A DNA stretch of 52,191 bases from Clostridium sp. (GTDB lineage Bacteria > Bacillota > Clostridia > Clostridiales > Clostridiaceae): NCBI GenBank assembly GCA_024409095.1, contig JAKSUK010000001.1, positions 1 through 52,191 of the forward strand, in the 5' to 3' direction. The notes under the pieces were generated by a model, which was given only the letters and a program-made list of their open reading frames with translations, ran no database searches and was not told the DNA's origin. Made by a program: the position numbers and the translations under genes. How positions within the stretch are numbered: the first letter of the stretch is position 1; each line of letters starts with the position of its first letter. Positions 1 to 52,191 of the stretch are shown in pieces.

Positions 1-1000
1 AGCTAGTAGTATTGTAGATTATGAACTAATCTGGAAAATAGTAGGATTCTTCCCATTTATATTTAATATAGAAGTAAATCCTATAATAAAAGATTTTATA
101 GCTGCTAAATATAGTGATAAATCCTTAGCACCTTTTGAGGAAGGTATAAGAAATTTAATAAATACAGCAAGCACTGAACAGTTAAAAACAGTGATAAGAA
201 CAACTATCTCTAATAATATTGATAGAATGATTAATAGAAAAAGAGATTATATTGATAGCTGTAGACGTACAATAAAAGAATACACACAATCAATAGAAAA
301 TCAATATAGAGATCTTGCAAAATGTTCTCTAGAATATGAATCTTTATTACTTCAAAAAGCAAATATGAACGAAAATACTGAGAATCAGACAAATAGCTTC
401 GTAGATTATTTATTAAGACTGAAACATGTAAAGGTACATGAAGTAAGAGCTAATTATAATAAAATCTACTTAAAATTTGAAGTACCCTTAACTTCATATG
501 ATCCAGAAGCTTGCGAACGTATACTAAGAAGTTTAAATCGTCAAGCTGAAGATGAAAATTACAAAAGAGTTATAAGAGCTTTACAAAAGATACTATTAGA
601 AGAAGAATATACTATGACAATCTCAGCCATAGTCGTTATAAACTTTGAAGATAGGCAAATCTTTGTAAATCAAAACAATAGAGATGGTTATACAACTTTA
701 TATAACCCACATTTATATCATTTTAACTGTTGGGGTGATAATAGTTCTAGAATCTATGACGCTTTAAGTAAAGGTGAATTAGAAACTATGGTAAATTTTA
801 TATCTATGGCAGTTCAAAACATCAATTTCACAGATATTACTGTGATTAATAGATGGATAAGAACATTAGAAAGTGAAATAAATGAAATCCCAGCTGCAAC
901 TAACTTTATAGATATGAAATCTATAAAAGATACTGATGGTATTGAGTATACTCTAAGAGAAATTATTGAAATAATGGAGAAAGAAGGAGAAGATCTATGA
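1..1000 (+). CDS. 3' part of a prokaryotic E2-like (ubiquitin-conjugating-like) protein with a coiled-coil middle region; begins at 51713 across the circular junction (~492 aa total)
   Basis: Frame is open from position 2 to the stop at 1000. C-terminal NPHLYHFNCWG resembles the HPH..C(L/W)G signature of prokaryotic E2 folds (Cys codon 728-730). Lies between the Ubl and JAB genes. Confidence 0.7.
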   Translation, partial: ASSIVDYELIWKIVGFFPFIFNIEVNPIIKDFIAAKYSDKSLAPFEEGIRNLINTASTEQLKTVIRTTISNNIDRMINRKRDYIDSCRRTIKEYTQSIENQYRDLAKCSLEYESLLLQKANMNENTENQTNSFVDYLLRLKHVKVHEVRANYNKIYLKFEVPLTSYDPEACERILRSLNRQAEDENYKRVIRALQKILLEEEYTMTISAIVVINFEDRQIFVNQNNRDGYTTLYNPHLYHFNCWGDNSSRIYDALSKGELETMVNFISMAVQNINFTDITVINRWIRTLESEINEIPAATNFIDMKSIKDTDGIEYTLREIIEIMEKEGEDL

Positions 1001-1806
1001 GAAATATACAAATCACTGATGAAGTAAAACAAAAAGCTATAGAAGAATTTATAGCTAAATTAAATAATGAAAGAACAAACAATAATAGCATAAGCGTCAC
1101 AATGCGTTTAGACGACTTAAAGTTTAAAGAAAGGGTACAAGTATACTTCACTCCTAAAGCATGGCTTAAAATGTGGTCTTTAGTCCATACAGAACCTAAA
1201 GAAATAGGATGGCACGGTACAGTACAAAAAATAGACAAATATAATTATATTATTAAAGACATATTAATGTATCCTCAGTATACAACAGGAGTTACAGTAC
1301 AAACTGATGATGTAGAATATGGAAATTGGTTAATTAAAGAACTAGATGATGATACATTAAATTCTTTAAGATTCCATGGACATAGCCACGTTAATATGGC
1401 TACAACACCTTCAGGAGTAGATGATGCTTGGTATCAACAAATCTTAGATTCATTAAATAAAAATGATTTCTATATATTTATGATAGCAAATAAAAGAGAA
1501 GAGTTCTTTATAGAAATCTATGATCTAGAAAATAATGCTATATATGAGAAAAAAGATATAGATATAGTAGCATTATTAGATGATGATACATCACTTCAAG
1601 ACTGGGTTGCAACTGAGAAAAATAAAAATATAAAACAAAAACAAGCAGCTAAAAAAGCACCAACTAAATTAGAAGATTTAGAAGATGCCTGGTATATGGA
1701 TGATTATGCTATAGGCAATCAAATAGCTAAATCATATAATAAAAAATCAAAAAATAAAACTGAAAGATGGTCAGACTACATTAACAATTTCTATGGAGGT
1801 TATTAA
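997..1806 (+). CDS. JAB/MPN+ metalloprotease (deubiquitinase-like)
   Basis: N-terminal Glu (EIGWHG) plus HSHVNMATTPSGVD, i.e. the HxH-x7-S-x2-D JAMM motif. ATGA overlap with the upstream stop. Confidence 0.88.
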   Translation: MRNIQITDEVKQKAIEEFIAKLNNERTNNNSISVTMRLDDLKFKERVQVYFTPKAWLKMWSLVHTEPKEIGWHGTVQKIDKYNYIIKDILMYPQYTTGVTVQTDDVEYGNWLIKELDDDTLNSLRFHGHSHVNMATTPSGVDDAWYQQILDSLNKNDFYIFMIANKREEFFIEIYDLENNAIYEKKDIDIVALLDDDTSLQDWVATEKNKNIKQKQAAKKAPTKLEDLEDAWYMDDYAIGNQIAKSYNKKSKNKTERWSDYINNFYGGY

Positions 1807-1808
1807 TT

Positions 1809-2474
1809 ATGATAAGTATCGTAAAACAAAAAGAATATTTTAATCCTATGACAGATATAACAGCACCAATACATGTTATAGGAGTAGGAGCTATAGGGTC
1901 TACAATAGCTACAATGTTAGCTAGAATGGGGGTACAAAAGATAAACATATATGATTTTGATAATGTTGAAGCAAAAAATGTATGTAATCAAGAATACTTT
2001 GATGACCAAATTGGAGCACCTAAAGTAGTTGCTATAGGAGAAACATTAAAAAGAATTAATCCTGACATTGAATTAAAAATATACCCAGATGGTTACTCAG
2101 AACTGAATAGATTAGCAGGTTATGTATTTCTATGTGTAGATAATATAGATCTAAGAAGAGAAATTACAGAAAAATGTAAACAAATATTAGCTGTAAAAGC
2201 TGTGTTTGACTTCAGAATGAGATTAACTGATGCTCAACACTATGCAGCTAAACAAAAAGATTTAGATTATTTACTAAAAACAATGAATTTTACACATGAA
2301 GAAGCTAAGACTGAGACACCTGTATCAGCTTGTGGTACAGAATTAAATGTTATTACAACAGTAAGAACAATCTGTTCATTAGGTTTAAGTAATTTCATAA
2401 ATTTAGTAAAAGAAGATAAATTAAAGAAAATGATCATTGTAGATTTAAAAGAATTTACAATAGACGCATTTTAA
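1809..2474 (+). CDS. ThiF/E1-like adenylyltransferase (Ubl-activating enzyme)
   Basis: GVGAIGS Rossmann loop, DFDNVEAKNVCNQ, CVDN..R, and a candidate catalytic Cys in VSACG. Confidence 0.9.
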   Translation: MISIVKQKEYFNPMTDITAPIHVIGVGAIGSTIATMLARMGVQKINIYDFDNVEAKNVCNQEYFDDQIGAPKVVAIGETLKRINPDIELKIYPDGYSELNRLAGYVFLCVDNIDLRREITEKCKQILAVKAVFDFRMRLTDAQHYAAKQKDLDYLLKTMNFTHEEAKTETPVSACGTELNVITTVRTICSLGLSNFINLVKEDKLKKMIIVDLKEFTIDAF

Positions 2475-2486
2475 AATATATTTTAA

Positions 2487-2728
2487 TATAGTGTAGTAAT
2501 AACTTTTATAAGAAATTATAAGGGAACATTTAATTAAATTAAATGAAACAACAAGTAAAAACGAGGAATCCAAGTTATCCAGAATCTTCCTGACGCTGGA
2601 TTGGCATCAGTATCACAGAATACCTTGATTCAAAACATATTCATGTATGAATTCTGCATCCTACACCTTCAGAGGTGTTCACCTGCAGCAGATCCCACTG
2701 ATGGATTATCAATATTTGGTACACTATA
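2487..2728 (+). ncRNA. Retron-like msr/msd ncRNA, unit 1 (upstream of RT)
   Basis: Terminal inverted repeat TATAGTGTA (2487-2495)/TACACTATA (2720-2728), followed by unpaired G2496. Two msr-like hairpins (2503-2524, 2527-2545), then a multi-hairpin msd-like region. Confidence 0.72.
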
Positions 2729-2745
2729 AAAAGGAGAGATATAAA

Positions 2746-3840
2746 ATGTTTGTAACATTCTATAAAAGAGAAGAAAAAGTAATAAATAATTATTCAATTA
2801 TTGATTATTTAAATAATGTAGATTTTAATAAAATTGAAACTATAAAAAATACAAAAATTACAGTTGAAACAACAAAAAATCCAAAAAGTTTCGATATAGA
2901 AAATCTCCACAACATTGTAACAAAATTAAAAACTATAGCTGATAAATATATAAATAAAAACATAGATGATTATTACTATAGTTTCTTAATTCCTAAAAAG
3001 ACTGGAGGCTTCAGAAGAATAGAAGCACCTGTAGATGAATTAAAAACAGATTTAAAAGAAATGTTAAGAATAATACAAGATGAAATGAGAGTATTAGTAC
3101 ACTCTTCAGCATATGCTTATGAGAAAAATAAAACATTTATAGATGCTTTAAAAGTACATCAAAGAAATAGTTCAAACTGGTTTCTAAAATTAGATCTTAA
3201 AGACTTTTTTGGAAGCTGTACTGAAGAATTAGTAATACAAAAAATGATGGAAATTTATCCATTTAATAATTTAACTTATGAAGAAATACAAAGTTTTATA
3301 TGGATATGCTTTAAAGATAATCATTTACCACAAGGAACACCTATCAGCCCATTCATAACTAACTTGATAATGGTTCCATTTGATTATAAAATGACAGCAC
3401 ATGCAAATAAAAATAAATTGAGGTATACTAGATATGCTGATGATATTATAATATCTAGTTATTTACAAATAGAAAAATCAAAAACAGAAAAATATGTAGA
3501 AAGACTTCTAGAATTATATTATTCAGGTCTAAAAATCAAACATGAAAAAACAAGATATGGATCTAAAAATGGAAGAAACTGGAACCTAGGACTGATGTAT
3601 AATAAAGATAGAGACATCACAGTAGGTTACAGACGTAAAAAAATATATAAAGCAATGCTAAATAACTTATTTAAAAGCATTGCTGATGGAGTTATTCCCG
3701 AAAAAGATGAATTATATCACTTTCAGGGAGTAACAGCTTATTATAAATCAATTGAACCGATATATTTCAATAAAATAATTGAACAATATCAAGAAAAATT
3801 TAATATACGTTTATCAGACATTTATAAAAAATTTCTTTAA
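2746..3840 (+). CDS. Retron-type reverse transcriptase (364 aa)
   Basis: IPKKTGGFRRIEAP, AYAY..K...DALKVH (region X-like), LKLDLKDFF, LPQGTPISP, YTRYADD, and NLGL at the VTG position. RBS AAGGAG at 2731 favours ATG 2746 over 2647. Confidence 0.9.
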   Translation: MFVTFYKREEKVINNYSIIDYLNNVDFNKIETIKNTKITVETTKNPKSFDIENLHNIVTKLKTIADKYINKNIDDYYYSFLIPKKTGGFRRIEAPVDELKTDLKEMLRIIQDEMRVLVHSSAYAYEKNKTFIDALKVHQRNSSNWFLKLDLKDFFGSCTEELVIQKMMEIYPFNNLTYEEIQSFIWICFKDNHLPQGTPISPFITNLIMVPFDYKMTAHANKNKLRYTRYADDIIISSYLQIEKSKTEKYVERLLELYYSGLKIKHEKTRYGSKNGRNWNLGLMYNKDRDITVGYRRKKIYKAMLNNLFKSIADGVIPEKDELYHFQGVTAYYKSIEPIYFNKIIEQYQEKFNIRLSDIYKKFL

Positions 3841-3977
3841 TGATAGAAAAATTAAAATTACAGGTATCGATAAATACTGTCGTAATTCTCTTGATTAAAT
3901 TAAGAGTACAACAAAAACTACAATCATCTTAGAACTGCGAGAAGCAAGCTGGTCTTCTCTCATTAAGTATCATTAAA
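3836..3977 (+). ncRNA. Retron-like msr/msd ncRNA, unit 2 (downstream of RT)
   Basis: Perfect 10-bp IR TTTAATGATA (3836-3845)/TATCATTAAA (3968-3977), followed by G3846. Hairpins at 3856-3887 and 3888-3906 with the same ATTAAATTAA and ACAACAA motifs as unit 1. Confidence 0.62.
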
Positions 3978-4096
3978 CAAAAGAAAGAGACTATAAAATA
4001 GTCTCTTCCTCAATACTAACATTCACCATTGATCAAGTTTAACATCAATCATCAGAGTCATACAGATCAAATATAGAATATCAAATAAGGAGGGAT

Positions 4097-4507
4097 ATGT
4101 CAATGGATTTAATAGAAATTCGTATGTATGAACTAGAATTTTTAGAACTATGTAAAAGATTACACAGTGTAAATAATAGTTTAATGGATATAAAAAGCTT
4201 TTTTAAATTAATGAGTAACTATTGTAAAGCACCTTTTGGTATATTAAATGAATTAACTAAAGAAATCTTTGAAAAAAGATATGCACCAAGAGAATATGAA
4301 ATAGTTATGTTATTCAATAGAAAAAGCACTTATACGAATAAACAAATAGCACATGTATTAAATATGTCTGAAAGAAAAGTATATAGACTTCTAGAAAGAC
4401 ATGAAGAAATATATCCTAGAACAACAAAAGAGCAACAAGATGCCATTTGTGAGTTAATGATGACATACGAAAAAATGTTTAAAGCAGACTATCTTAACTT
4501 ATTATAG
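4097..4507 (+). CDS. HTH DNA-binding protein
   Basis: YTNKQIAHVLNMSERKVYRLL helix-turn-helix; RBS AAGGAGG. Confidence 0.7.
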   Translation: MSMDLIEIRMYELEFLELCKRLHSVNNSLMDIKSFFKLMSNYCKAPFGILNELTKEIFEKRYAPREYEIVMLFNRKSTYTNKQIAHVLNMSERKVYRLLERHEEIYPRTTKEQQDAICELMMTYEKMFKADYLNLL

Positions 4508-4516
4508 GAGGCAAAT

Positions 4517-4954
4517 ATGACTAAAGAAGCAAAAGAACAATGTTGGGCACAATTTAAAGCACTACAAGAAAAAGCAATATCAATGAATCACTATGATTTA
4601 GCAAGAACAACATCAATACAAGACATAGAGTTATGGAAAGAGTTCTTGATAGACCCAGAAGTGACTGCATATATTGAAAGAGAATCAGAAATACTAACAA
4701 AAACAGAATTAAGAAAACTAGCATCAGACGTATCAGACTCAAGATCAGTAGGTCAAGCACAATTAATTAATGCTATGAGTAAATTAGCAGATATAAAAAC
4801 AGCAAAAGAAGGACCTATATTCATATACAGTTATGTACCTCTAAATAAAAATCAAAAACAAGCTGAAAATGTTGTAGAGTTAGAGGAAGATATATTCCAA
4901 GTAGAAGAAGCACCAATGACTGTAGAAAACGATACTGAAGATGAAATATTTTAG
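4517..4954 (+). CDS. Hypothetical protein with acidic C-terminus
   Basis: ORF with RBS AGGAGG, tightly packed in the operon. Confidence 0.75.
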   Translation: MTKEAKEQCWAQFKALQEKAISMNHYDLARTTSIQDIELWKEFLIDPEVTAYIERESEILTKTELRKLASDVSDSRSVGQAQLINAMSKLADIKTAKEGPIFIYSYVPLNKNQKQAENVVELEEDIFQVEEAPMTVENDTEDEIF

Positions 4955-4962
4955 GAGGTAAT

Positions 4963-5286
4963 ATGGAAGTATCAGCAAGAACAAGGTTAAATGTAAATAG
5001 TTATATGCTTAAAAAGTTTAAAAAGAAAAATGTAAAAGCATATCAATTAATTAAGAAAATGTTAGAAGTAGTATATGAACTATATTTAATAGAACATGAT
5101 ATAAATTTCTTCAGAACTACAGAAATAATTAAATTAGCTAAAATAGATGGATATTATTCAAATATAACAGTAGCAATAAGAAAATTATTAAAAGAAGAAG
5201 GATTTGAAACAGATATTAAAGTTTTTTTAATAAGTGCTGTAGAAGAAATAATAGATAAGACTGAGAACGGATTGGAGGAGTTTTAA
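4963..5286 (+). CDS. Hypothetical protein
   Basis: RBS AGGAGG; TAATG coupling to the next gene. Confidence 0.7.
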   Translation: MEVSARTRLNVNSYMLKKFKKKNVKAYQLIKKMLEVVYELYLIEHDINFFRTTEIIKLAKIDGYYSNITVAIRKLLKEEGFETDIKVFLISAVEEIIDKTENGLEEF

Positions 5287-6668
5287 TGATTGAAAATTTA
5301 AGACCTTATCAAGTAGAAGACATGGAAAAATTAAAAACAAAAAAAGCAATGGGATGTTTTAATGAACAAAGAACAGGTAAAACACCTACATCTTTAGTAA
5401 CATTAGATTCTGAAGGTTACAAAAAGATTTTAATTGTTACAGTTCCTTCAGCAGTTTTACAATGGAAAGATGAATTTGAAAAATGGACAGGAAGACCTTG
5501 CATAGCTGTATATGGTACAAAACAAAAAAGAGAAGAGCAAATTAAACAATGGACTGATGGACTTGTAATAAGTTACGATGCTCTTAAAGAAATAAAACCT
5601 AAAGTAAAAGATAAAGCAACAATGGAAACTACAAAAGGACGTAAAGGGCATATAGAAGAGATCTTAGATGCAGATCCTGAAGCAGTAATAATAGATGAAG
5701 CACATAAAATTAAGAATCCTTCAGCATCAGTAACAAAAACTATATTCAAATTAAAAGGTATAGAAAGAAAATTAGCACTAACAGGAACACCAGCACCAAA
5801 TAAACCTTATGAAATTTATTCAATATTACATTTTTTATATCCAAATATTTTTAAAACATACTGGACATTTATAAACAATTATTTTCAAACAAGAAAAGTA
5901 AATATGGCAGGTCACTCATTTGTAGATATAGGTGACTTTAAATCAGGAATGAAGCACAAATTACAAATGCAACTTAGTTTTATATCAACAAATAGAAAAA
6001 GAATAGATGTAATGCCATGGTTACCTAAAAAAGATTACCAACAAATTAAATTAGAACCAACAAAAGAGCAAAAGAAATATCTATCAGAACTAGGAAAATA
6101 CTTTGAAACAGAGCATGTAATTGTTGAAGGAGTTTTAGATAGACTTATAAGAGAAAGACAAATATGTTTAGCACCTGAATTAATAGGGCTAAAAGGAAAA
6201 TCACCTAAAATAGACTGGATAAAACAATACATTAAAGATTATCCTGAGAAACCAATGATCATATTTAGTAAATTCACATCTTTTTTAAAAATTTTAGAAA
6301 AAGAATTGCAAGGCGAAAACTTTTATAGTATCATTGGAAGTACATTGACAGAGAGAAGAAATGAATATAAAAAAGCATTTCAAAACGGACAAACTAACAT
6401 ACTTCTAATCCAGTTAGATGTAGGGAAAGAAGCGTTAACACTAGATAGAGCTGAGACAATAATCTTTTGTGATAAATACCCTCCAGCTTCAGACATAAGT
6501 CAGGCTGAAGATAGATTTATAGCTACAACAAAAGAAAAAGCAGACAAGCCACATACAATTATAGAGTTAATGATGAAAGATACCTACGATGAGCAACTAT
6601 ATGAGCTTGTAAGATTAAGAAAAACTGACACTGATATAATTAATGATTATAAGAAATATATACAATAG
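5286..6668 (+). CDS. SNF2-family (SF2) helicase
   Basis: LRPYQ Q-motif, TGKT Walker A, DEAH, LTGTP, QAEDR motif VI. Confidence 0.9.
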   Translation: MIENLRPYQVEDMEKLKTKKAMGCFNEQRTGKTPTSLVTLDSEGYKKILIVTVPSAVLQWKDEFEKWTGRPCIAVYGTKQKREEQIKQWTDGLVISYDALKEIKPKVKDKATMETTKGRKGHIEEILDADPEAVIIDEAHKIKNPSASVTKTIFKLKGIERKLALTGTPAPNKPYEIYSILHFLYPNIFKTYWTFINNYFQTRKVNMAGHSFVDIGDFKSGMKHKLQMQLSFISTNRKRIDVMPWLPKKDYQQIKLEPTKEQKKYLSELGKYFETEHVIVEGVLDRLIRERQICLAPELIGLKGKSPKIDWIKQYIKDYPEKPMIIFSKFTSFLKILEKELQGENFYSIIGSTLTERRNEYKKAFQNGQTNILLIQLDVGKEALTLDRAETIIFCDKYPPASDISQAEDRFIATTKEKADKPHTIIELMMKDTYDEQLYELVRLRKTDTDIINDYKKYIQ

Positions 6669-6680
6669 CAGTGAAAGGAG

Positions 6681-7670
6681 GTGATACAGATGGCAAACGG
6701 AAATCCAATATTTAAATTTGAAACAGCAAAAAGACAAAAATGTAAAGCTGCAATTATGATTGAAGGGCTACCTGGTAAAGGTAAAACAGGTTTAGCTTTA
6801 TTAATAGGTTACTATTTGGCAGGGGAAAAATGGGATAAAGTGTTTCATATAGACACTGAAAACAAATCAGCTAACTTATTCGTAAACATTCCTTCATCAA
6901 ATGGTGGGAAATATGGTGAATTCATGGTTGGACAATTAACTTCAGACATAGGATTCAAACCTACAAACTTCATAGCATTTAGAGAAGCAGCAATAGAAGC
7001 AGGAGCTGAAGTAGTAATTAAAGATAGTATTTCACATGCATGGCAATACAAAGGTGGTATACTAGATTTATTAAACGATGCAAAAAACAGAGATGCTAGA
7101 TATGCTAAAGACTCTTATGCAGCTTGGGGAGATGCTACAGTTTCTAAAGAGAAAAATGAATTATTAAATCTTATTAGAGATCACAGAACACATGTTATTA
7201 CTACAGTAAGAGTTAAAGAAAAAATGGAATATGTACCTGATGAAACAGGTAAATTAAAATTACAATCTTTAGGAGAACAACAAATTCAACAAGCAGACTT
7301 AAAATATGAACCTGATTTAGTATTACAAATGCTAGAACCAGGAAGTAACAAAAATGGAGTAGTTAAACATCCAGTAGCTTTATGTACAAAATCAAGATAT
7401 GCTATATTCGAAGAAGGACAAGAATATACATTCACACCTGAAATACTAGAACAATTAAAGAATTATCTAGAAGAAGGTGCAGATCCAGATGAATTAATAG
7501 CAGCTCAAAAAGAAGAGTATATCAAAGCAGTTACAGAATATTTAAGTAACAAAACAGCAGCTAAAACAGTTTGGAATGAATTAAAAAAACAAGCTGGTTA
7601 TGCAGATGTTAAATTAAAAGATTTACCTTTAGATGTAATAAAAACATTATATGTAAAAATAACAATGTAG
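6681..7670 (+). CDS. AAA ATPase, Sak4/AAA_24-like single-strand annealing protein
   Basis: GLPGKGKT Walker A, IDTE, DSISHAW. Start may be ATG 6690. Confidence 0.8.
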   Translation: MIQMANGNPIFKFETAKRQKCKAAIMIEGLPGKGKTGLALLIGYYLAGEKWDKVFHIDTENKSANLFVNIPSSNGGKYGEFMVGQLTSDIGFKPTNFIAFREAAIEAGAEVVIKDSISHAWQYKGGILDLLNDAKNRDARYAKDSYAAWGDATVSKEKNELLNLIRDHRTHVITTVRVKEKMEYVPDETGKLKLQSLGEQQIQQADLKYEPDLVLQMLEPGSNKNGVVKHPVALCTKSRYAIFEEGQEYTFTPEILEQLKNYLEEGADPDELIAAQKEEYIKAVTEYLSNKTAAKTVWNELKKQAGYADVKLKDLPLDVIKTLYVKITM

Positions 7671-7682
7671 GAGGAACTGAAG

Positions 7683-7997
7683 ATGGAAGATATAGATATG
7701 ACTGAAGAACTTGTAGAACCAGTTAATCAAAGCTGTATCAGAGATTTAAATGAAGTAGCATATGAAGAGCTGACAGAAGAAGAAAAGAAAGGGCTTATCG
7801 CTGCTTTAAAATTAAAATGTAACAGCTTAGATAATATAGCACAACAAGCGTTTGAAAATAATAAAAGAATTGAAGAAACTTATAAAAATAAGTTAAGAAA
7901 AATTGAAGACGCTTTAACATTCATAAGAACACAAAGTAGACAAAGCACAATGACTATTGATTTAGTTATAAGAGAATTAGAAAGAGAGGTACGTTAA
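7683..7997 (+). CDS. Hypothetical coiled-coil protein
   Basis: RBS AGGAGG; heptad-like composition. Confidence 0.7.
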   Translation: MEDIDMTEELVEPVNQSCIRDLNEVAYEELTEEEKKGLIAALKLKCNSLDNIAQQAFENNKRIEETYKNKLRKIEDALTFIRTQSRQSTMTIDLVIRELEREVR

Positions 7998-7999
7998 AA

Positions 8000-8491
8000 A
8001 TGGCAATTAATTTTGATTCATTACCAAATAGCAAAGGAACAGGAGCATTTAAACCAGCAGCACCTGGAACATATTTTGCAACAATAGAAGGTGCAGATAT
8101 GAAAACACCTAAAGATACTACTAAAAAAGATTATTTAAATCTTAAATTAAAATTAACAACAGTAGATGGAAAATCAGCTGGAGTAGTATTTGATATTATA
8201 TCTGAAAGTGAAGCTTCATTAATGATGTATAAATTAAAAAGATTTTTAAGAGCAATAGAAGTTGAATTCTCAGGAGATTTCGAATTAACTGATGTTCAAA
8301 AATTATGCTTAAATAAAGAAATAATTGTAGACATTAAAAATGAAAAAGATTTAAAAGGTGAAGATAGAGCAGTTGTAGATTTATTTACAAATGAAATCTA
8401 TTACAAAAAAAGTGAAGCTAATGAAATTTTCGGAATAGATACTACAGAAAAAGAAGAAAAATCTGTAGAAGAAATTATTGATGAGTTCTAA
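8000..8491 (+). CDS. DUF669-like ssDNA-binding protein
   Basis: PGTYFATIEGA...YLNLKL pattern, acidic tail ending DEF, near the Sak4-like ATPase. Confidence 0.7.
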   Translation: MAINFDSLPNSKGTGAFKPAAPGTYFATIEGADMKTPKDTTKKDYLNLKLKLTTVDGKSAGVVFDIISESEASLMMYKLKRFLRAIEVEFSGDFELTDVQKLCLNKEIIVDIKNEKDLKGEDRAVVDLFTNEIYYKKSEANEIFGIDTTEKEEKSVEEIIDEF

Positions 8492-8495
8492 TTAA

Positions 8496-11276
8496 ATGAG
8501 TTTTTTATCAAACTATTTTAAACTTGTGGAATTTACGGGAGAGAATCCAGTTCTCTGCCCATTTCCACACATAACTCCTGATGGAGCAGAATATTTCGAA
8601 AACAGAGCTTCAGCACATGTAAACACCAGTAATAACACTTTTAATTGTAAAGCTTGTGGTAGAGGCTATGGAGAAAGACAATTCATACAAGCAATTACAG
8701 GCTGCTCAGAAATAGACGCAGCCAAACTACAAGGAGTTTTTCAAAAACTTCAAAGTAGATATGAGTGGGAGATGTCAACGAAGTTGACAGAGGACTCCCA
8801 CAATAAAGCCTTATCTTTAGGTATTTCTGAAGAAGTCATAAAAGAATTAGAAATTAAAACACCAACAAAAGAAGAGGATACCCTAGCATTTCCAGTATTT
8901 GTAAATGATGAAATAGCAGATATAAGAATATATAACCCTGGTGGTAATCCAAAAATAAGATCAATGTCAGGTGCAACAAACGGTATGATAATACCCTATG
9001 ATATATGGCGTAAAACAGATATAAAAAGAACAACACTAATATGTGCAGGAGAAAAAGATATGGCAATAGCAAGAAGCTATGGCTTCAATGCTATAACATT
9101 AACAGGTGGTGAGAAATCAACACCAAAATTCCTAAATGACTTTAAAGGTAGAAACGTAGCAATAGTATACGATAACGACCAAGCAGGTCTTGAAGGAGCA
9201 AAGAAAGTAGCAGATAGCATATATGATTATGCAAAATCTGTAAAAATAGTAACAGGATTTCATGAAATCTGTGCTGAAAAAGGAGAAGATATAACAGACT
9301 TCTTCATAAAATATAACAAAACTAAAGAAGATCTGATAAATTATATAAAAACAACAGATACTTACATCCCAGCAATTGAAGAAGTAATTGTCAAAGATTA
9401 CCCTGTAGTTGACTTGTATACAGCATCACAACAATATGTAGGTCAAATCATCCAAAGTAATATACAAGTAGTCGCAGTCGCTGAGACTGCATATAGATCA
9501 CCATCAGCAATAATAGGACGTAAAACAAGATTAGCAGATGGAACAGTTAATAACATGGCTGAAGGAGCAATCCTAACATGGGAACTAGAAAACACCAACT
9601 GCGAAAAAATATTACATCTTATAGATGGAAGTCTAAAAGAATCTCAAATTATAGATAATATCAGAAAACACATATTAAAGAAACCTAATGAGAAAAATTT
9701 AAGTATAACAGTATCACAAGAAAAAACAGTATATAAAATGACTGTAACAGACTTATATGAAACATCAGCAAAAGATGTGCAACCTATGGAGTATACAGCA
9801 TACAGTATAGATTGTAAACTAGAAAGTGGTAAAAAATATTTAATAACTTATAAGTTATGTCCTCATCCTAGCAAAGGTGGGCAATTAGTAATGATTATCG
9901 TGGACGCTCACCAAGCTAACGATAGTGTAAACAATTTTCAATTAAATGAAAAAACTATCCAAAATTTGAAACTTTTCCAAAGTATTGGAAAAAATATTCC
10001 AGAACGTATAGATACATTAGTGGAAATGAATAAAGAGTTCATAGGATATAACGGTATAAATCAATTAATAAAAACAATAGACTTAAGTTTTCATACACCT
10101 CTTCGTTTTAATTTCGGAAGAATAAAAGACATTAGAGGATATTTAGATACTTTAATAGTAGGAGAATCTAGAACAGGTAAATCAAGTACTGCAGATGCAT
10201 TAAGAAAACTATATGGTTTAGGAACATTTACATCATTAGCTGGTAACTCAGCAACAATAGCAGGTCTAGTTGGTGGTTCATCAAAAGGACCAACAGGAAC
10301 AATGCAAACTAGAGCTGGAGTAATACCACAAAACCATATGGGCTTAATAATATTTGAAGAATTTGGTAAATCAAATAAAGATGTCCTAAAAGAATTAACT
10401 GATATTAGAAGTAGTAATGAAGTAAGAATCGCCAGAGTAACTGGAACTACAACATTACCAGCATTAGTTAGAATGATAGCATTAACTAATGTAAAAACTA
10501 AAGGAGAGATTAAATCAATAGCAAGCTATCCTAACGGAGTAGCAATAGTCACTGAGCTTGTAAACACTGCTGAAGATATAGCAAGATATGACAATATCTT
10601 AATATTATCTGAGACAGGTCAACAAGATATAGATCCCTTATGGGAACCTATGAAAGCATTACCAGTCGACGCTTATAAGGATAAAATAAGATGGATATGG
10701 ACAAGAAAATCTGAGAATATAATAATTAGTAAAGAACTAGAACATTATATTATAGATTTATCAAACCATTTAAATCAAGAGTATCCTAGTCACATTAAAT
10801 TATTTGGAACAGAAACATGGAAAAAGTTAACTAGAATTGCAATAGCAGTTGCAGGTTATACTGTATCAGCTTCAGAAGATTTCAAAAATATAATAGTGAC
10901 AAAAGAATGTATAGATTATGCTGCAAATTATATGATAAGTCTATATGATAATAGTACATTTAAATTTAGAGAATATGTTGAAATGGAACAAAGATATAGA
11001 ATGACAGATGATGAAGCAGTAGACGCTTTACAAACAATTTATAATAAATTCCCAAGTTTAGTATTACAATTAGAACAACAAAATGAAATAACAAAATCAA
11101 TGTTGGAATCAACAACTGGCTTAGAATCCCTTGAAATCCGTAAAGGTTTACAATTATTAACAAGAAGTTATTTCATAAAAGTAGATAGTACGTCTATAAA
11201 TCCAACAGAAAGATTCAGACTTACTATGAACAAAATCAATAAAGGTAGTTATATAGGAAAGGTTGGTGAACTATAA
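8496..11276 (+). CDS. Primase-helicase: Zn finger, TOPRIM and MCM-like AAA+ helicase
   Basis: CPFPH...CKAC Zn finger; AGEKD and YDND TOPRIM motifs; GESRTGKS, AGVIPQNHMGLIIFEEFGK and IARYD resemble MCM Walker A, Walker B and Arg finger. Confidence 0.85.
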   Translation: MSFLSNYFKLVEFTGENPVLCPFPHITPDGAEYFENRASAHVNTSNNTFNCKACGRGYGERQFIQAITGCSEIDAAKLQGVFQKLQSRYEWEMSTKLTEDSHNKALSLGISEEVIKELEIKTPTKEEDTLAFPVFVNDEIADIRIYNPGGNPKIRSMSGATNGMIIPYDIWRKTDIKRTTLICAGEKDMAIARSYGFNAITLTGGEKSTPKFLNDFKGRNVAIVYDNDQAGLEGAKKVADSIYDYAKSVKIVTGFHEICAEKGEDITDFFIKYNKTKEDLINYIKTTDTYIPAIEEVIVKDYPVVDLYTASQQYVGQIIQSNIQVVAVAETAYRSPSAIIGRKTRLADGTVNNMAEGAILTWELENTNCEKILHLIDGSLKESQIIDNIRKHILKKPNEKNLSITVSQEKTVYKMTVTDLYETSAKDVQPMEYTAYSIDCKLESGKKYLITYKLCPHPSKGGQLVMIIVDAHQANDSVNNFQLNEKTIQNLKLFQSIGKNIPERIDTLVEMNKEFIGYNGINQLIKTIDLSFHTPLRFNFGRIKDIRGYLDTLIVGESRTGKSSTADALRKLYGLGTFTSLAGNSATIAGLVGGSSKGPTGTMQTRAGVIPQNHMGLIIFEEFGKSNKDVLKELTDIRSSNEVRIARVTGTTTLPALVRMIALTNVKTKGEIKSIASYPNGVAIVTELVNTAEDIARYDNILILSETGQQDIDPLWEPMKALPVDAYKDKIRWIWTRKSENIIISKELEHYIIDLSNHLNQEYPSHIKLFGTETWKKLTRIAIAVAGYTVSASEDFKNIIVTKECIDYAANYMISLYDNSTFKFREYVEMEQRYRMTDDEAVDALQTIYNKFPSLVLQLEQQNEITKSMLESTTGLESLEIRKGLQLLTRSYFIKVDSTSINPTERFRLTMNKINKGSYIGKVGEL

Positions 11277-13516
11277 TGTTACAATATAAATGGATTTCAA
11301 AAGATTTAAACACAATCGAAGATGTTAGATTGATGGTTAATACTTTTAAGAAAATAAATCCTACTGTAGGTGCGTTTGATACTGAAACTACAGGATTACA
11401 CATTATAAAAGACTTACCTTTCCTATTACAATTTGGTTTTTTAGATGATGAAAATAAAATAGGATACACATATGCTGTTGATATTGAGAAGCAACCTGAC
11501 TTTGCAAAAGCTGTAATTAAAAAGTGGCACAAGTTAGCTGCTTCTCTTAAATTATATCTAGGGCATAATGTTGGATTCGATTTAAACATGTTAGAAAATC
11601 TAGGAATACCTTATACAGAACCTAATATATCAGATACTATGGCTTGGATAAGACATGCACACGATGCATTGACTGAAGTAAATGGTGGACCCCCACTATC
11701 ACTGAAGAATTATGCAGCTAAATATATAACTCCAAGTGCGAAAAGTCATGAACAAACATTAGCAAGAGAGCGTACTGATATAGCAAAAATGTATAATAAT
11801 ATGCTTAAAACAAGACTTAAAGTATTAGGAGAACCAGATCCTAAATATAAAGCAAAAAGTTATACAATATCAGTAATACAAGAAATATTTAAAGATCCAA
11901 TTATGGAAGCTTCAGACTTACCTGAAGATATTAAAAAGATTTATTTAGAATGGTTACAAGAAGATATACCAATATATCTTCAGTCTAAAATAACAGCTTT
12001 AGTAGAGTCTGATATGATACCTTATAATAAACTTAATAGAGAAAGACTTACAGAATACGCACATATGGATATAGTATTAACATTAGAAGTTTATTTAAAA
12101 ACAAAACCAGCAGCAGAAGCAAGAGGAACTTATGCAGGTATAGATGTAGAAAATAGACTTATATATCCATTAGTTCGTATGGAACGTATAGGATTCCCTA
12201 TTGATAAAGAATATCTAGAAGCATCTAGAGTAAGGCTGAAAGAGTATATTAAAGTAGTTAGAAAAAAATTATATGAAGCAGCAGGTACAGAATTCCAAAT
12301 AGGACAGCATGCCTTTGTTAAAGATTTATTATTAAATAAATTTAAGCTAGAAGTAGAATCAACAGGTCATGACGCTTTAGGTGACTTTGTAGCTAATATG
12401 CAAGTAAATAATCCTGAACATCCTTCGTTGCCGTTTATTCGTTTGTTACAAGAGCTAAGAACACTTGAAAAGTGGTACTCAGCTTATATCTTGAGATTTC
12501 AGCAATCTCTATTAAAATCTGATAGAATTTATCCTACGATAAATTCTGTTGGGACAGTATCAGGAAGATGTACTTCAGATTGGCAACAAATGCCTAAAGA
12601 CGCAATAAAAGATTCAGATGGAAATGAATTATTTTCACCTAGAAGAATTGTAAAATGTAAATTAGTTTCTATAGATTTCTCTCAAGTAGAACTTAGAGTA
12701 CAAGCATTTTATACAATTCTAGTAAATGATCCAGATCTGAATATGTTAAGAGCTTATAGCCCTTATAAATGTTATCGTAAAGATAACGGTCATAAATATG
12801 ATTTTAAAAACCCAGATGATGTCAATCATTGGGATGATATAGATGAAGAAGGTCATTCAATTTGGTTACATGAAGAAGACGGAACCTCTTGGGAACCAGT
12901 AGACTTACATGGTAAAACAACTGAAATGGCTACAGGATTAACTAAAGATGATCCTAAATTTAAATCACTTAGAAGTAAAATAGGTAAGAGAGTAAATTTC
13001 GCTAAAAACTATGGAGCTCAAAGAGGAAAAATAAGAACTATGTTCCCAGACAAAACTGAAGAGGAAATAGACAAAATCAACGGTGCGTATTATGCAGCTT
13101 TTCCTGGTGTTAAAACATATCATAATTATTGTTACAGCAGAGCTTTAGAGTATGACTATACTTCAAATTTATATGGTATTAAATATTATGGACTTAATGG
13201 ACATAAATTAATTAATACATTAGTACAAGGTTCAGCTGCTTATTATCTAAAAGAAAAGATAATTAAAGTAGATGAATATATTAGAAAAAATAATCTTAAA
13301 TTACAATTAATGTTTCAGATACATGATGAATTATTATTTATAGTACCTCCAGAAGAAGCTGAAGAAGTATACAATATAAAGCATATAATGGAAGATACAG
13401 ATGGTTGGTATATACCTATCGTAGCTGAAGTAGACGCTAGTAATACAACATGGGCTGATAAGCATGGTATGAATAGCGTTGAAGAAGTTAGGGAGGTTTT
13501 AAACAGTGAAGTATAA
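11276..13516 (+). CDS. polA: DNA polymerase family A with 3'-5' exonuclease
   Basis: FDTET exo I, HNVGFD exo II, DFSQVELR motif A, KRVNFAKNYG motif B, QIHDEL motif C. Confidence 0.95.
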   Translation: MLQYKWISKDLNTIEDVRLMVNTFKKINPTVGAFDTETTGLHIIKDLPFLLQFGFLDDENKIGYTYAVDIEKQPDFAKAVIKKWHKLAASLKLYLGHNVGFDLNMLENLGIPYTEPNISDTMAWIRHAHDALTEVNGGPPLSLKNYAAKYITPSAKSHEQTLARERTDIAKMYNNMLKTRLKVLGEPDPKYKAKSYTISVIQEIFKDPIMEASDLPEDIKKIYLEWLQEDIPIYLQSKITALVESDMIPYNKLNRERLTEYAHMDIVLTLEVYLKTKPAAEARGTYAGIDVENRLIYPLVRMERIGFPIDKEYLEASRVRLKEYIKVVRKKLYEAAGTEFQIGQHAFVKDLLLNKFKLEVESTGHDALGDFVANMQVNNPEHPSLPFIRLLQELRTLEKWYSAYILRFQQSLLKSDRIYPTINSVGTVSGRCTSDWQQMPKDAIKDSDGNELFSPRRIVKCKLVSIDFSQVELRVQAFYTILVNDPDLNMLRAYSPYKCYRKDNGHKYDFKNPDDVNHWDDIDEEGHSIWLHEEDGTSWEPVDLHGKTTEMATGLTKDDPKFKSLRSKIGKRVNFAKNYGAQRGKIRTMFPDKTEEEIDKINGAYYAAFPGVKTYHNYCYSRALEYDYTSNLYGIKYYGLNGHKLINTLVQGSAAYYLKEKIIKVDEYIRKNNLKLQLMFQIHDELLFIVPPEEAEEVYNIKHIMEDTDGWYIPIVAEVDASNTTWADKHGMNSVEEVREVLNSEV

Positions 13517-13991
13517 ATACATTATAGCTTTAGATCCTTCAGGTTCATTCTGGGAAGGTAAAGGTACAACAGGCATCTCAATATTCTCAACCATTGAAAA
13601 AAAGTTTCTAAACCGTACTTTTATTTCAGCAAAAGATTTTAATACAGCTGAAGAATATTGGGAAGCTCATATTAAATTTTTAGAAGAAAATATTAATAAA
13701 GATACATGTATAGTAATAGAAGATTATTTATTATATGCTGATAAAGCTACACAACAAATAAACAGTAGAATGGAAACACCAAAACTTATAGGTATACTAC
13801 AACATTGGTGTCACATGAATAACGTTCCTTACTATATGCAAACAGCAAGTTTAGTTAAAAAACGTTGGACTGATGAAATATTATACCATAAAGGTTATCT
13901 TGAAAAGAAAGGAAAGCGTTACACAGTGTGTGAACATACTAGAGATAGTATGCGTCATGCTGTTCATTTCGCAACATTTAAAAATGAGTAG
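13506..13991 (+). CDS. RuvC-like Holliday junction resolvase
   Basis: IIALDP..GTTG, VIEDY and C-terminal HTRDSMRH RNase H-fold acidic residues. Confidence 0.7.
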   Translation: MKYKYIIALDPSGSFWEGKGTTGISIFSTIEKKFLNRTFISAKDFNTAEEYWEAHIKFLEENINKDTCIVIEDYLLYADKATQQINSRMETPKLIGILQHWCHMNNVPYYMQTASLVKKRWTDEILYHKGYLEKKGKRYTVCEHTRDSMRHAVHFATFKNE

Positions 13992-14433
13992 ATTAGGTAA
14001 ATTACAAAAAAATGCACAAAAATTTAAAGTATTAGATATGTATAAAGATATGACCCCTGAGAAGTATGTAGCATTAATTGATAGTACTAAGAAAAGAATT
14101 GAACAGGAAGTAGCTCAGAACTTTATAAAAGAATATGATAGACTCGTTAAAGAATATAATGAGAAATTAAGAATCAATAAAATAGAAGTTATGAATCATA
14201 TAACTGTAGAGTTACTATATGTACTTGCTGATAAAATGTATGTGTGGGAAAAAGATGTTGATCCAGATTATAAACAACAAGCAGTTGATACAGTTCAAAA
14301 TATTCTAGAGGAAACTTTCAAAGCAATAGAATCATATGTAAATATGAAGAGCCCTAATAAAGCTTATGAAAGTTTTAAAAGAAAAAAGAAAAAGTTAGAA
14401 AATACTTTTAAAATAAAATTTTTTAAGGAGTAG
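13984..14433 (+). CDS. Hypothetical protein (MSRLGKLQK...)
   Basis: ATG 13984 overlaps the end of the upstream gene and is more plausible than the 13873 start. Confidence 0.65.
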   Translation: MSRLGKLQKNAQKFKVLDMYKDMTPEKYVALIDSTKKRIEQEVAQNFIKEYDRLVKEYNEKLRINKIEVMNHITVELLYVLADKMYVWEKDVDPDYKQQAVDTVQNILEETFKAIESYVNMKSPNKAYESFKRKKKKLENTFKIKFFKE

Positions 14434-14436
14434 ATT

Positions 14437-14742
14437 ATGAACGAAATTGTAGAATACGCAAAATGTAATGTAAGTAATTCAGCACATAATATGTATGATA
14501 AATTTAAAAATACAGGAGACTTTGAAAAAGGTGTAATAAGAATGCAATTATTACAAACATTAAAAGCTGACTGTAGTTTGTTAGATAGAGAAAATATAGA
14601 TAGAGCTGCAACAGCAGACTTTGTTATTAATCTAGCAAAAGTAATTGAAAATTGGGATGAGTTACAACCAACATTACGAAAATATTTTAGTGAACAAGCT
14701 AGAGAGAAAAAGTTTAAAGAAATAGAATTAATAGAGGAGTAA
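14437..14742 (+). CDS. Hypothetical protein
   Basis: RBS AAGGAG; operon packing. Confidence 0.7.
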   Translation: MNEIVEYAKCNVSNSAHNMYDKFKNTGDFEKGVIRMQLLQTLKADCSLLDRENIDRAATADFVINLAKVIENWDELQPTLRKYFSEQAREKKFKEIELIEE

Positions 14743-14746
14743 AGTA

Positions 14747-15604
14747 ATGGATGAATTAGATACAAGTGAAGACACAGCTTTAGCTTTAGATTATGGTAAT
14801 AATAATCATGAAGTTAGAGGAGCTATAGCTAATGAAGAAATAAAAGCATTAGATTTAAAAAAGTTACCAATAGAAGTATCTATTGAAAATATAGACTCAG
14901 TCTTAGCAAACGATAAATTAAAATTTACAATGCTTCGTAGAAATGGTTTAGGAGGTTCTGATAGTTCTGTAGTATTAGGTGTTAATCCCTACACTACTAG
15001 AGATGAACTTATAAAACAAAAAGCAAGTAACACTTTATCTGAAGAGGAAAAAGCTGTTGGAGAAAAAACAGCAGTTAGAAAAGGTAATGACCTAGAACCT
15101 TTGATAATTGAAAAAACTTCTAAAGCATTTAATATAGAAATATTTAAACCAAAAGATATGTATCGTTATAAAGACTTTCCATATTTAACAATGAACTTCG
15201 ATGGTGTTGCTGAAGAAAATCCTGGAGTATATTTTCCAGTAGAAATTAAAGTGGTAACAACTTATGGACAAAAACATTATGACTTTAATAAAGCATTCTA
15301 TAATGAAATTGAAGGTATGAGTATGACACCTCCAAATTATGCTGATTCAGAAATAAACACTATAGAGACTAAGGCTTTACAATATGGTATACCTCCATAT
15401 TATTATACTCAATTACAAGATGAAATGATGGCTCTTAATGCTGAGTATGGTTTTCTATCAGTTTTAAGAGACAGCGATTGGAGAATATTTACATTTTATG
15501 TTCATAGAGATCCTTATGTTCAATCAAGATTAATTACTGAAGGCTTTAAAGTTTGGCAAGAAGTTGTAAATTTAAATCCTGAAAGAGCAGTTGAAGGAAT
15601 GTAG
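14747..15604 (+). CDS. YqaJ/lambda-exonuclease family nuclease
   Basis: RRNGLGGSDSSVVLGVNPY, GNDLEP, NFDG, VEIK, YYTQLQ. Confidence 0.9.
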   Translation: MDELDTSEDTALALDYGNNNHEVRGAIANEEIKALDLKKLPIEVSIENIDSVLANDKLKFTMLRRNGLGGSDSSVVLGVNPYTTRDELIKQKASNTLSEEEKAVGEKTAVRKGNDLEPLIIEKTSKAFNIEIFKPKDMYRYKDFPYLTMNFDGVAEENPGVYFPVEIKVVTTYGQKHYDFNKAFYNEIEGMSMTPPNYADSEINTIETKALQYGIPPYYYTQLQDEMMALNAEYGFLSVLRDSDWRIFTFYVHRDPYVQSRLITEGFKVWQEVVNLNPERAVEGM

Positions 15605-15632
15605 ATGCAATTTAATAGAAGTTAACATAAAT

Positions 15633-15669
15633 AAACCCCTACAATCAATTTGTAGGGGCTTTTATTTTT
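15633..15669. terminator. Bidirectional intrinsic terminator between the convergent replication and structural arms
   Basis: CCCCTACAA/TTGTAGGGG stem flanked by A-rich and T-rich tracts. Confidence 0.8.
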
Positions 15670-15712
15670 AAGTAATATAATTACCTTCCTAGAGGGTAAA
15701 ACCTCTTAAATC

Positions 15713-18700
15713 TTAATATCGTTTCATTCTAGGTCTTGACCTTAAATACAACTGATATTTTACTCTCTGAGCAGCATTTTTTTGAATATAAGATGCAACT
15801 TTACTTCTTGCACTACGATTATATATGTTACCCAAAGTAGCATGTGTAGGTCTGTAAGGATCATAAGACCTTCTGTGGATTTGAGAAGTAACATGACCGT
15901 AGTTAGGATGCATTTTATTATAGATACCTAATCTATATTCAGCATTCATACGAGTTGTTGTTGGATAAATTCTAGGTGAGTATCCTGTATAGTATGCTCT
16001 CATCTTACCACGTCCTGCAGTTCTATAAGTAACACCTTGATTTACATTAGGAGTAGCTGCATAAAACTTAGTAGCATAAGTTTTTCTTGCATAAGATTTT
16101 TTAGGATAAACTTTTTTAGGATAAGTTTTTCTAACATAAGTTTTCTTAGGTCTTCTGATATAAGCTTTTTTAGGATAAGATTTATATGTTTTACTATAAC
16201 CTTTTCCTGAAGACTTCTTCTTTTTATAAGTCTTATTATCATAAGTTCTTTTATTATCAAATTCACCCCATCTAGATATTGCTCCAAACACACCTGGGAA
16301 AATTGCATTTAATATATTATCAGTCTTAGTATATGATTTAGAACCTAAGCGTTTTTCATAAGTATTCTTACCTACACGTTCATCGTGCATGAAACCAGTA
16401 AGTGTATTTACGAAAGGCACATAGTTTAAAACATCTGTAGATATATCACCATCTTTAACAGCATTAGAAGCATTTTGTAATGCATATAAATTATTTAATT
16501 TATATTCCAAACTAGAACGTTCATCATCTGTTAATTCAGAGTTTTCTAATATATTTTTATAACGTTGAGCTATAACTGTATTAACAGCAAGTTTTGGAAT
16601 AGGTCCTAATTTTTCTACAATGCTTTCTACAGGAGCTACAAAAGTAACTAAAGAATCAAATATAGATGAGTTAATTTTTAATGTCATATTGTTTCTTACA
16701 GTCATTTCTTGAGGACCGTATTTAGTATATGCTGTTTGTTTAACTTTTTTATCTTCATAACCAAAAACTCTTAAAGGTATATTACCACTAATAATATTAT
16801 AAATTATAGATGGATTTTTAACTAATTCTTCATAACTAAAATCTTCGTCAGCAAACATAGGATCCCATATAAGATTATTATATACTCTTAAATAATTCTT
16901 TAAGAATGTAGGGTTTTCAGATATTAAATGAATTCCATACATTGTGTTGTTTGAAAAGAATGTCCAGAAAGGTATTAGATTTGATAATACAAAGTCTGAG
17001 TAAGTACCTACACTATAATCAAAATGTGTACCAGCTATATGATTTATAATATCATCATATCCTAAACCTTTACCTTGAAGGTTAAAGAATTGTGTAAGTC
17101 TGGCTGTACGTTCTATATGTGTATTAGGTGATAAAGCCATACTAAATATATTCTTTTCAAATGATTTTGGATTTATACCTGAATCATTTAAGAACTGATA
17201 CAAGAAATCATAAGATGCTTTATCCATTTCACCTGTATAAGTCTTAAAGAACAATTCTGCAGCCTCTTCATTGTATCTACCGAAATCATCTAATTGTTTT
17301 ATACTCTTAGATATTTCATCGAACTCTCTAAGTTTTTTAACAGCTTGAATATAATTTTCAGTTGTCTTTGTGAAAGAATCTCCTTCACCATAATTTTTTA
17401 TTGTTGAATCGAATAGATTTCTAAGCATAGCACCTGGTCGCATTAACCAAGAGTTTTTAAGCATTCTAACATATTGACTATATACTGCTAGGGTTCTACC
17501 TAGAGGACCGTCACCATAATGGAAGTTATTAATTTCTTCAGCAGCTTTAGCATACATTGTATAAGGCATTATAGTCATATTTTTAGCTTTAGCTTTTTTT
17601 AATGTTCCAGCTGAAGGGTTGATTAATCTTTTTAGTTCATATCCTCCTCTAGCTTTTTCATTTGCAAATAAACCAACTACACAGTACTCAGGATGTACTT
17701 TTAACCAGTGTGATAAATCATCAAGAGGCACTTTACTAAGAACTTCATCTGTTAATTTTACACCACCATTAGCTATAAATTGTGCGTATTCTTTATAAGC
17801 ATAAACGTGATTACATAATTTACTTACAGTATTTTGAAGTACGTCTGAGTAGCTACTATTAATTCTTCCACCGAATTCAGAGATACCTTCAAAACTTCCT
17901 ACAACAGTTGTATCTAATAAAGGTCCATAAGATTCTTCTACTGAGAACCCTAAAGCTTTTTTAATTTTATCTAAAGCATTTGCATGCAGTTGTTGGTTAT
18001 CAGCTAAATCTGTAAAGTTAGTTATACCAGTTCTTCCAGACATTTCAGGGCACATTAATATTGCACTTTGTCGAGCATCATACAACATTCTAATATATTC
18101 ATCATCAACATTGGCTGAGATGGCTTTACGAAAATCCTCATATGATATTTCTTCAAATATAGGTATAGCAAGCTCAACACCATCTAAAACATATCTAGCT
18201 CCTGATTTATTTTTATTAAGTTTTAAACGTTTTACTAAATCTTCAGTAGCTTCTATCTTTATAACAGGATTATTACTTAAATCAAATTCTTCAGTAACTT
18301 TTAAACCTAAAGCTTCTAAACCTTTCTTTCTAGTTGTTATAAATGTTTCAAATAATTCAGCATTATTTGAGAACATCTCAACAGGTTTAACAATTCTTAA
18401 AGTATGATTTGATTGTATATTATTACAAACTATTGAAAGAATTTGATCATCAGTAGCTTTTAATACATTGTTAACTTCTTTGCTTATTATAGCTCTATTA
18501 GCTCTTCTATCTAATTCTGTTATATACTTAATTCTTGTTTTATTAGATGTTGCATTCAATTTGTAGTTTGCAATATTTTGTGCTTTAGCTGCAGTAGACA
18601 CATTTGGGTCAACTTTACCGTTAGGTAATTGAGGTCCTGAAGCATTAATAGAACTTAACATAGCACTAAGACTTTTAGCTTGATTATATTTAGCACGAGC

Positions 18701-21700
18701 TACTTGATAAGACATATTAGCATTAACAGTTCCTATTGAGTCTATACCTAATACTCTACTTGTTGTATTTACTTTCCATGTTGGTGTTCTGTTATCTAAC
18801 ATTTTAATTAAAGTCTCATATGTTGGGTCTCCTCTAACAACATCAAAGAAATCTTGTATTTCATTCATACCATACAAATCACTTGAAGAACTTACTTTAT
18901 AATTAAATCTATCCCACATAGTTTGTAATGTAGCATAATTTGCTTGTATATCATCTGATATTCGTACATACTCTGCAAGCTTATCTATTTCATGATTATT
19001 TTTTATCATTGTTAATAATTCTGAAATACTATCTTTCTGATCGTATACTTCAGCAGCATCTACTATATCATTATAATTGTTTTGTATTTTACGAGCAAAA
19101 TCGTATAATGCTGGTTTTATTTTTTTAGGAACATCCCAACCTTGTGTACCATCTACAGACATAGCGTATCCTAAATCTAAAAAAGCAAGTGCATCTGCAG
19201 AATGTTTTTTAAACGCATATACTTGTCGTTCTCTACCTACTGTTAATACTTGTGTGAAATTAACAAAGTCCCAATCATCTAAAAATTCAGCCATATCTGG
19301 AAAAGTTTCTTTTAAAGTATTTTTTATAGCTTTAAATGTTTTCTTAGCATATGGTGTAGCTTGTTCAAATACTTCTGCACTTATAGGAGCGTCTGAAAGT
19401 GGATTATTTGTATTTGAAATCTCTTCAAAAACACTTTTAAGAGTTTCTGATAATCTGTTTATAATATTTTTTGAAGTAGGTGATAATAAGGATTCATTAG
19501 TATTTGCAACAAATTGTTCTACAGAATTAATCATATCATCAATATTATTAAATTCTATTTGGTCTTCAAAATCTAAAATAGGATTATCTATGTCCATAAG
19601 ATCTTTAAACATGTGCATAAGTTCTGATGACATATTTTCTTGTAATTTTACTTCATGACCTATTAATTCTTCATAATTAATTAAGTCTTTTGCTAAAAGA
19701 TCTACATAGGCTTCTATTTGTTTTGATAATTCTTGTTTTAATTCAGGGCTGAATTTAAAGTATTTATCTTTACTCAAGTCAATAAATGAATCTTCATAAG
19801 TAAATCTATCTAGTATTTCCTGAGGATCTGTAAGAAGTTTTCTTTCAGAACCTGCTAATAATTTACCTTTTATAAGTTTATTTTTATAAGATTCTTCTAG
19901 ACCTCTTCCAGTATTCTTTCTTGTCATTTTTTCTCTAAGAACTTTAAAGTCAAAAGCATATCCATTATGAGCTCTAATAATAGAACCTTCTGGAATATTA
20001 GTTTCAACATAATCCATAAAATCAGAAAGCATATTATTTTCAGTATAAATTTTATTAGCATTATCTGTAACATATTTAGCTTTGTGATCTGTAGGCTTTA
20101 TACCCATGTGATGTAAAACATCATCTGCAGTTCTATAATTATCTGCATAAAACATTTCTTCAGTAACTTTAACTTGACCATACCAAGCAATTGTAGTTAC
20201 ACCGTCTTCATGTTTTAAAAGAGCTATTTCTTGTACTTTACCATCACCAAGTGAATCTGTTTTTTTATTTATACCTCTAGATGTTTCAATATCAAAAGTA
20301 TAGTATGTTCCTTTTTGTTCTATAATATCAGAACTAAACTCTGCTTCATCAATCATATCTTGAAGAATAGTATCATATAAAGCACCATGACGTCCTTGTT
20401 CACGTAAAGCTTCTTTAGCACTTTCGTCTAAGTCTGAAGTGTCTATAACTTCATTAAGTTTATTTACAACATCTTTTTCTTTTATATTGTGTTTTTTCTG
20501 AAGGGCATCAACACTAAATCTTGTTGAATCAGGATTAGCACCAATCATATAACCTTCCATACTGTTAAACACATTATTTACTGTAGTCTGATTAAAGTTT
20601 CTAAGGTCTGGGTTGTAATTTTTAAATGTTGATAAAAATGCCATCTTTAAAGTTGTTTTTTGTTTAGAATCTAAATATTCTGAATGTTCTATTGTCTCAT
20701 AAATATTTTTATAAAAAGCTTGTTTATATCTAATTGCTTTATCCATATAAGATAAATTAGCAATTAAATATAAATCATTTTCTGATAATTTACTATATCT
20801 TTCTACGTTTTCTATAAAGTCTTTATTAAGTACATTATCTAATAAACAAGCAAGTTCAGGGTCTGCTGCTTTTAATTGTGTTAACATATTAGAAACTTCA
20901 TCACCAATTCTTAAATCTACAAAACTATTTTCTAATTTTAAAATATATTCATCTGTTGATGCAGACATAAAAGCAAGATCTTTTTCAATAACTTTAGTTG
21001 TAAATAATTCTAAAGTATCCATTAATGTTTTTACAGATGCTTCATTTTTTGAAACAATTTTTTCAATTACTTCAGGTTTTTTTAAGAGATTTAAAAAATG
21101 ATCATATCTTGTATAAGTACCATAAAGTACTTTTTTAATTTTTTTCTTTGTTACAGGAAGTAAATTTGAATCATTTTCTTTTAAAAAGTTTTTATAGTAT
21201 TTAACTATTCTATCAAGAGTAGCTCTTGGGTCTCCTTCAAGATCTGAGTCATGCCACAAGAGATCTATATCTACATTCTTTTTTAAACGTCTATATGCTA
21301 CTGCAAATTTCTTTTTATCTTCTCTTATTATATCTCTTAATTCCAATTCTAAGAGTTGATTTTGTCTTTGTAAAAATTCTTTTTTTGTTTTTGGTACTTG
21401 TATTTTTCTACGTTTTAATTGTTCAAAAAAAGGAGTTATATCATTATAGTGTCTCATGTCTACAGTTGTATCTAACTTATTAACTTTTTCAAAAAAGTGT
21501 TGTACTTTTCTATAAACATTAAAAGTTTCTTGTTTAGACTTTTCAAAATTGTTTAAAAGTTCTGTGAAATAAGTATATTTGTTTCTTGCGTCCATACCTA
21601 TAATAGCTTTATCATTTTTTAAATAAGCTCCAATTTCCATAAACTTTTTATAAGTATCTTTTAAAGATTCTTTTAATATAAGTATATTATCAACATCATA

Positions 21701-24568
21701 GTCTGACATTGATTCGCCAAGTGATTCTACATAATATGCTCCTCCTTCATTTATTTCTGGAAGATAACGTTCAAACAATTCATCAATTTTTGAATTGAAT
21801 AAACTAGGAGAATCAATAGCATCTGGTAAATCAAAAGCTTTTTTAAGATCTTTTAAATCTTTTTTGAAATACTGAAGAAGTTGTATTCTATGTGCTTCAC
21901 TATAATCAATTATAGTTTTAACATTTTTAGCTAGTTTATTAGTTAGAAGTACATCTAAAAATTTACCTTCAAAACCATATCTAATTTCAAATTTATTTTT
22001 AGTTAAATATTCTTTAACAGATTTTTTTAAAGTATTAGATTTATCATTTAATCTTTTTAATTTATTATTAACACTTGTTAATTTATTATTAAATATTGCT
22101 TTAGATACTTTAAGTTCTTCTTTACGAACCGTTTCAGAAGTTAATTTAGGTTCTTTAGTTAGTTTTTTATCTTTACTTAAATTAACATAGCCCTTTTTTA
22201 TTTTATCTAAATTAGTTCTTAATTTCTTCTCATAATTTTTTTGTAATTTTTTAAAGAAATCTAAATATTCTGGATTTGCTTTTCTTACACTGAATCCATA
22301 CCCATTTAATATACTATCAAATATGTTATAAGCTTCTTCAGACATTGTTGTTTTAAGATGTTTTAAATACTTTGTAGCAATAGCTTTATCATTATTTTCT
22401 ACAGCATAGAAGTATGTAAAAAATTTTCCAAAAATTTCTTTACGAACTTTTAAAGATACACCAGCTTCTTCTAATGCCCAATCTATATAAGTATTTATTT
22501 CTTGTACAGACATTTGATGTTCAGAATACATCATTTTTAGATTTGTATAATTTATAGTGATTTCTGGCATTAAAAGATCCAGTAAGTCCTCATTTTTTAA
22601 TATGGTTGGGTCATTATTTTCTAAAGCTCTAATGATGTTTAATATAGAATCTTCATTAAATAATCTATTAACATTAAAGTTTGCTAATTCTGATAATGTT
22701 TTATTAGAATCCATTATAGATTTTTCTAAAGCATTATTAGCTAATATAGTGTCTATTTTCTTTGCATTTTCAAAAAGTTCTTCATAAGCTCTTATATATT
22801 CTGCTACATGAGGATCTACAACACCATCTAAAGCTTTATAAGCTTCTTCTAATTCTTTTAATTCTTTTATAAATGTTTCAAAATCTACTTTAGTATCTGT
22901 AAATGATTTTATAGATCTTAAATAAGATTCTAAAAATTCTTTTGCTGAAGAATTGATTGTACCTTCTTCTAAGTTTTCAAGGAATGCTTCTAAGTTTTCT
23001 TTTAAACTTTTTTGATTAGAAGCAAGATATATCCCAAGCCCATTGGCTTTCAATGAAGCACTATCAGAACCTTCAGTACCTGCTAGTTTAAAAATATCTA
23101 CAATTCTATTAGCAGTATAATTTACACCAGCATTTTTTGTTTTTAAATCTTTTGCAAGTATACTATTAATCTCATTTAAATCTAGTGCTTTAATTAAATT
23201 ATTTTTAAGAACATTAACAACTTTTGAATTTTTTAACCAAGACACAGAACCTCCTAGTACTGGAAGTTCTGCGTATATTGCAACTTTGTCTACAACATTA
23301 TTAAAAACTTGTCCCCATCTACCTAAAGACATTATAATATCATCTGCTTGTTTCTGAAGAATAACTTTACCAAAATCATCTATTGAATTCTTTAATGCTT
23401 CAGGCATAGCTCCTTTTAAATTTAAATCAGCTTTATCTATTTTATTTTTTACAATATTTGATAAATGATTTGCTATAATGTCAGATTTAATATTCTTTTC
23501 TCCTGTAAGTTTTATGTCTGCTAAAAGCTTTTTATATGCTACAGGATCTCCAAGAACCTCTTGTCCTGTTTTAGCGTACTTTTTAAATATCTTTACAATA
23601 GATTCTTCTGGTATATTGTATTGGGCTGCAAGTTTAAGAACATTAGGATCTTTAGTTATTTTAGCAACATCAGCTAAATTATTTATAGATTTTACAGTTG
23701 TTGTAACGCCTTTGCCTGCCTTACCCAATAGAGTAACAGGGTCTGAATAGATTTCACCTAACGTATTAGCTGCAAAATTAGTAACACCTTTAGTTATTTT
23801 TAAAGGTCCCTTAACTATTTCTAAAGGTCCAATTAAATCTTCTTCATCAATAGAGTTTAAACCATATAACACTGATAGAGGTGTTGCAGCTGGAGAATCT
23901 ATTGCATATAATGTAGCTAATTCTGATTTTATTAAAGGCCCATATCCTCGTTCATTAAAACTTTTTATTGTTTTTTCTACATCTATATTGTAATCATGAA
24001 TACCTTTGCTATCTCCTATAGTTGCTTTTCTAATAGCTGTAAGAATATCATCTTTTTCAACACCCATTAATGAGTATCTAGCTGCTTTTACAGGATTAGC
24101 AAGAATATCTGCTGTCTCTCCTAGTGCTAAAAAACTATTAAGAAGTACTTCAGAACCTGAGTATAAGAGAGATTTTTCTCCAGAGAAATATTCTTTGATA
24201 GGTTTTAATTGATGTTTATCTAAATGATCTGCCCAGTTTATGAAAGTATCATAAAATTTATTTTCTGTATTTGATAATTTTTTAATACGAGGATTCCAGT
24301 TGCCCCAAAAAGCATCTCTTAAAGAATTTACTTCATATGGGTCTGTAGCATTTATTAGAATAGACTCTAACCATGATGGTTTTTCTTGTTGTTCTTTTTG
24401 TTCTTCTCGTACAACAGCCCTGTATTTATCAGATAATTTTAAGGGTTTTGTTGCTGGTGTTGCTGGTGTTGCTCGTGTAGCATATGTTGCTGGTGTAGCT
24501 GGTGTAGCAGGTGTAGCAGGTGTTGCCCTCATTGGATTTTTTCTATAATATACATTAGGATTTGACAT
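15713..24568 (-). CDS. Giant (2951 aa) internal virion/ejection-type polyvalent protein with a DEDDh exonuclease domain
   Basis: Uninterrupted ORF at the end of the structural operon. FDIET, AHNGYAFD and HGALYD motifs; HFDYS...IPFWTF C-terminal region; basic tail. Confidence 0.75.
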   Translation of the reverse strand: MSNPNVYYRKNPMRATPATPATPATPATYATRATPATPATKPLKLSDKYRAVVREEQKEQQEKPSWLESILINATDPYEVNSLRDAFWGNWNPRIKKLSNTENKFYDTFINWADHLDKHQLKPIKEYFSGEKSLLYSGSEVLLNSFLALGETADILANPVKAARYSLMGVEKDDILTAIRKATIGDSKGIHDYNIDVEKTIKSFNERGYGPLIKSELATLYAIDSPAATPLSVLYGLNSIDEEDLIGPLEIVKGPLKITKGVTNFAANTLGEIYSDPVTLLGKAGKGVTTTVKSINNLADVAKITKDPNVLKLAAQYNIPEESIVKIFKKYAKTGQEVLGDPVAYKKLLADIKLTGEKNIKSDIIANHLSNIVKNKIDKADLNLKGAMPEALKNSIDDFGKVILQKQADDIIMSLGRWGQVFNNVVDKVAIYAELPVLGGSVSWLKNSKVVNVLKNNLIKALDLNEINSILAKDLKTKNAGVNYTANRIVDIFKLAGTEGSDSASLKANGLGIYLASNQKSLKENLEAFLENLEEGTINSSAKEFLESYLRSIKSFTDTKVDFETFIKELKELEEAYKALDGVVDPHVAEYIRAYEELFENAKKIDTILANNALEKSIMDSNKTLSELANFNVNRLFNEDSILNIIRALENNDPTILKNEDLLDLLMPEITINYTNLKMMYSEHQMSVQEINTYIDWALEEAGVSLKVRKEIFGKFFTYFYAVENNDKAIATKYLKHLKTTMSEEAYNIFDSILNGYGFSVRKANPEYLDFFKKLQKNYEKKLRTNLDKIKKGYVNLSKDKKLTKEPKLTSETVRKEELKVSKAIFNNKLTSVNNKLKRLNDKSNTLKKSVKEYLTKNKFEIRYGFEGKFLDVLLTNKLAKNVKTIIDYSEAHRIQLLQYFKKDLKDLKKAFDLPDAIDSPSLFNSKIDELFERYLPEINEGGAYYVESLGESMSDYDVDNILILKESLKDTYKKFMEIGAYLKNDKAIIGMDARNKYTYFTELLNNFEKSKQETFNVYRKVQHFFEKVNKLDTTVDMRHYNDITPFFEQLKRRKIQVPKTKKEFLQRQNQLLELELRDIIREDKKKFAVAYRRLKKNVDIDLLWHDSDLEGDPRATLDRIVKYYKNFLKENDSNLLPVTKKKIKKVLYGTYTRYDHFLNLLKKPEVIEKIVSKNEASVKTLMDTLELFTTKVIEKDLAFMSASTDEYILKLENSFVDLRIGDEVSNMLTQLKAADPELACLLDNVLNKDFIENVERYSKLSENDLYLIANLSYMDKAIRYKQAFYKNIYETIEHSEYLDSKQKTTLKMAFLSTFKNYNPDLRNFNQTTVNNVFNSMEGYMIGANPDSTRFSVDALQKKHNIKEKDVVNKLNEVIDTSDLDESAKEALREQGRHGALYDTILQDMIDEAEFSSDIIEQKGTYYTFDIETSRGINKKTDSLGDGKVQEIALLKHEDGVTTIAWYGQVKVTEEMFYADNYRTADDVLHHMGIKPTDHKAKYVTDNANKIYTENNMLSDFMDYVETNIPEGSIIRAHNGYAFDFKVLREKMTRKNTGRGLEESYKNKLIKGKLLAGSERKLLTDPQEILDRFTYEDSFIDLSKDKYFKFSPELKQELSKQIEAYVDLLAKDLINYEELIGHEVKLQENMSSELMHMFKDLMDIDNPILDFEDQIEFNNIDDMINSVEQFVANTNESLLSPTSKNIINRLSETLKSVFEEISNTNNPLSDAPISAEVFEQATPYAKKTFKAIKNTLKETFPDMAEFLDDWDFVNFTQVLTVGRERQVYAFKKHSADALAFLDLGYAMSVDGTQGWDVPKKIKPALYDFARKIQNNYNDIVDAAEVYDQKDSISELLTMIKNNHEIDKLAEYVRISDDIQANYATLQTMWDRFNYKVSSSSDLYGMNEIQDFFDVVRGDPTYETLIKMLDNRTPTWKVNTTSRVLGIDSIGTVNANMSYQVARAKYNQAKSLSAMLSSINASGPQLPNGKVDPNVSTAAKAQNIANYKLNATSNKTRIKYITELDRRANRAIISKEVNNVLKATDDQILSIVCNNIQSNHTLRIVKPVEMFSNNAELFETFITTRKKGLEALGLKVTEEFDLSNNPVIKIEATEDLVKRLKLNKNKSGARYVLDGVELAIPIFEEISYEDFRKAISANVDDEYIRMLYDARQSAILMCPEMSGRTGITNFTDLADNQQLHANALDKIKKALGFSVEESYGPLLDTTVVGSFEGISEFGGRINSSYSDVLQNTVSKLCNHVYAYKEYAQFIANGGVKLTDEVLSKVPLDDLSHWLKVHPEYCVVGLFANEKARGGYELKRLINPSAGTLKKAKAKNMTIMPYTMYAKAAEEINNFHYGDGPLGRTLAVYSQYVRMLKNSWLMRPGAMLRNLFDSTIKNYGEGDSFTKTTENYIQAVKKLREFDEISKSIKQLDDFGRYNEEAAELFFKTYTGEMDKASYDFLYQFLNDSGINPKSFEKNIFSMALSPNTHIERTARLTQFFNLQGKGLGYDDIINHIAGTHFDYSVGTYSDFVLSNLIPFWTFFSNNTMYGIHLISENPTFLKNYLRVYNNLIWDPMFADEDFSYEELVKNPSIIYNIISGNIPLRVFGYEDKKVKQTAYTKYGPQEMTVRNNMTLKINSSIFDSLVTFVAPVESIVEKLGPIPKLAVNTVIAQRYKNILENSELTDDERSSLEYKLNNLYALQNASNAVKDGDISTDVLNYVPFVNTLTGFMHDERVGKNTYEKRLGSKSYTKTDNILNAIFPGVFGAISRWGEFDNKRTYDNKTYKKKKSSGKGYSKTYKSYPKKAYIRRPKKTYVRKTYPKKVYPKKSYARKTYATKFYAATPNVNQGVTYRTAGRGKMRAYYTGYSPRIYPTTTRMNAEYRLGIYNKMHPNYGHVTSQIHRRSYDPYRPTHATLGNIYNRSARSKVASYIQKNAAQRVKYQLYLRSRPRMKRY
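24448..24527 (-). repeat. 9-bp tandem repeat encoding (ATP)n at the N-terminus of the giant protein
   Basis: Plus-strand TGTTGCTGG/TGTAGCAGG units; translation RATPATPATPATPATYATRATPATPATK. Confidence 0.9.
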
Positions 24569-24587
24569 AATAATAACTCCTTATTTA

Positions 24588-25934
24588 TTAATGACCTATT
24601 TTTAGAGTTCCAGTGGGATTCGAATTTATTATAGGTGTGACCCCACGCATTTTTAATAGAGTATCAGTATTATTACTATATGGCAATGTAGATTTTGCTG
24701 AGTTGTTTGTGTTACTTGTTGTAGTTTTTGTTGTGTTTGTATTACTTGATGTATTACTTGACAAATTTGAAATAACGTTTTTTACATTTGACCAAATACC
24801 ACTAAGACTATTTGTTTTATCAAAATAAGCATTAGCTATTTTTACAGCTTGTGAATTTGTATAAGTTTTATCAGCTCGTAAAGCTGCAACCATAGCATCA
24901 TAGTCACCATTGGAAGCTTCATAACAATATTGTATAAATTTTTCATCTTTAGATAAGTTTCCAGAACCACCACCTGCAGCTGCTCCTATTGCTGCTGCAT
25001 CTCTAGTAGCTTGTGCTGAGATACTAGCTGCAGCTACAGAAGCATCATAATTTTTATCTGCACTATATTTTGTTCCTTCTAAGTTTCTATCAGATGCATA
25101 TATTGAAGCATTATAATTACTATCAGCATTATATTTTGTACCTTCAAGATTTAAATCAGCATTGTATTTAGTACCTTCTAGACTTCTATCAGCTGCATAT
25201 TGAGTACCTTCAAGATTTTTAAGAGCTTGTTCAATAGCTGCTCTATATTCAAGGTTAGCTTTATATTGATCTGTTTCAGCACCTTTATCAATACCATACT
25301 TATTAACAGCATTAGCATCCATATTTGCTGCTGCAGCAAGTTCACCAGTATATCCAAGCATATCAGCGTTGTATAATGATGCTGATATATTTCCGATAGC
25401 TTCTTTAACAGAGTTAGCTTCTTTAAGAGCATCAATAGTATTTTGTGCATATGCTGCTGCAATTTTATCAGCTTGTGTTTGTTGTGTATTAGCAAGCTCT
25501 AAAGCACCTGACATTGCATCTTGTTGTACTCCTAGGATAGTTCCTTGTTCTTGTGCTGCATTTAAACCTCTAGCCATTCCTGAAGCTATTTGTGAATTAC
25601 GTTGTTGTCTTAAAGTTTCTATAGCACTTTGTTGTTGATTGAATTGATTATTAGCATATTGATTTTGTGCTATTTGATTTTCTCTTTTCATTACATCATA
25701 TTGTGCATCTGTACCTTGTCTGAAGATATTTTCTATTTTATTTCTGTCATAATCTAAACCATAAAGATCTCCTAGACCTATTCCACCTAAATTAGTTTGT
25801 CCATCATTACTATAATTAGTTGATGTACCTCTTAATGTTGGTGTTGCTGGTTTGATTGATAGTTTATAACTATTATCATATGATGAACTATTTGAAGGGT
25901 TTTGTATTTTTATATCATTGTAATCGTTTGCCAT
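24588..25934 (-). CDS. Internal virion (ejection/pilot-like) protein with 11-aa repeats
   Basis: Ala/Gln/Asn-rich helical protein; NLEGTKYNADx repeats. Confidence 0.65.
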   Translation of the reverse strand: MANDYNDIKIQNPSNSSSYDNSYKLSIKPATPTLRGTSTNYSNDGQTNLGGIGLGDLYGLDYDRNKIENIFRQGTDAQYDVMKRENQIAQNQYANNQFNQQQSAIETLRQQRNSQIASGMARGLNAAQEQGTILGVQQDAMSGALELANTQQTQADKIAAAYAQNTIDALKEANSVKEAIGNISASLYNADMLGYTGELAAAANMDANAVNKYGIDKGAETDQYKANLEYRAAIEQALKNLEGTQYAADRSLEGTKYNADLNLEGTKYNADSNYNASIYASDRNLEGTKYSADKNYDASVAAASISAQATRDAAAIGAAAGGGSGNLSKDEKFIQYCYEASNGDYDAMVAALRADKTYTNSQAVKIANAYFDKTNSLSGIWSNVKNVISNLSSNTSSNTNTTKTTTSNTNNSAKSTLPYSNNTDTLLKMRGVTPIINSNPTGTLKIGH

Positions 25935-25972
25935 AATTACCTCCTACTTTCTTTTTCCTTTTTTACATCCCA

Positions 25973-26686
25973 TTATTTAACACCTCCAAGCCATTTACAG
26001 AATCCTATCTTGTAATTATTTGATGAACCTACTTGGTAACGTACCATAGCTCTATCATTAAAAATTCCAAAACAGTCACATCTTTCGTGTGGGTCTAAAG
26101 AGCCTATTTTCTTTGTGCAGTCTGTGTCTGCGTATACTGGTTCTGATGTAGTTCCATTTTGATATACTCTCACTTCTTCATCACCTCCACTTGGTTCAGG
26201 TTGTTTACCATTTAAATAATATTGTATCATATCTAAAAATCTTTGCCAGCCTTCTTGCATTGTTCTGTGTGGACAATCCTTTCCTGACCAAGATTTATGT
26301 GTTCTAACTCTATCTATTCCCCAACCTCTTTGTATTAATAAATAAGCAATAAGTTGGGCTGCATTATCTTCTGCTTTGTGGAATCTATCTCCACCTGATG
26401 CTGAGTAGCATATTTCAATCGCAATAGATTTCATATTGCCATCGCCTAAACCATCTCCAGCATTCCAAGTATTTCTATCTAATGGAATACCTTGTCTAGC
26501 TTCAATATCATCTACAGCATAGTGGTATGAAACTTTATTATTGTTATTGTTCATATATGTTATTTCATTTTTTGCTGGAGCATCATTATCTGTGTTATGC
26601 ACTGTAATATACTCTGCAGTCATTTTACAAGGACATTTAATATTCCATTTATATTCAGGACATAATTGTTGTACAATGTTTATCAT
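25973..26686 (-). CDS. Endolysin, N-acetylmuramoyl-L-alanine amidase (Amidase_2, XlyA/CwlA-like)
   Basis: ITVHNT, SYHYAVDD, IAIEIC and HKSWSGKDCP motifs; C-terminal SH3-like cell-wall binding segment. Confidence 0.92.
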   Translation of the reverse strand: MINIVQQLCPEYKWNIKCPCKMTAEYITVHNTDNDAPAKNEITYMNNNNNKVSYHYAVDDIEARQGIPLDRNTWNAGDGLGDGNMKSIAIEICYSASGGDRFHKAEDNAAQLIAYLLIQRGWGIDRVRTHKSWSGKDCPHRTMQEGWQRFLDMIQYYLNGKQPEPSGGDEEVRVYQNGTTSEPVYADTDCTKKIGSLDPHERCDCFGIFNDRAMVRYQVGSSNNYKIGFCKWLGGVK

Positions 26687-26886
26687 TTTATGTCCTCCTT
26701 TGCTTCTGGTAATCCTGTAACAACACTTGTTAATAAAGATAAGAATGCAGCTAGAAAACTAGCACTACAAACCATTCTCCAATCTATATCACCAAGTACT
26801 TGTGCAGTACCTATTAAAGATATTATAGTCTGACAAAATGTTTTAAAAGCTCTTATAAGAGCACATCTTATAAATTCCATACTCAT
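26683..26886 (-). CDS. Holin (r1t-like)
   Basis: RAFKTFCQT...IDW...SLLTSV..GLPE, two TM segments, adjacent to the lysin. Confidence 0.85.
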   Translation of the reverse strand: MSMEFIRCALIRAFKTFCQTIISLIGTAQVLGDIDWRMVCSASFLAAFLSLLTSVVTGLPEAKEDIK

Positions 26887-26890
26887 AACT

Positions 26891-27247
26891 TTAACCTCCT
26901 ATTTTATAAGATTCTACAATCCATACTATTACTCCGATTATAGAAGGAATTAAAGCTCCACAGATACCACTGATAATATTATTTTTAAATTGTTTTTTGG
27001 TATCTCTATATTCTTCTAAATCTCTATTGTTTAACAAATCTACTTTTTTATTTGTTTCATCTAGAGTTTCTTGCATATTCTTCATATTGATTGCCATAAT
27101 ATGTACATCTTCTGCAAGGCTTTTAGTAGCTTTAATATCATCTTTGATTTCTGAAATGATGTTATTAATTGATTCTTGATTAGCTTCTATCTGGTTACAT
27201 CTACCTTTAAGTTCAACAGCTAATACTATTAATTCTTCATTAGTCAC
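26891..27247 (-). CDS. Coiled-coil protein with C-terminal TM helix (XhlA/holin-associated)
   Basis: RBS AGGAGG before GTG 27247; C-terminal hydrophobic helix; in the lysis cassette. Confidence 0.6.
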   Translation of the reverse strand: MTNEELIVLAVELKGRCNQIEANQESINNIISEIKDDIKATKSLAEDVHIMAINMKNMQETLDETNKKVDLLNNRDLEEYRDTKKQFKNNIISGICGALIPSIIGVIVWIVESYKIGG

Positions 27248-27330
27248 TGTGCTACCTCCTTGTGTGTTCTTATTTTCATTATAATATACTTTCATATTTT
27301 TATAAAGGCTTTGTTGCAATTTAAATAAAA

Positions 27331-27354
27331 AAGACTAGGAAAAATCCTAGTCTT
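27331..27354 (-). terminator. Intrinsic terminator
   Basis: AAGACTAGG/CCTAGTCTT stem with a U-tract on the minus strand. Confidence 0.7.
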
Positions 27355-27673
27355 ATCTTGAGATGTACTGATATAGCTTATCTATATCTGAAGAATCAAA
27401 TTTAATGCCCATATAAGTTACATTACGACATTGATTCATAGCTTGTTTAGCAGCACTGTATAATAAATCTAAATCTACATGATTATCATCAATAAATACG
27501 CCTGTCATCTTAATAATTTCATTATCTTTTAAATTTTCTAGAATCGGGGTAATGTGTAGGTTAGGCATATTTAAACCTGTGTAAATTAAGAATTTAGTTA
27601 AGCCATCTGCTTTATTAGCTATTTCATGTTTAATGTATTCCATTAAACCATGTTCAATTTTTTCTAATTCCAT
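27353..27673 (-). CDS. Hypothetical protein
   Basis: RBS GGAGG. Confidence 0.7.
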   Translation of the reverse strand: MELEKIEHGLMEYIKHEIANKADGLTKFLIYTGLNMPNLHITPILENLKDNEIIKMTGVFIDDNHVDLDLLYSAAKQAMNQCRNVTYMGIKFDSSDIDKLYQYISR

Positions 27674-27683
27674 ATGTTACCTC

Positions 27684-28166
27684 CTAGTTACTTGTTGTAA
27701 CAGTTGTTGTTACTGGTACAGGAGTTACTTTTACTTCACCCCAACCAGGACATACTGAAGAATTAGGAATAACTACTTTAGTAAGCTTATCACATGTGTT
27801 TTGTAATGAAGCAATACTATTTGAATTTACAGCTACTGCTGCAGATATTTGAGCGTTAACTACAGATTGAGATGCATTCCAATCAGCTTGTGCTCTTGCA
27901 TCAGCATTTACTCTAGTCATTATTCTTTCATAAACATCTGCTATTTTAACTTCAGTATTTTGTTCAGATTTTAATAATGCTATTTCTGAGTCTTTTCTAG
28001 CTAACTCTTGTCCCATATTAAATTCTTCTCTTGTAATATAGTTGTTAGCTACATTGCGATTTCCCATGATACCTAATAAACCAGTACCTAATAAACCTAA
28101 AGATGTACCTGCAATACCTAATCCTAAACCAGTTCCTGCAACACCTTTACTTGCAAACTCTGCCAT
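27684..28166 (-). CDS. Hypothetical protein with Gly-rich hydrophobic N-terminus (MAEFASKGVAGTGLGLG)
   Basis: RBS-like GAAAGGAAGTGA before ATG 28166. Confidence 0.7.
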   Translation of the reverse strand: MAEFASKGVAGTGLGLGIAGTSLGLLGTGLLGIMGNRNVANNYITREEFNMGQELARKDSEIALLKSEQNTEVKIADVYERIMTRVNADARAQADWNASQSVVNAQISAAVAVNSNSIASLQNTCDKLTKVVIPNSSVCPGWGEVKVTPVPVTTTVTTSN

Positions 28167-28265
28167 ATAATCACTTCCTTTCTGAGGATAGTATACTATA
28201 TTGTTTGCTTGCAAAAGTGTGAAAAAAGTGCATAAAAATGTTGTAAAAACGTGAAAAAGATGAGT

Positions 28266-28565
28266 CTAGTTTGACTCATCTAATTCTAATTCTTTCTTTG
28301 AACTTTTTCTAACTGGTAATATAAGACTGTTTTTCTGAGTAGCATCATATAAACTTTTAAGTTCTCTAACATAAGTTTTAACAGTATCTAAAGATATATT
28401 AAATTCTTCAGCTTGTTTAACTTGTGTCCAACCTGCTATTCTAGTTCTCATAATACCTTCTAATATCTTTGCTTTTTCATCGCCTAAAGATATTCTATTA
28501 TTTATTCCTGACTCTTCTAAAAATGTTTCAAGAATTATTTTAGTCCATTTAACCTGTATACTCAT
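28266..28565 (-). CDS. HTH (LuxR/sigma region 4-like) regulator
   Basis: GWTQVKQAEEFNISLDTVKTYVRELK. Confidence 0.65.
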   Translation of the reverse strand: MSIQVKWTKIILETFLEESGINNRISLGDEKAKILEGIMRTRIAGWTQVKQAEEFNISLDTVKTYVRELKSLYDATQKNSLILPVRKSSKKELELDESN

Positions 28566-28576
28566 GATAGCCTCCT

Positions 28577-29119
28577 TTAGTATTTTTGAATTACTGGATC
28601 TGGATAATCAGGATGAACTCCGAATATTGCTTTTAAATGAAATTCATTTATATCTGGAATTTTAAAATTAAATGCATATGTGTTTGTTCCTAGTGTTGTA
28701 GTATCACCAATATTTTCAAAAGTAAAGTCAACATTAAAAACACGATTCATTCTATTGTTTTGTTTAAATCTAAATCTAATTATATATGGGGGTAATTCCA
28801 TATTGTTTTTTAAATTTTTAAGCAATACAAGAAACTCTTCTGGAAATAAATAAGTAATATCAGTTCCACTTGGTATATTTTGGAATTCTGTAAGGTCTCC
28901 AAAATTAACATCTATTACAGCTGCTGAAGATGTGTTTGTACCTTCTATTAACAGCATCCAGTCATTACTGAATATTGTTGGTATTTCTGTTGTTTCTCTT
29001 AAACAACAATATAAATTATTATCATGTCTTACAACATGTAATCTTTGATATAAAGTTCCTTCAATATAATCTCCTAAAGGTATAAAACCTACATTACCTA
29101 TTGGTACTTGTGTACTCAT
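28577..29119 (-). CDS. Tail-associated hypothetical protein
   Basis: N-terminal GDYIEGTLYQRLHVV...DWMLL carbohydrate-binding-like motif typical of tail fibre modules; position in the tail cluster. Confidence 0.5.
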   Translation of the reverse strand: MSTQVPIGNVGFIPLGDYIEGTLYQRLHVVRHDNNLYCCLRETTEIPTIFSNDWMLLIEGTNTSSAAVIDVNFGDLTEFQNIPSGTDITYLFPEEFLVLLKNLKNNMELPPYIIRFRFKQNNRMNRVFNVDFTFENIGDTTTLGTNTYAFNFKIPDINEFHLKAIFGVHPDYPDPVIQKY

Positions 29120-29137
29120 AATTAATCATCTCCTTTT

Positions 29138-30409
29138 TTAGTTATTTAAAAAGCTTATACTCCAACCTTTATTATTAGCTATAGTTATATACTCCTCTGT
29201 AATAAAGTTTTGTAAATTAGAATGAAAATTAACATATAAAGATGAAGTTGTGTCTATTGGTATTGGTGTACTTCGTTTACTATTTACATCGTACAAATCA
29301 TCTATAATATTTAAAGCACACTCTAAAGTTAAACAACGACAATAAGATAGATTTAAATTATATTTATCAAAAAGAGTTGTGGAGTCTGTAATTGGGTATG
29401 ATTTACCTAAATTTTTAAATCCACTAATATAAGATAAACCTGGACAGTTGAAAGGTATATATGAAGAAGTAGTACCTGTTTGCATAGCTGTTGCATTGCC
29501 ACAATCTGTTAAATATAAACTTTTTAAACTACCACAATTATTACATATTCCATTGAAATTTTGTAGATTAGATGTATTTAATTTAACAGAGACTAAAGCT
29601 GAGCAGCCTTGAAACATATTATAAACTGTTTGTGGGCTTGCTAGTTCCATATCTACATATTCTAAACTTTGACAATACTGAAACATTTGATTTGCATTTG
29701 TTAATGAATTTGTTCTTGTTTTCATTTCAAAACGTTTTAGACTATAACAGCAAAAAAACATATACTGAGTGCTTGTTACGTTTTGAAAATCAAAGTCAGG
29801 AGCTTGTTTTAATGAAGTACAGTTATAAAACATATTTGAAAAATTAGTGGCTTTACTTGTATCAAAATTAGGTACTGCTTTAAGACTTGTACATCCATAA
29901 AACATTCTTGAAAAATCTGTTATGTTTTTTGTATTGAATTTAGGAACTGTAATAAGAGATGAACTACTTTCAAATACAGTTGAAAGACTCTTTACAGAAG
30001 ATGCTATATTGAATTTAGGAATAGTTATAGCACTATAATTATACCTAAAATGAGTTGCAGGTGTAGATGTTGTTATATTTGAGTAACCTATAAATCTACA
30101 TGTTCTATTACCATAACAAGAAACGGGTTTATTATATGTTTGTGCTAATTCATAATCTAAATCTGTTAAAACATATACATCATTATATTCTTCATCCCAA
30201 TCAACTACAGAATTATACCATGCTATTGTTTCTTCATCATAACCTAAACTTCTTAAACCTTCTACATCTAAAGAACCTGTATATTTCTTTTCTGAAGGGA
30301 TATTAACTATCTCTTCAGCAAAATCTTCAGGATGTATTAAATCTGTTTTACCTGTTTTAGTTCTGATAGCATCAGCTATATTTTTAAATATTGTAGCTAA
30401 AGTTGACAT
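29138..30409 (-). CDS. DUF285/BspA-like leucine-rich repeat protein, probable receptor-binding protein
   Basis: Repeats of the type FDTSKATNFSNMFYNCTSLKQAP; N-terminal IADAIRTKTG; C-terminal IANNKGWSI. Confidence 0.8.
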   Translation of the reverse strand: MSTLATIFKNIADAIRTKTGKTDLIHPEDFAEEIVNIPSEKKYTGSLDVEGLRSLGYDEETIAWYNSVVDWDEEYNDVYVLTDLDYELAQTYNKPVSCYGNRTCRFIGYSNITTSTPATHFRYNYSAITIPKFNIASSVKSLSTVFESSSSLITVPKFNTKNITDFSRMFYGCTSLKAVPNFDTSKATNFSNMFYNCTSLKQAPDFDFQNVTSTQYMFFCCYSLKRFEMKTRTNSLTNANQMFQYCQSLEYVDMELASPQTVYNMFQGCSALVSVKLNTSNLQNFNGICNNCGSLKSLYLTDCGNATAMQTGTTSSYIPFNCPGLSYISGFKNLGKSYPITDSTTLFDKYNLNLSYCRCLTLECALNIIDDLYDVNSKRSTPIPIDTTSSLYVNFHSNLQNFITEEYITIANNKGWSISFLNN

Positions 30410-31128
30410 TAATATGCACCTCCTACTACATCTATTACATTCTCTCTAATGACTTGGTCTATATAAGCTTTAGTAGCAACGTTACCTATAATCTGAGAAT
30501 TACCTGTTGTTGTCTCAACACACAATGTTCCATTATCATCTAAAGTAAACCATAGTTGTCTGAAGTCATCAGCATAATGTGCTACTAATTGCATACTATC
30601 ATCTACTTCAAATGTAACAAAATAAGATTCTCCTACAGGTCCTTGAGGTCCTTCAGGTCCTATTTCACCTTGAATACCTTGGATACCTTGTTCTCCTTGG
30701 ATACCTTGAATACCTTGTTCACCTTTAAGTCCTTGAGGTCCTGTATCGCCTTGTTCACCTTTAAGTCCTTGAGGTCCTTGAGGACCTACATCACCTTGTA
30801 CACCTTGTTCACCTTTCATTGTGAATTGTTCAACCCAACTATTTTGTATCTTTTTATAAACCTTTTCATTAACAACATCTAAATAAAAGTCACCTTCTAA
30901 ACCTACTTGAAAATCTGGGTTTCCATTTCCTGAATACCAATCTCTAAGTTCATGTTTTTCTTTATTGAAGTAACGATCATCATGATTGTGTGAATCAAAA
31001 TCAATTATATCTTTAATTTCATGATCATGGATTTTATCAGCTTTACCTCTGATCATAGATATTAATTTATCTATAATATCTTTTCCAGGCATTCTACCAT
31101 GCCATATAGTATTATCACCATGTAACAT
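30409..31128 (-). CDS. Collagen-like tail fibre protein
   Basis: About 20 G-X-Y triplets (GEQGIQGIQ...); HxH (HDHE, HNHDDRY) motifs. Confidence 0.85.
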
Positions 31129-31139
31129 ATCTTACCTCC

Positions 31140-33038
31140 TTATGAACGTCTCCACGTTCCGTTTATTTTTACATATGGTATACATCTTTTCCAAGTACCA
31201 TTAACTTTATAAAATACTGTACCACGTCTGAATGTGCCATTGACTTTTATATAGGCTCTTGTTATATCAGTTAAGCTTACAGCTTTATCAGAATCTGCAG
31301 CAATATAATTAACATTATATGATTTAAGTCTGAAGTAGATTACTGGATTACTTTCTTTAATAGTTTGATTTCTTATTGTATTTTGTTCTGTTTCTGAAAG
31401 TGTTAAAGTGTATTTACCATTGTTTAAAGTTATTTTACTTCTTCCAATTATTTCAGTATTATTATACACTATATAAAGGTTCATAGTACAATTAGCTTCA
31501 TTTTTTATATCTAAAGTTATTGAATTATTTATATTCCATGTTGAAGGTATATTACTAATTCTAGCTATATCTTTAGTTGTTGGGTATATATATGCATAAC
31601 TTTTTTCATTATTATATGCATTAACATGTTCTACTTGTACTACATATTTTGTTTTTATTTTTAGATTTGTAAAAGTATTTTTAGTATCCCAACTACTCCA
31701 AACTCCTGAATTGTCTACACCATATCTATATTTTGTTGAATAACTTGTAGCTCCTGAAGCAGAACTATTAACAGTTATAGTATCAGCTTTAAGGTCTGAT
31801 AACCACATTGTTGATGTTATTTTTTGTACAGTTCTTACTGTAAATGGATCTGATTCAACCCATTCAGCATAGTTCTTTTTATAAGTTCTAACTTTAAATG
31901 AATAAGTTTTATTAGGTGTTAAACCTGTTATAACCTTTTTAGGAGAACCTGTGATATTACTACTCCAGTTACCATTGTCAATTTTATATTGCCAATAAAG
32001 CCAATCAACATTAATATTCATGTTAATCTCAGCTTGATCTGAGTTATACTTTCTAGTAGCTTCTGGAGTTTGGTTACCTGTTATTGTAGCTTGTGTCCAG
32101 AATGTCCATGAATTACTGTTTTCCCAAGCACCACTATCATATCTACCTCTTATTTGTATTGTGTATTCTTTGGCACTTTCTAATCCTGTAATTGTAAAAT
32201 TACCTTTTGTTTTAGAACCATCCCAAGCTATTTGATTATTCCATCCATACCATTTCCAATCTCCACCATTAATTCTATATTGTTCCTCATAGTAGTGTGT
32301 TGTAGATTCTGCATAAAATGTCATTGAATTCTTTGTTCTAGATTTATAAGTAATGTTTATTGCTGAAGGTTTTGTTCTAATTTGTATAGGTGAAGACCAG
32401 TCACTCCATGTATTATTGGATGCTCTTAATAATTTAAGTCTTACTGAATAACCTGTATATGGCTTTAAATTATACACAGTAAAACCACCACTTGTAGCAT
32501 ATATATTACTTTGACCTACTTGTTCACTTTGACCTTCTATTAAATAATTTACTTGTTTTACATTGTCTGTAGCTCCCCAACTAAAAGTTGCTGCAGTAAC
32601 TGAGACTGCTGAACAATATGCCCAATTAAATTTAACCCATCTGTCTACATTATCTAATTCAAAACGTTCATGTCCTGATACGTCTCCATTATAAATCCAA
32701 CCAGTAAGGTATACATCTAAAACTGCATTATTACCCCAATGATCATGAGGCACATCAAAATGACCTTCCATAACTTTAGTTCCATCATGTAGTTGTACTT
32801 TATCATTAACATTTGGTAATGTTGTGTTATTTATTGTACCTGTAACTCTAATATTGTAACAAGCATGCCAGTCTGTTTGTACAGTACCAGGTCTTCCACG
32901 ACCTTCAACTTTATAATAAATTCTTGACCAACAACCGTTTTCATTATCAATTATTGCTTCTCTCCACCATATAAATTGAAGGTTGTGTTGTTTACTATCT
33001 CCTCTGGCTCCTGTATCAAATTGTCCACTTGTAGCCAT
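31140..33038 (-). CDS. Fibronectin type III repeat virion protein
   Basis: Repeated FN3-like motifs NLKPYTGYSVRL, GLESAKEYTIQIR, GLTPNKTYSFKVR, NLKIKTKYVVQV; C-terminal YVKINGTWR. Confidence 0.8.
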   Translation of the reverse strand: MATSGQFDTGARGDSKQHNLQFIWWREAIIDNENGCWSRIYYKVEGRGRPGTVQTDWHACYNIRVTGTINNTTLPNVNDKVQLHDGTKVMEGHFDVPHDHWGNNAVLDVYLTGWIYNGDVSGHERFELDNVDRWVKFNWAYCSAVSVTAATFSWGATDNVKQVNYLIEGQSEQVGQSNIYATSGGFTVYNLKPYTGYSVRLKLLRASNNTWSDWSSPIQIRTKPSAINITYKSRTKNSMTFYAESTTHYYEEQYRINGGDWKWYGWNNQIAWDGSKTKGNFTITGLESAKEYTIQIRGRYDSGAWENSNSWTFWTQATITGNQTPEATRKYNSDQAEINMNINVDWLYWQYKIDNGNWSSNITGSPKKVITGLTPNKTYSFKVRTYKKNYAEWVESDPFTVRTVQKITSTMWLSDLKADTITVNSSASGATSYSTKYRYGVDNSGVWSSWDTKNTFTNLKIKTKYVVQVEHVNAYNNEKSYAYIYPTTKDIARISNIPSTWNINNSITLDIKNEANCTMNLYIVYNNTEIIGRSKITLNNGKYTLTLSETEQNTIRNQTIKESNPVIYFRLKSYNVNYIAADSDKAVSLTDITRAYIKVNGTFRRGTVFYKVNGTWKRCIPYVKINGTWRRS

Positions 33039-33050
33039 TTAATCACCACC

Positions 33051-33611
33051 TTACACGTATTGTAAGTAAACGTCTCCGTCTACTCCACCTGAAGGTGCTG
33101 CAGTTCCTGAAAGGATTTTATTTTGTTTAGCTGCTAAAGCTATTTTAACTGCATTTACTGAAGGAACTTTATTAGTTTCTGTTCCAGTTGTATTTTGTGT
33201 AATACTTCCTTGTGTAAGAATGTTTACACCATTAATAGTAATACCTTTAGTGATATTAATATTATTCATAAGTTTATCACCTGTAATAGAACCATCAGGT
33301 ATTTGTCCTAATACAACTTGGTCTAATTGATCTCTTAAAGTTCTTAAAGCATCATTAACATTTGTACAACCTTCTAATCCTGGTATAGGATCTATACCTA
33401 CTAATTTAGATCCTGAGTTTCCAGCTTCTGTAGAACCTAAATCTGTTAGAGTTACTCTATCATTATAAGATGCATTTAAGTACTCACTGATAGTGTTTAA
33501 ACCATTTCTAAGTAATAACATTATTTGATTCCATTCATCAGCTGTTACAATACCTCTAGCTTTCTCTGTTGGATCATAAGCTATCTTTGGAAATCTATAA
33601 GTTTCTGCCAT
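33051..33611 (-). CDS. Tail/adaptor fibre protein
   Basis: IPDGSITGDKL and GTAAPSGGVDGDVYLQY motifs common in tail proteins. Confidence 0.6.
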   Translation of the reverse strand: MAETYRFPKIAYDPTEKARGIVTADEWNQIMLLLRNGLNTISEYLNASYNDRVTLTDLGSTEAGNSGSKLVGIDPIPGLEGCTNVNDALRTLRDQLDQVVLGQIPDGSITGDKLMNNINITKGITINGVNILTQGSITQNTTGTETNKVPSVNAVKIALAAKQNKILSGTAAPSGGVDGDVYLQYV

Positions 33612-33623
33612 ATAATATACCTC

Positions 33624-36479
33624 CTATCTAGAATATAAATTACGGAATACCCAGTTTATATTAAGTATTTCATAATCTTCTTGATCTGTATTTAATATCT
33701 TTAATCTTGGTGTATATCCTTTACCAGATACTGGAAATCTTGTTTTCCAAAATACTGTTTCTGGGAAACTTGATACGTCTAATTTCCATAAATTTTTATC
33801 ATATATTTGTTCATCAGGATTATGTTCGTACTCTATAGAAACATTAGATGTATCTACATCAGGTATTATTTCACGCTCATTAACACTATTGAAAGATTCA
33901 GATGTACCTAACATAGGTGTTAATATAGGGCTTATACCTAATCTAGCTGTTATACCTGTAGGTGTTGTATTTTGTCTAGTTACTGGTATTAAAGGTGTTG
34001 CACCTAGAACTGTAGAGCCTGGCACATATTTACCTTCTTTTTCAGTATATACTTTTTCATATACAATCTCACCGTATCTAACATCTTCAGGATCTACAAT
34101 AATTCTAGTCTCATAATGACCATCCATTTGTCTTTCATAACCATCTATCATAAATTTAGTATAGAATTTTAAATCTACTTGAGATGTGTTATTTAATTTA
34201 AATTGTAGCTCTCTAAATCTCTTCTTAAAGTCTGAGTTATGCTCTCTATAACCTGTATCAATATATTGATAATTTTTATAAACAAGTTGTTTAAAGTATA
34301 AACCTTCTACGTCATCATTATAATTTGATCTATCTTTTATTTGAAAATCTTGTCGATTATTGTTATATTTTAAAAACTGTAATCCAAAACGTAAGTTATC
34401 AAAAGCGTCTATACCAAATAATTTTGTTAAGTATATATTAACGTCTGCTACGTCTATTTTATACGTTCTAATTAAATCCTCGCTTTGAATAATATAACTA
34501 TACCAATATCTTGTAGCTATATTATATATTAAATAAAAATTAATATATAGGTTATTACTTGTTTTAAATGTATAAACATTATAAACATTTTTATAATCAA
34601 CATGGTTTCTGAAGTCTACAAGATTATATGCTAATGGATTATCATACATTTCTTTAAAAATATCTTTAACAGAATCATCAAAAGCATCTAATAAGTTTTC
34701 AATATTATTTGAAATAGGTGCTACAGTTAATCCTGTTACTGAAGAGGTATTTGGTACAACCATATAAAAATAATTGCTTGATTTAAAGAACACCATGTTC
34801 TTAATTATTTTTATAAACTGTGTATCACACTCTCTAATATTAAGATTCTTTTGTAGACATTGTTCTGTCCAAGAATCTCCTGTGTTATCTTGTGTAACTC
34901 TGTAGATTGCACTTGTTGTAAATACTAATAAGTAATCTAAGTAAGGTACACATTTAATAACTGTTTCATTAAATAATGATACGTTTCTTGGATATGGGAA
35001 CCATGCAGGATTGTTAGGTTCTGAATAAAACACCATGTTAGGTGCTTTATCTGGAGCATAAGCACATAGTCTTTGTCCCCAAGTTACTAAACCTTTACAA
35101 GTACTTAAATCATAATTAATGCATTCATTATTTTGTACTGAGTCATCATATGTTTCACTAAACTTAATGTTGTATAACATTGCATTACTAGCTATATAAC
35201 TGAATTCATCAGTTTTTTCCATGTTTGTTCCAACCCATCTATATAGTGTATCAGCATCATCAGCTCTTTGATATTTCTCTGAAGTTCTTGGATAAACACC
35301 GTCATCCCAAGCACCATTACTATAAGTGAATATTCGTCTTCTATCATCATCATAATATTTATCTCCATTCGCAGGGTTCTTAGGTGCTGAGCCAAATGTT
35401 TTTAAACGTACTATATTAGCATTTGGTTCATGTGGAAAACATTGAACTCTTAATATTACAGAATAGTCTGCGAAGTTTGTATCTAATTCCATAGCTCTTG
35501 GGGTAGCTTCTGAGAAAGTAAATACTTCTTCTTTAAGTAATTTAAATGTATCATCAACAGGTGTTTTCCATTCCCAAACTACTTTATATTTTTGATTTCT
35601 TGCTGTAGAATAGTTCATTCTATATTTATAATTACCTTGTATATAGTTTGGTGTACATTGTTTTCCTGTAGTTTTATCAATAGCGTATATTCCCATAAAT
35701 TGTAAAGAAGAACTATTATAATCATCTACAAAGCTATAAGGATCTTCCATTAACATATTATACATAGCAAGTCTTGCATTATAAGCATTTATATTTTGAG
35801 GAGCTAACACTTGGAAAGTATAGTGTTTTACTGGATTTTGTGTTAATGTAGTAAACACTAATTCTACTTTTTTAGTTGTCTTATGACGTCTGAAACAATA
35901 AAATTTAGATAAACCTTCTGCTGTTAATCTTGTTCCTATTATATCTGCTAATGTACTTGTATCTTCTAATTCTATATTGTGTATATCTGCTTCATTAGGA
36001 CATTTAAAAAAGAAATCATAATCTGAAAAATCTTCTACATAAGTTTCATAATCTGGTAAATCTAATTTATCAAATAATCTAATTTCTTTTTGTATAGGTA
36101 ATACTGTTACTAATTTTACATTACCAATTTTAATAACGTCTGAATTACTAATTACTGGTTTTCCTAAAATTATTTGTCTATAAGTATTACCATCTTCTTC
36201 TGCTATTTCTGCTGCATCCATTATATTATAATTTTTTAAATCTTCATAAGATGTGCTAGAAATATTTTCTGCGTATTCAAATACTCTTAAACCTTTTCTA
36301 GGTGTTATAGAAGTTCCGTCAGAACTTAAATCCATATTAACTATGTTTCTTACAAAGCCTGTATCTAAAGGTTTTGTAACATAGTTCATTCCTGAAGCAA
36401 AGGAATCATCACTGTATTGTATTCTACGTTGTCTGTTAAACGTTTTGAATTGTTGTGTTTTACGTTTTTCATATGCCAT
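33624..36479 (-). CDS. Podovirus tail nozzle/tubular B-like stabilisation protein
   Basis: 951-aa beta-rich protein (FASGMN...NMDL...PRKG; VFYSEPNNP); position after the adaptor. Confidence 0.6.
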   Translation of the reverse strand: MAYEKRKTQQFKTFNRQRRIQYSDDSFASGMNYVTKPLDTGFVRNIVNMDLSSDGTSITPRKGLRVFEYAENISSTSYEDLKNYNIMDAAEIAEEDGNTYRQIILGKPVISNSDVIKIGNVKLVTVLPIQKEIRLFDKLDLPDYETYVEDFSDYDFFFKCPNEADIHNIELEDTSTLADIIGTRLTAEGLSKFYCFRRHKTTKKVELVFTTLTQNPVKHYTFQVLAPQNINAYNARLAMYNMLMEDPYSFVDDYNSSSLQFMGIYAIDKTTGKQCTPNYIQGNYKYRMNYSTARNQKYKVVWEWKTPVDDTFKLLKEEVFTFSEATPRAMELDTNFADYSVILRVQCFPHEPNANIVRLKTFGSAPKNPANGDKYYDDDRRRIFTYSNGAWDDGVYPRTSEKYQRADDADTLYRWVGTNMEKTDEFSYIASNAMLYNIKFSETYDDSVQNNECINYDLSTCKGLVTWGQRLCAYAPDKAPNMVFYSEPNNPAWFPYPRNVSLFNETVIKCVPYLDYLLVFTTSAIYRVTQDNTGDSWTEQCLQKNLNIRECDTQFIKIIKNMVFFKSSNYFYMVVPNTSSVTGLTVAPISNNIENLLDAFDDSVKDIFKEMYDNPLAYNLVDFRNHVDYKNVYNVYTFKTSNNLYINFYLIYNIATRYWYSYIIQSEDLIRTYKIDVADVNIYLTKLFGIDAFDNLRFGLQFLKYNNNRQDFQIKDRSNYNDDVEGLYFKQLVYKNYQYIDTGYREHNSDFKKRFRELQFKLNNTSQVDLKFYTKFMIDGYERQMDGHYETRIIVDPEDVRYGEIVYEKVYTEKEGKYVPGSTVLGATPLIPVTRQNTTPTGITARLGISPILTPMLGTSESFNSVNEREIIPDVDTSNVSIEYEHNPDEQIYDKNLWKLDVSSFPETVFWKTRFPVSGKGYTPRLKILNTDQEDYEILNINWVFRNLYSR

Positions 36480-36490
36480 AAGTTACCTCC

Positions 36491-37024
36491 TTAAAACACT
36501 CCAAATGTTTCTGAGTCTCTTCTTAGTTTATGATAATAAAAAGGATCTGAGATAGCTCCTGTTAAATCATTTTGAAATTCGTAAGGTACTAAATCAATAT
36601 AATCACGTAGCATCTCAAATCTTGCCTTTTCATATTCTTGTTGGAATAAAGGTGCAGTAGATGCACCTTCTTCATCAACACTAAACCATTTATAAGCAGC
36701 TCCAGGTATTATAACTGAGCGTATATATTTTTCTGGGATAACATCATAATTATTATAAACTGCTGCTAAAGCATCCCAATCTACAATAATCTCTCCTTGG
36801 TCATCTCTGACAAAGTCTCCATTTTCATCATATTGTATATACTCTTCTAATTTATAATCTGGAAAGTCTACTCTATTAAATTCAGAAACAGTTGGAAATG
36901 TAGAGCTTAAATCAGCATTTATTTCATCTATAACTAAATCAAAATATGATACAACTTCTGAGAATTCAAACATCTCTCCTGCTAGTTTTTCATTAAATAA
37001 ATCTACCATTTTTTGTTTAAGCAT
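36491..37024 (-). CDS. Head-tail adaptor (tubular A-like)
   Basis: Size, helical character and position between capsid and nozzle genes. Confidence 0.5.
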   Translation of the reverse strand: MLKQKMVDLFNEKLAGEMFEFSEVVSYFDLVIDEINADLSSTFPTVSEFNRVDFPDYKLEEYIQYDENGDFVRDDQGEIIVDWDALAAVYNNYDVIPEKYIRSVIIPGAAYKWFSVDEEGASTAPLFQQEYEKARFEMLRDYIDLVPYEFQNDLTGAISDPFYYHKLRRDSETFGVF

Positions 37025-37046
37025 TCTACATTACCTCCTTATATTA

Positions 37047-37778
37047 TTAAGCTTCTTCTTCCCATCTGTCAGAAACATATGAACCTGTTATATTACGTTT
37101 ATTTGGGTCAAATTTAATATACACTTTGTTATTTACTTCTGTAACATTTAAAGAAAAGTTATGAGAACTTAACACATTCTCACCTTCCTTTAAATATGCA
37201 GTGCATAATGCCCCAATTAAATTTGATGTAACAGTATATTCAGTGTATGATCTATTAGATAAATTAACTAGTTGAACACCTTCTTTAGTTTCTATTGACA
37301 TATTAAGTCCACGTTCACCTAGAGTTACTACTGCTTCTTCTGTTTCATCATAAGCACCAAAATCGATATTAAAACTTTCTATAGGTGCATCTCCACCTTC
37401 TGAAGCTCCTCTATTTTTTATTTTTTTATCCATTTCTTGTTCTGCGATTAAAGTGTTAGATGCTGCTAGTATTGAGTCTTTAGCAAAATATGCTGTTGGG
37501 TTTGTTTCAACATTTAATTCATTACCTGTTATTTTTTTAGCTTCTCTGATGTCCATTCCTTCATCATTAATACCCATATAGTTTGTATTATGAACTTCAC
37601 CTGATACTTGTGTAGGTAATACATCTGTTACTTTTTTATACCCTAATTGAGCATCAGAGCTGATGTTAGAAGGATGTTCTGCTGTACCTGGTACTATTGT
37701 GTTTACTTTAGTTCCTAAGTTTTTAGATGGAGTTATGTTTGTATTTTTTAATCCTGAAACTTGTGTATTTACTTTCAT
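37047..37778 (-). CDS. Hypothetical virion protein
   Basis: ORF with RBS in the structural operon. Confidence 0.6.
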   Translation of the reverse strand: MKVNTQVSGLKNTNITPSKNLGTKVNTIVPGTAEHPSNISSDAQLGYKKVTDVLPTQVSGEVHNTNYMGINDEGMDIREAKKITGNELNVETNPTAYFAKDSILAASNTLIAEQEMDKKIKNRGASEGGDAPIESFNIDFGAYDETEEAVVTLGERGLNMSIETKEGVQLVNLSNRSYTEYTVTSNLIGALCTAYLKEGENVLSSHNFSLNVTEVNNKVYIKFDPNKRNITGSYVSDRWEEEA

Positions 37779-37802
37779 ATTATCATTCCTTTCTAAATAA
37801 AA

Positions 37803-37829
37803 ATAGAGGTAAGTGTTACCTTACCTCTA
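37803..37829 (-). terminator. Intrinsic terminator downstream of the capsid genes
   Basis: TAGAGGTAAG/CTTACCTCTA stem followed by a U-tract on the minus strand. Confidence 0.75.
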
Positions 37830-37842
37830 CATTTATAATTCA

Positions 37843-38232
37843 TTAAAATAAGCTTAACGAACCTGCTGAACCTTTGTCTTCGTTTTCATTGACTGCAGCC
37901 ATTCTTTTTTGTTTTCTTTCAATATTGTCAATATTGCGTCTGCGTCTTTCAATTTCATCGGCAAAAGTGGCTGGTATTACTTGTTTAGAACCATCTACTG
38001 GGAATCTAATGCTGACACCATTAATAGTAACAGTCATCACATTTCCAAAGTGTGGTCTATACATTGGTGAAACATAAGTAGCAACTTGAGGTTCACTTTT
38101 GTAATATTTAATTAATTCTTTTCTACGAGCTGAAGCTTGTACTATTTCTCTATTTTGCATAGCCATAGCTGCTTCAGCTGTAGTAATATTTATTGTTTCA
38201 TTTATTGGTTGTGCGTTTTTATTTGCTGCCAT
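37843..38232 (-). CDS. Hypothetical protein following the major capsid
   Basis: RBS AAGGAGGG. Confidence 0.7.
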   Translation of the reverse strand: MAANKNAQPINETINITTAEAAMAMQNREIVQASARRKELIKYYKSEPQVATYVSPMYRPHFGNVMTVTINGVSIRFPVDGSKQVIPATFADEIERRRRNIDNIERKQKRMAAVNENEDKGSAGSLSLF

Positions 38233-38253
38233 TATAGCAACCCTCCTTATTTA

Positions 38254-39489
38254 TTAAAGAGCATTTAATTGGCTAGGTACGCAAATATAATCAACAACTG
38301 CTTCTAATCTTGTAGAACCAAATCCAACTGAGTTGATTTTGAATCCTATAGATTGTCTTTGATCGATTGGATCTAAGACACCAGCACTTCCTTTTTCTTT
38401 AACATACATTTTAGCTGATTCTTCACCAGTTAATCCTGATTTTGTTAAAGCATCTTTACCAACAACTAATACGTGTTGAGCTTTGAATTCTGTCCAAGCT
38501 CCTGCTGTTTCGATGTCTCCTTGTCCTGCATTGTATGCATCTAAATCCCAGATTCTTTGATTTGGAATATAAGAAGCATTGTCTCCAGTTCTAACATCTT
38601 TAACGTATCCAGATTCAACTTTGAATACTTTTTCACCAGATACCATTGTATCTTCGTCAATTGTAGCATATTCATAGTCGTTTGTTGTTGCGTTAAATCT
38701 ATAAATTCTTAATGCTTGTTTACCATCTTTGATGAATTCTCCTGTTGTTGGAGTTAAGAAACTCTCATAGAATTCCATATCAAACATAGGAACTAACATA
38801 CTGTTTTCATACATTGTTTTAGTTGTATTGTTGATTGTCATGTATTTTTCTACGATTGGGTCTGAGATCATATCATAGAAGAATTCTGGACTTGCGATTA
38901 CATGGAATTTACCATTAGCTCTTGGTTTAACCAATGCTTTCTTTAATGATAAAACGATTAATCTTAAATCTACCATTCTTGGTTTAGAATCTACAGTTAA
39001 TCCTTCGAAGTTTTTAGCTGCTCCTGCAAAGTATGCATTTGCTATAGATAATAAAGTATCTTTAGCTAATAAGTCTAAAGTTTCCATAGCTACTAAAGTA
39101 TATTCTTTAGTATAATGTGCAATTACTGGATCTACTACTCTGAAGTCTACTTTATCAGTAAATTCCATGTATCTACCATATTGGTAAGCAGTAATTTCAT
39201 ATTTTTCTACAGATCCTTTATCTGACATAGGTGGGATACCTTCTTCTAATGGTTCTGTGTGAGCTTGTAATGGAGCCCATCTTCTAATCATAATTTTATC
39301 AGCTTTTTCTTGTATTGGTGCTGCATCTGCCAATCTATAATATACATAGTCTGAAGCATCATATCTAATAGTATCTAATAATTGTTTTGAATAAAATACT
39401 TCTGGGTTGATTACTCCAGGTCCTGCGTTTTGAGCCATTTCAACATAAGAGTTGATGTCTGCTCTTGAATTTAATTTTAAATCAGGCAT
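38254..39489 (-). CDS. Major capsid protein (N4-gp56-like HK97 fold)
   Basis: PLEEGIPP, QYGRY..FTD and DPIDQRQSIGFK motifs; follows portal and scaffold; highly biased codon usage. Confidence 0.85.
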   Translation of the reverse strand: MPDLKLNSRADINSYVEMAQNAGPGVINPEVFYSKQLLDTIRYDASDYVYYRLADAAPIQEKADKIMIRRWAPLQAHTEPLEEGIPPMSDKGSVEKYEITAYQYGRYMEFTDKVDFRVVDPVIAHYTKEYTLVAMETLDLLAKDTLLSIANAYFAGAAKNFEGLTVDSKPRMVDLRLIVLSLKKALVKPRANGKFHVIASPEFFYDMISDPIVEKYMTINNTTKTMYENSMLVPMFDMEFYESFLTPTTGEFIKDGKQALRIYRFNATTNDYEYATIDEDTMVSGEKVFKVESGYVKDVRTGDNASYIPNQRIWDLDAYNAGQGDIETAGAWTEFKAQHVLVVGKDALTKSGLTGEESAKMYVKEKGSAGVLDPIDQRQSIGFKINSVGFGSTRLEAVVDYICVPSQLNAL

Positions 39490-39519
39490 GTTCTTTCATC
39501 TCCTTAAAAAATATTTGAT

Positions 39520-40296
39520 CTATTTTCCACTCTGTTGATTAAACCAGTCAGTTAAACCTTTAACTGTGGTAATTTTTTCAGGTTCGTCTTTTTCAGCTCC
39601 ACCATGTGTTTTACTTGGTGTTGAAGCATTCTTACTTGCTTTGGAAGCTCTTTCCATTTCTGCTTGAATACCTTGCTGTTTAGCTTGTTCTAATAACTTA
39701 TCAAAATTTTTTAATTTATATTCTGTTAATAAGTCCACTGATTGTGTAAATGGATTTTTACCATCTCTAACCAATTCATTAGCAAATTCTTCTAACTCTT
39801 GATCGTTTAGTCCGAATTTACTTTTTACTTGTTGGAACCCATTAAATGCGTTATTTCTGATAGTTTCAATATTTCTTTCATTCTCTAGAGTCTCTAATCT
39901 ATTAAGTTTCTCTAGTATCTCTGAAGGAATACCTTGTTGTTTAGCTAAAGCTTCTGTAAGCTTTGTTTGTAGTTGAGCCATACTGTCTTTTGATTTAGGA
40001 TCTAAACCTAATACTACTGCAACATCATTAAGCATTTTGTTCTTTTGATTTAATTCGCTTCTCATAAATGCAAAAGCTTGTGCTTGTTTTGTGTTGTCTT
40101 GGTTGTTGTTAGTTGTTTCTGAAGGTTTGTTATCTTCACTTGCATCTTGTTCACCATCTTGTTCAGGAGCTGGGACCTCCTCTGCAGGTGTTTCTTCAGT
40201 ACCTTCGTTTGTTTCTTGAGGTGTTTCTTCTGTTTCTTCTTGGTTAATTCCAAAAGCTTTTAAGAAGTCCTCATTTGAAATTTCTTCATTTTCCAT
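39520..40296 (-). CDS. Capsid scaffolding protein
   Basis: Acidic disordered N-terminus plus coiled coil, between portal and capsid. Confidence 0.7.
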   Translation of the reverse strand: MENEEISNEDFLKAFGINQEETEETPQETNEGTEETPAEEVPAPEQDGEQDASEDNKPSETTNNNQDNTKQAQAFAFMRSELNQKNKMLNDVAVVLGLDPKSKDSMAQLQTKLTEALAKQQGIPSEILEKLNRLETLENERNIETIRNNAFNGFQQVKSKFGLNDQELEEFANELVRDGKNPFTQSVDLLTEYKLKNFDKLLEQAKQQGIQAEMERASKASKNASTPSKTHGGAEKDEPEKITTVKGLTDWFNQQSGK

Positions 40297-40405
40297 ACTA
40301 CCTAAAATTCACTCCTTATTATTATATGTAGGCGACCATACAACTGAGTGTAGAAACTATACACACATTTTTAAGGGACGTGGACACCCTGTTCTACTTA
40401 AATTC

Positions 40406-40434
40406 ATTTTAATATAAAAAAATAGAAATTGCAA
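40406..40434 (-). promoter_or_regulatory. Putative sigmaA-like promoter for scaffold/capsid
   Basis: TTGCAA-17 bp-TAAAAT on the minus strand. Confidence 0.45.
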
Positions 40435-40497
40435 CTATTTTTGTTACAATTTCTATTCAATGGAAAAAATTCGATAAAATTTAAATAATAATGTTTA

Positions 40498-42372
40498 TTA
40501 CATACCTAATCCTGTAGGTAATGGTGCCCCTTCTGGAGCCATTGCTGCTTCAGGCATAATGTTATTTATGTCTGGTTGTATTTCCATTCCTCGTCTAGAT
40601 TGATCTAGAGTTTCTGCTGTTGCAGCCATTGCATCTTCAGGTGCGACGCCTTTAGATACAAGATCAGCATATTGGAATAACACTTGAGAGACATCTTGCA
40701 TTGCATTGTTAATTCTTTCAAGTCCCATACGTTCAAGCATTTGTTCTTTGAATGGAAGGTCTTGCATTTGTAACCATTCTTCTTCAGTTATTAACTGAAT
40801 ACCTTGTTGAGCTTGGTTATATTGCATTTGTTTTTCCATCAAATAATTAGCTGCTTCTGCTATTTTTTGTTTATTTTTTGGCAAATCTGAAGAGATCATA
40901 ATCTCATAGTCAAACAAAGTATCTGTTGGGATATTAGGAAAATCTATCTCTACAGTTTCATAAGTCTTAGTTGTACCTGGTTTTTTACGCATATATTTAC
41001 GTTTAGGTGCATACTCTAGCAAGTTTAGTAAAACTAATCTTGTTAATTGTTTTGTATAAGACTCGTAGTTCATTATCTTAGGTGTGTCAATCATTGTTAC
41101 ACGATTTAACATTTCTTCTGTTCCACCTGTTGTAATGATAGACCCTGTATCTCTACCTGTGTATCTTTGGTCAACACCTGAAACCATCTCAATGCCTTGC
41201 ATTAAGTTTTGTAAGTTTCCTGGTAATGCTGAAGATACTGCAGGATATTCTTGATAATGTACTGCTTTAGAAGCATCTCCATTAACAATAAATGTTTTAT
41301 CAGGATCGTCTCCGTATTTACTGAAAGATCTTATATTAAGACCTGCTTGGTTTGATACAAACTTAGGTGGTCTTTGATTTCTAAATTCAGCTGTTAAGGC
41401 TAGAGATTGCATTATATTAAACGCTGAATTATTAGCAAAAACCTTTGCACATGGGCTTACACCTACTAATTTTTCCCCTGGATCTTCACAATATAAAGGT
41501 ACTATAGGGAATATAGCTGGTTTAATTTCTTTCCATGTTAATATTGTATCGTTGTTAATAATGTGTATTTCGTATAGTTTAGAGTGTTCTTTAACCCAAA
41601 ATACAGTCAAAGTGTAATAATCTTTATCAGGCACTTTGTCTGATCCTGGAAGTTGTGGGATTGGAACAGCTTCATCTGCTTGTTTCATTTTAGATACATA
41701 GTATTTAAACTGTTCTGAGTAAGCTTTGTTTTCTTCGAAAACAGATTTATGATACTTATCGTAAGTACAACAATACCCTGCTGTTTCTAGAGAGATGGCG
41801 AAAGGGTCTCTCATAAACTTAATAGGGTTTATGTTTTTTAAAGTAACATTACCTTTGTATAAAGCATCTCCAGTTCCTGCTGTTAGAGTTTCATCCCACC
41901 CTACTTGAGTATATCCAACATTAAATAATGCTGCATTACTACCTGCTTGGAACTGTAACTGTCCAAAATTACCTATACTCCAAATTCTGTCTAGAGCTAT
42001 ATTTAATTCTGTACAGATTTGTTTATCATCGTCTGATGTAGGAAGAATTGAAGCTGATTTCATTACTGTGTATAGTGAAGCTACTAGATTGTTTTTAACA
42101 TAGCTTATGAAGTTTGTATCTGGTAATATTTGGTATTCTGGGAATTTAGCTTTAATAGCTTTCCAGAAATCACCAGAATCAACTTGTTCTAACTTTTTCA
42201 TACGCTTATGGTCTCTAGCATAATGTTGTTTCATTAGATCCCAATACTCTTGTAATGTTTCAATTTTAATAGGGCATTTGTCTTGTTCTTTACGTGCGAG
42301 CGTTTCTTTATCTTTTTTATTTGATTTTGGTTCTAATGCACTATTATCTTGAATACTATTCATCGTTGGCAT
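40498..42372 (-). CDS. Portal protein (P22-like)
   Basis: 624 aa, between terminase and scaffold; IEMVSGVDQRYTG...ITTGG portal-like motif. Confidence 0.8.
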   Translation of the reverse strand: MPTMNSIQDNSALEPKSNKKDKETLARKEQDKCPIKIETLQEYWDLMKQHYARDHKRMKKLEQVDSGDFWKAIKAKFPEYQILPDTNFISYVKNNLVASLYTVMKSASILPTSDDDKQICTELNIALDRIWSIGNFGQLQFQAGSNAALFNVGYTQVGWDETLTAGTGDALYKGNVTLKNINPIKFMRDPFAISLETAGYCCTYDKYHKSVFEENKAYSEQFKYYVSKMKQADEAVPIPQLPGSDKVPDKDYYTLTVFWVKEHSKLYEIHIINNDTILTWKEIKPAIFPIVPLYCEDPGEKLVGVSPCAKVFANNSAFNIMQSLALTAEFRNQRPPKFVSNQAGLNIRSFSKYGDDPDKTFIVNGDASKAVHYQEYPAVSSALPGNLQNLMQGIEMVSGVDQRYTGRDTGSIITTGGTEEMLNRVTMIDTPKIMNYESYTKQLTRLVLLNLLEYAPKRKYMRKKPGTTKTYETVEIDFPNIPTDTLFDYEIMISSDLPKNKQKIAEAANYLMEKQMQYNQAQQGIQLITEEEWLQMQDLPFKEQMLERMGLERINNAMQDVSQVLFQYADLVSKGVAPEDAMAATAETLDQSRRGMEIQPDINNIMPEAAMAPEGAPLPTGLGM

Positions 42373-42604
42373 CTATATCACCTCCTAAAAAGTCTTGTGT
42401 GAATCTGATGACTTCATTTAAACCATTGCTTAACGCATTTTGTTCTTCAATAGCTTTCTTTTCATCATCAGTTATAGAGGCTGCTTGTGGATGTATTCTT
42501 TCAAAAGATTTGTAGATTTTGATACAAATTGGATATGTGTGTAAGATTACAGGTAATGCAAGTAATGTTATGCATATTATTGTGGTTGTAAAAATAAAAA
42601 TCAT
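42356..42604 (-). CDS. Small membrane protein
   Basis: N-terminal hydrophobic helix; RBS GGAGG. Confidence 0.6.
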   Translation of the reverse strand: MIFIFTTTIICITLLALPVILHTYPICIKIYKSFERIHPQAASITDDEKKAIEEQNALSNGLNEVIRFTQDFLGGDIDANDE

Positions 42605-43108
42605 TTATTCTACCTCCTTAGTTCCTGTACTTCCAAATCCTAAAAAACGAGTATTTTTACTTGGTAAGTCATCGGCTACTACGTGATATTTTTTCAAGAT
42701 CGCTTGTGCTATACGTTCTCCAGCTTCTAGTACTATATCTTCGTCTGTGGTATTATAAAGGATTACACCTATTTCATTTGGATAATAATCTGCATCTACA
42801 ATCCCTGGCGTATTTAAAACTGTCAGACCTCTTTTTAATGCTAAGCCAGATCTAGGTGTAATTTGTAAATATTCATCTGGTTGCATAAATATTGTAAGTC
42901 CTGTATGTGCTAATACCCTACCCCTCGCTGGGACTGTAACAGATAGTGGTGTAGTTAAATCATACCCTGCTGAATGTTTTGTACTACGTCTAGGTATACG
43001 AACATTTAAAGTTTCTACACCTTCTGGTAACGTATGTGCTATTTCGAATCTTGTGTCAAATAGAGAAAGATTACGTGTAGCTTCTAATTCTTCTGAATCT
43101 AAATCCAT
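42605..43108 (-). CDS. dut: Trimeric dUTPase
   Basis: SAGYDL, PRSGLA, GIVDADY, ERIAQ, R..GFGSTG (motifs I-V). Confidence 0.95.
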   Translation of the reverse strand: MDLDSEELEATRNLSLFDTRFEIAHTLPEGVETLNVRIPRRSTKHSAGYDLTTPLSVTVPARGRVLAHTGLTIFMQPDEYLQITPRSGLALKRGLTVLNTPGIVDADYYPNEIGVILYNTTDEDIVLEAGERIAQAILKKYHVVADDLPSKNTRFLGFGSTGTKEVE

Positions 43109-43120
43109 TTTTTATACCTC

Positions 43121-44761
43121 CTAATCAAAAACTGGTGACATGAAACTGTCTTCATTATCGTCTGTATCTTCAAAGAACCATACTGCGTATTCTTGTTCTT
43201 TTTTAGTGTTGTCTGAGAGTGTTAAGTCTTTGGCGTCTTTGTTATAGATACCGTAGACTAAGTTTCTAGGGTCTGCTGGAAGTTCCATCAGAATCCACTC
43301 TAAGCAAACTATTGCGTGATCGTTTTTGTCTACAGGTTTGTCTGTAAACATCTGCTCATCTGATCCCTCTGTTTTAAACTTGTATTCTCTAAGTTGGTTT
43401 ATTAAATATTTACACTTACGCATAATTTTTAAATAACCTAACTCTATGTAAGTGTTAGTTCTAAAAACTCTTGCATCTTTATTAATCGCTCCTGGTTTAA
43501 AGGCTATATTATAATCTAGAAAGTGATCTGCTAAAGCTTTTTTGTCATAATCTCTTTTAGAACCTGATTTAGGATCTATTATAGGTGGACCGACCATACC
43601 TCCTGAAGGTATGTCTCTTGTTATTTCAAAATAAGCTGCAGCTAACTCTGCTATGTTTTTATTGTTCGTGACATATTCATCATATATTATAACTTGCCCT
43701 TTTTCTTCGTCTATTGCTGCTAAAAGATAAACTGAGTCATCACTCAAACCATAATCATACGCTACTAATCTTTTCCAGTGCTTAGGGACTTGAAAATCTT
43801 CTATAACGTGATTTATTGCATTAGGGTATACTAGCCCTGCTGCATACTGAAAAGACCCGTATAAGTATTTCTGAATCCACCACATCGTCTTTCCTTGTGA
43901 GTTTTGCTCTACAAAGTTATCAGGTAAATAAGCATTTACATCTGATGTAGTAATGTGCACTGATACAAAGGGATCTCTATCTTTTGGATCTACATAAAAA
44001 TCGTCATGGATTTGCCCATGTTTATGTATAAATCCAGCTTTTAAAACTACATCAGTCCTTATCCACCCTGAGTCTGGGTTGGATTCTATTACCCCATTTC
44101 TCCAATCTGATAACATTACTGGGATCATCTGTCCGTTTTTATTCTTAAAAACTGGGTCTCCGTTTTTATCCTTCTTTTGAACTCCTGCTGCTGTGTTTCT
44201 TAAACGTGTTTTAAGCTGTGTATAAACCTCTTTTTTACATTCTGAGGCTTCTATAATTAAGAAAAACGTTAAATTGTAGGATCTTATTTTATCTACGTCA
44301 TCGAACGGTCTGAATAGTAGTCTATGCCCGTTCTGGAAATCATAGAAAGCTTTCATTGCTGAAGAGGCTGCTATGAAGTCTTTCGGTAGATCGTACTCTA
44401 TATCACGTTTAATTGTTTGTTCAAACTGGCTTGTTACGTTAGCCCCTACTAATGATGTCCCTGATGGTGTTATAAAGATGTGCTTATAAAGCTCTTCTCT
44501 TGATGTCGTTGTCTTTCCAGATCCGTACCCTCCGAAATTACCTTTGATTAATGTGCTATCTTTGTGTACGGCTACTTGATGCTCTTGGGGTATATACGTA
44601 TTTATGTACGTATTGCATCCTGGGTTCGTACACTCTAGCCAATATTCTGAAGGTGTTCCTGAGATGGCTGTACATTTCTTGGTTGGGTTTTTACACCTCG
44701 GACATTTTGAGAAGTCTCTATAGATTGGTTGTGGGGATGGGGTTGGTTTGGTTGATTCCAT
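43121..44761 (-). CDS. terL: Terminase large subunit with N-terminal Zn finger
   Basis: GGYGSGKT Walker A, IIEASE Walker B, ESNP, YDYG and NDH nuclease residues; N-terminal CPRC...CTNPGC. Confidence 0.9.
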   Translation of the reverse strand: MESTKPTPSPQPIYRDFSKCPRCKNPTKKCTAISGTPSEYWLECTNPGCNTYINTYIPQEHQVAVHKDSTLIKGNFGGYGSGKTTTSREELYKHIFITPSGTSLVGANVTSQFEQTIKRDIEYDLPKDFIAASSAMKAFYDFQNGHRLLFRPFDDVDKIRSYNLTFFLIIEASECKKEVYTQLKTRLRNTAAGVQKKDKNGDPVFKNKNGQMIPVMLSDWRNGVIESNPDSGWIRTDVVLKAGFIHKHGQIHDDFYVDPKDRDPFVSVHITTSDVNAYLPDNFVEQNSQGKTMWWIQKYLYGSFQYAAGLVYPNAINHVIEDFQVPKHWKRLVAYDYGLSDDSVYLLAAIDEEKGQVIIYDEYVTNNKNIAELAAAYFEITRDIPSGGMVGPPIIDPKSGSKRDYDKKALADHFLDYNIAFKPGAINKDARVFRTNTYIELGYLKIMRKCKYLINQLREYKFKTEGSDEQMFTDKPVDKNDHAIVCLEWILMELPADPRNLVYGIYNKDAKDLTLSDNTKKEQEYAVWFFEDTDDNEDSFMSPVFD

Positions 44762-45135
44762 TATATTGCATCTCCAGATGTTTGTCTAGGGGTTTGAGTT
44801 TTGGTTTTTTTGTTTTTGTTTACTACTTCAGACATGTATTTGTCTTCAGCAGCCTTCATTGCCTCTACAGTCAAATCTGGGTGCATTTCATGATCAGGTA
44901 GATATAAGTATAGGATGTTAGATGCTCCTGCGTTATATTTGTCATATAAGTCTTCCTTTAATGTCTGAAGCTCTTCTTCAGTTATTGTCGGTTTGATTGC
45001 ATCTATAAATGCATTCATAAGATGCAATTGTGCTGTGAATGTCATTGTTAATACTTCCAATACATTGGCTGGGGCTGAAGATGTTATTTGTAGTTTGTCA
45101 TCTTCAGTCTTTGTTATTGTTAATGTTATTTCCAT
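44761..45135 (-). CDS. Hypothetical protein
   Basis: RBS AAGGAG; TAATG coupling to terL. Confidence 0.7.
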   Translation of the reverse strand: MEITLTITKTEDDKLQITSSAPANVLEVLTMTFTAQLHLMNAFIDAIKPTITEEELQTLKEDLYDKYNAGASNILYLYLPDHEMHPDLTVEAMKAAEDKYMSEVVNKNKKTKTQTPRQTSGDAI

Positions 45136-45293
45136 GTTTTGCTCCTTTTTATTCTGCTTATTGTTGAAGGATGTACCTTAAATTCGCTTGCAATATCTTT
45201 TGCAGGTATTCCTTGTTTAATTAATGTTTTTATTCGCTCTACGTCCATTCTCGTAAGTTTTACGTGTGGATTTGTTTCTGTTTTGAATGGCAT
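45126..45293 (-). CDS. 55-aa HTH protein missing from the ORF track (MPFKTETNPHVKLTRMDVERIKTLIKQGIPAKDIASEFKVHPSTISRIKRSKTWK)
   Basis: RBS GGAGGTG, directly downstream of a consensus promoter, clear HTH pattern. Confidence 0.8.
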   Translation of the reverse strand: MPFKTETNPHVKLTRMDVERIKTLIKQGIPAKDIASEFKVHPSTISRIKRSKTWK

Positions 45294-45311
45294 AATTCAC
45301 CTCCTAAGTTT

Positions 45312-45349
45312 ATTATAGCATGTGATGCAATTATAGTCAAGATGCAATT
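45312..45349 (-). promoter_or_regulatory. sigmaA promoter of the structural arm with two AATTGCATC boxes
   Basis: TTGACT-17 bp-TATAAT with extended -10 TG; boxes at 45324-45332 and 45341-45349. Confidence 0.85.
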
Positions 45350-45572
45350 TTTATTTTTATAGGTTTGTTGAGTATTGTTTTTAAAACAAACAAAAAATAA
45401 AAAAGAGATATATTTATATATCGTATAGAAGGTAATATATGGAGTTTTAAACCCACCCCCTCATAGAAGGGAGTGATAGTAAAAAACTTCAAATATTTTA
45501 TAGAAAGGAGTGATTGTTATGAATAAGATTAACGATCCAAAAACAAAATTAAATGCGAAAGGAGGAGATAGC

Positions 45573-46370
45573 ATGACATGGGTAGATGTCACTAAAGATT
45601 ATTACAAAAGACAAAAAGGCAAGAAGGCTGTCCATCTACAAAGCAGGTATGAAGAGATATATATCTCAAAGCCTACAGATATAGACTGGATGAATCATAT
45701 GTATACTGAAGATGAACTAGTGGTCAACATTGTTGGTAAGACTAGAGTCCCAGCTAAATTCTATAAAGGAGCTAAAGGTACTACTATATACTTCAAAGCT
45801 TCAAATAAATCCTATAGAGTCTTTGTAGGAGATATAGGATATATCTACATACACATACATAATAAAACAATTAAGAAACCAACTGAATACAAGCAACTAA
45901 GCTTGTTTGATGGAGAGCTACAAAGCTCTTCATCTACATTAAATAATAATGAAGAAAGGAGAATAAAACTTATGAAAAACACTAAAAATAAAAAATATAG
46001 GGCTGATAAGTTCTATTGGTATTTTACAAATGAAGGAGATTGGGCATTTGGTCCAGATCATTATATCATCACTAATCAAGGAGCTTATGAATTTTCAGAT
46101 ACTAAGCTTAGTGCTAAGGAGTTTATAAAGTTCCTAATAGGAGAAGGGTATAAGCCATGTACATATATAAGCATGTATAGAGTAGTGGAAAAATATAACG
46201 AAAGGCTTAAAAAAGAATTAAATATTAAACTACAAGAGCTATATATGTGTGGCTCTCATGATGATATACAAGAGTATAAAATACAGTATAAAGAAGACTA
46301 CAACGCTAAGCTTCTACATACTAAAGGACTAAAAGCAAGATGTAATAAGAGATTCAAGATCTCAGAATAA
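45573..46370 (+). CDS. Early hypothetical protein; probable fusion of two genes (internal RBS and ATG at 45972)
   Basis: RBS GAAAGGAGG before ATG 45573 and GAAAGGAG before ATG 45972; C-terminal half is paralogous to 46458..46868. Confidence 0.65.
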   Translation: MTWVDVTKDYYKRQKGKKAVHLQSRYEEIYISKPTDIDWMNHMYTEDELVVNIVGKTRVPAKFYKGAKGTTIYFKASNKSYRVFVGDIGYIYIHIHNKTIKKPTEYKQLSLFDGELQSSSSTLNNNEERRIKLMKNTKNKKYRADKFYWYFTNEGDWAFGPDHYIITNQGAYEFSDTKLSAKEFIKFLIGEGYKPCTYISMYRVVEKYNERLKKELNIKLQELYMCGSHDDIQEYKIQYKEDYNAKLLHTKGLKARCNKRFKISE

Positions 46371-46457
46371 TTGAATATGCCAGACCTGAGACATGTCTAT
46401 AAACTGTCTCAAATATAATTTAGCACCTATGCGTTAAATAGGAGAAAGAGGTGTATT

Positions 46458-46868
46458 ATGAATACATACAAAAAATTAAATAATAAAAAGTTTAAGGCTG
46501 AGAAAGCCTTTTGGTTCACCACAGATGAAGGGACTTGGAAACATGGTCCAACACATTATGTCATCACTGACTTAGGGGATTATATATATAACCCTAATAA
46601 GTATAGTGATACTGAGGATCTTATAAATTCTTTAATAGAGCAGGGTCATAAACCATGCTCATATGCTCACATGTTTAGGGGAGTTGAATACCATAACAAA
46701 AGGTTTGAAGCAATGTTAGAACATGCACTAGAAGATTTATATTTCTATGGATATGATAAGGAGCCTGGTTTTGAAGAATACAAGGAACAACTCATTTCTG
46801 ATTATAATAACCATTTATTGTATACTACAAGATATATGAAAAAAATTAAGATTTCAGAAATAATCTAA
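46458..46868 (+). CDS. Early hypothetical protein, paralog of 45972..46370
   Basis: NKKFKAEKAFWFTTDEGTWKHGPTHYVITDLG vs NKKYRADKFYWYFTNEGDWAFGPDHYIITNQG. Confidence 0.8.
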   Translation: MNTYKKLNNKKFKAEKAFWFTTDEGTWKHGPTHYVITDLGDYIYNPNKYSDTEDLINSLIEQGHKPCSYAHMFRGVEYHNKRFEAMLEHALEDLYFYGYDKEPGFEEYKEQLISDYNNHLLYTTRYMKKIKISEII

Positions 46869-46869
46869 T

Positions 46870-47690
46870 TAAATTACATAGGTAGGGTAAATATACCCTA
46901 CCGTGTTTAAATAAGCTCAGAATCCATTCTGAGTTTATTTAAGCACATCTAGAAAGGAGGTGCTGAATACTGAGGAAATATATTAACTCTCGGTGGTGGG
47001 GAAAGATTCCACTGCGTAAGCATAGTGTGCTACGCTAGCATATTACTCTTCGCAAGTATCGCTACCTTCGGTGGAGTATTTTACTTCGTAAGGTATCTCG
47101 AAGAGACGTTAACATAAGTGATTACCATAAAAAATATTATGGTACCTTTACATAAAAAATTAAGAGGGTTTCAGGGGTCTAGCCCTTGATATTTCTGGCT
47201 TTTCTCTGTCTCTCTCTTAAAAAAGTTACAGTATTACGTTAACAAGTTGCAGGTAAAAAAAAACTTTTTTTTTATTTTTATAAAAATATATATAAAATAT
47301 ATACTAATATATATATAATCTGCCATTTTTTGTCATATAGTTTTAAAACTACCTGTCACTTTTTGTCATATTATATATATAGATATAAATATATATATAT
47401 ATATAATAATATAATTATATAATAGAAAAGTTAACATAATATTACCCCGATTTTTAGAAACCCAAAATTTCAAAAAATCGCATTTTTTGTCTAAAAAAAT
47501 TGACATTTTTTCAGACTTAGTTTGTAAGGGGGACTAAAAATACACGTCTCTTTTTCACCTCTCATTATAGCATGCAGGTACAAGGCTATATAAAAACCAT
47601 CTCTAAGACTCGAAGTCTTTCGAGTAAACTCTCAGACTTAGAGCCTAAGAGCTGGTTGCCTTGACCTGTATGCCTCCATTCAAGGAGAAA
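46870..47690. other. Long non-coding region with many hairpins, (TA)n tracts and TGTCA repeats; candidate origin or terminus region
   Basis: No long ORF. Hairpins at 46881-46902, 46906-46942 and 47570-47673; AT-rich core 47260-47440. Confidence 0.5.
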
Positions 47691-47733
47691 AATAGACCGA
47701 GCAAGTCGTTAAACTGCCAGAAAGGAGTCATAT

Positions 47734-48546
47734 ATGATGACTAAATTAAATATTGAATTAAATACTAAAGAAAACAAAAACAAAAAAGAACAAAAGAAAA
47801 ACACTCACATTATAGAGACTAGATCTAAAGGAGTACCTAGATTACTTGCTAGACAAGTGAGAATGCTCCCAGAAGCCGATTCATACTTCGTGGGTAATGT
47901 TATAGTTATCTCTAAAGATAAAAGCATTAGAGACTATTCTCAGAGCTTGGGGTTCCCAGCTTATAAGAGAGCCTCTAAGGAATTATTCTATAAGCTATTA
48001 ATGAAAGGTAATTTAGAAGCTATCACACTTCTAGATACACCTTCAGACCAAGCCATGCAAGCTCTAGAATATATATACAAAATAGCCGAGCTTGAAGGCT
48101 ATAGTATAGATATATATCTAGGTACAAAAGAAAATCGCTTTATATGGCATCCTCAGAACACTGAGGCTATAACTAGAAACTCCCCAGGAGAAAACTACGC
48201 CAAGAAGAAAGAAGAATCTAAGTATATAGATTCAGTCTTGGCTGAAAATAGAGAGTTTATCTCTGGATATAGAGAAATCTCAGATATAGATTGGCAGAAA
48301 TGCTATAATCTAGCTCGTGAATATGAGTTAGTATCTGAGAGATTATCTCGCTGGGAAATTATAGAACAGATTAAGTTCTATAGAGCTCATGGCATTAAGC
48401 CTTTGAAGAAGGTTTGTCCAGACTGCCAAGAGCTATATAATCCTAAAGCAGAGCATACTTGCCCTGAAGAAAGATTCATTCGAATCTCGAGAAAGATCTC
48501 TCAGAAAGAAATGAATCTTAAATACGAATTAGAGCTTAGACAATAG
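47734..48546 (+). CDS. Hypothetical protein with C-terminal Zn ribbon
   Basis: RBS AAAGGAG; CPDC...HTC. Confidence 0.75.
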   Translation: MMTKLNIELNTKENKNKKEQKKNTHIIETRSKGVPRLLARQVRMLPEADSYFVGNVIVISKDKSIRDYSQSLGFPAYKRASKELFYKLLMKGNLEAITLLDTPSDQAMQALEYIYKIAELEGYSIDIYLGTKENRFIWHPQNTEAITRNSPGENYAKKKEESKYIDSVLAENREFISGYREISDIDWQKCYNLAREYELVSERLSRWEIIEQIKFYRAHGIKPLKKVCPDCQELYNPKAEHTCPEERFIRISRKISQKEMNLKYELELRQ

Positions 48547-48571
48547 GCTCTAATTCAAAAAAAACCAAAGC

Positions 48572-48599
48572 CAAAGTTCTTGAACTTTGGTTTTTTTTT
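48572..48599 (+). terminator. Intrinsic terminator
   Basis: CCAAAGTT/AACTTTGG stem followed by a long T-tract. Confidence 0.8.
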
Positions 48600-48623
48600 A
48601 ATATATTCAAGGAGGTAATTGAT

Positions 48624-49049
48624 ATGAAAATAAAAATTATTAAAGCTGATTTATTCAGCTTTAAAAACAAGTGCTATTTAGCACATTGCATCAGTAGTGA
48701 CTTCGCTCTAGGTGCTGGGATAGCTGTTCAGTTTAATAAACATTTTAATATGCGTAGCATATTGAAATATAAATACCCAACTTACAGTTGGGATAATGGA
48801 GACTGTATTTTAGAAAATACAGTCTTTAATTTAGTTACAAAAGAAAAATATTGGCATAAGCCAACATATAATACTTTAGAAAAATCTCTCATTAAAATGA
48901 GAGATATAGCTTTACAAAAGAATATTAAAAATATAGCCATGCCTTTGATAGGTTGTGGCTTAGATAGACTTGACTGGGATCAAGTTAAGAGTATTATTGA
49001 AAATGTATTCAATGATACAGATATACAGTTTATAATCTGTATAAAATAG
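48624..49049 (+). CDS. Macrodomain ADP-ribosylhydrolase (Poa1p/TARG1/DarG-like)
   Basis: LAHCISSDFALGAGIA, FNLVTK, IAMPLIGCGLDRLDW. Confidence 0.9.
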   Translation: MKIKIIKADLFSFKNKCYLAHCISSDFALGAGIAVQFNKHFNMRSILKYKYPTYSWDNGDCILENTVFNLVTKEKYWHKPTYNTLEKSLIKMRDIALQKNIKNIAMPLIGCGLDRLDWDQVKSIIENVFNDTDIQFIICIK

Positions 49050-49153
49050 TTTAGTTAAAAAATATTTTTTCCTTTTTTTTTGAAGGAAAAAATATTTTTC
49101 TTTTAAATATATATTGTTGCACTTATGCGTTAAATAAGAGAAGGAGGCTCAAA

Positions 49154-49588
49154 ATGAGTTTAGATTTAAAATTAAAAACAAGACTACCAGAAGTAGATTA
49201 CACAAGGGGTGTACGCGAAGGAGTACATACAGTAAAACTACAAGAGGTTGAAGAAAAAGTTGCTACAAGTGGCAACACTTACTTAAAATTAATATATACA
49301 GATGTAGATTCTGGAGAAAGAATTATACACAACCTATACTTAGAAAGTAAGGCTAAACCAGAATTTGAAGAAAATACGCAAAACGCTCTCAGAGCAATTA
49401 CAAATGCTCTAGCAGAGCAGGAAGACTTAGAAGTAGGGGATAAAGGCACTTTAGCCGACGTCCTAACTATAGGTCATATATATAAAGTGGTCATAACTAG
49501 AGATGATCACGGTTATAAGTTTAATTATGCTCTAAGGGATATCGAAACTCTTGAGAGCTTTAAAAATACAGATGTAGCACCATTTTAA
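49154..49588 (+). CDS. Second DUF669-like OB-fold protein
   Basis: EGVHTVKLQEVEEKVATSGNTYLKL pattern; ends in an SSB-like DVAPF. Confidence 0.6.
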   Translation: MSLDLKLKTRLPEVDYTRGVREGVHTVKLQEVEEKVATSGNTYLKLIYTDVDSGERIIHNLYLESKAKPEFEENTQNALRAITNALAEQEDLEVGDKGTLADVLTIGHIYKVVITRDDHGYKFNYALRDIETLESFKNTDVAPF

Positions 49589-49629
49589 GTGCTACGTCTT
49601 TTTTTATACTACATTGTAAGGAGGTAAAT

Positions 49630-50196
49630 ATGGCTTTTATAAGAATGTCAGACCAAATTGAACACGGTGACGTGTTCTGGTGTCAATTACCTGTTCAAGC
49701 AGGTAATACGACACAAGGAAAAAGACCAGTTATTATTGTATCAAACAATAATAACAATAAGTATAGTAGCAATGTTACTATCGTACCATTGACTACTAAC
49801 ACAGATAAAGTAGGCACTCAGCCTACACATATCGCTGTTAAAGCACTAGAAGATAGTGTCGCACTATGTGAAGAAGTTCGCACAATATCAAAGACCTATT
49901 TGGGCACAAAAATAGGTTGCTTTGATCAAGAAGATATGTCCCGAGTTATTTTGGGTATTATGTGTCAAATAGATGCATTTAAATATTCAAAGAGTAAGTC
50001 TGAAGATACATCTTCAGAAAAGGAGTACGAGGAAAAACCAGTAGTTCACAAAAGAATTTGTGATAAACAAACAATAAAACAATTCTTAGACGATAACGAT
50101 CGTCTAACTGTAGATGAGATGATGAAGAAATATAATATTAGTACACGTACAGCCGTGTACCAACGTGTTTCAAAATACAGAAAAAAGTTCAAATAA
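49630..50196 (+). CDS. MazF/PemK-family endoribonuclease fused to a C-terminal HTH
   Basis: GDVFWCQL, KRPVIIVSN, VTIVPLTT, ALCEEVRTISK; C-terminal LTVDEMMKKYNISTRTAVYQRV. Confidence 0.85.
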   Translation: MAFIRMSDQIEHGDVFWCQLPVQAGNTTQGKRPVIIVSNNNNNKYSSNVTIVPLTTNTDKVGTQPTHIAVKALEDSVALCEEVRTISKTYLGTKIGCFDQEDMSRVILGIMCQIDAFKYSKSKSEDTSSEKEYEEKPVVHKRICDKQTIKQFLDDNDRLTVDEMMKKYNISTRTAVYQRVSKYRKKFK

Positions 50197-50204
50197 AATA
50201 AAAT

Positions 50205-50250
50205 TTTTGTTCCCCTCCCTTCGTGAGGGAACAAAACTTTTTTGTTTTTT
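50205..50250 (+). terminator. Intrinsic terminator
   Basis: TTTTGTTCCC/GGGAACAAAA stem followed by a T-tract. Confidence 0.75.
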
Positions 50251-50262
50251 ATCATAAATACA

Positions 50263-50297
50263 TTGACAATTGCATCAATGGATGATATAATTGCATC
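50263..50297 (+). promoter_or_regulatory. Consensus sigmaA promoter with two AATTGCATC boxes, driving the tRNA/ncRNA cluster and probably the Ubl operon
   Basis: TTGACA (50263)-17 bp-TATAAT (50286) with extended -10 TG; boxes at 50268-50276 and 50289-50297. Confidence 0.88.
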
Positions 50298-50478
50298 ATC
50301 CCAGTACAAAACAATATATGTTTATAACCAGGTGAAGAGGAAGAAAAGTGTGAAAAATAATGTCTCTTTATTGTTAAGATTGGTATTTATCGTAACAAAT
50401 TATAGATCATTGATGTATTAGCCTTACAGTATAACTTTTGAGCCCTTACAGCTTCAGTCACACTACCTGGTGCCTTAT

Positions 50479-50524
50479 AGAGAAGAAAGGAATGAAGTTA
50501 GTTCGAGTCTAACCTTCTCTACCA
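50479..50524 (+). ncRNA. 46-nt tRNA-like minihelix (acceptor stem, T-arm and ACCA; no D or anticodon arm)
   Basis: AGAGAAG-11 nt-GTTAG TTCGAGT CTAAC-CTTCTCT-ACCA. Confidence 0.7.
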
Positions 50525-50688
50525 AGTACTGTATATTGTCCTATGCAGTACTGTAATTGTTCAAACATTCAATATTTTAAAAAAAAGTTTATATCATTAA
50601 TATGACTCCTTTGGTATAAACAAATGCAATTTTCTAGAGATAGTAGTTTTGGTTTAGGTATCCTCCTTTCCAGGCTATTATCTCACAT

Positions 50689-50764
50689 CGAGGTGTAGTT
50701 CAATTAGTAGAACGCTAGTTTTGGGAACTAGAGGCAGTTGGGGCAGAACCAGCCACTTCGACCA
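50689..50764 (+). tRNA. tRNA-Pro(TGG) with atypical T-loop
   Basis: Acceptor CGAGGTG/CACTTCG, anticodon arm CTAGT-TTTGGGA-ACTAG, encoded CCA; T-loop GGCAGAA. Confidence 0.85.
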
Positions 50765-50878
50765 GCCTACATAAAGTAGGCATTCAGTTATTTTTATTTT
50801 AATATTATTTACGGGGACAAGGAAAAGTCTTTAAAACCCGACAGAGTGCCCTTAAGTCGTTAACAAAAGGGGTTTAAC

Positions 50879-50952
50879 TTCCAAATGGTGAAATGGTATC
50901 ACATCAGATTTTGATTCTGAGATTCTTAGTTCGAGTCTAGGTTTGGAAACCA
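50879..50952 (+). tRNA. tRNA-Gln(TTG)
   Basis: Acceptor TTCCAAA/TTTGGAA, anticodon arm TCAGA-TTTTGAT-TCTGA, T-loop TTCGAGT, encoded CCA. Confidence 0.92.
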
Positions 50953-51058
50953 GTGTATATGATCTGGGGAGATTAATATATACATTTTTATTGAGCCAAT
51001 ATATGATTGGTTCTAACGAGCCTAAAGGGCTCTATTTTTATATTAGGAGGAAAAGGTT

Positions 51059-51442
51059 ATGAAAATCAAAAATGAATCTGAAATACAAGTAGTAGTATTT
51101 CAATCAGAATTAACAGTAAAGGAGATCATGGATTTAAAAAGATACAATCCTGAATTGTTAGTAAAAACAGATGAAGAAGGAAATCAAGTGTTTAGAATTG
51201 ATTTTAATGATGTTGAAGGAGATATTTGCAAATACGCAGTAATATTCGATAAAGAAACTACTGAAGGTAATGCATTATACACTGTATCAATGAAAGCAAC
51301 AAATGAAGAAGTTGCTAGAAACTTTATCAGCGTTAAAAGAAATGTTGAAGAAATTGAAGAAAAAGCAATGAATTACATCAGAACATTAGAAGAAGACATT
51401 ATGACTTTAGCTAATGAAATTGGAGGTGCTAATAATGATTAA
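51059..51442 (+). CDS. Hypothetical protein translationally coupled to the Ubl gene
   Basis: RBS AGGAGG; stop overlaps the Ubl start. Confidence 0.75.
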   Translation: MKIKNESEIQVVVFQSELTVKEIMDLKRYNPELLVKTDEEGNQVFRIDFNDVEGDICKYAVIFDKETTEGNALYTVSMKATNEEVARNFISVKRNVEEIEEKAMNYIRTLEEDIMTLANEIGGANND

Positions 51443-51662
51443 TGTAACAATTGGTACTAACACTTCAAGAAAAAGAGTTATAGTTGAAGAAAACAAAACT
51501 TTAAGAGAAATTTTAGCAGAAAATGAAGTAAATACAGCAGTAGGTACTGTACATGTTGATGGTATCCCAGTATCTGTATCAGAAATGGGACAAACATTAG
51601 CAGAATTGAACATTAGTGATGGTGCTTACATCATCGCAGTAGCTAAGGCTGATAATGCATAA
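51435..51662 (+). CDS. Ubiquitin-like (beta-grasp) protein, 75 aa, ending KADNA
   Basis: RBS GGAGGTG before ATG 51435. Pattern INVTI..KRVIV..KTLREIL..VHVDG..QTLAELNISDGAYIIAV matches ubiquitin topology (compare TLxDYNI); E1, E2 and JAB genes are adjacent. Confidence 0.8.
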   Translation: MINVTIGTNTSRKRVIVEENKTLREILAENEVNTAVGTVHVDGIPVSVSEMGQTLAELNISDGAYIIAVAKADNA

Positions 51663-51665
51663 ATA

Positions 51666-51689
51666 AAGAGCCGAAAGGCTCTTTTATTT
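51666..51689 (+). terminator. Terminator/attenuator between Ubl and E2-like genes
   Basis: AAGAGCC-GAAA-GGCTCTT followed by TTTATT. Confidence 0.7.
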
Positions 51690-51712
51690 ATATAAAAAAG
51701 GAGGTATAAAAG

Positions 51713-52191
51713 ATGGAGTTATATAATGATGATTTTAATTCAGAACTAAAAACTAATTTACATAGCATGTTATTCAATATCAGTAACTGGATGACACCAA
51801 AATTTCTAACTACATACAACAGGGACGGATTTCCAGTCCCTTATTGGTTTAATTTATTTAATTTTACGCCAATAAATCATATTACTTTATCAAATGATAA
51901 AGTATTCTTAAAACAAGAACATTTAGATATATTTATAAAAGAAGATAATGAAATACCGTATCCAGATTTTCTAGATACACTTGATTTTTCAATCAGTTCT
52001 AGTGCACCTACAGGAAAATTACAATTTAATTTCATTAATACAAGTACAGGGAAAATTATCTATAAAATACTAGATAAATTTGCAGCTGAAGAACAAACAA
52101 CAGGTTCTTTTAATTTTAAATTAGAAAAATTAGAAGAATTATCAGCTGCTTTTAAAATAAGCAATAATCATAGTATTTCTATGTATAAATT
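51713..52191 (+). CDS. 5' part of the E2-like protein (MELYNDDFNSELK...), continuing at position 1
   Basis: RBS AAGGAGG, ATG 51713, open to the window end; the last TT plus A1 gives TTA, in frame with 2..1000. Confidence 0.75.
   Translation, partial: MELYNDDFNSELKTNLHSMLFNISNWMTPKFLTTYNRDGFPVPYWFNLFNFTPINHITLSNDKVFLKQEHLDIFIKEDNEIPYPDFLDTLDFSISSSAPTGKLQFNFINTSTGKIIYKILDKFAAEEQTTGSFNFKLEKLEELSAAFKISNNHSISMYK

Follow-up and report, generated by a model that had tools for sequence, protein, structure and literature searches.

The window analysed here, a stretch of 52,191 nt in total, carries a phage-owned cassette in which the genes of a ubiquitin-like conjugation pathway are accompanied by a retron. 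Its parts follow one another in the order hyp, Ubl, E2-like protein, JAB peptidase, E1, retron ncRNA, retron reverse transcriptase (RT) and a likely second ncRNA. Whichever side a search starts from, the retron RT and ncRNA almost always accompany the conjugation genes, and RT and conjugation genes very probably constitute one functional unit. Our preferred reading, to which we assign a probability of roughly 0.4, is a phage-owned system of seven parts in which complexes of RT and msDNA direct or gate the attachment of Ubl, to the advantage of the phage. The reading builds on the observed gene content, linkage, folds, conserved residues, RNA anatomy and arrays, and it predicts enzyme activity, targets and binding. 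Each part has known relatives and the combination is what is new: within the open-licence PMC/bioRxiv literature we found neither a system that links reverse transcription with the conjugation of a ubiquitin-like protein nor a natural multi-unit retron array.

The order of the six genes is constant in all 97 complete non-redundant relatives, even where other genes are inserted. Where 5 kb or more of sequence follows JAB, 72 of 74 viral loci and 41 of 44 loci from genomes contain both RT and E1, and an RT lies downstream of the cassette in 113 of the 118 loci with enough flank. In the reverse search, all of the 76 closest RT loci that extend 4 kb or more upstream had E1 and JAB. Catalytic motifs are retained in 94-103 of 103 loci. 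No further neighbour is common to more than 38 of 104 loci, and the conjugation set is therefore the only constant candidate effector. The preliminary description placed the genes from hyp to E1 in the correct order and at the correct coordinates, but took the set to be complete at E1 and to act as a stand-alone pathway of the Bil or Bub kind; the retron ncRNA, the RT and the likely second ncRNA belong to the unit as well. That the retron is an independent neighbour of a self-sufficient phage pathway is improbable: the four genes alone do make a complete-looking cascade, and the RT is absent from the fetched flank in 5 of the 118 loci, but independence fits poorly with the 76/76 reverse linkage and with a fixed order across phage contigs ranging from some 50 kb to more than 140 kb.

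Distances between the cassette proteins, compared at equal length, correlate with 0.76 (RT/E1), 0.71 (RT/E2-like) and 0.70 (E1/E2-like); inheritance of whole phages could yield the same values, as the comparison comprises cassette genes only. A special co-evolution of E2-like protein and RT, suggested by a correlation of tree distances of 0.86, was rejected, as the value at equal length (0.71) lies below that of E1 and RT.

The RT (2746..3840, + strand, 364 aa) is assigned by sequence to the retron clade, with its YADD motif intact. It matches the NCBIfam model retron_St85_RT with E 1e-57, which is under the cut-off of that model, and the best PDB matches of the family profile are the retron RTs Ec83 and Ec78 (E 1e-44). 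A YADD-type motif is found in 102 of 103 RTs. The canonical region X motif NAxxH occurs in only 4 and the region Y motif VTG in none of the 103 proteins; the family reads AVxxH and NLG instead (A-L-K-V-H and N-L-G in the window). The His of region X and the Gly of region Y, described as the most conserved residues of retron RTs (PMC7736814), are retained. Retrons are described as tripartite systems of RT, ncRNA and effector (Mestre et al. 2020, PMC7736814; Eco2, PMC12916289), and the cassette shares with them the retron-clade RT with these two residues, the a1/a2 arms, the unpaired G after a2 and the msr hairpins. It differs in having several ncRNA units per RT, a mostly weakly structured msd, a phage context, and a five-protein conjugation set (Ubl, E2-like, JAB, E1, hyp) as partner. 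None of the effector families described in the main text of Mestre et al. is found next to the RT, whose constant partners are these five, and the same main text mentions no ThiF, ubiquitin or JAB. In a narrow reading, the cassette is a new retron type; we consider it more than that because the partner is a whole cascade, up to eight templates accompany one RT, and the context is that of a phage.

The first ncRNA unit (2487..2728, + strand) consists of arm a2 (2487-2495), the predicted branching G2496, two msr hairpins, the msd, and G2719, which opposes G2496, followed by arm a1 (2720-2728). Its fold has a z-score of -3.7, and it is the best match within the window to a model from which it had been left out (E 0.05). 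A likely second, short unit (3836..3977, + strand) comprises a2 (3836-3845), G3846, two hairpins, G3967 and a1 (3968-3977), the arms forming a 10-bp stem closed by a G.G pair (fold z -2.6). Its second hairpin repeats the ATTAAATTAA core and the ACAACAA tail of the first unit. The family models missed this unit: in a scan of the window, the msr profile HMM found neither unit and the covariance model the first one only. The window thus likely holds two ncRNA units; an Rfam scan returned two tRNAs only.

Among the relatives, 60 of 104 loci have a1/a2 arms with a closing G.G pair, compared to 5 of 96 controls, with varying pair types in the stem; these units span 233-411 nt. The msr matches (156 in 74 of 100 loci) lie without exception on the strand of the RT, and half of the loci (50/100) carry 2-8 ncRNA units whose msd templates are unrelated. 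Among the 114 msr matches not used for training, 57 possess an individual stem of 7 bp or more with a closing G.G pair (shuffles 0.7%). Within a locus, the msr parts are 61-77% alike, whereas the msd parts reach 49-56%, versus 46-52% for shuffled sequences (12 pairs, 4 loci). Most msd sequences do not fold into a strong hairpin (median z -0.8 over 40 units). The family may represent a divergent retron that is naturally tolerant of long, unstructured and multiple templates. Nine loci have almost no space between E1 and RT, and none of these has an msr match at E 0.05.

From the retron anatomy visible in the alignments we infer that the RT would use the unpaired G that follows a2 as its priming site and produce one msDNA per unit. 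The RT-msDNA complexes would then sense or recruit substrates in place of an E3, the variable msd sequences serving to bait different host proteins that bind DNA or act in defence; proteins so baited would be tagged and disabled, and JAB would reverse the tag. A stronger version, in which any protein that binds an msDNA of the array would by this be marked with an Ala-terminated tag, making the system a DNA-programmed Ubl ligase, is speculative and, in our estimate, has about one chance in five. If true, the msd array would be an exchangeable list of targets, with DNA acting as the E3. What the diversity of msDNAs is for, how a bacterial cascade that lacks an E3 chooses its targets, and whether an Ala-ended Ubl functions are questions that the cassette makes accessible to study in E. 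coli.

The msd sequences are rich in GCAGC (80 vs 30), CTGAAG (29 vs 8) and CTGCAG (16 vs 3.5), and 6-bp palindromes are 1.30-fold enriched in msd, compared to 0.62-0.66-fold in coding DNA. A role as restriction-site decoy was considered and rejected: asymmetric sites are equally enriched window-wide (1.34-fold), and the enrichment in msd does not track genome avoidance, neither pooled nor per locus. Words enriched in msd do not coincide with words that these phages avoid (rho +0.36, 0.03 and 0.02 for 4-, 5- and 6-mers, respectively); the one class of bait examined failed this comparison.

Variable arrays of sequence-diverse ncRNAs next to an RT of gut phages are also described for UG27 systems (bioRxiv 10.64898/2026.09.22.753630), where each ncRNA is reported to yield a short cDNA. 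According to that description, rather than to a comparison of sequences, UG27 is set apart by a class 2 UG RT with YSDD, two accessory proteins and hairpin units of about 150 nt; the main text of the paper contains neither 'ubiquitin' nor 'JAB'.

The Ubl (51435..51662, + strand, 75 aa) is predicted to have the beta-grasp fold of ubiquitin, as the preliminary description had proposed. The modelled protein is a relative, the Ubl-hyp fusion of locus L007 (pLDDT 96), whose Ubl is 43% identical to that of the window; it structurally matches ubiquitin, SUMO and BilA, the latter being the most identical among the best 50 matches (Z 8.1, 23%). The window protein ends in AKADNA (K-A-D-N-A), that is, in Ala instead of Gly. 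This is typical for the family: K-x-x-x-A plus 0-4 residues ends 126 of 136 distinct Ubls, and a C-terminal Gly, as conserved in the Ubls of Bil, Bub and PRTRC, was found in 5 of the 136. The upstream gene hyp (51059..51442, + strand, 127 aa) encodes a conserved partner with a beta-rich body and a long C-terminal helix, present in 74 of the 80 viral loci and in 53 of the 58 loci from genomes. No Pfam family is common to the 41 members scanned, an Atlas search matched unnamed clusters only, and the structural match lists of the L007 fusion are occupied by its Ubl half.

In 12 non-redundant loci hyp is fused behind Ubl, and in all 12 the junction reads K-x-[DE]-N-A|A-hyp. A trimming step by JAB is implied because these fusions join exactly at the Lys-x-x-x-Ala end of Ubl; together with the tails of 0-4 residues and the analogy to BilC and BubCD, this suggests that JAB would remove residues behind the Ala of K-x-D-N-A, or release Ubl from hyp in the fusions. 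Stand-alone hyp begins with Met-Ala in 35 of 56 recognisable starts, and both genes are duplicated together in loci L016, L070, L123 and L124. They also lie in one terminator-bounded unit. Ubl and the E2-like gene, said earlier to overlap or abut like the other genes of a correctly ordered set, are in fact separated by 50 nt containing a terminator-like hairpin (51665..51684, + strand). Such a hairpin occurs 3' of Ubl in 40 of 95 loci (0.9% of shuffles) and after JAB in none of 103; it would let hyp and Ubl outnumber the enzymes. The fusions can be read as mimics of an N-terminally tagged hyp, and, with the co-duplication and the shared unit, they bring in a further explanation: tagging might regulate the retron module itself, as Cap2/Cap3 do with the CBASS cyclase, the targets being hyp (for instance at an N-terminal Ala), the RT or the E2-like protein, from which JAB removes Ubl. 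We regard this as doubtful. Both catalytic Cys residues are retained in the three fused loci that the conservation alignments include, such that a free Ubl end still seems to be needed, the window hyp begins with Met-Lys, and tandem duplication alone can explain the fusion, which amounts to two changes on the tree.

The E2-like gene runs across the contig ends: its first 159 codons (51713..52191, + strand) encode the N-terminal domain, and the remainder (1..1000, + strand) encodes a long helix (residues 203-280 of 492) and a UBC/RWD-like domain (about 283-453). The part preceding this domain comprises about 280 aa, not the roughly 330 aa stated previously. The earlier suggestions that its coiled coil might stand in for an E3, and that the pathway might counteract Ubl conjugation by the host, are speculative. 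Joined end to end, both pieces give one stop-free frame of 492 aa. In a profile of 148 relatives that excludes the window protein, positions 20-137 align with the 159-aa end piece (E 2e-8) and positions 146-461 with the 332-aa start piece; against a profile of 28 sequences the end piece scores 16.4 bits, compared to 9.9 for the best of 500 shuffles. Homology thus supports the join that the preliminary description had drawn across a circular junction; the terminal repeat sought at the contig ends as a sign of circularity was not present.

The motif NPH-x5-C-x-G contains His397 and Cys403, both invariant in 61/61 and 70/70 members. The E2-like model (pLDDT 90) has its three best structural matches among 48,161 chains all over the UBC/RWD-like domain, with Z 7.3, 7.2 and 7.0, a range of about 7 that the search tool labels as possibly common. 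These chains, which we take to be RWD/UBC-fold domains, cover together with FANCL the model residues 124-275 (Z 6.7-7.3, rmsd 3.2-3.6, 84-97 aligned residues). No active E2 is among the best 50 matches. Foldseek returned nothing from the PDB at E<=0.001 and one uncharacterised phage protein from viral models; the 61 members share no Pfam family, a sequence search of the PDB gave coiled-coil matches only, and the N-terminal domain had no usable match in the Atlas. The assignment of a UBC/RWD-like fold with two invariant residues to the E2 candidate has moderate support.

The JAB/JAMM peptidase (997..1806, + strand, 269 aa) is intact, in line with the earlier assignment: H129, H131, S139 and D142 are invariant in 53/53 members and E69 is found in at least 90%, the motif E...HxH-x7-S-x2-D is present in 103 of 103 loci, and the profile matches Rpn11 (E 0.003). 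The E1/ThiF adenylase (1809..2474, + strand, 221 aa; Pfam ThiF, E 1e-24) is a minimal, single-domain protein with Cys175 invariant in 39/39. The CxxC zinc site is missing from the window E1 and occurs in 5 of 103 loci. E1 is encoded separately from both JAB and the E2-like protein. Judging from folds and invariant residues, E1 would adenylate the terminal Ala, load Ubl on Cys175 and pass it on to the E2-like protein at Cys403; activation of a C-terminal Ala has a precedent in CBASS Cap2 (PMC10097602). The best NCBIfam matches of E1 are ThiF/MoeB, all below cut-off, and the operon encodes a nucleic-acid product. Both would suit an absence of protein tagging, with Ubl serving as sulfur carrier or being joined to nucleic acid (msDNA or its RNA), a reading that is very improbable given that Ubl ends in Ala rather than Gly-Gly and has a UBC/RWD-like partner with an invariant Cys. 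A sulfur-carrier role in particular is unlikely: the features of ThiS/MoaD sulfur relay (Gly-Gly carrier, genes for sulfur donors or acceptors) are absent from the window and the conserved neighbours, and the earlier statement that thiamine and molybdopterin genes are lacking holds for the 49 ORFs scanned with Pfam.

Among known conjugation systems, Bil (BilABCD, PMC10557695) likewise combines Ubl, E2, JAB and an E1 with catalytic Cys, and its JAB is described as trimming a short tail. The cassette differs from the Bil described there, whose E1 has an inactive adenylation domain, a CYS domain and a zinc site, in the Ala end of Ubl, an E1 lacking inactive adenylation domain and zinc site, a 492-aa E2-like protein with His before Cys, the addition of hyp, RT and ncRNA, and ownership by a phage. 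In Bub (PMC11601596), JAB is reported to free Ubl from an in-frame BubAB fusion, as predicted here for Ubl-hyp; as described, however, Bub cuts after Gly, has Ubl-E2 and JAB-E1 fusions, lacks the E1 Cys and forms oxyesters. CBASS Cap2/Cap3 (PMC10097602) activate a C-terminal Gly or Ala, are reversed by a JAB and couple conjugation to a nucleic-acid-synthesising enzyme, but there the cyclase is the tag and E1 and E2 are fused, whereas in the cassette Ubl is a protein of its own, an RT is present, and a cyclase (CD-NTase) was found neither among the window ORFs scanned with Pfam nor among the conserved neighbours. PRTRC and operon type 6d of Iyer 2006 (PMC1779556) share separate Ubl, JAB, E1 and E2 genes on mobile DNA and an extra conserved protein, although the Ubl of type 6d ends in Gly and the His of its E2 follows the Cys. 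The PRTRC_ThiF model scores 29.6 bits with a cut-off of 144.75, and no other PRTRC model matches.

Retron Eco2 (PMC12916289) and Bil (PMC10557695) are described as acting against phages, and tested retrons and Bil/CBASS systems are anti-phage. The cassette could accordingly be a tripartite retron defence carried by the phage, in which RT-msDNA keeps the Ubl cascade off until a competing phage disturbs the msDNA and virion or replication proteins are tagged (superinfection exclusion), the array widening the set of triggers. This is a possible reading to which we give about one chance in four. Linkage and array data fit it equally well, and the binning of the contig with a 1.49-Mb genome of similar GC is compatible with persistent carriage. 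On the other hand, the cassette is positionally fixed in a phage gene context, the five large-contig loci inspected (one of them, L141, broken) show no defence-island setting, and the Pfam scan of the 49 window ORFs found no integrase. The window also encodes terminase, major head protein and PolA, in agreement with the earlier assignment of the cassette to a virus. No spacer-like matches connect the window to the remainder of its genome bin.

Benefit to the phage, as in our preferred reading of RT-msDNA steering Ubl tagging, is favoured because all 58 GTDB matches are MAG contigs and flanking genes are shared with viral loci: of 50 GTDB loci with at least five flanking genes, 40 have at least two in common with these. 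INPHARED contains no cultured phage with the cassette, the sole close match being the uncultured MT835544. The cassette is common in uncultured gut phages, with E2-like relatives forming 544 clusters at 50% identity and 160 JAB relatives found in 30 of 64 parts of IMG/VR.

The preliminary description gave a four-gene conjugation unit for a ubiquitin-like protein (Ubl), an E2-like protein, a JAB protease and an E1, whose coordinates and order we recover. The unit is real, but larger than reported, as a retron reverse transcriptase (RT) and its non-coding RNA (ncRNA) had been left out. The RT encoded at window 2746-3840 belongs to the retron clade: it scores 195.7 bits against NCBIfam retron_St85_RT (cut-off 235) and matches PADLOC retron RTs and, in a PDB search, Ec83/Ec78 (E 1e-44). 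Its YADD motif is intact; across the family VTG is replaced by NLG and NAxxH by AVxxH. The RT is linked to the conjugation genes. Among loci fetched by JAB with at least 5 kb after it, RT and E1 are both present in 72 of 74 from IMG/VR (best 80 of at least 160 relatives, 30 of 64 parts) and 41 of 44 from GTDB (58 loci fetched). Conversely, E1 and JAB occur in 76 of 76 RT loci with at least 4 kb upstream (closest 80 of 570 RT loci, the remaining four having too little flank); the JAB-fetched and RT-fetched sets partly overlap. The RT is thus a near-constant partner, and the pathway does not stand alone as first read. Gene order is conserved in all 97 complete loci of the dereplicated set (103 loci), and any other real gene is common to at most 38 of 104 loci. 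RT distances follow those of E1 and E2-like as closely as these follow each other, in a comparison of cassette genes only, with no non-cassette control. Beside linkage of this extent, independence of retron and conjugation pathway is highly improbable. Every one of the 58 GTDB records is a MAG, in most cases from Clostridia, and of the 50 whose flanks could be assessed, 40 resemble the viral loci there. The homologous locus L141 (8947-11507) carries a fragmented cassette in a flank that is not phage-like.

Joined across the contig ends, the E2-like gene forms a single 492-aa ORF; the join has neither terminal repeat nor read confirmation and is supported by homology. Against a profile of 148 relatives built without the window protein, the two E2-like pieces match 20-137 (E 2e-8) and 146-461, by which they would lie end to end across the join. 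The genes had been described as overlapping or abutting: their order stands, but Ubl and the E2-like gene are separated by 50 nt containing a terminator-like hairpin. Of 95 loci, 40 have such a hairpin after Ubl, compared with 0.9% of shuffles; after JAB it occurs in 0 of 103.

The assignment of JAB as a protease is borne out by its metal-binding motif, invariant in 53 of 53 aligned sequences and found in 103 of 103 loci, and by a profile match to Rpn11. The E1 matches Pfam ThiF (E 1e-24); Cys175 is present in 39 of 39 aligned sequences (94 of 103 loci by strict pattern), and a CxxC in only 5 of 103 loci. Transfer of sulfur or nucleic acid is the least probable function. In the E2-like protein, His397 and Cys403 are invariant among aligned relatives. 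In a structure model of its last 332 residues (pLDDT 90), a 78-residue helix and another helix lead into a sheet of four strands, into which two helices are inserted; the His/Cys loop comes next, followed by more helices. Foldseek returned no significant match for this model. The top three of 48,161 chains in VIA-align belong to the SEA complex, Knl1 and an LTN1-containing complex; together with FANCL they align over the domain that follows the long helix at Z 6.7-7.3, a range flagged by VIA-align as possibly common. We take these chains to be RWD/UBC-fold domains. Judged from the model, the protein is likely an E2, but not proven to be one, given such Z values and the absence of any active E2 from the VIA-align structures listed. 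The gene is split in L036 (5513-6987), and L038 (2824-3453) holds an additional short copy.

The proposed beta-grasp fold of Ubl holds for a modelled relative (pLDDT 96; Ubl half 43% identical to the window Ubl), the fusion in locus L007 of Ubl to hyp, a conserved protein that in the window has 127 aa and is encoded before Ubl. Its Foldseek matches are chains containing ubiquitin, SUMO or UBL (best E 1.1e-3), and VIA-align gives a best Z of 8.8, with BilA at Z 8.1 and 23% identity. Of 136 distinct Ubls, 126 carry K-x-x-x-A at the C-terminus, with a tail of 0-4 residues, and 5 have Gly there; the Ubl-hyp fusions, found in 12 of 98 scored non-redundant loci, always join at K-x-[DE]-N-A|A. These ends and junctions imply that JAB would process Ubl at its C-terminal Ala. 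Ubl processing has been reported for BilC (PMC10557695) and BubCD (PMC11601596), as have a conserved C-terminal Gly or Ala in CBASS cyclases and a Cap2 thioester that still forms after a Gly-to-Ala change (PMC10097602). A few Ubls have Gly-Gly in place of this Ala (L115 8257-8490, L134 535-786) and are useful natural controls. Self-regulation, with hyp or the RT as tagging substrate, is unlikely. Hyp and Ubl are tandemly duplicated in L016, L070, L123 and L124, a likely route to fusion. Longer proteins matching Ubl, with no KxxxA end, are encoded 5' of the cassette in L088 (3564-4181) and L111 (4144-4689).

The retron RNA has a recognisable anatomy. In 60 of 104 sequences, against 5 of 96 control regions, a G.G pair closes a long-range stem (at least 7 bp) 5' of RT, which spans 233-411 nt and shows several pair types per stem position; as stems were chosen for complementarity, the G.G excess is the actual test. 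In window unit 1 the stem is 2487-2495/2720-2728, with G2496. In retrons, a1/a2 flank the branching G at which priming occurs (PMC12916289, PMC7736814). Covariation is seen in the second msr hairpin, with 61 double-change cells versus 27 in shuffles; it is 72.5% paired, compared to at most 56.7% when slid. Unit 1 is the best window match of a covariance model (E 0.05) built from 48 msr with the window left out and run on 100 of 103 loci. A likely second unit (window 3836-3977, 142 nt, + strand) has a 10-bp G.G-closed stem, a repeated hairpin core and a fold z of -2.6; both the msr profile HMM and the covariance model missed it. Directly 3' lies a 13-bp hairpin (3982-4010), and L001 is alike after a similar short unit. 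In nine loci with RT less than 100 nt from E1 (L012, L013, L050, L056, L078, L112, L120, L127, L136) the profile HMM found no msr at E<=0.05; their RNA may be elsewhere or diverged.

Many loci carry several units. The profile HMM gave 118 matches, all on the RT strand (reversed DNA 0), with at least two in 36 of 104 sequences. The covariance model gave 156 matches in 74 loci, RT strand throughout: one in 24 loci, two in 25, three in 22 and four in 2, with 66 matches just upstream of RT and 65 within 1.5 kb downstream. Of the 114 matches outside the training set, half (57) possess a G.G-closed stem of their own, as against 0.7% when shuffled, and the remaining 57 fail this strict test. Locus L014 (8435-13697) has a single RT surrounded by eight msr units, and an RNase H-like gene lies among these. 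Six of 103 loci carry a gene 442-643 nt 3' of RT, which from its motif we take to be RNase H-like. Units within one locus are 61-77% alike in msr and 49-56% in msd (46-52% shuffled), and msd DNA folds weakly in most units. The msd of 60 loci is enriched in GCAGC (2.9x), CTGAAG, CTGCAG, GATGAC and CATC. A restriction-site decoy role of msd was tested and is unsupported by the data.

In the proposed mechanism, JAB would trim Ubl, E1 would adenylate it and a thioester would be relayed between the conjugation enzymes; the RT would synthesise msDNA, and RT-msDNA could act on host proteins as sensor or targeting subunit, a reading to which we give a probability of roughly 0.4. The window system resembles a retron coupled to a Bil/Cap2-like cascade, and departs from defining features of Bil, Bub, PRTRC (PMC1779556), CBASS and described retron types. 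Superinfection defence is a rather doubtful function, if one of some weight. Arrays of ncRNA in gut phages have their nearest precedent in UG27, whose RT class differs and which has no ubiquitin parts (10.64898/2026.09.22.753630); engineered retron arrays are cited in the literature. No description of a retron RT with a Ubl conjugation system was found in open-licence PMC and bioRxiv papers.

The cassette is indeed phage-owned: with genes for a terminase, a major head protein, PolA, an SNF2 helicase, an MCM-type primase-helicase, an amidase and a dUTPase, the window belongs to a tailed phage. The 49 window ORFs scanned include no integrase. The window is one contig of a genome bin of 1.49 Mb in 191 contigs (GC 29.0%; window 30.2%). 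A 2951-aa ORF (15713-24568, - strand) has no Pfam match at E 0.01 and is possibly a virion-delivered or tail protein. Across both strands, GCGC (0 observed versus 17 expected), CCGG (0 versus 6), GGCC (2 versus 23) and GATATC (2 versus 25) are avoided, which suggests host restriction pressure. Immediately upstream of the cassette lies a MazF/PemK-like gene (49630-50196, + strand, Pfam E 1e-22), with a similar gene in the equivalent position in L001. Two tRNA genes (50689-50761 and 50879-50952, + strand) lie directly 5' of the cassette; Rfam detects both, ARAGORN only tRNA-Gln TTG. A stand-alone macrodomain (48624-49049, + strand) with a weak DarG-like match possibly counters ADP-ribosylating defences. 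An 865-nt non-coding stretch (46869-47733) containing several hairpins and long runs of AT is a possible replication origin or genome-end region, and a DUF285 repeat protein (29138-30409, - strand) among the tail genes is a possible clue to host range.
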